This document shows, one piece after another, positions 1 to 64,000 of a DNA stretch of 64,000 bases. The notes under the pieces were generated by a model, which saw only the letters and a program-made list of their open reading frames with translations, was not told the DNA's origin and did not search any database. Location of the stretch: NCBI GenBank assembly GCA_046563655.1, contig CM102285.1, forward strand, positions 5,456,001-5,520,000. The letters are read 5' to 3'. This stretch comes from Yuukianura sp. NJ FZ-2021 (Eukaryota). Position numbers and translations under genes: made by a program. Every line of letters begins with the position of its first letter. The first letter of the stretch is position 1.

Positions 1-3000
1 AAGGTCTTCGTAGCACTGTAAAATCGAAAATTGTTGGTCTCAGCCTCACTGAAATTCAGCTGTATGCACTAATTCCGGCTCTACTATGTGTTCACTAAAC
101 AGAGTAGGATGCCCCGGCGGACTGCAATGCTGTGAAATTAAAACTCTGAATGCAAACGAATAGAGCATGTATTTAAGAAACATGTACCGACTCTAACGCT
201 GAAAATTGAGAAAAAAAGGTCTTCGTAGCACTGTAAAATCGAAAATTGTTGGTCTCAGCCTCACTGAAATTCAGCTGTATGCACTAATTCCGGCTCTACT
301 ATGTGTTCACTAAACAGAGTAGGATGCTCTGGCGGACTGCAATGCTGTGAAATTAAAACTCTGAATGCAAACGAATAGAGCATTTATTTAAGAAACATGT
401 ACCGACGCTAACGCTGAAAATTGAGAAAAAAAGGTCTTCGTAGCACTGTAAAATCGAAAATTGTTGGTCTCAGCCTCACTGAAATTCAGCTGTATGCACT
501 AATTCCGGCTCTACTATGTGTTCACTAAACAGAGTAGGATGCTCCGGCGGACTGCAATGCTGTGAAATTAAAACTCTGAATGCAAACGAATAGAGCATTT
601 ATTTAAGAAACATGTACCGACGCTAACGCTGAAAATTGAGAAAAAAAGGTCTTCGTAGCACTGTAAAATCGAAAATTGTTGGTCTCAGCCTCACTGAAAT
701 TCAGCTGTATGCACTAATTCCGGCTCTACTATGTGTTCACTAAACAAAGTAGGATGCTCCGGCGGACTGCAATGCTATGAAATTAAAATTCTGAATGCAA
801 ACGAATAGAGCAAGTATTCAAGAAACATGTACTGACGCTAACGCTGAAAATTGAGGAAAAAAGGTCTTCGTAGCACTGTAAAATCGAAAATTGTTGGTCT
901 CAGCCTCACTGAAATTCAGCTGTATGCACTAATTCCGGCTCTACTATATGTTCACTAAACAGAGTAGGATGCTCCGGCGGACTGCAATGCTGTGAAATTA
1001 AAACTCTGAATGCAAACGAATAGAGCATTTATTTAAGAAACATGTACCGACGCTAACGCTGAAAATTGAGAAAAAAGGTCTTCGTAGCACTGTAAAATCG
1101 AAAATTGTTGGTCTCAGCCTCACTGAAATTCAGCTGTATGCACTAATTCCGGCTCTACTATGTGTTCACTAAACAGAGTAGGATGCTCCGGCGGACTGCA
1201 ATGCTGTGAAATTAAAACTCTGAATGCAAACGAATAGAGCATTTATTTAAGAAACATGTACCGACGCTAACGCTGAAAATTGAGAAAAAAAGGTCTTCGT
1301 AGCACTGTAAAATCGAAAATTGTTGGTCTCAGCCTCACTGAAATTCACCTGTATGCACTAATTCCGGCTCTACTGTGTTCACTAAACAGAGTAGGATGCT
1401 CCGGCGGACTGCAATGCTGTGAAATTAAAACTCTGAATGCAAACGAATAGAGCATTTATTTAAGAAACATTTAGTGACGCTAACGCTGAAAATTGAGAAA
1501 AAAAGGTCTTCGTAGCACTGTAAAATCGAAAATTGTTGGTCTCAGCCTCACTGAAATTCAGCTGTATGCACTAATTCCGGCTCTACTATGTGTTCACTAA
1601 ACAGAGTAGGATGCCCCGGCGGACTGCAATGCTGTGAAATTAAAACTCTGAATGCAAACGAATAGAGCATGTATTTAAGAAACATGTACCGACTCTAACG
1701 CTGAAAATTGAGAAAAAAAGGTCTTCGTAGCACTGTAAAATCGAAAATTGTTGGTCTCAGCCTCACTGAAATTCAGCTGTATGCACTAATTCCGGCTCTA
1801 CTATGTGTTCACTAAACAGAGTAGGATGCTCCGGCGGACTGCAATGCTGTGAAATTAAAACTCTGAATGCAAACGAATAGAGCATTTATTTAAGAAACAT
1901 GTACCGACGCTAACGCTGAAAATTGAGAAAAAAGGTCTTCGTAGCACTGTAAAATCGAAAATTGTTGGTCTCAGCCTCACTGAAATTCAGCTGTATGCAC
2001 TAATTCCGGCTCTACTATGTGTTCACTAAACAGAGTAGGATGCTCCGGCGGACTGCAATGCTGTGAAATTAAAACTCTGAATGCAAACGAATAGAGCATT
2101 TATTTAAGAAACATGTACCGACGCTAACGCTGAAAATTGAGAAAAAAAGGTCTTCGTAGCACTGTAAAATCGAAAATTGTTGGTCTCAGCCTCACTGAAA
2201 TTCAGCTGTATGCACTAATTCCGGCTCTACTGTGTTCACTAAACAGAGTAGGATGCTCCGGCGGACTGCAATGCTGTGAAATTAAAACTCTGAATGCAAA
2301 CGAATAGAGCATTTATTTAAGAAACATTTAGTGACGCTAACGCTGAAAATTGAGAAAAAAAAGGTCTTCGTAGCACTGTAAAATCGAAAATTGTTGGTCT
2401 CAGCCTCACTGAAATTCAGCTGTATGCACTAATTCCGGCTCTACTATGTGTTCACTAAACAGAGTAGGATGCTCCGGCGGACTGCAAAGCTGTTAAATTA
2501 AAACTCTGAATGCAAACGAATAGAGCATGTATTTAAGAAACATGTACCGACGCTAACGCTGAAAATTGAGCAAAAAGGTCTTCGTAGCACTGTAAAATCG
2601 AAAATTGTTGGTCTCAGCCTCACTGAAATTCAGCTGTATGCACTAATTCCGGCTCTACTATGTGTTCACTAAACAGAGTAGGATGCTCCGGCGGACTGCA
2701 ATGCTGTGAAATTAAAACTCTGAATGCAAACGAATAGAGCATGTATTTAAGAAACATGTAGTGACGCTAACGCTGAAAATTGAGGAAAAAAAGGTCTTCG
2801 TGGCACTGTAACATCGAAAATTGTTGGTCTCAGCCTCACTGAAATTCAGCTGTATGCACTAATTCCGGCTCTACTATGTGTTCACTAAACAGAGTAGGAT
2901 GCGCCGGCCGACTGCAATGCTGTGAAATTAAAGCTCTGAATGCAAACGAATAGAGCATTTATTTAAGAAACATTTAGTGACGCTAACGCTGAAAATTGAG

Positions 3001-4716
3001 AAAAAAAAAGGTCTTCGTAGCACTGTTAAATCGAAAATTGTTGGTCTCAGCCTCACTTAAACTCAGCTGTATGCACTAATTCCGGCTCTACTGTGTTCAC
3101 TAAACAGAGTAGGATGCTCCGGCGGACTGCAATGCTGTGAAATTAAAACTCTGAATGCAAACGAATAGAGCATTTATTTAAGAAACATTTAGTGACGCTA
3201 ACGCTGAAAATTGAGAAAAAAGGTCTTCGTAGCACTGTAAAATCGAAAATTGTTGGTCTCAGCCTCACTGAAATTCAGCTGTATGCACTAATTCCGGCTC
3301 TACTATGTGTTCACTAAACAGAGTAGGATGCTCCGGCGGACTGCAATGCTGTGAAATTAAAACTCTGAATGCAAACGAATAGAGCATTTATTTAAGAAAC
3401 ATGTACCGACGCTAACGCTGAAAATTGAGAAAAAAGGTCTTCGTAGCACTGTAAAATCGAAAATTGTTGGTCTCAGCCTCACTGAAATTCAGCTGTATGC
3501 ACTAATTCCGGCTCTACTATGTGTTCACTAAACAGAGTAGGATGCCCCGGCGGACTGCAATGCTGTGAAATTAAAACTCTGAATGCAAACGAATAGAGCA
3601 TGTATTTAAGAAACATGTACCGACTCTAACGCTGAAAATTGAGAAAAAAGGTCTTCGTAGCACTGTAAAATCGAAAATTGTTGGTCTCAGCCTCACTGAA
3701 ATTCAGCTGTATGCACTAATTCCGGCTCTACTATGTGTTCACTAAACAAAGTAGGATGCTCCGGCGGACTGCAATGCTATGAAATTAAAATTCTGAATGC
3801 AAACGAATAGAGCAAGTATTTAAGAAACATGTACTGACGCTAACGCTGAAAATTGAGAAAAAAAAGGTCTTCGTAGCACTGTAAAATCGAAAATTGTTGG
3901 TCTCAGCCTCACTGAAATTCAGCTGTATGCACTAATTCCGGCTCTACTATATGTTCACTAAACAGAGTAGGATGCTCCGGCGGACTGCAATGCTGTGAAA
4001 TTAAAACTCTGAATGCAAACGAATAGAGCATTTATTTAAGAAACATGTACCGACGCTAACGCTGAAAATTGAGAAAAAAGGTCTTCGTAGCACTGTAAAA
4101 TCGAAAATTGTTGGTCTCAGCCTCACTGAAATTCAGCTGTATGCACTAATTCCGGCTCTACTATGTGTTCACTAAACAGAGTAGGATGCTCCGGCGGACT
4201 GCAATGCTGTGAAATTAAAACTCTGAATGCAAACGAATAGAGCATTTATTTAAGAAACATGTACCGACGCTAACGCTGAAAATTGAGAAAAAAGGTCTTC
4301 GTAGCACTGTAAAATCGAAAATTGTTGGTCTCAGCCTCACTGAAATTCAGCTGTATGCACTAATTCCGGCTCTACTATGGGTTCACTAAACAGAGTAGGA
4401 TGCTCCGGCGGACTGCAATGCTATGAAATTAAAACTCTGAATGCAAACGAATAGAGCATGTATTTAAGAAACATGTAGTGATGCTAACGCTGAAAATTGA
4501 GAAAAAAAAAGGTCTTCGTGGCACCGTAAAATCGGAAATTGTTGGTCTCAGCCTCACTGAAATTCAGCTGTATGCACTAATTCCGGCTCTACTATGTGTT
4601 CACTAAACAGAGTAGGATGCTCCGGCGGACTGCAATGCTATGAAATTAAAATTCTGAATGCCAGCGAATAGAGCATGTATTTAAGAAACATGTACTGACG
4701 CTAACGCTGAAAATTG
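1..4716. repeat. Satellite array, ~215-bp unit, ~22 copies, truncated by the window start
   Basis: The unit start AAGGTCTTCGTAGCACTG recurs at 1, 216, 431, 646 and so on. Copies differ by a few SNPs and by poly-A length. No ORF of 60 aa or more in the track. Confidence 0.98.
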
Positions 4717-4790
4717 GCATAAACTGCGCACCAACTGCGCACAAACTGCGCATAAAGTACGCACAAACTGCGCATAAACTGCGCACATAA
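4717..4790. repeat. 11-bp minisatellite (AACTGCGCAYA) closing the 215-bp array
   Basis: About 6 tandem copies directly after the last satellite unit. Confidence 0.85.
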
Positions 4791-5050
4791 ACAATTTTCC
4801 AATGTGACATGTTGTTTAATTTAACAACAGTTTAATTTTCTTTGTGCAAGCTGTGCAATAAGTTCCATATTTCATATTTCCGCTTTGTATTTCGGTTTGC
4901 AGTTACTCTCTAATTCGAATTCTCAACTCAGGTTGTGTAGGAACAGGATTTCCTCCATAGTTTGAGTTGTTACCATGGAAACAAATTTAGGGTGTGCAGG
5001 TTTTCGTGGCACTCACTGTACATTCCCGAACCCTCCCGACGACATTTAGT

Positions 5051-5784
5051 CAGTGTTGGTGGATTGATAAAATATTTCCTCCACTCCCCTCAAAAGTGGT
5101 GGATATATCCGGATTTATCCAGGGGATATATCCTGGACGCAGGCCATTTTCGATTACAGGGGGTTCGATTACACGATTACACAGAATACGATTACAGATT
5201 ACTAATCTGTAATCTGTAATCGAAACGGGTACTGTAATCGTAATCGAGAGTGTAATCGATTACAAAATTTTTGACTGAGTAATGGTAATCGTAATCGAAC
5301 CCTTTATAAAAAAATTTCGATTACTAGCATTTTTTCCAAAATATGCCCAATCCTGGATATTGTTCTATGAAAAACCCCAAATGTCCATTCCTTGCTACAT
5401 TCCATGTTAGCAAGAGAGCCAGACAGACAACAAGAATTAGTTTCTGCCGACAATGTAAGATCCAGAAGCTCAATAAAATAGTGTCAGAGTACTGATAATA
5501 ACAAAATTCAACTTTTGGCTTAGGAAATAAGGAAAATTTCTTCAGCATTTGAATTTGTTTGTAATCGAAAAATGTAATCGAATTAACTGTAAGATTACGA
5601 TTACAGATTACAGATTACTAATTTTCGAATACGATTACAGCCTTAAGTAATCGTATTCGAAGACAGTAATCGATTACAGAATTTCAAATGTAATCAAGTA
5701 ATCTGTAATCGATTACTTTTTTTGTGTAATCGAAAATGGCCTGCCTGGACGAAATGCTATAAAAATGGATATCCACCAACACTG
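5051..5784. mobile_element. hAT-like MITE (outer element of a nested pair)
   Basis: 14-bp TIR CAGTGTTGGTGGAT (5051-5064) / ATCCACCAACACTG (5771-5784). Flanks CATTTAGT / CATTTAGG form a 7-of-8 TSD. Confidence 0.75.
5140..5743. mobile_element. hAT-like MITE with GTAATCGATTAC subterminal motifs (inner element)
   Basis: 19-bp perfect TIR CAGGCCATTTTCGATTACA. Perfect 8-bp TSD CCTGGACG at 5132-5139 and 5744-5751. Confidence 0.9.
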
Positions 5785-6104
5785 CATTTAGGACATTCCG
5801 GCTCCTTGCACTTTCCCACCACCACAATTCAATAAACTAACTTCTACAAAAAAAATCACCACAAAGGAGTATTTCCAGACTTTACATTAATTGAATCGGT
5901 CCTGAAAATTTTACCACCTTTTAATCCAGATATAATGGGCTTGGAGGTATTTTTAACGAAAATAATAACATCCTGGACTGCTGGAAATATTGTTTTATAA
6001 TGAAATATAATTACGGCAGCAAAAATTCCGCTTAATTTCCCCTGTAAGGTTAGGTTAGAATTGAATTTTGAATGAAAAAATGAAATCAACAAAGCTCAAA
6101 CATT

Positions 6105-6392
6105 AGGGAGTTTGCGTTTCAAATCATTTATAGAATTTATAGAAAATATAGAATTTACCAAGTCCCGTCCCTTCTAACACCCCTCCACCCGTTTTGTTAC
6201 GCCTCTCGCGATTGGTCGATTTCAAATTCGTGACGTCACTTTCCCACTTTCCAAACGTTTTTCATTTATGGCACTTATAGAACGTGTTTATAAATTTTGT
6301 AGATCCGAAAAGTTTAAAAAGTGACGTCACTTCTCACCGTAAATTCTATACTTTCTATAATTTCTATAAATGATTTATAACGCAAACTCCCT
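6105..6392. mobile_element. MITE, PIF/Harbinger-like
   Basis: ~40-bp imperfect TIR AGGGAGTTTGCGTT...AACGCAAACTCCCT with ATT on both sides. Superfamily inferred from the 3-bp TSD only. Confidence 0.7.
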
Positions 6393-6602
6393 ATTAAAGA
6401 TAGAAATATAATTATGCAGTTGTTTCGAAATCTCACTTCTCCAAAATATTTTTTATTAACGTTTGCCGCTCTCTGCTTGCATTATAGTTAAGTATGGTTT
6501 ATTAGTAGTAGATGGTTACTTAAGTCTACTAAAATTAAAAAACACCTATAGCCAAGTCCTGTACGTTCGTTCCTTCTCACCCGCGTACTTTATATAAAGA
6601 AT

Positions 6603-9023
6603 TCAATGCCAAGCAACTTCCGATTTTTCTGAAATATAACCAGGGGTTGTAGATGTCTTCTGATGTACACGCCAATTGATTCCAGCGCCCTTGAACGGTA
6701 TGTCTGTAGACGACTGTTGTACAGGAATAGTGCTAGATGCACATCTTGCTACTGACTCACAGAACATTGGCTCTCCGTCTCCCCGGAAGCTGGTAATACA
6801 TTTCCATCCACCGTTGAAGCCTCCTGCAATAAAGTAACATTTGTTATTTTGAATTTGCCGTGGCAGGCATGCGCCATTTAAATTAAAGTATGGATTGAAA
6901 AATGTGCTTGAAATAGTCAATGCAACCGAAATGTAGCTACATTTACCTAACTTTTAACTATCAGCCAGTCTACTCAACCTGACAGGTTCCTCTATGAAGC
7001 GGGAATCCTGTCCTTAGAAGTAAATTATATGACGACGCCTATTGAAATCTAGCGTGGATTTTTTTTCTCCCGCCGTTAAGGTTCCAGGTAAGTTGGTCGG
7101 AATTGGATTGGTCGAAAACGCAGCGGTCGGCAAACTTAACCTACCCCTAGCATATATATAGAAATATTAACCAAACATAACCTAAATCCCATATACGCCT
7201 GCCGACCTCTGCGTTTCCGACCAATCCGACCAATTCACTTCCGACCAAATTACCTGCTACGGCCGTTAATGGCCGGTGAGCTACTAATGCTGCCTCTATG
7301 ATATAATAATAGCCTGATAAGAAGTCGACCAATTGCTGGATAACTAAACTGATGGCCAACAACATGGGCCCAAATATAATAAACATTTAAAATAGTAATT
7401 CGTGATAACCTTTCCAAACTTTAATGCAACCATCATCCCCTGAAGTCGCAAGGATAGTGCCCGTAACATTCCACGCAACTCTCCATACTGTGGCGTTGTG
7501 TTCGGTTCCATGTGCAATAACACGGGAGACATACTTCGATGTGCCAGTTGATTCATCCACCCTAAATTAAACAAGGTATATGTTTATGATATTGCTATCA
7601 ATAATATTTATGCTTTCTGACTTTCATATTCTGGACTTTTCAGCAGATATATATTTCCTTCTCACTTTAGACCAAAATAACTGTTACGGCTTAACGAGTG
7701 ACGGGCAAAGCATATAAGGTTATTTAAGAGATATTATAAAAATACGAAACTGGTTTAGTATTGAAATCAAAACTTACTGTTCTGTTTCTAGTGCAACAAT
7801 CTTCATGTCTTTGGAAGCAATTCCCAATACATGGAATGACCGTCCCAAACTCGGCGCAAACGCCAAGTCATTTACAGGATCTACCACGTCGGCAAGACTT
7901 TCACACTTAATCCAGCGTCGGGAGTTCTCATTAAACTCATATAGAAGCACTTTTGGAGTAGCAGGACTGGGGTCGTCAGAGCCAACTGCCAGCAAAGCAG
8001 GAGAATGTCTGTTATACACAAGATTCCAGGCAAGACAGGAGCAAGATACTTTCACTGAGATTTCATGCTGCAGGCTCCACTGTGTTAAATTCATAACGTC
8101 TGGGGCCTCGTAGATGCGAACAAATCCATCAGCTGAACAACTGGCAAGTATGAGGCCGAGTGGCTTGGGTGCAAACTTGACATCCGTGACGCTTGTCCTC
8201 GAATCAACCAACGTAGTTCGCTTGACCCAATGTGTTCCAGATGCTCTTTCACTCTGACTGCTTTCCCCAACTACAAAGTAAATATCCAGAATTAAACATC
8301 GACACACCACACGGTACTTCTACTTTTATAACTAAAATTAACGGCAGTTTTAGTTATCAAGTACTGGTTAGAGTTGTGATCTGGGCAGAATTGCAGTTTC
8401 ATTCCAAACCTAACCATAAAAGTTAGAACCAACCACCAACCACCCTGGTAGTTGAATGGGGATTCGAACTTTAGAATGAAACATTGAAACTGCAACTCAG
8501 CCGTGATCGCATCAACTGTTCCAACTATTAATAGAATGGGAATGGGAAATTGCAGCCAAACGCTAAGAAAGTTCTTTCGTAAAAAAGTTGTTTCGTTGTA
8601 GTGTTTTAAAACAACCAAAAAGTTGACAGAAACAACGAAAACGAGTTGTAAAGAAAAAATTCTCGCGCAGCAAGCCGTATTTTTAAAAAAAAATCCTAAT
8701 GCGGAGAATACGTTTAGAATCCCCCCGTCCCCAATCCGCATCTTTTAGTTACCAACTTCTTCCCAAACAACCGCGGTCCTGTCAAATGAGCACGTTGCAA
8801 TAACTTGTCCAAAGTCTGGGTTTGCCCAAGTAACTTTCCAAACACTTCCCGAGTGAGCCTTCCAGTACGCAGTGCAGTTCCAGTTTCCGGTGGTTACGTC
8901 AACTTCCCAAATACGGATGGAATGGTCACTGGAACATGTGGCCATTCTAGTGCCGTAAAAGTCATACGCAACGTCATGTATTAAATCCTTGTGCTCCGTG
9001 CTGATATGTCTGGCAGAAAACAT
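6603..9023 (-). CDS. SEH1: Nucleoporin / GATOR2 subunit SEH1 (WD40). Exons 9023-8753, 8270-7778, 7561-7410, 6823-6603
   Basis: [64 protein letters not shown] and [30 protein letters not shown] match SEH1 hallmarks. GT-AG introns join in frame. Confidence 0.95.
7080..7261. mobile_element. Small foldback element with asymmetric ends (Mutator/Phantom-like) in the last SEH1 intron
   Basis: Ends GGTTCCAGGT...ACCTGCTACG. Subterminal inverted GGTCGGAA/TTCCGACC motifs. TSD GCCGTTAA at 7072-7079 and 7262-7269. Confidence 0.75.
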
Positions 9024-10794
9024 CTTGAGGAGACGTGGTGCAGCAATCGTTCAACACAATAATTAATTCACAAAACCCGAGCCGGAAACCCTACATTCGG
9101 GACGAAAACAAATTACTAAAAAAAAAAGAAAGAAAGTACAACAAGGCATAAAACTCAAAACAACTGCAAGGCCCTGACTAAAAGTCTGAAGTGCTATCTG
9201 AAGTTGCTGTCTAGGTTAGGAAAAAGCTTTTTTGGTGAATTTGATATCATTGGATGCCAAATTTTGTCTAGTTTTTAAAACAGTAATTAGTTTTAGAAAT
9301 ATTTAAGCATTAATACGAAATATTTATAGAAAATTCTAGCCCAATTGACAAAGTCGCAGTGACGGGAGGTCGGGTCTCCACTCCACAGGCTGCGACCTAG
9401 CCGCAAAAATTTTTTCGAAAAGTGGCAACGCTGTATCCATTCGGAATGCATTGAAAATCAATGAAATTGCACTTGGGGTACAATTTCAATATTTGCTTGT
9501 CAAAATATACTCCAATTTCCAGTACAGTCATTTATAATTTTTTAATTTAGTATTATCATAATTAAAATCTTAACGCTTTCGTTACCCATTGATTTCCTTT
9601 TGGAACACATTTTTGAAAATTACGAGAGTTTTCTATAAAGACCCTATGCACCCCTGATAGTAAAAAAATGGCTGTTTTTTGGAAATCATAATTTGTTTTA
9701 ACAAAACAAATACTTAATTTAAAAAAAATGATAGCAATTTTTTGTTTCCTCATAACTTCGAAATAAGAATCACCTAGAATCTGGATTCAATAATTGAATA
9801 GCCGTTAACTAAGCCATAGCTTATTTTTGACTTTTTTTAAACAAAATTCTTTCAGATTCGTGCTCAGCATCTTTAAATTCGTGTACAAACCGATTTTCCT
9901 TGTTGATTTCAATTTTCACTGAACGAATTTTCTTTTCGAAATTTTGAAACTAAAATTTTCTTTGAACAAATTTTTATTTCCGGAAATTTCCCTTTGCTTT
10001 TTTTTTACTAGCAGGGGACCATGGAGTCATCGGAGAAAAACTGTCATAATTTTCAAAACTGGACACGTTAGCAAAGTTTTGCCTACTTTTTTAAGCATGA
10101 ATTATATTAAATGATATGCATTTCATGAATTATTTAATTGGGTCCCCTCTTTTGCCAGTGGTGTATACAGGGATGCATTGAAAATAACCTCCCAACGCTC
10201 TCGCTCTATAGTTCTACGTGAAATCCACGCATATTTTTGTTACTTTTGTGTATCAAGCACTTATAGTTGTAAAACAAAACTATTCAAAAACTTACAGCTC
10301 AAAGATTAAATAAAAATAGCCACAGTGCTGCGATACGATGAACTCATTCAAAATACACGTGAATTATAGGCAACACTGCAAAGACCAATTTCTGAGACCC
10401 TGCTGTACTTCCAGTAGTTGACACAAGATGGGTCTGGAACGGGTCGCTTGGAGGAGAGACAGAGCCGCCTCCTGTAGCGACCCAGGGTCGCTACAGGAAG
10501 CGACTCGGACTCTTCCATAGGAGACTACTATAGACTGACAGTGTTCCCCTTGCAATGCAATCAGGTGTAGCGTGTATGATTTTCCCGCACTTTCGTTACT
10601 ACCACGAAAAATAGCGTCTCTTGCTTAATCAGCTCTCCTCGGTTACGTACGTTTACCATATAATTATGTACCAGCCTATATGATATGAATGGTTATTCAT
10701 AAAGTAAACTCCGTATGTAAGTAGCGAAATGATGTTAACATCATTCGCTTACATTTGTTAACATGTTAGCATCTTGAACAAAATCATTTGTTTT

Positions 10795-12744
10795 TCATTG
10801 TCCTTCCTTGTCTCCCAGAAGCATCGTAACTAGCATATTGAGAAGCATGTTGAGAAGGACAAGGCGTGTTCCTTTTTCTACAAAGAGCGCATGCGTCAGT
10901 TGACACCGAAGTGGACGACACGACTTGAGGAAGCAATTCATGTAGCGTATGTGCAACTGTCCGGTGTTCGTGTCCAACTTTGTGGCAATCGCTGTCATGT
11001 AGTTCCTCTTGTAATTTTCTTGGATTCTGGATGAGTTTTCATGGATCCAGGCCATTTGATCCACAGCAAACTGATGTTCAACGAACAGAAGTGAAGCCAC
11101 TCCGGGCAGAAGCGAGAAGACGATGAGTGACACACGTCCGTAGAGGCGAATCGATCCGTAGGTGCTGACGACAAAGCAGATTTCAACGAGCGATTTGAAA
11201 ACGGGGATGACGAGAGATGCAAAGGACGTGTTGTAGAGAACGTTGAGAAGCGCCAGAGGGCGGTAGAGACGAATGTTTTCCTCCGCTTTGCCGAAACCTT
11301 CCTTGGCCAAGGTCACAGGCAACTCCATGCTGTAAAAAAGCAAGGCCAGCTGGAGTTTTCACTAAGTAAAGCCATATTCAAGGTGTGTAAACAAATAAAA
11401 TGTTTTTTCAACACCAGGTTCTCCAATAACTCGGGTTTTTCAATTTGGTGCAAAAATTTGCAAAAATGAAAACAACTGAACTTCACCTCCATCTATTACA
11501 ATTTTTAACTTTTTTTATGCCTATGCCCAAGATTGCGATAGCGACCAAAAGACGTAAGAGGTTATCTCATAATTCCGATTTTCAAAAAAAAAGAAAAAGA
11601 ACAACTTTGGTACGAATTTCTTACGAATTTTTTCTTACCAAAAACGTTGGCTTTTTCTTACGCTTTGCTATAGGAATTTTTTAGTTTTGATTTCGAATTG
11701 CTAACGCAACGGAAGCGTGTAAGGGTAGCGCAAGACGTGTGATTCAAAAAATTTAAAATCAAGTAAACAGGACTTTTGACATACCCTTATTAGAAGAAAT
11801 AAACAAAATTTCGAGTTAAACAAGCTTGGCCTATGCCAATTAGGTGGAAAAAATAGGGAAAAAAGAATAAACAAAATCTTTGCAGAATTGGGGTAGAAAT
11901 TTGTTTGAAGTACGATTTATGGAAACCCTGAGTTATTGGACAACCTGTTGTAGAAAATAACAATAGTTATTTCCTGTTGTCAAGGAACTTCTTTGGTCTT
12001 ACCACACTTTTTTGACCCAGAATGTTGTAGAGACAATGTAGAAGAATCCAAAGAGGACGACGAAGAGATGGAACATCATAACCTTGTACGCCTGAAACGC
12101 CTCTAGAACAAAAAACAAAAATTGGATCGACGCAGTTCTACTTTCGACCGGCACAGCAGAGTAGATGTAATGCGTATTTCCTGGCATCGCAAGAAACAGC
12201 GCTGCATATATACAAGCCACTACGTTGATCCAGCGATGTAAAAATCTGATCACGTTGTCTCGCACGTTAGAGATGTGGTAGCAGCGGCCCATGTATACTT
12301 TTCCTAAAAACCAAACAAACAAAAGAGTTCAAAATTTTCAAAAGAAAAAAAGGTTAGTATATTGTAATTTTAGTTAGGTTTTGCGTTTTGAGAACCTTCA
12401 CCCATGTTGAACGCCTTCAGTTGATTGAATAACATAGACATTTCCGTTGTGTAGATAAACATATGCAGATGAAATGTAACGCATACAACATGGGCGAGGA
12501 TAGCACAGGCATGGAATGGAAACGAATCGAGAGTGTAGCCACCTCCAAATCGTTCCCAAAGACGAAACAAAATGAAGACAAGGTAAGCACAAGAGAAGAG
12601 AAAGTTGGCAGTGACAAGGACCCGTTTGACCTTTGACTTTGTCGGGGACAAGCGTCCGTTTTTCCAGTCAAATGGAAACGAAAAGCTTGTCGATACAATT
12701 CTGGCGTACTGCTCAACCAACTCCATTTCACGTTTCGTAAGCAT
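10795..12744 (-). CDS. Multi-pass membrane protein, ~390 aa, gustatory/7TM chemoreceptor-like. Exons 12744-~12402, 12303-12003, 11329-10795
   Basis: Three hydrophobic ORF blocks join in frame at GT-AG sites. About 7 TM segments, with a C-terminal KSCRPLRC motif before a final TM helix. Family assignment is inferred from size and topology. Confidence 0.7.
11415..11947. mobile_element. Tc1/mariner-like MITE in the chemoreceptor intron, containing a nested insertion (~11527-11829)
   Basis: TIR CAGGTTCTCCAATAACTC / GAGTTATTGGACAACCTG. The inner element starts CAAGATTGCGATAGCGA like the 17053 element and is flanked by duplicated GCCTATGC. Confidence 0.65.
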
Positions 12745-13804
12745 TTTCAACTTTTCGTTTTGGAAAGGTCGAGCTTTTCATAAAAGTAAAAGTTGTTTAG
12801 TAAGAAAAACTGAAGTTGCACTCCGTATTTGAACGAAAAAGTATCGATGGAAAATCCACTCAATTTTTTAATGGCTCAAGGAGTCTATAAAACGCTAGAA
12901 ATAAAAAAGTTATCACGTGGAACCGCTTTTCACATAGAAAGTTTGAATTTGAAATGAATTTTGAGTTCTTGATTAGCGTTAACGTCTAAAAAAAATTTCC
13001 AGACATAAACCGCCATGGCCGGGGGTACGATCGGAGTAGGAGCATAATTATTTCTGCGTTCGCAAACGAAACTAGCGCCAACATTTTTTTTTTATTTATA
13101 AGCAATTTGACATTAGCACAGTGAATTGTTTTCAAGAACGCTTGATAGCATCTCCTCGGCAGTTTAGGATGGACATACAGTGACCCAAAACTTTATGAAA
13201 AGTATTGGAGAAAAAAATTCTTAAATTTTTTTTTCAACTATGAAAAAAATGGACCCAGAAGTTCGAGGGGCATATCTCCCTCCATAGTTAGCATTAACAT
13301 TGGATAATTTTTTTTACTCCAATTTCCAATAATACTAAATACAGCTGTTAACAATATCATATTTTTTAGAGGAGTTGCTTTAAAGTATCAATTAATGTAG
13401 TTTAAAGCAGCACCGAAAAATTAAATGTTTATTCTGATTTGTTCCTCCTCCGCCGTGTATAACAAGTAAACGTGTCTAACCAATAATTAATTAGTTAAAT
13501 TTAAACCAAAACAAAATGGATCCTACAAGCATTATGAGCCCAGTAGACTCAGGAAAGAACAATTGAAGCTAAAGGAGCCTTAGTCTATACATAAGAATTC
13601 TTCAACTAATTATAACTAAATATTTACCATTATAAATTGTATAGTCTTGTGTCGTTAAGATAACTCCAAGTTCCCTTCATTCTACTTTAGTATACTAAAG
13701 TTATAGCAGCAGTGTAGTGTCAATCATCACATCATCATCAGCATATACCGTCTGTCCTACAAAAATAAATCTACAACTAAAATAGTTAGCAGAATGTATG
13801 GTGG

Positions 13805-14380
13805 GTAACTTTTCCCACTTCCCTAGCCAAAGTTATTGCAACTTCAGACAATAGCCCCCACCCCCCACTTTAAAGAGGTAGCTTCTTGTCTAGTCACTTC
13901 CCACCATTTCCCAGTAGTTGCAACTAATGATCTGGATGCTGGGAACTCAGTTTTGTGATTTCCCAGCATTTCCCACCTTCCTAGCCAAAGTTATTCCAAC
14001 TTCAGACTTTTCCTCCCACCCCCAAAATAAAGAGGTAGTTTTTTCCCCAGACACTTCCCACCATTTCCCAGTGTTGGGAAATGATGAACAAGATGCTGGG
14101 AACTCAGTTTTGTCATTTCCTGGTATTTCGCACATTCCTACTACCCAAAATTTTAACCAATGCGATTGCGATTTCTGACGAATCAGCGGAATAGTGGGTC
14201 CACTTCAGACAGCAACTTCATACAGCTAAAGGGGTAGTTTTTTCCCCAGTGACTTCCCAGCATTTCCCAGTGGTGGGATCAAGTGAGCAGGAGGTGGGAG
14301 AATTGTTTTTGTGGTTTCCAGTCAGTTCTGGAGTTCCTGGACAAAGTTAGGGGCACTTCAGACAGCACTTCAGACTTTTA
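13805..14380. repeat. Degenerate tandem repeats (~150-200 bp period)
   Basis: ACTTCAGAC, GGTAGTTTTTTCCCCAG and CACTTCCCACCATTTCCCAG recur 3-4 times. Confidence 0.6.
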
Positions 14381-14492
14381 GTCTTGGCCCAACTGCAATG
14401 CTTGTGCTTCCCGTCTTCACCAATTTGGTGAGGGGGGATCTGTCGAAACCTCAGAATCGTCAGAAAAATCAGAATACACCGACGTCGGTGAC

Positions 14493-14852
14493 GGTTAAAG
14501 CGAGCTATGTTCTGCTTGGAAATTGTTTTTCGAATGATATGACCTATGACAACCCAAAAATTGACCTGTACAAAAGTTTCTCACCTCATTGAGTAGATCA
14601 ATTTTTTGTCCTCCGACTTATGAGACTCCCTTAGCCTATGAGTTATGTTTTCTAAAACTCGGCAAATCGGGAGGTGCATATACAACTTCACAATTAACAA
14701 CTCAGCATGAGCTTACAGGGTCGTAGGTCACAGGACAAAAACTGATCTACTCGTTGGGGGGGTACAAGTTTTGTAGAGGTTATTTTTTGGGTTGTCATAG
14801 GTCATGTAATTCAGAAAAAAAAACTAATTAAAACAGACTTGATCGCTTTACT
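14493..14852. mobile_element. Degenerate foldback/MITE
   Basis: ~120-bp imperfect inverted arms, e.g. ATGACCTATGACAACCCAAAAA / TTTTTGGGTTGTCATAGGTCAT. No clear TSD. Confidence 0.6.
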
Positions 14853-15799
14853 ATAACCCAAAATTAAGCATGTCCTCACTAGTTTGAGAATTTATTATCA
14901 ACACTATTGGAGTAATGAAACTAAACTCGAATAAACACACAACTGTACTAATTTTCGGTTTATTCTGGGTTTATGTTCCTCATTGAAAGTAGTCAGAGGA
15001 TTAGCCTTCTCTCCAGACTAAAATTGCAAAGAATTGTGTGCGTCACGACGTCACATTATTCAGGGGATGAGTAGGCCCTTTATGATTTAAGTCGTAATCT
15101 ACATATGATTCACCTTCACACATCACCCTGTTACCGTTACAGTACACTAGTAACAGCCAAAAGAGAAGGAAGTGTTGACGCCTTGTTTAGTTAATTTAAT
15201 CAACTATAATTCTCCAGCTCGAGGTTAGTTACATCGATCATTAAGTCCGGAAGGCAAAGGCAGTGGCCATAGTTACTCTTCACATACAATTTCAACTACT
15301 GGATTGGACAATGTAAGGGCGCAAACAATCAGACAATTGACTTTCGACTTACATTTACATTTCCGTTTACGCCAGAATTTAGGTGGATTACTGCTAAGAG
15401 CACGCAGGCGAAAAAATCGGTTAAAGCAAAGTAAAGACATCCTTTTTTTTCACATTAGAGTGGAGAGTAAATGAGTAAAAGAATTGTCCAAACTTTCCAA
15501 AGTAAAGTAGTTGGACAAAATGACAACCAACCTTTAAAAATGACTCTTTTAGTAAAGTTATACGATTTAGTAGAGACAATCAATTTGTTATTTGCGATAT
15601 GTCTTTCTCTTTGCAACATTTGCTCAGGTCAAAGCTGAGTTGCCATTAGTACCACCTCCTACTTCGAAATTCCAAACTTGCGGGGGGGGGGGGCAGTATA
15701 GGGGGAGCGACCAATGCTGTTCGATGAGAGCTGTATTTTGACATAATCACACTTATTTGACATAATCACACCTTTTTTTTCAAAATTACAGTTGATACG

Positions 15800-16477
15800 A
15801 TGTCCGTTTTTGGCAAGTTATTTGGCTTCAAGAAACCCGAAGACAAGATCACGACAGGAGAGGCCATTCAAAAGTTGCGTGAAACGGAAGAAATGCTTGT
15901 TAAAAAGCAGGAGTTCCTTGAGAAGAAGATTGAGTTAGAAATTGGAATTGCTAAGAAAAATGGAGCCGCGAATAAACGGGTTGCAATACAGGCGTTGAAA
16001 CGAAAGAAACGCTACGAGAAACAACTGCAACAAATTGATGGGACCCTGTCGACAATAGAAATGCAACGTGAAGCATTGGAGGGCGCTAACACGAATACCG
16101 CCGTCCTGAACACGATGAGTGAGGCGGCCAAAGCTCTCAAAGCTGCTCATCAACATATGGACGTGGATAAGGTGCACGACATGATGGATGACATTGCTGA
16201 ACAGCAGGAAGTAGCTCGCGAGATTTCCGATGCCATTTCGAACCCGATTGCATTTGGACAAGATTTGGATGACGAGGAGCTTGAGCGCGAGCTGGAAGAA
16301 CTAGAGCAAGAGGGTCTGGACGAGGCCTTGCTGAACGTTGAGCCGGCTAAAAGCAAATTACCTGAGGTGCCCGGTAGTGAGCCTATTGCAACTGCGGCGG
16401 ATCGTCGTAAAGAGAAACCTCGTCCCGTCGAGGAAGACGAAGATGATATGAAAGAGTTGGCTGAATGGGCTTCTTAA
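15800..16477 (+). CDS. CHMP4: ESCRT-III subunit CHMP4/Snf7/shrub, single coding exon
   Basis: EAIQKLRETEEMLVKKQEFLEKKI, NKRVAIQALKRKKRYEKQLQQIDGTLSTIEMQREALEGANTN and the C-terminal DDMKELAEWAS ALIX-binding helix. Confidence 0.97.
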   Translation: MSVFGKLFGFKKPEDKITTGEAIQKLRETEEMLVKKQEFLEKKIELEIGIAKKNGAANKRVAIQALKRKKRYEKQLQQIDGTLSTIEMQREALEGANTNTAVLNTMSEAAKALKAAHQHMDVDKVHDMMDDIAEQQEVAREISDAISNPIAFGQDLDDEELERELEELEQEGLDEALLNVEPAKSKLPEVPGSEPIATAADRRKEKPRPVEEDEDDMKELAEWAS

Positions 16478-17052
16478 GATCGTGGGCTCTATCGCATTAG
16501 AATTAATTGCTAACACAACTTTCAGCTCGTAAAATACATTTCGGTGTGGTTTCACAGATAATAATTTACCTAACAAAATAAAAAAAAAACCTTAGTGTTA
16601 AGTTACTTGTTTCCATTCTTCAAATAGATTTATTAAATACCACTCCATACGGTAATTCCGTATCCATCTGAAGTGAGTTTTTGAAACGTACCCTTTACGT
16701 GTTGGAGTTGATGTTAGCAGTTGGAGGGAGGTTTCGACGAATCGTACTCGGGTTATAAGTTAGACTCTTGAGGATAGGTCCCTAACCTAACCTGTACTTT
16801 AAACCTCATTTACTGTAGGTGAGAATGTATTTCAAATTATCGGACTAATTGATTCGTGTTAGGTTACGTGGCTCTCCAGATTTGTTGAGGTTCCGAGGAT
16901 TCTGAAGACGGTGAAAGTAAGACTTTCACCCGATGAAGTCAGAATGTGAAATCACTCAAGGACGACCCCTTTGGGTGCACCGAATTTCAAAAATGGGGTG
17001 TGGTAAAACATTTAACTAGCGAAAGGCGGTTGGGTCAAAAGATGGTCCACAT

Positions 17053-17293
17053 CAAGATTGCTATAGCGACCATTTATACAAATGGCGTTAACAGGTTATG
17101 TCATAACTCCAATTCAAAAAAACAAACAAGAAAAAACAACTTTTGGACCAATTTTGGACCAATCCCATTTACTTTACATGGTGCGAGGTCAACAAAATCG
17201 TAGAAAATTTCAAAACAAACAATTTATGACATAAACAAGTTATGACATAACCTCTTAACGCCATTTGTATAAATGATCGCTATAGCAATCTTG
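17053..17293. mobile_element. MITE with 8-bp TSD (hAT- or P-like)
   Basis: ~55-bp TIR starting CAAGATTGCTATAGCGA. Perfect TSD GTCCACAT at 17045-17052 and 17294-17301. Confidence 0.88.
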
Positions 17294-19890
17294 GTCCACA
17301 TTATCATCACAAACGCTCTAAAGTAAAAGCTGATTAATGGTTAAATTCTAGGAGAAAGCATAGCAGGTCATAATTACCAGGGCAAAGGTACACGCTATTG
17401 GAATTGGATGAAACACAAATCATTTGGAGATAGGGACACTATTTCTCAAGGGCAAGCCACTTCTACATTCAGCGGTTAGGTTAATCCTAACCTAATCCGA
17501 AAAAAAATTTTATACACGAAAGACGAAACCGAAGCACTCAGAAAAATCTCAGCAGAAATCATATCAAAACAAAACGCTTAAAGTTAGAAACCCATCAACG
17601 GTGCATTTAAATTACGTAATATCCGCACGCGTGTAATGTTAAGTTAATTTTTGTTTTCACCGCTTTCCATTTAAGACTCAGTTGCGGCTGCCTCCAGAAT
17701 AAAACTGTAAATATCGTGGCGTGTCTGCCCCACCTAAAGTAAAGTATCTAACGGGAAATTTTTGAATCTCCCAATAAGCAAATTTGAATTTTTAATACTC
17801 GATGTGGTTACTGTGTTAAGTAATTGTAATAAATATTTAACGCTGGTCGTGCCCGCCATGAGGTCGCTTTTTAGTCTTAAACTGGAACCAGATTTTAAAC
17901 TGAATAAGTACGTACATAAGGTTTCTGAAAGTTCTTTTTATTTCTTTCAAGAAGACTGTTGATTCAGTTCCCGTGGTTTTCCCAAATGCAGAACAGAAAT
18001 AACTTGTACGAATATGAGCTTAAAAAGAGAAAGATGCGAAGCATGTTGCTTTGATGATGCCGTGTTAAGGAAAGGAAAGCTGTCTTTGACGCTGAGCGTT
18101 GAGCAAACATGCCAAGCGCGCTCCGCTGGGTTCCGACTCCGAATTCCGAGTTCCAGTATAAGTTTAGCACACAGTTTCTTGGTTCCTTCTTCTGTCTTTT
18201 ATTCGAAACAGTTTCGACAGTGCGCTTTTCCATCGGAATTTATAATGGCAGATCCGTACTGCTCTACGTTCAAAATCGGGTTGTTTTGCAATTTAATTTC
18301 CGAAATGAATTTACGTTTCCTTGAGAAAGCTACCACTCATGTTACCAGGTCACATGAATAGGGAAAGTACTTTGTGCAGTGAGACATTTAGGATGCACCA
18401 CGCCTTAGAAAGTATTTAAAACTTTGTTTTGCCTATTGGAAGTGGATCTGAGAGTTTTGGTGATGGTGGCCAATTGTAAGTGTTTATTTTGCTATTCATT
18501 TGCAGAGGAGACTTCACATCGGTGATGCTGAACTGGAAATTGAATCTAACTCTCCCTTTGCAGGGTAAGCCAATTTTGGAGTTAACACAAGAGATCATTA
18601 TCGTGTCGAATATTTGTTCAAATAAATGACCAAAGAAGGATGCGGATTAGAGAGCCAATTAAATTCAAACAATAAATTATCAGCCTGCTAAAATTATCAA
18701 ACTTGTAATTTAAACTTGCATCGTTGCATCGCATGTGTGCAGATCATAATTGCTGCAGGTATGTCATTTCAGTCGCGAAAGGTAGTCACCTTATGCTGAT
18801 TAAACTACAAATGACCTTGACACAGGGAGGAAACAAGCAGCGTTTCAGGCGAGGTCATGTAACTCATAAGTCAATGATAGCATAATAATAGCATAGGATT
18901 TGGAGAAAGTATTAGGAAGTTCCCACTCCAACCCGCCTAATTCCCCATGGAATATGAACTCGAACTCGCTTTAGCTTTCGCCAGGTTTTGTTTTTAACTT
19001 GATGTCGGCACTAAAAGCAACAGTCCGCGAAGACCCGCTCTTTTCCAACGAGGAGGCAGTCGGCTGCCTGCTTGCAAACACGATATTCACACTAAATCCG
19101 CATCATAATTTGCTTGAGTATGAATTAATTTTCAAAGTTCAATTATGTACAACCTGATCAATCAATCCTAACAAACACGGCAAATAGACTGATGGACAAA
19201 GGCGTAGTCTTTACAGCATGATGTAGACATTCGAAATTCGACTAGAAGACTAAAAAAGCTAAATTTTAAACACATATTTGCTGTCTTACAAGTTTTAAAT
19301 ATTCGATTGAAGTTAACTTTTATAGTTTGATTTTTTAATTCTGAGCCTTGTTGTATGTTGCAAACTAATGTCGGTGCTAATGGCAATTCTAATAACCGAA
19401 CACACATGTACGGAAGCATTCTAGCGATTTTCTAACTGGAAATGTAAATAGGAACACGGCTTTTCATTGCACATTTTGGTATTAAATTATTTACGCATCA
19501 TTTTGTGGCAGCAAAAGTTCCGATCATTTTCTCGGGAAACTGATTTTGGCGTTTGAAAATTCGATAAACATAATGCTCAGAACACAAATCAAACCGAATT
19601 ATCCGTTAGGCGTATAAGGTTAAAATTTGCATTGATAAATTTTGAAACGTTCACAAGTACCTACATTTGTAGCAGCGGTTTGTTTAGTCTACCTTTTCTA
19701 AGCACCGCCCTAACTTTTTAAAATTACAAGTATTTGGTTTTAAATTATCGTACGCGTCCCCAGAAGAAATGTGTCTCCAAAAAACCATAGGTGTTAAAGT
19801 ATATTGACTTCATTTGTTGATTATATCTGCCTTTAAATAAATTTTTGTAGTTTGTCAAATGTGTTGCTATAAGTTGCGTTTACTTTGCAG

Positions 19891-22800
19891 ATGACAAAGG
19901 AAAGTGAAAAGAGCTTGAAAGTTGGCCAGCAGAATCATGGAAAATTGAAAGGCTCAGGAAGTCAGGTTGAGCAGTCTGAAGATTCTAGTATATTTAACCC
20001 ATTGATCCGCCTGCCACAAACTTCAATAAGCCCTCAAGACTCGTCGCGAGCAGTTCAAAAAAATGTGAAAATGTCTCCCATACCTTCTGGGGCGCAGACT
20101 ATGCCTGCATTTGACCCAACGCAACCTCAAGCTGATATCACCAACGGATCAACAACACCCAGCAACAGATGCTGCCTGTGTTGGTGCTGCTGTTGCTCAT
20201 GCTCATGGTAGTGTACAAACATATATATAGCGTGTCCAAAAACTCTATGCCCGCTATTTACAAAGCATAGACTTATAGGAAATTGCCAGCTTCTCGCCAT
20301 AGCCATTTGACATTCACATTCACTTTTAGACCATCCAGCAGCATCAGAGATGACCCCTGGGTCATGTTATGTTGCACGTAGAAATCGTCAAAATCGAAAG
20401 AAGCCTACGAGTTGCGTACAATTTCCCAAGCCTACTCGTTGATGAAAGTGGGATAACGTTTTTGGACACCTGTAGAACAGTATTGTACGTCATACCACTT
20501 ATCATATTGTCATTTTTGTAATAGTTCTGGCCTGAGGAATTCGCAACATAGTCGTGGTAAAGCGAAAGACACTGAATCAGAGGCCAGTACGGATCCTGAA
20601 CAGAAGTAAGTAAAGAAAATACTGTTCTACTACTCGATTTACGAAAGTAAAATCAACCTGAAGGTCGCAACCGACCATGAACAGCAGTGCACAAAGTCTT
20701 TTTGGCTATCGAGTTTATCGTCAACAATTACGAACTATATTAATGTAATGTTCGCTCATAGTTACAGTTTCATTAAGGTCTGTTTATCTAAGGTCATCTA
20801 AGAAGTAAATTACATCAGTCGCATTGTACACATTTGGCCACGTTGGTTTTAGGCGGCGAATCGGGTCCATGATTTTTTTCGATTCAACTTTTATTAAAGA
20901 CTAGGTTGTTGTCCATGAAAGGAAAATAATCTTGGCCAAGTCTGTACAATTTGTTTCAATTTTATTTGCATTGCAAGCCGCAAGCGTATTGCCGCGAGAA
21001 TTGTTTCTTAAGCTGAAAAGGTTGCAAAGAAGAATACCTTTGAAAGATTTAAAAAAAATTGTTGCAAAAGTAATGTTGTGCCTGGACCCTATTTGCTCCA
21101 GAAAAGCGTTTCCAGAATGTTTGTCTGTAAAGGTAAATTATTGTTTACAGCAAAATAAAATGCTACTTCCTAAAAATATGTCAAATTACTACAGTAATCT
21201 TAAGGATTTATTGTGGTCTGGATCTGTACAAAGTTCAGGTTTGGCATGGACATGACCTCAGTCGTTAGTCGAGGTGATGGTGGATCCGCGTGTTCGAAAA
21301 GTTAATTCCATTTTTCTCTGCACAAACCTCATATTCTCCAAAAAGTAAACGGTGGGAAATGAGAGATGAGATGGAGAAAGTTACACAGGGAGAAACAAGA
21401 TGGAACTAACTTTTCGGACACACTAGCTTTTTAGGTATCTTGAAATTCTAGGGCTGTATCGAATGCATGTTCTTTCGAAATGAATAGCGTAAACATCGTC
21501 TACAAAGTAACACTTACATTTAGGTTTCGTAACAACAAAATTTAATTCACTAACCTAACCTAACTCGTTCACTCTTCCAATTTTTTAGTCCATCTTTGGA
21601 AGAAATCAGGAGTTGGGGGGAATCTTTTGAAAAACTGATGTGTAGCGTAAATGGTCGTAAAGTATTTCGGGATTTCCTCAGATGCGAGTACAGTGAAGAA
21701 AATATACTCTTCTGGCTAGCTTGTGAAGAATTAAGGTAACAAGTATTCTGGATTCATTCTTTTAGACTGTAAATATTAAGGTACATCTAATCTTCTTTAT
21801 TCTGGTATTTTTCGTTTGTATCCCCTCAACATGACATAGACAAACAGAGCTTTAAGCTCATTGCATTAATTAACAATGCCGGAAAAAGGCAATATCAAAG
21901 TTGTCATTCTTTCGGAAATTCTCCACACGAATTTCCAAAGATGGTAAAACGAAAAAAAAATTATTTGATTATTTTTCAAGTCTCACTTGTTCCTTTCTTG
22001 ATGTTTCTGAATATATGTACTAGAAATGTGTATCATGAGAACAACCTCTAAACTATGCTCAAGCTGTAAAAAAAATAAGCGTTAAATTCGATACACATTT
22101 CGATTTTGTTTAAAGCTTTAAGCTCGGAATTTTATGTCAACTGCCAAGTGTCAGCAAAATCCTACATATACTCGTCGTTCCTACACTTGACAATTATAGT
22201 TTCGAAATAGTATAATGAATATACCTTGAAATATAACTTAAGTATTTTAACATCGCTATAATTTAACTATATAATTTAACCTCGGCTTTAGTTTGATTTC
22301 ACAATAAGTCTTAACTTCCTGGTTAAAAAATGGTATTTTGAATTTATTTTCCTAAAACACGAAATGCTATTTTAGTACCCACCTTACTTGAAATAATTAA
22401 CTTTCTTGTTTACAAAGCGACAAAAGTAACGTATTAATTAAGTATTCTTTTTTTTTATAGGAAAGAGCGGAAACCTGAAGCTGTTGAAGAAAAAGCGAGA
22501 CTCATTTACGAGGATTATATTTCAATTCTTTCTCCAAAAGAGGTCTCGATCTTTAAATCTTTGCATAATGTTGACAATGCATACTGCAACTTACAGGGCA
22601 TGCATGCAAGCTTTCACTACTACGCCCGGGCGGGTGGTTTTTGAATTTTTCTTGACTACTTAAACAGCCATAATTTACAGCAGATTTAAAAGTATTAACA
22701 CCCAAATTTTATATTTATTGTCGTGTTTCCCTATAGTTTGGTTCCAATTGCAACCAACCGTCCGGAAACACGTTGGTAAAAGCTTAAAAGCTAGAATTGT

Positions 22801-23525
22801 TAAAACGTGGTCCGGAGCTTGTATGGCACAAGCAATTCCTTAAAACTTGCGTTTCTAAAGTCGATGCTTTGCTTTTTACATTAAATAGCATTTTGAGTAG
22901 TTGCTTTTCTTTAAAAGCAAAAAATCCTGCTTTAAAAAAAATATGCGACTTCGCATTCCGTCAAGCTAGTTTACTAAAACCAAGTCAAGTTTAACAAAGT
23001 ATACATTCAAACCGATGTATATTTGTTATTTTGTGCGATTAAAGTTAGTTTCACCTCATAAAACGTCTCTTTAAACTTACTGTCTTAAAAAGTTCAATTT
23101 TAAACGACTTTGACACAAAAAGTAAAACCAGAGAGCATGAAAACCAATGATTGCTTTTTTTGTTTAAGAAGCAAACACAATAGCCAAAAAAAGCACTTGG
23201 TTTAAAGTTACCCCGGAACATATGTTGCGCTGGCCATTACACCTTGTTTCTAATTGTTTGAATTTACTTTTATAACTAGGTGAGCTTAGATTCCCGGGTA
23301 CGAGAATTGGTGAACCAAAATATGGTGGACCCATCTCCCAATACATTTGATGAAGCTCAGCTCCAGATTTACACCCTTATGCATAGAGATTCGTATCCTC
23401 GTTTTGTTAATTCCGTTATGTACAAGAAGTTGGCTCAGTTAAGTGTCAATCACAGAGGTTCATCTGTATCCACATCCGGTATTCGAAGCAACCCCGCATC
23501 TCCGAAAGAGTCGTTGGCGATTTAA
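19891..23525 (+). CDS. Regulator of G-protein signalling, RZ/A subfamily (RGS17/19/20-like). Exons 19891-20207, 20525-20605, 21589-21735, 22461-22542, 23280-23525
   Basis: Cysteine string RCCLCWCCCCSCSC. RGS box SWGESFEKLM...FRDFLRCEYSEENILFWLACEEL...ARLIYEDYISILSPKEVSLDSRVRE...FDEAQLQIYTLMHRDSYPRF. The ATG directly follows a splice acceptor, so upstream exons may exist. Confidence 0.93.
20228..20472. mobile_element. Tc1/mariner-like MITE in an RGS intron
   Basis: GTGTCCAAAAAC / GTTTTTGGACAC inverted ends with TA flanks. Confidence 0.6.
21290..21422. mobile_element. Short degenerate MITE
   Basis: GTGTTCGAAAAGTTAATTCCAT / ATGGAACTAACTTTTCGGACAC inverted ends. Confidence 0.5.
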
Positions 23526-25570
23526 ATCAAGTACTGAAAGCTAACCAATAAGTTTCGTAACGTCGACGTTTGTTTTGTGAAGATGCCTCTCCCCGGGACC
23601 AGTTGTATTCAATAACATCCGACACTATTCTTCTGCGATGTTGCAACAGTAAAATCTGGAGTACTCAACACAACTCGGCCTAGGCCTTCAAATTACGCGA
23701 ATTTCTCCAGTTCTCTTGTATATTAATTGAGTGTTGCGTCGTTGAATGTGACAAAATGTTGAGTTTGGCTCCCCATAATATTTTCAAGTTTCTGTTTCCG
23801 TCGCGAGCGTTTCTTATGCGATCGAATGAAAAGAAACAGAGGAGAGAGAGAGGGAAGCGTTTTTTAGAATGGACATAAGACGGCACAATGTTGGGTGCTC
23901 AAACGATTTATTTGATTTTTTTGTTACGAAAGACATTAACATCCTAATGCTCATATATCATAATGTAATAATGAATAGGCAGGTCAACGTTACGCGATCT
24001 TTTTTAACTCTGTAGCCCAAAATCCGCCTGGTTCATCAAAACTCCGAGTGAAATCCGAGTACGCTGCTGAAATTCACAACACTTTAACTATAACAGTAAA
24101 TCGTGCAAACGGCTAAAAATATTTCCTACATTTGGTTCAGCTATATAACTTATATTATACCCAACGGAAGCAATACATGACCCCCCCCCCTCCTCTCTAC
24201 TCCGCTGGTGGGGATATCAACAGTCATGCCCTAGGTTAACCTGCGTTTCCAACCGACTAACCAAAAAAAAAAATTAACCGAACACTTCCTGATAGTGAGT
24301 TCGGAAAGGCGGAATCCCAATCTTCAAAATCCGTCTTAAACATACATTATGCTACTAGTAAGTGTTCAAAGAATAACATTAGAACGTTTACTAAGACGGT
24401 TCTATCCTTATATTAACACGCGCTCCATAATACCTGTGCACAACCCTTGAGCACCGCCCTATACGTGTTTCGTCTTATTGGAACGAATGTTCCCTTCGCG
24501 GGCGATATATATATCGCTCGCGCGATACGCTTTGCGCGAGCTGTGGTTTTGAATCCACAGTATTTCATTTTTTTTTGTCAATCTCCAATACCGTTAAAAC
24601 ATTTTCGTGCAACATTTGAAAGCCTACAACTTTGAGTTTTTGTCCAGTTTTAGTTTTTGAATGAAACCGCAAAGTCGGGTATTGAGTGAGACGGGTTATT
24701 TGTAGTGTATACAGATTAGTCAACTTTTCAGTAATCAGTTCCACGCGGCAACAGCGACGTCCTGGATATGGTCTCGGTATCAGGGTTTGTATGTTTCGTT
24801 GTTTGAAAATATTTTGAATGTAAACCTCACGTGGCTTTTTGAATATTGTGCAGCAGCATAACCAAATACCCAATATCGGATCAAAACATTCTAAAGCTGT
24901 TAGAAGTCTTCACCTCTCCTTTACGTAATATTATTCGGTATGCCGCGTGTATTAGTAAGAATAATAACTTAGCCGAAGGAAAAATAGAAAACAACTTCAA
25001 GCGTTGCTGTTGAAAATTAAGTTTACTTGTTTTGGAATTTTAGTATGTTATATTTTTGAAGTTGTACTGCGAGTGCATACCGTACCACCATGCGCAACTC
25101 TCAATTCCGAACATGGATGTCCTCCCGATCCTATTATGTTAAATTTTACTTACTACATTGAAATTTCTTGTATTTCCGACCATTTTATTTTCTGACACCT
25201 ATTTACAAACAAAACATTCATTTGTACTTTAAGTTAATTAATAACTTAAGTGTAATTACTTTAAATAAAATACTCTTAACACGATTAAGATAGGTCTAGC
25301 CTGATATAAGCGAAATTAATCTAATAACCGATACTTAATTCAAATGAGGCAGGGCAACTAAAATCTAAAGGATAAGCACAAACTGATCTCAATAATAATG
25401 TCAAAAGTACAATACGTTTAGGTAAATGGGGGTAGAATCTATGATATGGCTGATGTATCCACGCCAAAGCCCAGTTGAATTGTTTATGTTCATTTTACAG
25501 GCGCTACGCCATATAAAACCAAAGGCTTGAAGCAACTGTTATTACGTTTACCCAGCCATACTCACAATTT

Positions 25571-26232
25571 GGTTGAAGTAAACTTGAGAGACAGGATTGT
25601 CCCCACCCGTTCAAATTTTCGCGCTGCTTCCATTGTCCCCACCCATTGTCCCCACTTGGTGGGGACAAATGTGTCCCCACCAGCCTTAAACAACGACTCC
25701 ACCTAGCGGTTGGTGTCGAACTAACGAATTCGAGCTGGCAACGTTGTAGTGTTGCTTCAATGTAAAAAACCCGCTGTAGAAAAGGCCACTAGGGACTAGG
25801 GCACATGTAATCACTATTGCGTGCTTAACCAAACCTAACGCCGCGGAAACTGCATTGTACCAAGAAGTTTCGGGCTGAAACTACACGAAGAAGTTTCTTT
25901 GCAGTTTCCGCGCCGAAGGCGCGGCGTTAGGTTTGGTTAAGCATGCAATAGTGACTATGTCTGTAGGTTTCGCTGATTGTCCTACAATAGCGATTTTGTC
26001 TGTAGGTTTTTCTGACTTAGTCTCACTATATTTATTACCAGTGCACTGGGTGGGGGCAATGGAGCAACGGTACGACGTTGCCAGCTCGAATTCGCTAGTT
26101 CCACTTCAGCCGCTAGGGGACTCGGTGTAAGGCTGGTGGGGACACATTTGTCCCCACCAAGTGGGGACAATGGAAACAGCGCGAAAATTTGAACGGGTGG
26201 GGACAATCCTGTCTCTCAAGTTTACTTCAACC
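25571..26232. mobile_element. Long-TIR non-autonomous element with 8-bp TSD (Merlin- or Mutator-like)
   Basis: TIR GGTTGAAGTAAACTTGAGAGACAGGATTGTCCCCACCCGTTCAAATTTTCGCGCTG, extending imperfectly to ~190 bp. TSD CACAATTT at 25563-25570 and 26233-26240. A second inverted repeat lies inside at ~25803-25960. Confidence 0.88.
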
Positions 26233-28128
26233 CACAATTTAGCTCCGAAAAAAGTTTCTACGTGGATTGTTTCTCTGTTGCTTTTGGAATTTTTAATGTT
26301 AACTGATGTTATGCAGTGCATAGTGCATTTCGAAGCAAACAGAAACTGTTCCAAGTATCTAGGTGCTATTGATAGAATAAATTATCGACGGTGAATGACT
26401 ACAGTTCACAACTCCTGACCATGAAAATAAGTTATCCAATCGTTGTTGGTTCCATGTTTTTATACAACAGAAGCGTAGCTTAAAAATAATAATATTAAAG
26501 CTGACCTTTGAACTGGATTGCTTTTCTTACATTGCAAGCGTCACCTCCTAAAAAGAAGTATACGTAAATAATTTTGTTTTTCGTAAATAGTTAAATCGTG
26601 TTTTGTTTCTTATTTTATCGCAATGTCAAAAAACTAAAGTCAAGCGAAAAATATACAAAAGTTAAAAAAAATAAAATAAAACATCAAGTGATACCTATTA
26701 AATATTCCTGTAATTCAACCATAAATCCACACAGTGAAGCCTGTTTAAAGTGGAGGAACGACTGGAAGCGGAGGTACAGATCGGTTAGGTTAGGTCCTGG
26801 TTAGGTCCGTCCAGAGTAAGTTACAGTAATCCGCAGAGGGACAAACAAATTTAGAACATTTTTCTACTGTAAATTTTTGTATTTTGATATTTGAGAAAAA
26901 AAAATCATAGGTGAAAACTTTTAATTTTAAAAACCGTTTGTTGTTATTGACAGACAATATCCGCAAGATAGATAGGTATTCCGTAAGGACGGGTGTGGTT
27001 GATCATTATCATGTACGTGCGGATTTTGGGGAACTTGAGGTTGAGGTTACAGTTTAGTAAGAGCAATACATCGTCCGTGGATATAGCCATGACCTCAGAG
27101 GTCACGGAAGTTTCGGGTAGCCCAACAGATGCCATGAGCAATCAAGCCAAGGTTCATGAACAAGAAAATAGTTTAATCTTTCACAGATTATACAATAGAT
27201 CGTTTTTTTTTGCCCCAAAATTCCAAAACCGAAAGACAACCATAGCAACCCTTCGTTTTCTAGGGACTTTTCGAAAACGATGTTTTTAAACTATTTTCAG
27301 TGTACGGTTTTGTGCAACCTTTTAAACTTTTATTTTTGCATAAAAATAGAGCGATGGACGACTCTGGGTGAAATTGTGGTAAATAAAATAGTTTGGGAAG
27401 ATATTTTCTGAAAACGGGACTTATTGCCTAACCTAAGTAGAGGCTAACACAGTAGCAACTGAGGTTTGCGCCTCTTTTTTTTAGAACTTCGAGAAAGGGT
27501 GCTACTCCTAGTGCAATATTGTGCTATTGTTTTGGATAAGAAAATGCAGAAAAAAAAATGGTGCCAATGCAAGCTTGCAACTCTTAAACATCACGGTGCT
27601 GATACGAATTTTAAACGGCGTGTGATGGTTTCTCTGTAAAGTACGCGGTGACGGCACTCGTTGGTTGGGTGTAATAAAAATAATACGTTGGTATTTTGCC
27701 TTGGAATATGCTCAAAAGGAATCGCCTTGATAGGAATTTGAAACGGCGTGTAAAATACACTGCGACAGTACTCGGTGGTTGGCTGTAATATTGCGTTGGT
27801 ATTTTGGCTTAGAATATGCTGAAAAAGAAATCCTGCCAGTGCGAGGTTGCAACTTTTAAACTTCACGTATGGAATTATTATACAGTGTTGTTCAGGAAAA
27901 AGTAGACACCTCCAAATTGTTTCCATGGCATATTTTGTAAAATTTGCAATTTCTGGGGAGGATATTGACACCAACAAACGAATTACGTTTAAACGAAGTT
28001 ATATTACGCAGGGTATTTTCTTGAATTTGGTAATCATAGCCCCCCAGAATTTTGAAAATAAACAAACTTTTGAGTCTGTTGGTGTCTAATTTTAACTGAA
28101 CAACGCGGTATTATTATTATATTATATA

Positions 28129-31100
28129 TGGAATTTATATAAATTTGACTTATACTACACAACGCGGATATTTATATATTTTTAGTTAATAATTGCGCTC
28201 AAATAAAATTCTTGTCAAGCATCAATTGACACATGACACGTAATGATTCAGAGTATATACGAACGTTTGTAGATTAAAAATCGCATTGCTAGTACCTAAG
28301 TTACTTGCGAGGAGTTGAACACTCAAACATAGGTTCTTTGGGTTCAGCCGAGTTTGAAGGCTGACAAGGGTTATACGAACCGTCACAAATTTTAACTGTA
28401 ACATTGCGTGGTCATTCATCGTAAATCGCACAGTGTTTACTGAAGTTTAACAATGTAAACAAACCTCCTTCACAACATACTGGAATTTATATATCAATTT
28501 GACTAATACTATACAACGTGGATATTTATATATTTTTAGTTAATAATTGCGCTCAAACATAATTCTTGTCAAGCATCATTTGATACATGACACGTAATAA
28601 TTCAGAGCATATACGAACGTTTGTAGATTTAAAATCGCATTGCTAGTACCTAAGTTACTTGCGAGGAGTTGAACACTCAAACATAGGTTCTTTGGGTTCA
28701 GCCGAGTTTGAAGTCTGACAAGGGCTATACGAGCCGTCGCAAATTTTAACTGTAACATTGCGTGGTCATTCATCGTAAATCGCACAGTGTTTACTGAAGT
28801 TTAACAATGTAAACAAACCTCCTTCACACCATACTGGAATTTATATATCAATTTGACTAATACTATACAACGTGAATATATATATATATATATTTTTAGT
28901 TAATAATTGCGCTCAAACATAATTCTTGTCAAGCATCATTTGATACATGACACGTAATAATTCAGAGCATATACGAACGTTTGTAGATTTAAAATAGCAT
29001 TGCTAGTACCTAAATTACTTGCGAGGAGTTGAACACTTAAACATAGGTTCTTTGGGTTCAGCCGAGTTTGAAGTCTGACAAGGGCTTTACGAGCTGTCGC
29101 AAATTTTAACTGTAACATTGCGTGGTCATTCATCGTAAATCGCACAGTGTTTACTGAAGTTTAACAATGTAAACAAACCTCCTTCACAACATACTGGAAT
29201 TTATATATCAATTTGACTAATACTATACAACGTGGATATATATATATATTTAGTTAATAATTGCGCTCAAACATAATTCTTGTCAAGCATCATTTGATAC
29301 ATGACACGTAATAATTCAGAGCATATACGAACGTTTGTAGATTTAAAATCGCATTGCCAGTACCTAAGTTACTTGCGAGGAGTTGAACACTCAAACATAG
29401 GTTCTTTGGGTTCAGCCGAGTTTGAAGTCTGACAAGGGCTATACGAGCCGTCGCAAATTTTAACTGTAACATTGCGTGGTCATTCATCGTAAATCGCACA
29501 GTGTTTACTGAAGTTGAACAATGTAAACAAACCTCCTTCACAACATACTGGAATTTATATATCAATTTGACTAATACTATACAACGTGGATATTTATATA
29601 TTTTTAGTTAATAATTGCGCTCAAACATAATTCTTGTCAAGCATCATTTGATACATGACACGTAATAATTTAGAGCATATACGAACGTTTGTAGATTTAA
29701 AATCGCATTGCTAGTACCTAAGTTACTTGCGAGGAGTTGAACACTCAAACATAGGTTCTTTGGGTTCAGCCGAGTTTGAAGTCTGACAAGGGCTTTACGA
29801 GCTGTCGCAAATTTTAACTGTAACATTGCGTGGTCATTCATCGTAAATCGCACAGTGTTTACTGAAGTTTAACAATGTAAACAAACCTCCTTCACAACAT
29901 ACTGGAATTTATATATCAATTTGACTAATACTATACAACGTGGATATATATATATTTTTAGTTAATAATTGCGCTCAAACATAATTTTTGTCAAGCATCA
30001 TTTGATACATGACACGTAATAATTCAGAGCATATACGAACGTTTGTAAATTTAAAATCGCATTGCTAGTACCTAAATTACTTGCGAGGAGTTGAACACTC
30101 AAACATAGGTTCTTTGGGTTCAGCCGAGTTTGAAGTCTGACAAGGGCTTTACGAGCTGTCGCAAATTTTAACTGTAACATTGCGTGGTCATTCATCGTAA
30201 ATCGCACAGTGTTTACTGAAGTTTAACAATGTAAACAAACCTCCTTCACAACATACTGGAATTTATATATCAATTTGACTAATACTATACAACGTGGATA
30301 TATATATATATTTAGTTAATAATTGCGCTCAAACATAATTCTTGTCAAGCATCATTTGATACATGACACGTAATAATTCAGAGCATATACGAACGTTTGT
30401 AGATTTAAAATCGCATTGCCAGTACCTAAGTTACTTGCGAGGAGTTGAACACTCAAACATAGGTTCTTTGGGTTCAGCCGAGTTTGAAGTCTGACAAGGG
30501 CTATACGAGCCGTCGCAAATTTTAACTGTAACATTGCGTGGTCATTCATCGTAAATCGCACAGTGTTTACTGAAGTTGAACAATGTAAACAAACCTCCTT
30601 CACAACATACTGGAATTTATATATCAATTTGACTAATACTATACAACGTGGATATTTATATATTTTTAGTTAATAATTGCGCTCAAACATAATTCTTGTC
30701 AAGCATCATTTGATACATGACACGTAATAATTTAGAGCATATACGAACGTTTGTAGATTTAAAATCGCATTGCTAGTACCTAAGTTACTTGCGAGGAGTT
30801 GAACACTCAAACATAGGTTCTTTGGGTTCAGCCGAGTTTGAAGTCTGACAAGGGCTTTACGAGCTGTCGCAAATTTTAACTGTAACATTGCGTGGTCATT
30901 CATCGTAAATCGCACAGTGTTTACTGAAGTTTAACAATGTAAACAAACCTCCTTCACAACATACTGGAATTTATATATCAATTTGACTAATACTATACAA
31001 CGTGGATATATATATATTTTTAGTTAATAATTGCGCTCAAACATAATTTTTGTCAAGCATCATTTGATACATGACACGTAATAATTCAGAGCATATACGA

Positions 31101-34100
31101 ACGTTTGTAAATTTAAAATCGCATTGCTAGTACCTAAATTACTTGCGAGGAGTTGAACACTCAAACATAGGTTCTTTGGGTTCAGCCGAGTTTGAAGTCT
31201 GACAAGGGCTTTACGAGCTGTCGCAAATTTTAACTGTAACATTGCGTGGTCATTCATCGTAAATCGCACAGTGTTTACTGAAGTTTAACAATGTAAACAA
31301 ACCTCCTTCACAACATACTGGAATTTATATATCAATTTGACTAATACTATACAACGTGGATATATATATATATTTAGTTAATAATTGCGCTCAAACATAA
31401 TTCTTGTCAAGCATCATTTGATACATGACACGTAATAATTCAGAGCATATACGAACGTTTGTAGATTTAAAATCGCATTGCCAGTACCTAAGTTACTTGC
31501 GAGGAGTTGAACACTCAAACATAGGTTCTTTGGGTTCAGCCGAGTTTGAAGTCTGACAAGGGCTATACGAGCCGTCGCAAATTTTAACTGTAACATTGCG
31601 TGGTCATTCATCGTAAATCGCACAGTGTTTACTGAAGTTGAACAATGTAAACAAACCTCCTTCACAACATACTGGAATTTATATATCAATTTGACTAATA
31701 CTATACAACGTGGATATTTATATATTTTTAGTTAATAATTGCGCTCAAACATAATTCTTGTCAAGCATCATTTGATACATGACACGTAATAATTTAGAGC
31801 ATATACGAACGTTTGTAGATTTAAAATCGCATTGCTAGTACCTAAGTTACTTGCGAGGAGTTGAACACTCAAACATAGGTTCTTTGGGTTCAGCCGAGTT
31901 TGAAGTCTGACAAGGGCTTTACGAGCTGTCGCAAATTTTAACTGTAACATTGCGTGGTCATTCATCGTAAATCGCACAGTGTTTACTGAAGTTTAACAAT
32001 GTAAACAAACCTCCTTCACAACATACTGGAATTTATATATCAATTTGACTAATACTATACAACGTGGATATATATATATTTTTAGTTAATAATTGCGCTC
32101 AAACATAATTTTTGTCAAGCATCATTTGATACATGACACGTAATAATTCAGAGCATATACGAACGTTTGTAAATTTAAAATCGCATTGCTAGTACCTAAA
32201 TTACTTGCGAGGAGTTGAACACTCAAACATAGGTTCTTTGGGTTCAGCCGAGTTTGAAGTCTGACAAGGGCTTTACGAGCTGTCGCAAATTTTAACTGTA
32301 ACATTGCGTGGTCGTTCATCGTAAATCGCACAGTGTTTACTGAAGTTTAACAATGTAAACAAACCTCCTTCACAACATACTGGAATTTATATATCAATTT
32401 GACTAATACTATACAACGTGGATATATATATATTTTTAGTTAATAATTGCGCTCAAACATAATTTTTGTCAAGCATCATTTGATACATGACACGTAATAA
32501 TTCAGAGCATATACGAACGTTTGTAAATTTAAAATCGAATTGCTAGTACCTAAATTACTTGCGAGGAGTTGAACACTCAAACATAGGTTCTTTGGGTTCA
32601 GCCGAGTTTGAAGTCTGACAAGGGCTTTACGAGCTGTCGCAAATTTTAACTGTAACATTGCGTGGTCATTCATCGTAAATCGCACAGTGTTTACTGAAGT
32701 TTAACAATGTAAACAAACCTCCTTCACAACATACTGGAATTTATATATCAATTTGACTAATACTATACAACGTGGATATATATATATTTTTAGTTAATAA
32801 TTGCGCTCAAACATAATTCTTGTCAAGCATCATTTGATACATGACACGTAATAATTCAGAGCATATACGAACGTTTGTAGATTTAAAATCGCATTGCTAG
32901 TACCTAAGTTACTTGCGAGGAGTTGAACACTCAAACATAGGTTCTTTGGGTTCAGCCGAGTTTGAAGTCTGACAAGGGCTTTACGAGCTGTCGCAAATTT
33001 TAACTGTAACATTGCGTGGTCATTCATCGTAAATCGCACAGTGTTTACTGAAGTTTAACAATGTAAACAAACCTCCTTCACAACATACTGGAATTTATAT
33101 ATCAATTTGACTAATACTATACAACGTGGATATATATATATTTTTAGTTAATAATTGCGCTCAAACATAATTTTTGTCAAGCATCATTTGATACATGACA
33201 CGTAATAATTCAGAGCATATACGAACGTTTGTAAATTTAAAATCGAATTGCTAGTACCTAAATTACTTGCGAGGAGTTGAACACTCAAACATAGGTTCTT
33301 TGGGTTCAGCCGAGTTTGAAGTCTGACAAGGGCTTTACGAGCTGTCGCAAATTTTAACTGTAACATTGCGTGGTCATTCATCGTAAATCGCACAGTGTTT
33401 ACTGAAGTTTAACAATGTAAACAAACCTCCTTCACAACATACTGGAATTTATATATCAATTTGACTAATACTATACAACGTGGATATATATATATTTTTA
33501 GTTAATAATTGCGCTCAAACATAATTCTTGTCAAGCATCATTTGATACATGACACGTAATAATTCAGAGCATATACGAACGTTTGTAGATTTAAAATCGC
33601 ATTGCTAGTACCTAAGTTACTTGCGAGGAGTTGAACACTCAAACATAGGTTCTTTGGGTTCAGCCGAGTTTGAAGTCTGACAAGGGCTTTACGAGCTGTC
33701 GCAAATTTTAACTGTAACATTGCGTGGTCATTCATCGTAAATCGCACAGTGTTTACTGAAGTTTAACAATGTAAACAAACCTCCTTCACAACATACTGGA
33801 ATTTATATATCAATTTGACTAATACTATACAACGTGGATATATATATATTTTTAGTTAATAATTGCGCTCAAACATAATTTTTGTCAAGCATCATTTGAT
33901 ACATGACACGTAATAATTCAGAGCATATACGAACGTTTGTAAATTTAAAATCGCATTGCTAGTACCTAAATTACTTGCGAGGAGTTGAACACTCAAACAT
34001 AGGTTCTTTGGGTTCAGCCGAGTTTGAAGTCTGACAAGGGCTTTACGAGCTGTCGCAAATTTTAACTGTAACATTGCGTGGTCATTCATCGTAAATCGCA

Positions 34101-37100
34101 CAGTGTTTACTGAAGTTTAACAATGTAAACAAACCTCCTTCACAACATACTGGAATTTATATATCAATTTGACTAATACTATACAACGTGGATATATATA
34201 TATATTTAGTTAATAATTGCGCTCAAACATAATTCTTGTCAAGCATCATTTGATACATGACACGTAATAATTCAGAGCATATACGAACGTTTGTAGATTT
34301 AAAATCGCATTGCCAGTACCTAAGTTACTTGCGAGGAGTTGAACACTCAAACATAGGTTCTTTGGGTTCAGCCGAGTTTGAAGTCTGACAAGGGCTATAC
34401 GAGCCGTCGCAAATTTTAACTGTAACATTGCGTGGTCATTCATCGTAAATCGCACAGTGTTTACTGAAGTTGAACAATGTAAACAAACCTCCTTCACAAC
34501 ATACTGGAATTTATATATCAATTTGACTAATACTATACAACGTGGATATTTATATATTTTTAGTTAATAATTGCGCTCAAACATAATTCTTGTCAAGCAT
34601 CATTTGATACATGACACGTAATAATTTAGAGCATATACGAACGTTTGTAGATTTAAAATCGCATTGCTAGTACCTAAGTTACTTGCGAGGAGTTGAACAC
34701 TCAAACATAGGTTCTTTGGGTTCAGCCGAGTTTGAAGTCTGACAAGGGCTTTACGAGCTGTCGCAAATTTTAACTGTAACATTGCGTGGTCATTCATCGT
34801 AAATCGCACAGTGTTTACTGAAGTTTAACAATGTAAACAAACCTCCTTCACAACATACTGGAATTTATATATCAATTTGACTAATACTATACAACGTGGA
34901 TATATATATATTTTTAGTTAATAATTGCGCTCAAACATAATTTTTGTCAAGCATCATTTGATACATGACACGTAATAATTCAGAGCATATACGAACGTTT
35001 GTAAATTTAAAATCGCATTGCTAGTACCTAAATTACTTGCGAGGAGTTGAACACTCAAACATAGGTTCTTTGGGTTCAGCCGAGTTTGAAGTCTGACAAG
35101 GGCTTTACGAGCTGTCGCAAATTTTAACTGTAACATTGCGTGGTCGTTCATCGTAAATCGCACAGTGTTTACTGAAGTTTAACAATGTAAACAAACCTCC
35201 TTCACAACATACTGGAATTTATATATCAATTTGACTAATACTATACAACGTGGATATATATATATTTTTAGTTAATAATTGCGCTCAAACATAATTTTTG
35301 TCAAGCATCATTTGATACATGACACGTAATAATTCAGAGCATATACGAACGTTTGTAAATTTAAAATCGAATTGCTAGTACCTAAATTACTTGCGAGGAG
35401 TTGAACACTCAAACATAGGTTCTTTGGGTTCAGCCGAGTTTGAAGTCTGACAAGGGCTTTACGAGCTGTCGCAAATTTTAACTGTAACATTGCGTGGTCA
35501 TTCATCGTAAATCGCACAGTGTTTACTGAAGTTTAACAATGTAAACAAACCTCCTTCACAACATACTGGAATTTATATATCAATTTGACTAATACTATAC
35601 AACGTGGATATATATATATTTTTAGTTAATAATTGCGCTCAAACATAATTCTTGTCAAGCATCATTTGATACATGACACGTAATAATTCAGAGCATATAC
35701 GAACGTTTGTAGATTTAAAATCGCATTGCTAGTACCTAAGTTACTTGCGAGGAGTTGAACACTCAAACATAGGTTCTTTGGGTTCAGCCGAGTTTGAAGT
35801 CTGACAAGGGCTTTACGAGCTGTCGCAAATTTTAACTGTAACATTGCGTGGTCATTCATCGTAAATCGCACAGTGTTTACTGAAGTTTAACAATGTAAAC
35901 AAACCTCCTTCACAACATACTGGAATTTATATATCAATTTGACTAATACTATACAACGTGGATATATATATATTTTTAGTTAATAATTGCGCTCAAACAT
36001 AATTTTTGTCAAGCATCATTTGATACATGACACGTAATAATTCAGAGCATATACGAACGTTTGTAAATTTAAAATCGCATTGCTAGTACCTAAATTACTT
36101 GCGAGGAGTTGAACACTCAAACATAGGTTCTTTGGGTTCAGCCGAGTTTGAAGTCTGACAAGGGCTTTACGAGCTGTCGGAAATTTTAACTGTAACATTG
36201 CGTGGTCATTCATCGTAAATCGCACAGTGTTTACTGAAGTTTAACAATGTAAACAAACCTCCTTCACAACATACTGGAATTTATATATCAATTTGACTAA
36301 TACTATACAACGTGGATATATATATATTTTTAGTTAATAATTGCGCTCAAACATAATTCTTGTCAAGCATCATTTGATACATGACACGTAATAATTCAGA
36401 GCATATACGAACGTTTGTAGATTTAAAATCGCATTGCCAGTACCTAAGTTACTTGCGAGGAGTTGAACACTCAAACATAGGTTCTTTGGGTTCAGCCGAG
36501 TTTGAAGTCTGACAAGGGCTATACGAGCCGTCGCAAATTTTAACTGTAACATTGCGTGGTCATTCATCGTAAATCGCACAGTGTTTACTGAAGTTTAACA
36601 ATGTAAACAAACCTCCTTCACACCATACTGGAATTTATATATCAATTTGACTAATACTATACAACGTGAATATATATATATATATATTTTTAGTTAATAA
36701 TTGCGCTCAAACATAATTCTTGTCAAGCATCATTTGATACATGACACGTAATAATTCAGAGCATATACGAACGTTTGTAGATTTAAAATAGCATTGCTAG
36801 TACCTAAATTACTTGCGAGGAGTTGAACACTTAAACATAGGTTCTTTGGGTTCAGCCGAGTTTGAAGTCTGACAAGGGCTTTACGAGCTGTCGCAAATTT
36901 TAACTGTAACATTGCGTGGTCATTCATCGTAAATCGCACAGTGTTTACTGAAGTTTAACAATGTAAACAAACCTCCTTCACAACATACTGGAATTTATAT
37001 ATCAATTTGACTAATACTATACAACGTGGATATATATATATTTTTAGTTAATAATTGCGCTCAAACATAATTTTTGTCAAGCATCATTTGATACATGACA

Positions 37101-37398
37101 CGTAATAATTCAGAGCATATACGAACGTTTGTAAATTTAAAATCGAATTGCTAGTACCTAAATTACTTGCGAGGAGTTGAACACTCAAACATAGGTTCTT
37201 TGGGTTCAGCCGAGTTTGAAGTCTGACAAGGGCTATACGAGCCGTCGCAAATTTTAACTGTAACATTGCGTGGTCAGTCATCGTAAATCGCACAGTGTTT
37301 ACTGAAGTTTAACAATGTAAACAAACCTCCTTCACATCATACTGGAATTTATATATCAATTTGACTAATACAATACAACGTGGATATTTATATATTTG
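28129..37398. repeat. Satellite array, 354-bp unit, ~26 copies
   Basis: The ORF track repeats every 354 bp (360 bp twice, from an AT-run expansion). Internal units are near-identical and the terminal units are more diverged. Confidence 0.98.
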
Positions 37399-37574
37399 GC
37401 CTTGGGCCCAGATAACACATACGTCGTAATATTATAATAATGTATCAGGGCTGAGAAGACCCTGAGTCAACCAGCTATTAGCTGATGCGCCATAAGGTGG
37501 CCTTGGCCCCAGATAAATGGTAATGCTTATAGGCTTATTGCGCCTTGGAGTGTGAGTGGTTTAACCCGCTTAAA

Positions 37575-38404
37575 CCGCTCACAATAACCCTCCGACTGCG
37601 ATGGTGCTAATGTTTCAGTGGAAAGGTTCTTAAAAAACGTGACAGACAGACAAAGTCGTATCAAATAGCAATAAAATTCTAAAACTAACAGCGTAGAAAT
37701 GGGCGGCCACTTTACGCACCCTCAGTATAGTCGTTTCCCGAAAACGTTTTGGTTTCGAAGGACTATTTTCGATTAATTAATTATTTTAGATTTTCGATTA
37801 ATATATTTAAACACCGAAGTATTGACCCGGTCATTTTCTGGCACTGTTTATTTACGTTGTTAATTAGTACTTAGTAGAGGGTAGAATACGGCTTAAATTC
37901 ATAACAGGTAAACAGTGCTTGGCAGGGTTCAAATTTGCATTCACAAGTATTCATTGGAATTTTGAATTTAAAGAAGCGACATTCGGCCCCTCCTCCTCCA
38001 CGTCCAATTTTGCGCAAACTGCACAAACCTCAATTTTGATGCCAATAGATTTAATCTATTTTCTCTACTGTATTGTCATGGCAACACTGACAGTACATTA
38101 TGTGCCAGTTGTTTACTCTTGCATATTTCTATCAAACACGCATATGGAAAGTTTCAGTGCATCTGTTTTGCGCAGAAACATTCAACACCAATTCAAGTGC
38201 AAACGGTTTTTTAAAATTTGTTGCTATGCGTACACAAAAAGGCCGCATTTTGATAGTCAAAATTAAGAGCGACGTTACGTTGCATGAATCTCGAGAGAAC
38301 GTTTTCTCGTTTTGACTGGCTTTGAAGCCGATCAGATACGTCTTTTAAGTTGTTTTGATTGTCTACTCCTCCAGAAGACCTATGCTCAACCCTTGAGTGT
38401 CGCG
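37575..38404 (+). mobile_element. Helentron-associated (HINE/DINE-like) family A copy with its 5' ~95 bp inverted
   Basis: The 3' end CTCCAGAAGAC plus hairpin ATGCTCAACCCTTGAG is the reverse complement of the ends at 56556 and 58791. The segment 37575-37668 matches the same family in the opposite orientation. Confidence 0.7.
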
Positions 38405-38409
38405 ATTCC

Positions 38410-38538
38410 CGGATCCTTATGAACGGACACTTATGGACGGACACTTATGGACAGGATACTTTTGGACGCAGCCACTTATGGACACGTACCTTTATGGACA
38501 TGTACCTTTATGGACACGTACTCTTATGGACGGATACT
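38410..38538. repeat. ~15-17 bp minisatellite (CTTATGGAC core), probably the subterminal array of a truncated foldback element
   Basis: About 8 copies of (C/T)TTATGGAC. No matching inverted arm found in the window. Confidence 0.65.
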
Positions 38539-38808
38539 AATAAACCTCAGAAAATGTTCACCAAATTACAATTTTTGAAGACTATAAAACTTATTTCGAA
38601 AAAAAACCCATACCTAACCGAAAAAGAAACCCTCGAGGCTTAATCCGTATTGCGAGCTCTAAAAAACCTAACCTATATAGTTTTAGTAGAGTACACCTTT
38701 TCTTTGGAATTTTAAAAATAATGTGCTGTGAAAAAATTAAGGAATTTAATCATACAAATTTTGTAATACGTATTACGTAATATGTAATTTTGAGACTTGG
38801 GAAACTAA

Positions 38809-41671
38809 CTAACATTTTCCACAAGCCCTGCGCACTCTTGAGTGTAATGTGGCAGGATTAGGACTCGACTCGCAGATATCAAACACGTCAACTTTCTGTT
38901 TTGGAAATGGAACTGTCACAAAGCAACCTTTCACTCTTGAAGTATCCACAGCACAACGTCTTGGGACTATGGATGGTGGAACGAGAGATATTTTGGACTT
39001 CCCGGCAACCTCGATAATATCCGAGTCTTCAATGTTCACCAAATTCTTAAAAGCTTCAACCGACACGAAGTCTTGGAGGATGGGGAAACGTTTCAGCTTT
39101 AAAGCGAGAATGGCCTTTAACGTTTTCTTTCGTCTTTGCACTAGAAACACAAATGTCTAGCATTGTAGTTACAACTATTATTGATTATCCCAATCCATAT
39201 ATTCAAGTAAACTGTCATATCAAGTAATTGGTAATTGTTATAGTTTATATCAAATAATTGTTAAGGTTGAAAAAATCAGGACTCACCTAGTACTTTAACA
39301 AGCAGGACATTTGCTGCTAGTTTCACATCATGCACAGCAGTAAATTTAGCCTCTCCATCAATCTCTGACGATTCAAAAACGGCAAAGCACATTTTCAGGA
39401 ACGGAATCTTTGCAAGTTCAAAGTGCTGATCTTCGGTTAAGGCATCAATTAGGTGGAAAGTTTCTACAAGGTTAACCAGACTTAAGTTTTACATCTACTT
39501 TTGATAATTTGTTCTCGTTGGGAGTGTAATAATTATACTAATGATAAGAAGCAAGGCTGTGCTACATACGCGGTTCGGAATGGATAATCATCAAATTCCC
39601 AATTCGATACACATCAGTCACGGTTCTCAAAAGCGGTTGTCTGCAACGCAAATGATCCGGTGCTACTTCTTGATCGCAAGGACGCCAAATGCCGACGGAT
39701 CCGTTAAGGAAGAAAGCAGCGACCTAAACGCCAAGAAATTCCAAAAATATTAAGGAAAAGTTTATGTAAAAACCTGAGTTTGTTGATATAATTACCCTAT
39801 CACGGTAAATTCGAAACGTGAAACTCGTAAAAAGAAAATTAACTGCCGACAATCGCCTGGCAGTTACAGTTTGAGTGCGGCGGCAGGAAGTGACAAGTTC
39901 CCACAACTCCGTTCTGTATAATATTTGTGTGCTTAGTTCCCATTGCAGGAGTATCTTTTTACCGTAGACGTCAAGTGTTCTACCGCAACTAGAAAAACAA
40001 AAAGAAAGGTCGTTTTATTTTCAGCAAAAGTGGATTTGAATCAAATGATAATAAACTTCTAATGTTCGACTTGAACGTTATTAAGAACTAGGTAAATGTT
40101 TGTTAAAAAGTGTCAAGTATTTTAGCACCAGAGTTAGTAGGCCGTACGGCTGTTTTGCATTAAAGATGACGTGTTTGTGTGGCGTAATCGTGTACTTATA
40201 TTCCTTCAAGGAAAAGTTGCCGACAGATTTCAACTATAAGAGTCCAAAATTTTTACTTCTATAAAAGTAAGATTTATCGACAAATGTTAACCGATTGTAG
40301 TTAACTTTTCTAACCTTGAACAGATCATTCTCGTGGAAGTTTGATTTCCGCCAGTACTCGCATTCATCACCAGAAAAGAATTGAAATACTTCATTGCGCG
40401 GTCTGGGTCTCCAAGCACAGATTCCGTTCGGGTCTGGATCAAAGGGTTTTAATTTTCTGTAAAAATCAAAAGGAAATTCGTACAGTTTGCCGCCATTAAT
40501 TTATCGGCGTATCAATACAATGCCTCACTCCCGCAATTCAGCCCTATGTTGAAGATTTACAACCGTCAACCCAGCACTCAAATCGTTTATTTTAGGAAAA
40601 GTAACTGCTGGCTTGACGTACCGAGTGGAAAATAATTCCTTTCCAAGCCATGTATAAGAACGCGACGGAGTTGGGCGGAGTTGGGATGGCGGGAACCGAA
40701 AATTTGAACGGTTGACTTTCCGCTGAGGTGACAAAAGTGTTCACATCTGGTCTTGTTTATTCTCATCCTTTCACTCATTCTTTTACTTCACTCTAGTTAA
40801 TTGTTTTAACAATTAACGTCATTAATGAATCCTTTAAACCCTACTAGAGTGAGCTTTAGTGTGCAGCAGCGAGCCTTAGGAGTCTTTGTCTTTGTCTCAC
40901 AGGATTGTGGGGACTGATGAAGCCAATTAGTTGTGCGGTACTCCTAATAGATTAAAGATTAAAAATTACAATCTGTGTGTGTGTGTGAGGTAAGTTTAGA
41001 CTATAAAGCCTCGCTGCTGCACACTAAAGCTCACTCTAGTAGGGTTTAAAGGATTCATTAATGACGTTAATTGTTAAAACAATTAACTAGAGTGAAGTAA
41101 AAGAATGAGTGAAAGGATGAGAATAAACAAGACCAGATGTGAACACTTTTGTCACCTCAGCGGAAAGTCAACCGTTCAAATTTTCGGTTCCCGCCATCCC
41201 AACTCCGCCCAACTCCGTCGCGTTCTTATACATGGCTTGGAAAGGAATTATTTTCCACTCGGTATAAGTGTAACTAGCAAGTAAATTTCGAATTGCATAA
41301 TAAGTCAATTTTCTTGATTTGATTAGGTAAGTTAGTACCTACATTTCATCAGTTGTTATAAGCATTGTTAGCTCCACCTTTCCAACAATTCTTGTTGCCT
41401 CAAAGTTCTTCAGAAGCTTCAAAGGATCAGTTGTGTCAGTAGGTAAATCCTTGGCTAGAAATTCCCGTTCCTCTAACGATAGTGCCTCGATTACTCCTAG
41501 TCTCCGATTAGCGGTATAATTGGCTGCCATTTTCCAGTTGTCAGAAACGTATGACATCCGCTCCAACTCATTTACTGATAGGTAGACACAAATTTGTTCA
41601 GCAACTTCAACCGGCAGAGTGGTCCAGTCCAGTTTCCATTTGTTGGTATGAGCGATAGAACACATTTCCAT
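38809..41671 (-). pseudogene. F-box protein gene, disrupted
   Basis: F-box motif DWTTLPVEVAEQICVYLSVNELERMSYVSDNWKMAA (41671-41342). TAG sits just before the donor. Exon 2 (41273-~40315) is split by a MITE and has in-frame TGA (40525) and TAA (40501). Further exon-like blocks at ~39480-39288 and 39141-38809 are linked by inference only. Confidence 0.6.
40621..41262. mobile_element. Tc1/mariner-like MITE with ~253-bp perfect TIRs
   Basis: 40619-40873 is the reverse complement of 41010-41264 with no mismatch seen. TA on both sides and a 136-bp spacer. Confidence 0.9.
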
Positions 41672-41947
41672 TTTCGAAAGTGTCTTAAAGCCTTTAAGGA
41701 GTTTGAAGAAGGAAGGCCGATTACACTTACTGGTTTCTGTTTGTTTTACCTTTCGGAAGTAACGTTAACTGTAAAACTGTAACACTGAATTAACACAATA
41801 CATAACTCTTCCAATTTAATTTACTTCTACACCAAAACAAACAAAACATGTGAGATTAACTTGACATGCACCAAGCAAAGGCGGTTGGCGCAAACCTTGC
41901 CTGCACGTCTTGTAACCACGAATTGCTTATGCACATAGAACTACGTA

Positions 41948-43043
41948 TTTATTATAATAGCGAAGCTATTATGATAAAAGTGGTTTGTCTGTCTGTCTGT
42001 CTGTCCGTCTGTCTGTCTGTCCGTCTGTCTGTCCAGATTAATTATCTCAGAAACTACTGGTCCGATTTGATTCCGGTTTTCACCAGTGACCATGTCATGA
42101 CCCGGGCTTGGTCACTATTGAATATGACCCCCGTGTGTCAACTCCTTCCGGGTCAAAGGTCAAGGTCAACCGGTTTTATCCCCGGTAACCGGGAAAATGA
42201 CCTCTACAAAAGTTGTTCATCTCATCGAGTGGAACAACTTTTGTGTTTAATGTGTGACCCTAGGTCACCTCCTTCCGGGTCAAAATTGATTTCAAAGGTC
42301 ATTTGTAATGCAAGTGTGGGTACAAAAAACTCTGCTTGTGAGACTGGAAAGGCAATTGGCATGGGACTTGATTCTCTGCTTAGCAAAAAATCTATTACGC
42401 AGTTGACAGATACACTTCACACACTCATGCACTGTGTCCACCGGGTGTCACCTGTCACCTGGCGGGTGTCACCTGTCACCTCTCAGTTGCCGGGTGTCAC
42501 CTGTCACCTGTCACGTCTCAGCTGTCACGTCTTACCTGTCACCTGTCACGCCTCAGCTGTCACGTCTCACCTGTCACCTGCCGGGTGTCACCTGTCACCT
42601 CTCAGTTGCCGGGTGTCACCTGTCACCTGTCACGTCTCAGCTGTCACGTCTCACCTGTCACCTGTCACGCCTCAGCTGTCACGTCTCACCTGTCACCTGT
42701 CACGCCTCAGCTGTCACGTCTCACCTGTCACGCCTCAGCTGTCACGTCTCACCTGTCAACACCCCCTGGGGGGGGGCGGGAGAGTGGGAGAACACACTCC
42801 TACTCCCCGGGGGGGGAGGCGGGAAAGTGGGGGGAACAAACCCCCTTCGGGGGGCCTATTGCTTCGCTATTATCATTATGGGCGGTTTACAACCGATTTA
42901 TTTTAAATAGAGTTTCATTTATTAAGCTCCCAACACGTTATAAGTTGTAAGTTAGTTATAAATTATATTATAAATTAGGTGAATTAGTAATAGGGTGAGG
43001 TTACATAACCTTCGCTATTAAATGTTATTTGTATTGCTTGTTT
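41948..43043 (+). mobile_element. DINE-1/HINE-like element family B with internal 7-bp minisatellite
   Basis: 5' subTIR/palindrome ATAATAGCGAAGCTATTAT, (GTCY)n microsatellite at 41988-42032, GTCACCT array at 42435-42757, inverted CTTCGCTATTA at 42862 and 43010. The right end is uncertain. Confidence 0.75.
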
Positions 43044-43466
43044 AGTGGTAAGGTTAGTAGATAGCAGAACTTATGTTACTTTCCAGTTACAATTGGGCAA
43101 TGTACCTTGAATTTATATAATGACGCCGAACCTACGTATTATTAGAAAATACAACCCCCCGCTCGCTAATTTGACAATAATAGGTCAATGAAGCAATCGA
43201 AAAGAACTCAAAGTTAAGGACGTGTGGCATGCGTATAATAAACAATAATCGTTAAATTTAGTAACCACGATAGCCGAGCTTATGAAGTTAGTAAAAGTTG
43301 CAGACATCGACAAAAAGAAACACCCTCGCGAGTGGTGAAAAACGTTCAATGCAAAGATGATAAAAAAAAGTATGGACTTTCAAACAAACAAAATACTAAC
43401 TCAAAGTTCGGTTGCCGTCGTTTGGGTTTTGTCAACAACTTTACTGAGAATGCGACATTGAAATTG

Positions 43467-43745
43467 AAAAATGGTTTTGCTCAGCGTGGGAATGTCGTAC
43501 GGTGACTCACAATATATCAAACTTTAGGCAAAGACTTGATCTTGTACTATTACGTATAAAAATTACAAAATTATAATTCTAACCGTGAAAAAAATGGACA
43601 CAAATATTCAATCCCTTCTTCCGCATAGTTACACTTGGAATTAAATACGTTTGCTGCGTAATAGTACTAGATCAAGTCTTTAGCTAAAGTTTGTTATATT
43701 GTGCGTCACAGTACGACATTCCTACGCTGACCAACACCGTTTTTC
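43467..43745. mobile_element. Degenerate foldback MITE
   Basis: ~90-bp imperfect arms TCAGCGTGGGAATGTCGTAC... / ...GTACGACATTCCTACGCTGA. Confidence 0.65.
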
Positions 43746-43799
43746 CATGACGGTGTTACAGCGTTATTTTGACCCTTCCCCCTAGTTTCCAGGGTGTTC

Positions 43800-44075
43800 G
43801 TAAGCCTTAAATATTAATAAGTTTAAATCTGGTCATTTTCTGACAGTTAGTTTGATTGCGTTGTTAAATAAACTCCGTTATCTTGTGCAATTCGTGCACA
43901 AAAAGCCCCTACATCTGCGTTAAAAATGATGAGCGACGCTTCGTTGCATGAATCTCGTGAAAACGATTTTTCATCGTTTTTTTCCATTGTGTTGCGGCCG
44001 GCCGAACTAAGTTGTATCAATCATTTCCCTCCAGAAGACATATGCTCAACCCTTGATCGTCGCGTTACCTTGTTT
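43800..44075 (+). mobile_element. HINE family A 3' fragment
   Basis: TCTGGTCATTTTCTGACAG...CTCCAGAAGACATATGCTCAACCCTTGATCGTCGCGTTACCTTGTT matches the family end. Confidence 0.7.
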
Positions 44076-44589
44076 AAAATCCAATCTAACATTCATTTTT
44101 TTTCTCGCTGCACTATGGCGTTAATATATGCATATTTAACTAATATAATTTTGGCGCCATGGTCTTTCGGATTTTTAGACACCTCAAACGAATTTTTAGG
44201 CCTTATAATAAAAAAAAGTTATAAGAAAAATTAGATGAAATTCTGAAATTGTTTAGAAATATGCAAACGTCGGCACTGTAATCACCCGTCTCCTTGGGAA
44301 AACGTTAATAATTAACGATTAATTAACAATTATTGTTGAATCCCAGGTTGTTTGAATTTTTTTAGAGGCTGGGTATTTGATCTTTTTAAAAGTCGATTAG
44401 GTACCAGCTAAACAATCCGGTAAATCCAATCCCAATGTGTAAGTGGTATTAATTTACCCCTTTCAGACAAATCCGAGGAGTCCGAAATCCGACGTTTAGC
44501 CAGATCCTTTGCTTTTTTTCATTCTCGAAGTTTATTACTACTTTCTAAAAATATAACCTTTAATTAATCTGAAATCAAAACCGGAACAA

Positions 44590-45050
44590 ATTCGGCAAAA
44601 CGGCGCTGCGATTTTTCACGATTAAAATATCATTTTATATCAATTTTTGGGTGTAGATTCCGAATCTGAAATCCGTTTTTGGCGGTCGCACCTCCTTCTT
44701 GGTAAGATTAATTAATTAGTATTTTAATTAACAGTATATGCATTTCGCATGCAGAATGAGTGTGTAACCAATGGAGATTCGAATTTATTGTTGTTATATG
44801 CTAACCAAACCTAACGCGCGCCTTCGGCGCGGAGATATAACAAACAACAATCCTTGGTTTCCATTGGTTTCACCACAAATTCTCATTCTGCTTATCAAAT
44901 TCACACTGTTAATTAGAATCTTAATTAATTAATCTTACCAAGAAGGAGGTGTGACCGCCAAAAACGGATTTCAGATTCGGAATCTACACCCAAAAATTGA
45001 TGTAAAACGATATTTTAATCGTAAAAAATCGAAGCGCCGTTTTTCCGAAT
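44590..45050. mobile_element. Foldback element (~210-bp arms) just upstream of the zinc-finger gene
   Basis: TTGGGTGTAGATTCCGAATCTGAAATCCGTTTTTGGCGGTC is mirrored by GACCGCCAAAAACGGATTTCAGATTCGGAATCTACACCCAA. The centre AACCAAACCTAACGCGCGCCTTCGGCGCG is shared with ~25910-25940. Confidence 0.8.
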
Positions 45051-45224
45051 ATAAGCCTCAAAACCAAAAGAACGGATACTTGTTATTTAAGAACCAAGTG
45101 TTTTTTGTTATTTAGCTAAGCGGAGACGAAAGCTGTTGTTTGAGGTAGGTAGAGGCAATGAGATTTAATATTCTTTCACATCGCTTAAACCTTCATCGTT
45201 ATGTTTATTAATGTGCTTACATAA

Positions 45225-48088
45225 ATGTCCAGGTTAATGGAAATGGCTGTATCAAAAGTCGTCTGCGCAATTTGCCTGAAAAACTCTACAACAACTCCAA
45301 GGCCGACTGTTCAACGAAGAACTAGAAATTCAAAGTCAACTACTAACGATTCGTGGGAATCGGTTTGGACGGAAAGCTGTGCAGAATCAGTTTGCAAGTT
45401 ATTAGACCTTCAGTTGGATATATTTAAGGAATACTTTGTCACAAGTCAGCAGTGTTCCTCTTGCAAACAATTACTAAGGGACGTGGATTTTGTAATTCGA
45501 AGCATGGACGCCATGGACATAAAACTTTCCCAGTTGAGGGTGAAACTTGCGGGGTTAATGTATGAAACTATTCAAATGTGGACGGATGAAAGTACTGAGC
45601 CAGAGAACAGGGCATCACGATCTATGGAAAACGCTATAGAAAGCTCCGCGGTTAAATACGACGATGAGGAAAGCATTTGTGCAGGTAACGTATGAATCTA
45701 GAGGCGTAAAAGTGGACTTGAAATCTGCTAAAACAAGTCAATTAAAATTTCTTTTTTAAAAAAAAGGCTCCTTCATCCTGGACTCCGATTTAAAAGTATT
45801 CTCTGAAATAACGGTTGAAGGGGAGTTCGAATCGGTACCGGACCTTCAACCAACGGATGTATCTCAAATTCAGCCAGATTCTATTTCATGTCAAACCGAT
45901 CATCTAGAGTCGATTGAATACTCTGAAGCGAGCCATAAGGATGGGCCAGAAAATCCACCATCAGTTGAAAGTTAGTACGATGACATTTCATAAGGTTCAA
46001 TTACCAAATCAAAAATCAATTCTAATTTCGATTGTTCTGTTTTGTTAATGGTCAATCCGAAAAATGATTTTTATGATAGAGTCTACCCCCAAGGAAATGA
46101 ATGAGAACTCCTGTACACGTTTAAGTAATCGAATTCGAAAACCAGTCCAATATCGAGAAGATACTGACGAAGAAGGAAGCAGCGAAGACCCTGATGCTGG
46201 TTGGTTTGAATTAAAACTATAAATTTTTATTTATATTAGCAACTTGTGTTTAACCTCAACTAATTATATATGTATACCTACTGCACAGGTTCTGACATCG
46301 AAGAGCAGCCCACATCAAACGTCAAGAGAAAATCGGGTACTGTAAATAGTGCAGCTATGTCAAAGCGCTGTAGGATTTCTGCTCCTCGTGGCATTTCTGC
46401 AAGCAATATCCATCAAAAAAGTATAACGAATGCAGATCCTGAATATGTTTTGAGCTGTCAGGAAGGTCCAGAATTTGGTGATGGATTTTTGAGTGAATTT
46501 GAAACAGACGCTGAAGATACAAGTCAATCTCAGATGAATCCCCAAATCAAACCAATAGCCAACAGTACTAAGCGTCAAGCTACTCCGTCTGAAATTTTGG
46601 TACAAAAGTTACAAGATGCCGAAGAGGTAATAGAAGAAGCTGTTGCAGAAAGACATTTTGCACCTGTAGTTCAAAATGGAACCACAACCAAAATAAAACG
46701 GAAACACAGGACGAAAGTAGTAAATAGCATTTCGTGCTCTCCGTTTCATAGTCTTACTTCCGAACTGCCAGCTCATGAAAATGCGGAACTACTCAGCACG
46801 ATGCAATTTCTAATGGAACTGGAGCAGGAGGACACCGAGAAGAATTATACATTTATTTGTCCAAGTACTTACTGTGGCCGTCGTTTCATTGGCTTTCGTG
46901 AGCTCCGGCGTCATCATTTGAAAGAACATAGCCAGCATCTTTTCCCCTATGAGTTTCAGTGCCCATTTTGTGATCATTACGTACAGTTTGATTACATGTT
47001 GGATGCCCATATTATCCGTGTGCACCAAGAACAAAAGCACGGATACATTTGTCCGGCATTGGATTGTGACATGACATTCGCCTCCAACAGAAGGTTGGTT
47101 CGTCATGCGTCTTACCATCATCCGGAAATATTGCTAAATAGAAATGACTGCAGTTATAGAGCTCAGTATCGAGACAAGTCGTTGGTTGGTTCTTCCGAAG
47201 CTGTGTTGGTGCAGAGAGCTGATCGTTCTTTTACGTCCCGACGAATGACCTATTGCCCAGTTGAAGGATGTTCGGTGCGGTGTTGCTCGCAATTTCAGAT
47301 GGACAGACATTACAACAAAGACCATGTCAAAGATCCATTTCCCTACAAATGTACTGAACTAGACTGTACGAAAGCGTTCAAAGTGGAGAATGCCCTGTCT
47401 CGGCACATGGCTACAATCCATGGAATTACTGGGAAAGGAACACTGCTCAATTGCCTTTTCTGTCATTATCGATGTCTTGGCCAAAGCAGCATGAATCAAC
47501 ACATGCGTACCGCACACCACAAAAATGACGCTCCAAAATTTTACTGCAAAGTTTGCAACTTACTATTCTTTGCTACAGAGCATTGCGAAGAACATGAAAA
47601 ATTGCATGATGACAAAGGATACGATTGCGTGATTTCCCAATGCAAAACTAAACGGTTTTCTCATCGTGAAGAACTTGTTGCCCATGTCAAATGTGAACAT
47701 TACGGTAATTACCGTAAGAAGTATATTTGCTCCACTTGCGGAAAGGCGGTGAAGACGGCATACTTATTAAAAGCACATGTGGCAGTACATAGTAGTGATC
47801 TCCCTTTTAAGTGCAACTACTGCGACAAAGGTTTCCGAAACACTATGAATCGAACAAGCCATGAAGAAATAATGCATGGAGATCCACTGCAGAAAAAGCT
47901 ACAATTGCAAACTCTGCACTGCTACTTTTACAGCTCGCCAGTACTTATACAAACACAATGCGTGGCATAAGCATGGGGCCAATGCCAATTTGCCAGTCGC
48001 TAGGAAAAAACTAAGGAACCTGGAGGTGGAAGATGTCGTAGAAGCATCGGAAAAGCCGAAAAGACAATTAAGGTCCAACACAGCATAA
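45225..48088 (+). CDS. Multi-C2H2 zinc-finger protein with N-terminal ZAD-like C4 domain. Exons 45225-45684, 45767-45970, 46080-46199, 46289-end. Frameshift at ~47895
   Basis: VCAIC...CSSC N-terminus, acidic linker and about 10 C2H2 fingers in the 46270 ORF. One more finger (YNCKLCTATFTARQYLYKHNAWH) lies in the shifted frame ending at 48088. Confidence 0.85.
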
Positions 48089-50478
48089 AAATGTTGAAAA
48101 ATATTTTGTAACCGCAAGAATCCAAGCTTGCCGGAAGTCTGTCACCACCATGTACACAGGAATCGATGAATCGGCGGGCTTCGTCTTACAATTCACCGGA
48201 AACAAAAAATTCTGAAGTGACTTAAGCTTATGCTTTCAAATAACTTGGTTTCAGCTAACTTTTAGTAAATTAGATTGTTTTTAATGAACCTACTTGCCTT
48301 ATAGCATTCTATTTTGTGGTAATATCTAATTCATCTGATTATATTTTTATGCTCTGAAGCAGGAATTTTGTAATTGCAGAGCAGACCAATTTTCTTAAGG
48401 GAATTTAATTCAAATTCAAACTAATTATCAAATTACCTGAAAGAATTGTATAGTACAACGTGTAGACAAAATTTCACGATATTTATTAAAGCGGGGAGAC
48501 AATGTGCATATTAACAATTAAAATGTTTGTACTCTTTGGACATTTAAACCAGTATTACATTTATATTAATTAGCTTTATTTTATTCTATCTATTACTTCT
48601 ATTAACTTGAATTAATAAATCTGACCCCTTTCACGGTTTGGTTTTTAACATTTTTATTTGCTTCGGAGTTAAAGAACACAGTGGAAGAGTTTTGTAAGAC
48701 GTTTGAACCCCTACACCTTTTTAAAGGTTATTGAAAGTATCCTGCCAGGAAAAAATCCGAATTTTTGTACTTTAGAATTAGGAAGCTGGCGTTCAAGTAA
48801 TACTCAGCTCAATGTATTACCCGGAAATTACTACGCCTATATTTCGTTTGGTAATGCAGGCATAAGGAAAGTGTGATTGATATTTTAGAAATAAAGTCAG
48901 GAAACGTATTCGGAATTGGAAATTGACTGACTAGAGTTCCTGATTTGTTTCTTCTGTTACAAAACAAAAAGAAATGATCGGTGTACAACAGCAAAGGTTT
49001 AGGGGTTTGAAGATGTCCTGACGTAAATATTCCCGCTTACACAAACGCCCGCCAAAGGTTCAAAAAAATGTACTTCGAGTATATTTGAATGACCTCTAAG
49101 ACAGTCAGACGCAGTTCTACACAATTTCAAACTGCGTAATCCTTTTCTGTCGAAACAATTACCACAGGAAAAGTGTTTTAAACTTCTCTCTGTTCATTTT
49201 TTTTTTGCCACGCACCACGACATGTAAACGCCATGATTAGTTTTTGCAGATGGCTTAAATATTTTCAAAGTGAATAGCGTTTAAACTTAAGATCACAGTG
49301 CGTGTGTGCAGGAGTCTACAATACACGAGGATGCCGGATTAAACGGGGGTCAAGGTACGACAGAGCAACATAAGTAAATGAACCCGCAGATTTCTGCCTC
49401 AAGAAAATGAGCGCATCACAGCCGGTAGTGTTTGAATTAATGTACATACACATGCGTTTTGAGCATGTGCTTTACTATGTTGACTTAATTGGGAGAGTGT
49501 ACTGCAGATGTAACAGATTAGGTACATGGGTTTCATTTCCATAATTAAACGTTAGATAGACCTAGCAAATCAACTTTATGTCAGGAATATTTTGAAGGAA
49601 ATGGGAATTGACTAAATCGTATTGTAACCGCCCAGACGCAGAGGCGTATAGCTTTAAACGTGTCGGTAATGCTGAATGATAAGTGCGGTGTTACCATCCC
49701 TGCCTTTCTATTCTATTATGTACGTAATCACACACGCCGCAAACGCAATACGGCAACATTGCAGCTTCTCGCAGGCAACAACCACACGTGATACTCCTGC
49801 TTTACATGGCAAAACTGTATTCGGTATCTATTCTAGATTCAATTAGACGGCAATTTTTAACTCCTGCAATAATTATTGTAAATACCTGTTTAACAATGCT
49901 ACGTCAAGACGTAATCAGTTTGTACCACAGTATGTTGACAAGGTTCCTATACAAATGAAATAATTTTCGTTTAACAGGTTAGACAATAAGTCCCCTTTCC
50001 CAGAAGTTTCGCTGCAAAAAAACACCCCCCCCCCCCATCCTTTGAAGTTGTTTATGGCCCTTTTTGTGCTAAAACCAAACTGGAGGTTCAAAATGAAGAA
50101 AATAAAAATTTGGAGCAAGAATTCCCAAGGAAACTAGAGTTGCCGTTATGCCCTTTAATTTTTGAAATTTCGAGGAGTAAACCATACAAAACCGACTTAT
50201 TGCCTAAGATGTTAAGGAAAAAACTATTTCTTTGTTTACAAACCTTGGTTAACGGGTGAAAATAGGGCAACATTGTCCATACTTATTCTCGACACTTGGT
50301 CGAGTATTGGTTTCTATATTGCGTTTCCGCCGTGTTTACATACATAAGTGTTCAGCATCCTGTTGACACTGTTCGATCCATCCATAGATAGTTACAATTG
50401 CTGCTGACTCTGTGCACTGGTTTAGAGTTTTCCCATCAAATATCAAGAGCGCTATGCATTACGTTTTAATTGTTGTTA

Positions 50479-50486
50479 TGAGGTAG
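50479..50486 (-). promoter_or_regulatory. let-7 8mer seed match (CUACCUCA) in the putative chinmo 3' UTR
   Basis: + strand TGAGGTAG equals let-7 nt 1-8. The UTR extent is not demonstrated. Confidence 0.55.
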
Positions 50487-50631
50487 ATTTTGGGTATTAA
50501 CGGTTTAAGATGACACGAGTATGAAAATATTACATCTCAGATCCCGCTGAGAGAGGCTCAGAAACACAGAACTTGGAGGTAAAGCTATAATGTATAATCT
50601 GTTTTGAACTATCGGTAAATTATTTCTAAAT

Positions 50632-50640
50632 TCCCTGAGA
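50632..50640 (-). promoter_or_regulatory. miR-125 8mer+1 seed match (UCUCAGGGA) in the putative chinmo 3' UTR
   Basis: + strand TCCCTGAGA equals miR-125 nt 1-9. Confidence 0.55.
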
Positions 50641-52943
50641 GTTATATCCCTGCACTCATTAAAATCACAATTAAATCTAATACACCTTTATCATGCAATT
50701 TCTACTGTACTTACCTCTAAATTTAAGATACATTACAACACTAAACACTATAACAAACATCAAGCTCTTGAATACCCCATTCTTATGTACCTGAATGTTT
50801 ATGTCTACCGTCTCCATGCAGAAGTTAGCAATTCTTCCAGTTTCCTACACTTATCGTTTCTAGTATTTCCCACTCCGAAATAAAATACCCTACCAACCAG
50901 GTTTGTACTATAGTACTAAATAATGTTAACAATTATATCTTGATCGTTTACATCTAAACATTAACATTTCAAGATTTGAACGCCACATGAAACTTAACAA
51001 ATGTTAACGATCTAATAATAATTCTTGGTTAATAACCGACTATTAGGTTTTAAATTTAACCTCCTTTTCAGTTCCTACTTAACAACGGAAACCTAGTTTG
51101 TACAATTTTTCCATTTGTAGAAGAACTCTATCAATCTAATTTACTACTAATCCCTGTTATACACTAATGCCAATGCTCAGAATTGCCAACTCAAAATGTA
51201 GTAATTATGCCAACATAAATAAATTTTTAACGTGTAGTGTAATGTGTCATTGGTTGAGAGGGTTTGTAGCATCAACATAAACGCAGCCGCAGCGCATGTT
51301 AAAACGTGTTGAGCGAGATGGGGCGTCATTTCCACGAAATGTTGTTTTTATAAAACACACCTAATAATTTTTGCTGCATTCTTATGACCAATGAGGTGAT
51401 TCTGCATATTTACCTAAACAACACATCGGCTCTGCTTTGTCAGAATTGATTAAATTTTACGTTTCTAGCAATTCGATTGCAATTTATTCTGCGTTTCTGC
51501 GTTTCAGCTTGGCCTAACCTCAACCGGGAACACTGAACAAACATCAACGGAAGGAGTTAACAGCATTGAACATAAAAAGTCAACTAACATTGGTCAAATT
51601 CCTACGAACGGAGCAAAGGTATGAGATAGTGGGCCATTACCTACCACTAACGTGATCCCATGCCATTTCAGGGAATGTGAAAACAGTATACTGTACTGTA
51701 CTACGCAAAAAAAACAGGTATTGCAACTGGGTGGCTGCAGTAGCTACAAATTATCCTTACTTTAGCTGTAATCCGTTGAATTCGAACTGAAATTTTTTTG
51801 AATTTACTTTTTAGGCAATTCATCTGAGATGAACTCACTTGGAGGAATTTCCTTAATTGTTCAATTGCCGAGTGAGTTATCGTACTCTGAGCTTTCGCGT
51901 TCAGTAATTTCGACCAATTGTTCATTAGCATGAATTTCACTTCGGTACAAGTAATTTGTTTGGCGAACATTTTGGTTTTCGAATTATGTTATGTTTTTGT
52001 TTGGTTACATCCCAATCTCGATGGAATGGAAACTAAAGACGGATTTTTTTTTAAATTGCTGGCCATGTTTGCGATATTGTTAGGTTAGGTTAACCATCAA
52101 AAATAATGCGCTTGGATGAATCTTTTTATCTAGTAGTTAGAAATGAAGTAACTCCTCCGTCGACTGTTACTGCGGACTGTGTTGGAGTTAAGGGACGAAG
52201 TACTTGTTTTTCCTACCAGTTGGGATTCAAAACATTTTAAAGTTAGCGTTGTGTAGAAGCTGTAGCACCATTGCACCCTCCTAGATCACCAATCTGAAGG
52301 TTATTGATGAAAACATACGGCGTTTTACAACCAGTTTGCTGTAAATGAAGAGACTACAACCTTAACGAACCTTAAAAAACATGCTTGCCTCTGAGCTTAA
52401 AAACTAAATTGTCTACAAACACTTAAATTTTTCAAGTATAAAGTATGCAGTGCCTGTGTCGTATCAAAATTTGAACACAACTTGAGCGGGATATTGATGT
52501 TGGAAGTAGTGTTATTATAGGGAAAGGTAGTTTCATGGTAATTCCTGAGGCGGTGAGAGGCATATTGTAAAATTAACTTTCTGTAACAGTGAGACTCTGG
52601 TTAAGAATTATAAGTTTTAAACTGCGTCATCTTCTATAGTACCCGTGTCAAATTCATAATTTTGTTATAATACCCAGTTAACAGCATTTTCTCAACTAAA
52701 GTGTGCAGGTTACCAGTTCCATATATCAAAGTATTCAATACTAAAAGTTTTGCAGTTTCGTTTCCCATTTGGTTCACCGAATCCCTACAAAAACTTACTA
52801 CATATACATGTATATAACTTTGACGACTTCACTATAAATTTTACCTTTGGTATAACTTTGGCCTAAGCCAAGTGATTGTAGTTGTTGTACAGATTTTTTG
52901 AATGAACGAAGGGGGTCCATTTCGTCTGAAGAAAAGCGATATG

Positions 52944-55900
52944 TCAGTCCACCCCTTTGCCACCCCCTGAGGAACTTCGAGAGCTTGGACGATTAGATGG
53001 ACTGTGACCAGAAGCAGGGAGGCCATGACTGTGATGACTTTGTGCGGAACCACCGCCTACGACGTTGGATCCTCCGGAATTGTTACCCGGACTGCCCTGA
53101 CTGGGACTGCTTCCAGAGGAGCCATTGTTCCCTGTTCGCGGAGGACTCGGAAACGTAGGTCCAGTTGGGGCTAATGGGTCTTGAGCCATATGCGGGAACG
53201 ATCTCACCCCGACGCCGCCCAGGAGTGCCCGATGCTCTCTGGCTACGTGTCTTCGAACTGTATTGTTCCTTGTAAAGGTACGAGTACAAAACGGGCAAGG
53301 AACTCGAATTCCTTGATGTCTTTGCCGAATATGGGCCCTTAGGTTTGTCTCGTATCCATACAAACGCTCACAGAACGGACATTTCAGTTTCTTTCCTGTT
53401 GAAACCAAAATATATAATGCTTCGGTTTCTATGTAAATAAATTGAGAGAAAGTAAGGAAAATGTTTCGGTTTCTATGTACTAAATAAATTGAGAGAAAAG
53501 TAAGTAAATACATTGGCTGCCTATCCTAACCTAAGCGTGAAGATATCGTAACGGCAAACGCGGTGACACGGCAGTATTATTATAGCGTGCAATTATAAAT
53601 TATGACATATACGTTGTGATGCGAGGTGTACCTAAATATTGTGTAAAGGTAAGCACTTAAGGGAAATAGCAGCAGGTGAAATGGCCAAAACAATTTGGCC
53701 AAAAGTGAAATGGTCAGAGGTGAAAAGGCCAGAAGTGAAATGGCCAAAAACTGAAAAGGCCAAAATGTAAAAACGCCAGAAAAGAAATGACCAAAAAGTT
53801 AAAACGCCAAAAAGTGAAAAGACCAAAAAATGGGCTGGCCAAAATTTGAACAGACCAGAAAGTGAAATTGCCAAAATAGTAAAAGACCAGAAAGTTAAAA
53901 GATCAGAATTAGGGGAAAAAAATTATTTTCAGTGGGTAACTCGGATTTTCTTCACTTTTTTTTCACAAATTACTACCTATGACCCCCTTGTCCATGAACA
54001 TATATTTCTTGGCTTGTCCTGAGAATTTATTAGATTTTTCAGAAAATTTCGAAAATAGGAAATATTCCATGGAATACATGCTAACCTTTTTTTTAAATCC
54101 AATGTTTTGAAACAACAAAAACTAACCTCAAGGCTACTATAGCAACATTGTTTGAGCACTTAAAAATGCAACTAAACTTAACAAACCATAATCGAAAACC
54201 TATTTTGAGAAAAAATTGTGCCTTATGGGGAAATTGCAATTTTCAAAATATTCTACAAATTCGAAATTTTTTGTGAGCGGGCCAAACAATATATGCTCAT
54301 GGTCAGGGGGTCATAGGTTTTTGTAAAAAAAAAAATAAAAAAAAAAAAGTGAAGAAAATCCGAGTTACCCACTGAAAGTAAATTTTTTTTCCTAATTCTG
54401 ATCTTTTAACTTTCTGACCTTTTATTATTTTGGCCATTTCACTTTCTGTTTTTTTTTTGTTTTTTTTTTGTTTTGAAATTTTGGCCATTCCGCTTGTTGG
54501 CGTTTTCACTTTTAGGCCATTTCAATTCTGATCTTTTCACTTTTTGGCCATTTCACTTCTGGCCTTTTCACCTCTCATCATTTCACTTCGAAATTGTTTT
54601 GGCCAATTCACATGGAATCAAGGGAAATATGGTACGGAAGTTAATACATACTAATACAATTATTACAGTACATTTTCTAAATAAGCAACTAACACCCTCA
54701 AACCTTTCTCCATTTCTTTGCCATAAGACCTCAGTGCGGCCTTAAAGGAAGCCTCACTGAGGCCCATGACAAGAATTGGAGAAAAGGGCTGAGGTTTTTA
54801 TGGTTAGTTACCTAATGCAACAGCTAACCTAAACCTGTAGAATGGGTATTTTAATGGGATTTCAAGCAGTTCCGAGAGAAGTGTTAATAAAGAATTCCGT
54901 TTCTAAGTATCGAAATATTTTGAAATACATTTGGCTAAACATTTTCTCAAGTGGATATATTTTCACAAGCCTTACCGTCCGCAGTCGTTTGTGTATGGTT
55001 AAGATCATGGGACTGAGCATGTTGGGCAGAAATAGAAGATGGTGAAGGTAGTGGCCAGACATTGGTCGAAGGTGGCCCTACAGAAGCTCCGAGTCCGGTT
55101 CCAAACGACTGTGCTTCGCATGGAGACAAATCCATCGAAAAACTTCGCTGCTTGTCGTTCAATCCAATGGCCCCAACCTCGTCATCTCTTCCTACTTCCA
55201 GCTTTATACTGAGATCTGCCAATAAATGTTAAATTATCCTTCCGTATTTAAAACATGTATTTCGTAAATATTATAGGAATGTACCTTCTGGCATAGTATT
55301 TTCAGTACTTGCACTTCGGAATTTACGTAAGTTTGCATTCTCAGATATTACAATAGTTTGTTGCTGTTGATGAGACTGCATCGGAGCCGGTTGAGGACCA
55401 CTTGTAGGAACCCCCGAAGATGGAGCATAGTGTGACCCAGCAAAGGAACCAAAACTCCCGTGTTGCACCATATTCTGCCTGTCAATTAACATATAATGAA
55501 CAGTTTGTTACTGGCATTACGTTAGTTATTTTATAATTATTTAAAAGTTAAGGTTTTGTACGTGCGCGTGCAATTTCTTTTACTAAAAACCGGCAAGCTG
55601 TGCTGTTCCAGCGAGGTTTGGCTTATTTGAAAAAAAAATTGAAAAAAGCGAAAATTTATAAATTCAATTTAAAAAACCGACTGTTTACCGATTTTCCTAT
55701 ATTTTGTGCCGGTATTTATATAATATTCAAACAATTTAGTGGATTGTATACTAAATTTTATGCTCTTCCTAATGAGAGCTTAAGAGTGCCGCACTGAGAA
55801 GCGTTCTTGGATCTAAGATTTATGCTTTGAAATGATTTCAAATTATATTTTGACATCATAACTTGTACCTACCTACCGTAAAACTACTATTATTAACTTG

Positions 55901-58900
55901 TTCATAAATTTGAACTTATGTCCTTTCATACCTTTCTCGCAATTCCATCTCAAGCCTAATGGCTGGTGAAGGTGAAGGAAGTGGAGCTGAAGGTCTTGCG
56001 GGGTGATGCATCCCGATGTACTCCATTCCTTCACCTAACGTTCCGTTCGGACTCTCTCGGGGCGAGGACGGTGGAAATCTGTTCTTCTTTCTTAATTTGT
56101 CGTCGTACACTCCTGAAATAATAAAATTAATCGATGAAAAATAAACTATTAAGCTGGACTATTCGGTTGTCATTGTATAAAGAATGATTTGAATAAGCAG
56201 GGCAACGTTGTCCATCGGCGAACTGATAGACTCCTGTAAACTTACTGAATAATCGTAGTTGACACATGAAACTGACTGGATTGTAGTCAACGTTCTAGAC
56301 CAAGAAAATGTTCCTTCTACACTAGGTCTTCAAATAATTCAGGCCAACTTCCCTTTTTTAAAAGCGTGGAAACATTCCCCTTTTGAATGGTACGAACTTT
56401 TAAAGTTGCTTTTGTAAAATGGTTCCATGTCATAAACCGCCAAATCAAAAAGAGCCTATGCGAGAAGAGACTATGCCAAAAGAGCCGATTTCAAATAAAG
56501 CCTATTTCAAAAAGAGCCAGTTTCAAAAAGAGCGATTTGAAAACGAGCCGATTTAAACAAGGTAGGGCGATGCTCAAGGGTTGAGCATAGGTCTTCTGGA
56601 GGGAGTTGACAATTGATACGACTTAGACCGGGCGGCCGCGAAACCCGTGAATAGAAACGATAAAAAACCGTTTTCAGCAGATTCATGCACTGAAACGTCG
56701 CGTATAGTTTTCAGTGCGGATATGGGGGATGTTTTGTACACCGAATTGTCCAACAGCAAAAATAATAAAAAAAAAACCGTTCGCATTAAAATGTGGTAAA
56801 AATTGAGCTCTGCAAAACATTCATCCTGTTCAAAATTATTTTGCTGCACAATTGTTCTCAAACATGCACGTATTTTTACATAAAACGTCAATTACTCAGC
56901 GTCAAAAAATGACTGCGCAATTTTGTTAAATGCACAATATTATTGAACGTTGAGGGAAGGGATCAAATATCGTTTCTTTAGTATAAAAATTGGTTCATGT
57001 AAATGCACAATTTGTAGAATCAAGTACATAAGTTGTTGGGTCGAATGGTGCTTCTTAAAAATAAAAATGAAAATTTCCTGAGAAAGCAAATTTGAACCCT
57101 GCCAAGCACTGTTTACGTGTTACGAATTTAAGCTGGAATATCTAACCTCTAATTAGGCTTAATTTAACAACGTCATTAAACTAATTGTCAGAAAATGACC
57201 AGATCAAAACTTCGTTGTTAAAAATATTTTGAGTATAATGCAGACCTAACACACAAATTTTGACGACTTAAGAAACAGCAACGCGATGCAGCCGCAAAAC
57301 TTTGAGGTTGTTAGTGTAAGATTTTGAGTGCAATGTAGACCTAATCAAAACACTTCAGGCAAACATAACCCCCCGACTGCGATGGGGCTTATGTTTCAGT
57401 GGAAAGGGTCCTAAACAACAGGACACACGGACGGACAAAGTCGTGCCGTACTTAAATAAAAGTTGTGATTTGGCACAGCTAAAAGCTAAGAGTCTGTTTT
57501 CTCCAGGTACGATAGTTTTTGCATTAAAATTATATTCCTACCAACGAACTTAGAAGGATTTCACACCACACTCAATTACAACATAATGTTATATGCATTG
57601 CAATACCGGCTATCAACTGTTTTTGGGTAACTCTCAATTGAAGCGGTTATGTTGTGATTTGTTATGGCTATGAGTGTAATCTATTTTCTCCGGGTACGAG
57701 AGTTCTTACACTAAAATAATACTCCTACCACCGAACTTTAAAAGGATTTCAAACCTCGCTCAATTGCAAGATAATGTCACATGCCGTGCAATACCCAATA
57801 GTAGGTGGTTTAGAGTAACTGCTTAACTGAAGCTCTTTTGTTTTGATATGGTACGGCTAAGAGTGTAAGTGTTTTCTCCGGGTACGACAGTTTTTACAAT
57901 AAAATAATATTCCTACAACTAAACTTTAAAAGGATTCCTCACCTCACTCAATTACAAGATAATGTCACATGCCGTGCAATACCCGCTATCAACTGTTTTT
58001 GGAATGCTCTCAATTGAAGCGGTTAATTTGTGATTTGGTACAGCTAAGAGTGTAATCTGTTTTCTCCGGGTACGACAGTTCTTACACTAAAATAATATTC
58101 TTACCACCGAACTTTAAAAAGATTTCACACCTCGCTCAATTGCAAGATAATGTTACATGCCGTGCAATACCCGATAGTAGGTGGTTTAGAGTAACTGCTT
58201 AATTGAAGCGCTTTTGTTGTGATTTGGTATGGCTAAGAGTGTAATCTACTTTCTCCGGATACGGCAGTTTTAACATTAAAATTATATTTCTACCACAGAA
58301 CTTTAAAAGGATTTCTCACCTCACTCAATTACAAGATAATGTTATATGCATTAATGCATTGCGATACCCGCTATCAACTGTTTTTGGGTAACTCTCAATT
58401 GAAGCGGTTATGTTGTGATTTGGTATGGCTAAGAGTGTAATCTGTTTTCTCCGAGTACGACAGTTTTTACACTAAAATAATATTCCTACCACCGAACACT
58501 AAAAGGATTTCACACCTCACTCAATTACAAGATAACGTTATATGCATTGCAATACCCGCTATCAACTGTTTTTGGAATACTCTAAATTGAAGCGGTTAGT
58601 TTGTGATTTGGTACAGCTAAGAGTGTAATCTGTTTTCTCCGGGTACGACAGTTCTTACACTAAAATAATATTCTTACCACCGAACTTTAAAAAGATTTCA
58701 CCCCTCGCTCATTCAGAATTTTTTGCTACTGTAACTCGTTGCAGTTGAAATCAATATTGACCAATATTTTTCAACACATTTTAAAACAAAAACAAGGTAG
58801 GGCGATGCTCAAGGGTTGAGCATAGGTCTTCTGGAGGGAGTTGACAATTGATACGATATTTAGACTGGCCTACCGCGAAACTGTGGACAAACTGAGAAAC

Positions 58901-61900
58901 AGTTTTCATGGAGGTGAAGCTCTAAAACGTCGCTGAAAATTTTCAGTGGGAATATGAGATCTTATATTGTGCATGAGTTGCACCAAAATTGTCTTGGTAA
59001 TTTTACCGTTTAATTGAACCAAAATCATGTTAAAGTTTTGAGGCCCAAAATATCTGCATTGAATTGATGTTGTTAATTTGGTGTGCACAAAATGCACAAA
59101 ATTGAAAGTTAAGAAGAAGGTGGTCCAATATCGTTCTTGATTCATGTACTTCATTTGTTGAGGAAGATGCACATAATGTATTGTCGATGTTGTCATGGCA
59201 ATGCTCTTTACGAATTGTTACGAATTGTTACGACTTTAAGCCGGAATTTTTACCCCCTGACAAGGTTTAATTTAACAACGTAATTAAACATGCTGCCAGA
59301 AAATGACCAGTTCAAAACTCCGTTGTTTATAAATGCTTTGAGTGCAATCGAAACCAAAACAGTTTTGCGAAGCCACGATACTGCGGGTACGTAAAGTAGC
59401 CGCCCACTTCTACGTTGTTAATGTACGACTTTGAGTGCAATGTAGACCTACTGAAAACTCTTGAGCCATACATAACCCCCCGTCAATAATGAGCTAATGT
59501 TTCAGTGGAAAGGGTACTAAAAAACGTTACAGACGGACGGACGGACAAAGTCGTATCAATAGTCTTCTTCAGCACGTCGTAGACGTGCGTCTCCAGAAGA
59601 CTAAAAGCGTCGCGCTGGTGCGAATTTGTGCCCCTCAACATATTTGCTCAGAGAGTCGACCAAAATTGTGTTGTTTCCAATTTTTCGCTAATTTTAACAA
59701 ACATATCGATAAAATCGCTATAACAAGGTAGGGCAATGCTCAGGGGTTGAGCATAGGTCTTCTGGAGGGAGTTGAAAATTGATACGGCTTTTAGACCGGC
59801 TGTCCGCAAACCCGTCGAAGAGAAACGTTAAGAAACTGTTTTTATTAGATTTATGCAACGAAACGTCGCTCATAACTTTCAGTGCAGATGTGGGGCCTTC
59901 TTGTGCACAATTGCACCAAAACGTGAAAAAACCGTTTGCATCAAAATGTTTTTCAACTTTAAACAGTTTTCACTCCCTTCAAAATTATTTTGCTGCACCC
60001 AAATATGCACTGATTTAGACATCACAACGGCCAACACCCTGCGTCAAAATAACTGCACAATTTTACATTGATGTGCAATAAGTGTGCAACATGCACAAAA
60101 TTGAACGTTGAAGAAAGGGTGTCGAATATCGTTTCTTTACGCTGAATTTATACTTTTACCTTTTCCATTTCCGTTCCTCTTCCATTCCCGTTCCTTTCCA
60201 TTACGAATGCATTGTTGTCATCCATACTACAATTGCATTCCAGTACCATTTCCATGACAGTACCATTCCGTTTTCTATTTCATCGAGCATTCTGGCTGAA
60301 AAGTATGGATGGTTCCGTCGATGCACAAATTGAAATTGCACATTTTTCGTAGTTCTCTTTAGCGTTGGTGCATTTGTGCAAATTTAATTTGGCATAGCAA
60401 CCCGCTTTTCATCGGTCGTTCCATTGAAGGAATAGAACTGAGTTGAATGGCACGATGTCACTGGCATGGCAATGGAATGCAACAGGAACGGAAATGCATT
60501 TCCATTTCACTTCCATTCCATCATCGTTCCTCATGGAAACCACGAAGCAACGATGGAAAACAAGTATGGATCGTGAAAATGGAAAATGGAATGGAATGCA
60601 ACGAGAATGGAACGGGAAAACCACGAAGTATATGGATTCAGCGTTAGAACCAAAATCGGTTCAAATAAATGCACCATGTGTTATTAAGTGCATAAGTTAT
60701 AGGGTCGAATATCGTACTTAAAGTCAAAATTATAAAAATTTCTTGTAAACGCAAATTTAAACCTGTCATGCCTTGTTCACATGTTACACATTTAAGCCGG
60801 ATTTTATACACTCTAAGAAGCCCAAATTTAACAACGTAAATAAACATACTGTCAGAAAATGACCAGATCAAAACTGCGTTCTTAAAAAATATTTTGAGTA
60901 TAATGCAGACCTAACACAAAAATTTTGAGGACTTAAGAAGCAGGTACGTAATGTGGCCGGCAATTCTTACGTTGTTAATTTATGTCTTTGAGTAGAATGT
61001 AGACCAACTAAAAACATTTGTGCTGTACATGACCCCCCAAACAGAATGGGGCTTATGTTTTAGTGCAAAGAGTCCTAAAAAATCAGACGGACGGACAAAG
61101 TCGTATCAATAGTCTTCTTCAGCATGTCGTAGACATGCGTCTTCAGAAGACTAAAAAGGTAGGGCAGTGCTCAAGGGTTGAGCATAGGTCTTCTGGAGGG
61201 AGTTGACAATTGATACGACATTTAGACCGGCCTACCGCAAAACTGTAGACGAATTGAAAAACCGTTTTCATGGAATTGAAGTTTTAAAAGTCGCTGAAAA
61301 TTTTCAGTGCCAATATGCGAATAATTGTGTTGGCAATTTTACCGTTTAATTGAACCAAAATGATGTTAAAGTTTTGAGGCGAAAAATATCTGCACTGAAT
61401 TGATGTTGTTAATTTGGTGTGCACTAAATGCACAAAATTGAACGTTTTGCAGAAGGGGTCGAATATCGTTCTTGATTGATATTATTAATTTGTTGAGGAA
61501 GATGCACATAATGTATTGTCGATGTTGTCATGGCAATGCTCAAGGTAGTTCTCAAACGTTCATTGCATCATGCACAAAATTGAACGTTGAGGAAGGGTGT
61601 CGAATAACCCTTGTTTAAATCCAAAATTATAAAAATTTCTTGTGAATGCAACCTGGAATACTGCCAAGCGCTGTTTACATATTATGAATTTAAGCCGGAT
61701 TTTCTACACTCTAACTAGGCTTAATTTAACAACGCAATTAAAGTAACTGTCAGAAAATGACCAGATCAAAATTTCGTTGTTTAAATAAATTTTGAGTGTA
61801 ATCGAAACCAAACAAATTCGGCGAGCCACGATACTGCGGATACGTGAAGTAGCCGCTAACTTCTACGTTGTTAATATAACACTTTGAGTGCAACGTAGAC

Positions 61901-64000
61901 GTACTGAAAACACTTGAGCCATACGTCACCCCCCGAACAGAATGGGGCTTATGTTTTAGTGCAAAGAGTCCTAAAAAATATGACAGACAGACGGACGGAC
62001 AAAGTCGTATCAATAGTCTTCTTCAGCATTTCGTAGACATGCGTCTCCAGGAGACTAAAAAGCATGAATTTCGAAATAAAATAAAAGTTCGAATTTACTA
62101 CGAACGGATTTTGAAAAACGTCCTAAAATAATGGAGCAATATGGTGAGGTTTATGTTGCCTATTTTTTGCTTGAAATTTCCCATATTCTAAAGTTTCAGA
62201 TTTAACGGAAATGAATTTGGACTCTGATTGGACTATTTGACTCTTTGGACTAGATTTTAAGAAACTTTTTTATTTTTGTCACTACATACCAATTGGTTAA
62301 GGATATATGAGACTTATTCCTTATTCGTTAGACCTTTCGTTCGTAGTAATTTCGGATACTTGTTATATTTCGAAATTCGTGCTTTTTGAAATCGGCTCTT
62401 TTTGAAGTAGACTCTTTCTGAAACTGGCTCTTTTCGCATAGGCTCTTTTTAAAATTGGCTCTTATGGCATCGGCTCTTTTGCCATAGATTCTTTTCGAAC
62501 TTGGCTCTTTTTGACTGGCTCTTAGGGCATAGGCTCTTTTTGATTTGGCTGTTATGACCTGCTACGTTGTAAATTAATCGTTTTTGTAACAGTACAGATT
62601 TCGTCCAAATAAACATGGTTTCCATAAAACTCAAACATGTTAAATTTAACTTTTAGTATTAATCGATTTGGCTCTATAGTTCAGCGAACAGCAAAATTGT
62701 TGAGCTTGTTTTACGTTTACGTTTACCGCGTTTGTTACGGCTAGCGTTGAAGATGGAAAAAGAAATAAGCTGACCTGTGGATGTGTTGATTGTATTTGGC
62801 GGTGAGCGAGACGGGGAACGTGGTGAAAAAGAGTTTGGAGATTGGACACAGTTTGTATTTTTGTTCTGAAGAGGGATGTGGTGCTGTGTGATGTGAGGTG
62901 TGGGCGGTTGCTGCTGAGATGGGATCAGCAGGGGCCTTAGCGCTTGAGCTAGTAGAGGATCTTGTGCTGGCGGTGCGTCGGTGCTGCCTGACAATACAAA
63001 TCCGTGTTTCGGATCTGTACTACACATCGGCAGACTGCTTCCACCAGGAACCCGTTCGTCAATATCACCGGAGATACTATGCAGGTCATTTTGGGAGAGA
63101 GAAAGTCCTTTAACCTGCAAAGAAATCAGCAGCCATTAACGTTACAAAACGTGGTTGCTAGTTTACCTATAGACATAGTAAGTGTAAGAAGTAAATATAA
63201 GTAAATGTTACTGTATTTCTTTCAGGGGTATGCGCTATGGTTTATCAGATTCAACATGTGTTTGTATCTGTCGTGATCTTTGTGCGGGACGTACTACCAA
63301 GTTCAACTGCGACTACCAGGTGTACTGCCACTGAAATGTAACTTCAGAGAGAGCGTGTACAGTGTACACTGTACACTGTATTAGAGTGAAAACCGAAAAG
63401 ACGTCGGCGGTTTTCATTCGCGTCAATATGCAAGGAATTATTTATTGTAATGGGTTTAGAATTTTTTTTGGAGAGTTATCTTTCAGGGCCGTTTGGAGGC
63501 AAAAGTTATCTAACAATAAAAGTTCACCATCGTACCGAGTGTATTTACCGCTGTTCTATACAGACTCTTTTTTAGGAGTCGTGTTTCCTTGATGGTTCAA
63601 TACCATTGCTTCGAATAGAAATGTTTCGAACCGAATTGTTGACAACAGCTCGGCTTTCAAGTTTCAATAACAATTGTGAGTCAAATACCATGTCAAATAG
63701 TTACTGCCTGTTCTTCCTCTCAATGCGATTTTAGGAGATGATAGTTTATATATTATTTACTTCTGTGATACGGTACATACCTGAAGCCTCTTGGCGGTTT
63801 GAAGAAATGTGTTGAGATTGGCGTCGTCAATGTAGACTTCACCTTTGTACATAAATTCGAGCAAAGCCCTAAGATTAGCCGCCAGTGTTCCGTCCAAGAT
63901 TACCACCAGATTTTGAGCCGTGGAGCACTGCTCGAATAGCTCTTGGAAATGGACACTGCTTGCTGCCAAAACGACGCGGTGAGCTCGGTAGCTCTCACCT
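52944..64000 (-). CDS. chinmo: BTB-zinc finger transcription factor Chinmo (5' end beyond the window). Exons >64000-63781, 63114-62775, 56112-55932, 55478-55285, 55215-54976, 53395-52944
   Basis: BTB: YRAHRVVLAA...VVILDGT...NLRALLEFMYKGEV...AKRLQ|VKGLS. The C2H2 pair KKLKCPFCERLYGYETNLRAHIRQRHQGIRVPCPFCTRTFTRNNTVRRHVAREH is recognised as the Chinmo finger pair. All junctions are GT-AG and phase-compatible. Confidence 0.9.
53668..54619. mobile_element. Foldback element with asymmetric ends and 15-bp subterminal arrays, in the last chinmo intron
   Basis: Ends AGCAGCAGGT...ACATGGAATC. AAAAGTGAAATGGCC-type arrays are inverted on the two arms. TSD AAGGGAAAT(A) at 53659 and 54620. Confidence 0.85.
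56556..57444 (-). mobile_element. HINE family A copy 1 (5'-truncated)
   Basis: AACAAGGTAGGGCGATGCTCAAGGGTTGAGCATAGGTCTTCTGGAG (3' hairpin plus subTIR) through to GGACGGACAAAGTCGT. Confidence 0.8.
57462..58711. repeat. 188-bp tandem array, ~6.6 diverged copies
   Basis: TTCTCCGGGTACGA-like motif at 57501, 57688, 57876, 58064, 58253, 58449 and 58637. Confidence 0.92.
58791..59606 (-). mobile_element. HINE family A copy 2 (complete)
   Basis: Both subTIRs (GTCTTCTGGAG / CTCCAGAAGAC), the (GGAC)n microsatellite, the 3' hairpin and A/T-run flanks are present. Confidence 0.85.
59722..61155 (-). mobile_element. HINE family A copy 3, interrupted by a TTCCA-rich foldback (60139-60644)
   Basis: Same ends as copy 2. 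The insert has ACGCTGAAT...ATTCAGCGT ends and TTCCA/TGGAA inverted arrays. Confidence 0.8.
61156..62061 (-). mobile_element. HINE family A copy 4
   Basis: AAGGTAGGGCAGTGCTCAAGGGTTGAGCAT...CTCCAGGAGACTAAAAA. It abuts copy 3 and its interior resembles copy 2. Confidence 0.85.

Follow-up and report, generated by a model that had tools for sequence, protein, structure and literature searches.

Putative target sites of let-7 and miR-125 behind the chinmo gene of a likely springtail, and the possible age of let-7 control

Springtails are primitively wingless and lack metamorphosis. In the window, meaning here the whole stretch of 64,000 nucleotides that was analysed, one let-7 and one miR-125 8mer are found behind a chinmo gene, and a preliminary description supposed that the wiring by which these microRNAs repress chinmo in Drosophila exists here too. 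The questions raised by the locus are whether the two words are target sites lying in a chinmo 3' UTR, and how old such a control may be.

The chinmo gene, the two 8mers and the candidate host microRNAs

The chinmo gene lies on the minus strand. The last coding exon (52944-53395), delimited by its open reading frame and by a splice acceptor read from the sequence, and matched by Pfam zf-C2H2, encodes two C2H2 fingers followed by a low-complexity tail, and ends with a TGA stop at 52944-52946. It is preceded by two middle coding exons separated by a short intron (54965-55492, approximate; about 48-51% identity to Orchesella and Folsomia chinmo in tblastn), by the exon following the BTB domain (62827-63120, also approximate and from tblastn) and by the second BTB exon (63766-63999; 87-90% identity in tblastn). 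The first BTB exon and the ATG are located about 410-525 nt beyond the window end, according to tblastn and to the translation of L041. The chinmo proteins of Folsomia and Orchesella map in exon order, from BTB to fingers, with 87-95% identity at the BTB exons and 77-80% at the finger exon. The best three of 254 homologues are 'zinc finger protein chinmo' of Allacma, Orchesella and Folsomia, and the named matches among the 120 listed of these 254 are mostly chinmo. The gene features an N-terminal BTB domain and two C-terminal C2H2 fingers, as a chinmo orthologue does, this being judged by similarity rather than by a tree; on the same ground the host is most likely a springtail. The earlier assignment of the gene to chinmo of a non-holometabolous lineage agrees with springtail proteins being the best named matches. 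Several repeats fill the chinmo intron at 56500-62600, among them a tandem array of short units near 57500-58750; a miR-125 7mer-m8 falls within the last chinmo codons (52965-52971, minus strand). Elsewhere the window hosts four identical 105-aa frames spaced by 1062, 1062 and 2832 nt, that is, a long tandem repeat (29290-34563), a WD40 gene on the minus strand (7774-9050), which resembles Seh1, and a Snf7-family gene on the plus strand (15761-16477).

The let-7 8mer (50479-50486) reads CUACCUCA and the miR-125 8mer (50632-50640), extended by one position to pair with nt 1-9 of the microRNA, reads UCUCAGGGA, both on the minus strand. Identified by motif scan, they are located at +2458 to +2465 and at +2305 to +2312 from the chinmo stop, respectively. 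Both have the make-up of canonical sites: on the mRNA strand they match seed nt 2-8 and carry an A facing nt 1, and the seeds are identical to those of the host's own candidate hairpins. The site flanks are AU-rich (67-75%). The let-7 site is predicted to be accessible both in the window and in the related locus L003 (97th percentile), and the miR-125 site to be poorly accessible (15th percentile). According to duplex prediction, nt 9-13 of the host let-7 could also pair at the let-7 site, past a 4-nt target bulge.

Two further motifs had been described along with the 8mers, and all four are present at the positions reported, on the chinmo coding strand. The let-7 6mer UACCUC (50576-50581, minus strand) is indeed found by motif scan between the 8mers, but the matching place in L003 lacks the word, so that it was rejected as a conserved site and is regarded as minor or incidental. 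The match to miR-100 nt 1-11 (49381-49391, minus strand) is similarly there, but includes a G:U pair inside the seed, and the word is absent from L003. Moreover, the host miR-100 candidate differs from nt 9 on, featuring AAA at nt 9-11, and the 11-nt match thus shrinks to a wobbled seed. It was rejected as a conserved site and judged incidental.

The two 8mers might be chance matches in intergenic DNA past the true end of the mRNA. In the 4,855 nt preceding the next gene, a second-order Markov model gives expectations of 0.058 for the let-7 and 0.055 for the miR-125 8mer, and a joint chance of about 0.003; rates derived from 368 kb of the genome's own DNA are 0.066 and 0.053, respectively. The two approaches agree with the preliminary estimate (about 0.07 per 8mer, about 0.005 for both). 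A second let-7 8mer is found at 45141-45148 (minus strand), 7.8 kb downstream of the chinmo stop, on the far side of the neighbour gene, and is probably there by chance. Since this word lies outside the UTR, chance by itself is not decisive, and the case is carried by conservation. No Rfam matches were found in the window, and the intergenic stretch showed no repeat similarity to the other DNA of the genome that was examined.

The genome hosts candidate hairpins for miR-100, for let-7 and for miR-125, clustered in this order on the same strand (G000:C4, 5901760, 5902093 and 5904086) as in the let-7-Complex circuit. Within the 90 kb examined around let-7, the miR-100 hairpin is found 333 nt before it, and the miR-125 hairpin 1,993 nt after it. 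The let-7 hairpin was identified with an E value of 7.9e-7 and a Rfam score of 46.5, versus a cut-off of 53.5. The cluster hairpins fold better than shuffles (z -4.6, -3.7 and -2.3). Rfam made no call for the miR-100 or the miR-125 hairpin, and these outer two are therefore candidates, identified by seed, fold and order; the 3' halves of both presumably differ from the usual sequences. An Rfam lin-4 search of the genome found no match anywhere, and the same was true for controls. Matches of the mir-10 family search were rejected as miR-100 or miR-125, being two Hox-type hairpins with another seed. The two mir-10-family hairpins, L044 and L045 (G000:C5), are located 23 kb apart on opposite strands, as we would expect for miR-10 and miR-993 in the Hox cluster. 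An AU-rich hairpin, nearly perfect and weakly matching several microRNA models, is found between let-7 and miR-125 (L036:3796-3868, G000:C4), and is possibly an extra cluster hairpin or a small inverted repeat.

Order of the sites in springtail-like relatives and probable extent of the 3' UTR

L003 is a springtail-like locus in which 30 of 55 third codon positions of the chinmo fingers differ from the window, and blastn of L003 versus the UTR of the window detects just four short matches. Global MAFFT alignment misplaced the site module; local alignment and exact-match chaining were used for the UTR comparison. L003 keeps a miR-100 site at +300, a miR-125 site at +2071 and a let-7 site at +2258, in unchanged order. 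The miR-125 site falls in an 11-nt exact match with L003 (+2070) and in a 10-nt match with a second springtail-like locus, L002 (+2021), and the let-7 site in an 11-nt exact match with L003 (+2255). The two 8mers are 145 nt apart in the window and 179 nt apart in L003. The miR-100 site is a 7mer-A1 (52640-52646, minus strand, +298), overlooked in the preliminary description and found by motif scan; its L003 counterpart lies within a 9-nt exact match. When 1,177 GC-matched 8-mers from +501 to +4400 were followed, 18 came up again in L003 no farther than 400 nt away, and 11 of the 18 belong to the site module; the background is about 1%. The comparison among related species proposed at the outset hence finds both 8mers kept in order in L003, well over this background. 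The positional match concerns one close relative, L003: in L002 the miR-125 8mer is at +2022 and the let-7 8mer at +4404, and the window-L002 collinear chain is not clearly over its control (59 versus 48).

Additional words are shared with L003. A miR-279-family 8mer (48928-48935, minus strand, +4009) is conserved at +3233, and its seed matches two hairpins of the host genome. A miR-2-family 7mer-m8 (49415-49421, minus strand) lies within the conserved chain described below. A 10-nt exact match at 52541-52550 (minus strand; +381 in L003) contains an offset miR-125 6mer, and a similar word of 11-13 nt is found in L002 at +2752.

Beyond +500, the words that window and L003 share exactly line up into a collinear chain of 24 blocks, scoring 110. 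As controls, the opposite strand scores 45, none of 60 permutations of the blocks exceeds 89, and 40 unrelated stretches stay at or below 66. The terminal block (48652-48800, minus strand), as aligned with L003, closes with an exact match of 16 nt, longer than any other in the comparison of the two UTR regions. This match includes AATAAA (48653-48658), a likely polyadenylation signal; 6 of 300 shuffles reached a 16-nt match anywhere. The downstream neighbour is a C2H2 gene in the window and a gene for an AMP-binding enzyme in L003, and because the neighbours differ the terminal block is best assigned to chinmo. As collinear islands reach a shared AATAAA despite the different neighbour, the simplest reading is that the chinmo 3' UTR probably spans about 4.3 kb (48630-52943, minus strand, the end being set by the L003 chain and the shared hexamer) and covers both 8mers. 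The neighbour in the window is a convergent multi-C2H2 gene on the plus strand (45225-48088). Its long frame ends at 47970, but the last finger-like stretch lies in another frame that stops at about 48088; this suggests a frameshift near 47890, either an assembly slip or a real lesion.

These data bear on the chance reading of the 8mers. It is favoured by the 5-6% likelihood of each 8mer in the interval and by the further let-7 8mer near 45142, but is largely refuted by ordered conservation over a background of about 1% taken together with the collinear chain, and is at odds with the enrichment in independent relatives reported in the next section. It is accordingly most improbable.

A different concern is raised by an earlier AATAAA at +1456 (51483-51488), unconserved and placed ahead of both 8mers, which could give rise to a shorter isoform; L003 has one at +1212. 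The sites may work only on a long, tissue-restricted (e.g. neural) isoform, the main mRNA ending early, for example at +1456, and escaping let-7 and miR-125. This would be a narrower variant of the best explanation. Few conserved islands are found from +600 to +1800, as such a variant would have it, and neural 3' UTR extensions are mentioned in the available text of PMC4979967. However, when the contexts of the +1456 and +1212 hexamers were compared no match was found, whereas the context of the distal AATAAA matches, and several spliced-looking contigs, copepod-like, extend 3.2-3.4 kb past the stop, reading through earlier AATAAA hexamers. Restriction to a long isoform is thus rather unlikely, and an mRNA extending to the distal signal is the reading retained here.

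Between the two 8mers local alignment detects a conserved 20-nt element (50536-50555, minus strand), identical to L003 at 19 of 20 positions. It features 6-bp self-complementary arms around a CNGGAU loop, the sole change in L003 falling at the free N position. A loop sequence of this kind between complementary arms matches the Smaug recognition element, given as a CNGGN0-3 loop in the available text of PMC4053848. Unlike a Smaug element, the 50536-50555 tract folds in this way in a short context only, and other pairings win in longer ones: the loop probability is 0.98 in a 28-nt context, 0-0.16 in six contexts of 44-164 nt and 0-0.84 in L003, averaging less than 0.3 in both window and L003. 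The tract was rejected as a Smaug element for its weak fold in the UTR context. CNGG hairpins are not in excess behind chinmo in the relatives. A Smaug-type CNGG hairpin with a folding probability of 0.99 is found in L002 at +3095, between the miR-125 and let-7 8mers of that locus.

Sites behind chinmo in wider relatives

At least 30 loci carrying a chinmo finger exon were identified in a scan of metagenome contigs. The 30 listed loci and the window fall into 18 clusters, one of which includes 12 of the 30, and the longest member was taken from each of the 13 clusters that reach 1,000 nt. The window was left out of this set, as were four short clusters (L021, L022, L023 and L031; 134-891 nt), none of which contains sites. 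Relatives were assigned by the best named match, 17 of the 30 listed loci having been tested. L002 and L003 are springtail-like, L004 is termite-like, L005 mayfly-like, L012 louse-like, L013 like another insect and L017 dipteran-like; the six other representatives are closest to Lepeophtheirus, and are denoted as copepod-like.

Among 65,536 words the let-7 8mer holds the first rank, being present in 11 of the 13 relatives, window excluded, versus 0.57 expected (p 3e-14, a value that overstates, as all p-values here, because the relatives are phylogenetically related and not independent). In antisense orientation it is found in none of the 13. let-7 7-8mers number 25 in hexapod-like loci (2.3 expected; 6 of 7 loci), seven of them corresponding to a tandem run in L013, and 15 in copepod-like loci (2.1 expected; 6 of 6). 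No let-7 7-8mer is found in the dipteran-like L017 (3.7 kb). The miR-125 8mer is found in 2 of 13 relatives, both springtails (p 0.07, rank 2218; ranks are not meaningful for 8mer words with zero occurrences). In hexapod-like loci there are six miR-125 7-8mers (2.1 expected; 3 of 7 loci), seven for miR-100 (1.2 expected; 5 of 7) and nine for miR-279 (1.5 expected; 5 of 7). Copepod-like loci have none, one and none, respectively, and as the expected counts are just 0.5-0.8 these absences are weak. The miR-100 7mer-A1 word ranks 5 of 16,384 (6 of 13 relatives versus 0.86 expected), and miR-2-family sites behind chinmo are not enriched in the relatives (6 versus 5.4 expected).

let-7 is thus conserved above background widely, miR-125 among the three springtail-like sequences and weakly beyond, and the miR-100 7mer-A1 is conserved as well. 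Of the paired sites first described, the deeply conserved one is that of let-7, the top word across hexapod-like and copepod-like relatives; miR-125 sites are found in hexapod-like loci only.

Of the 30 listed contigs, 16 look spliced, the frame being open across the intron position, and copepod-like ones are among them. The let-7 8mer follows the stop in 13 of these 16, which argues that the sites are transcribed in those animals.

The conserved islands might alternatively be DNA elements, such as a downstream enhancer, the seed matches being coincidental. This would account for conserved words that match no microRNA tested, such as the 20-nt element and some of the terminal block. Yet the strand bias is strict (the sense and antisense counts given above), conservation is centred on exact seed 8mers, the let-7 word is found again in lineages that cannot be aligned and in spliced transcripts, and the L003 chain ends at a sense AATAAA. 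Such an origin is therefore very unlikely, and microRNA target sites are the interpretation followed below.

Other repeated words were noticed in the relatives. In the insect-like L013, seven let-7 8mers follow one another in tandem over 210 nt, +647 to +858 past the chinmo stop. All six copepod-like UTRs (L014, L016, L027-L030) have one 8-nt word in common, presumably fitting a miR-14 site, and five copepod-like UTRs share another word near the stop.

Mechanism, age and comparison with known systems

The words are very likely real microRNA target sites in a springtail chinmo 3' UTR of about 4.3 kb, through which the cluster microRNAs would lower chinmo, let-7 being an old shared input. The chinmo mRNA would reach the conserved AATAAA near 48655 and contain all sites. 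Argonaute carrying the three cluster microRNAs would pair at the seeds, reducing stability and translation of the mRNA as in Drosophila. Once the cluster is switched on, Chinmo protein would drop in the cells expressing it, probably neurons or maturing tissue. let-7 would be an old input common to hexapods and copepods, the excess of miR-125, miR-100 and miR-279 sites being seen in hexapod-like loci only. At the sequence level the Drosophila-like wiring supposed in the preliminary description is sustained by the order in L003 and by the let-7 enrichment across relatives. A heterochronic (timing) role is extrapolated from flies.

Since let-7 sites are found behind chinmo in springtails and copepods, let-7 control of the gene probably predates insect metamorphosis. 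A wider scenario is tentative, and somewhat doubtful as a whole: let-7 control may be as old as chinmo, and hexapods may have added miR-125, miR-100 and miR-279, bringing all three cluster microRNAs onto springtail chinmo, in a juvenile-to-mature timer that existed before metamorphosis and was reused by insects to end the larval state. In the available text of PMC13449613, a 2026 survey, chinmo is tentatively dated to the copepod-hexapod ancestor, its role in copepods is said to await determination, and let-7 is unmentioned. chinmo has been proposed as a juvenile or larval master gene (PMC9169713 and PMC12848571, available text).

let-7 targeting may also be real and yet have arisen repeatedly, or serve adult neuronal maintenance, rather than derive from an ancient heterochronic circuit. 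No alignment of the sites is possible across copepods, springtails and insects, and gaining an 8mer is easy; still, let-7 sites in 12 of 13 sampled lineages are most simply explained by one origin followed by site turnover. As for timing, the available text of PMC4979967 has miR-125 acting on chinmo in ageing adult flies, but also let-7 as a developmental input. Whole-body chinmo mRNA is fairly constant through nymphal life in Oncopeltus (PMC12848571, available text), so that one cannot count on an off-switch acting throughout the body in animals other than holometabolans; control at the level of translation or in particular cells would escape such measurements. Repeated origin or a function other than timing is, on the whole, rather unlikely, and an old let-7 input is preferred.

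The mechanism is ordinary microRNA targeting, and the value of the finding lies in the implied age. Should springtails and copepods already possess the microRNA off-switch known from flies, the let-7 timer would have become linked to the juvenile gene before wings and metamorphosis arose. The mapped sites permit a direct test by few mutations in an animal without metamorphosis, and the conserved miR-100 and miR-279 sites are additional candidate inputs.

Repression of chinmo by the Drosophila let-7-Complex was reportedly described by Wu et al. in 2012, as known via citing papers. It is also stated in the available text of PMC4979967 and PMC7144073. The circuit is known in Drosophila, and what is new is its occurrence in other lineages. 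No report of let-7 sites in chinmo outside flies was found in the literature searched, which excluded subscription journals; such sites may appear in the supplements of PMC7144073 (Figure S2, on other insects) and Wu et al. 2012. That the wiring of let-7 and miR-125 to BTB-zinc-finger genes is old has already been suggested in print, and br-Z3 sites, possibly in other insects, are treated in the available text of PMC7144073. In that of PMC12064045, 15 sites in fly chinmo are predicted for a neuroblast module of microRNAs. Novel in the present analysis are the conservation of site order in two springtails, the probable end of the UTR, the host's candidate cluster, and the sites for miR-100 and miR-279.

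The springtail sites resemble canonical animal seed sites, as outlined in the available text of PMC6172730, in type, AU-rich flanks, conservation and predicted 3' UTR location; the same text ranks fly 3' UTR sites as 8mer > 7mer-m8 > 7mer-A1. Other BTB-zinc-finger genes co-targeted by let-7 and miR-125 represent the same kind of target, whereas here, in a basal hexapod, chinmo's orthologue is itself the gene targeted. With the Drosophila circuit the locus has in common the gene family, the cluster order, closely spaced canonical sites for let-7 and miR-125, and a long 3' UTR. In contrast, the available text of PMC4979967 and PMC7144073 reports no miR-100 site in fly chinmo and states conservation for Drosophila species, whereas the springtail gene features a conserved miR-100 7mer-A1.
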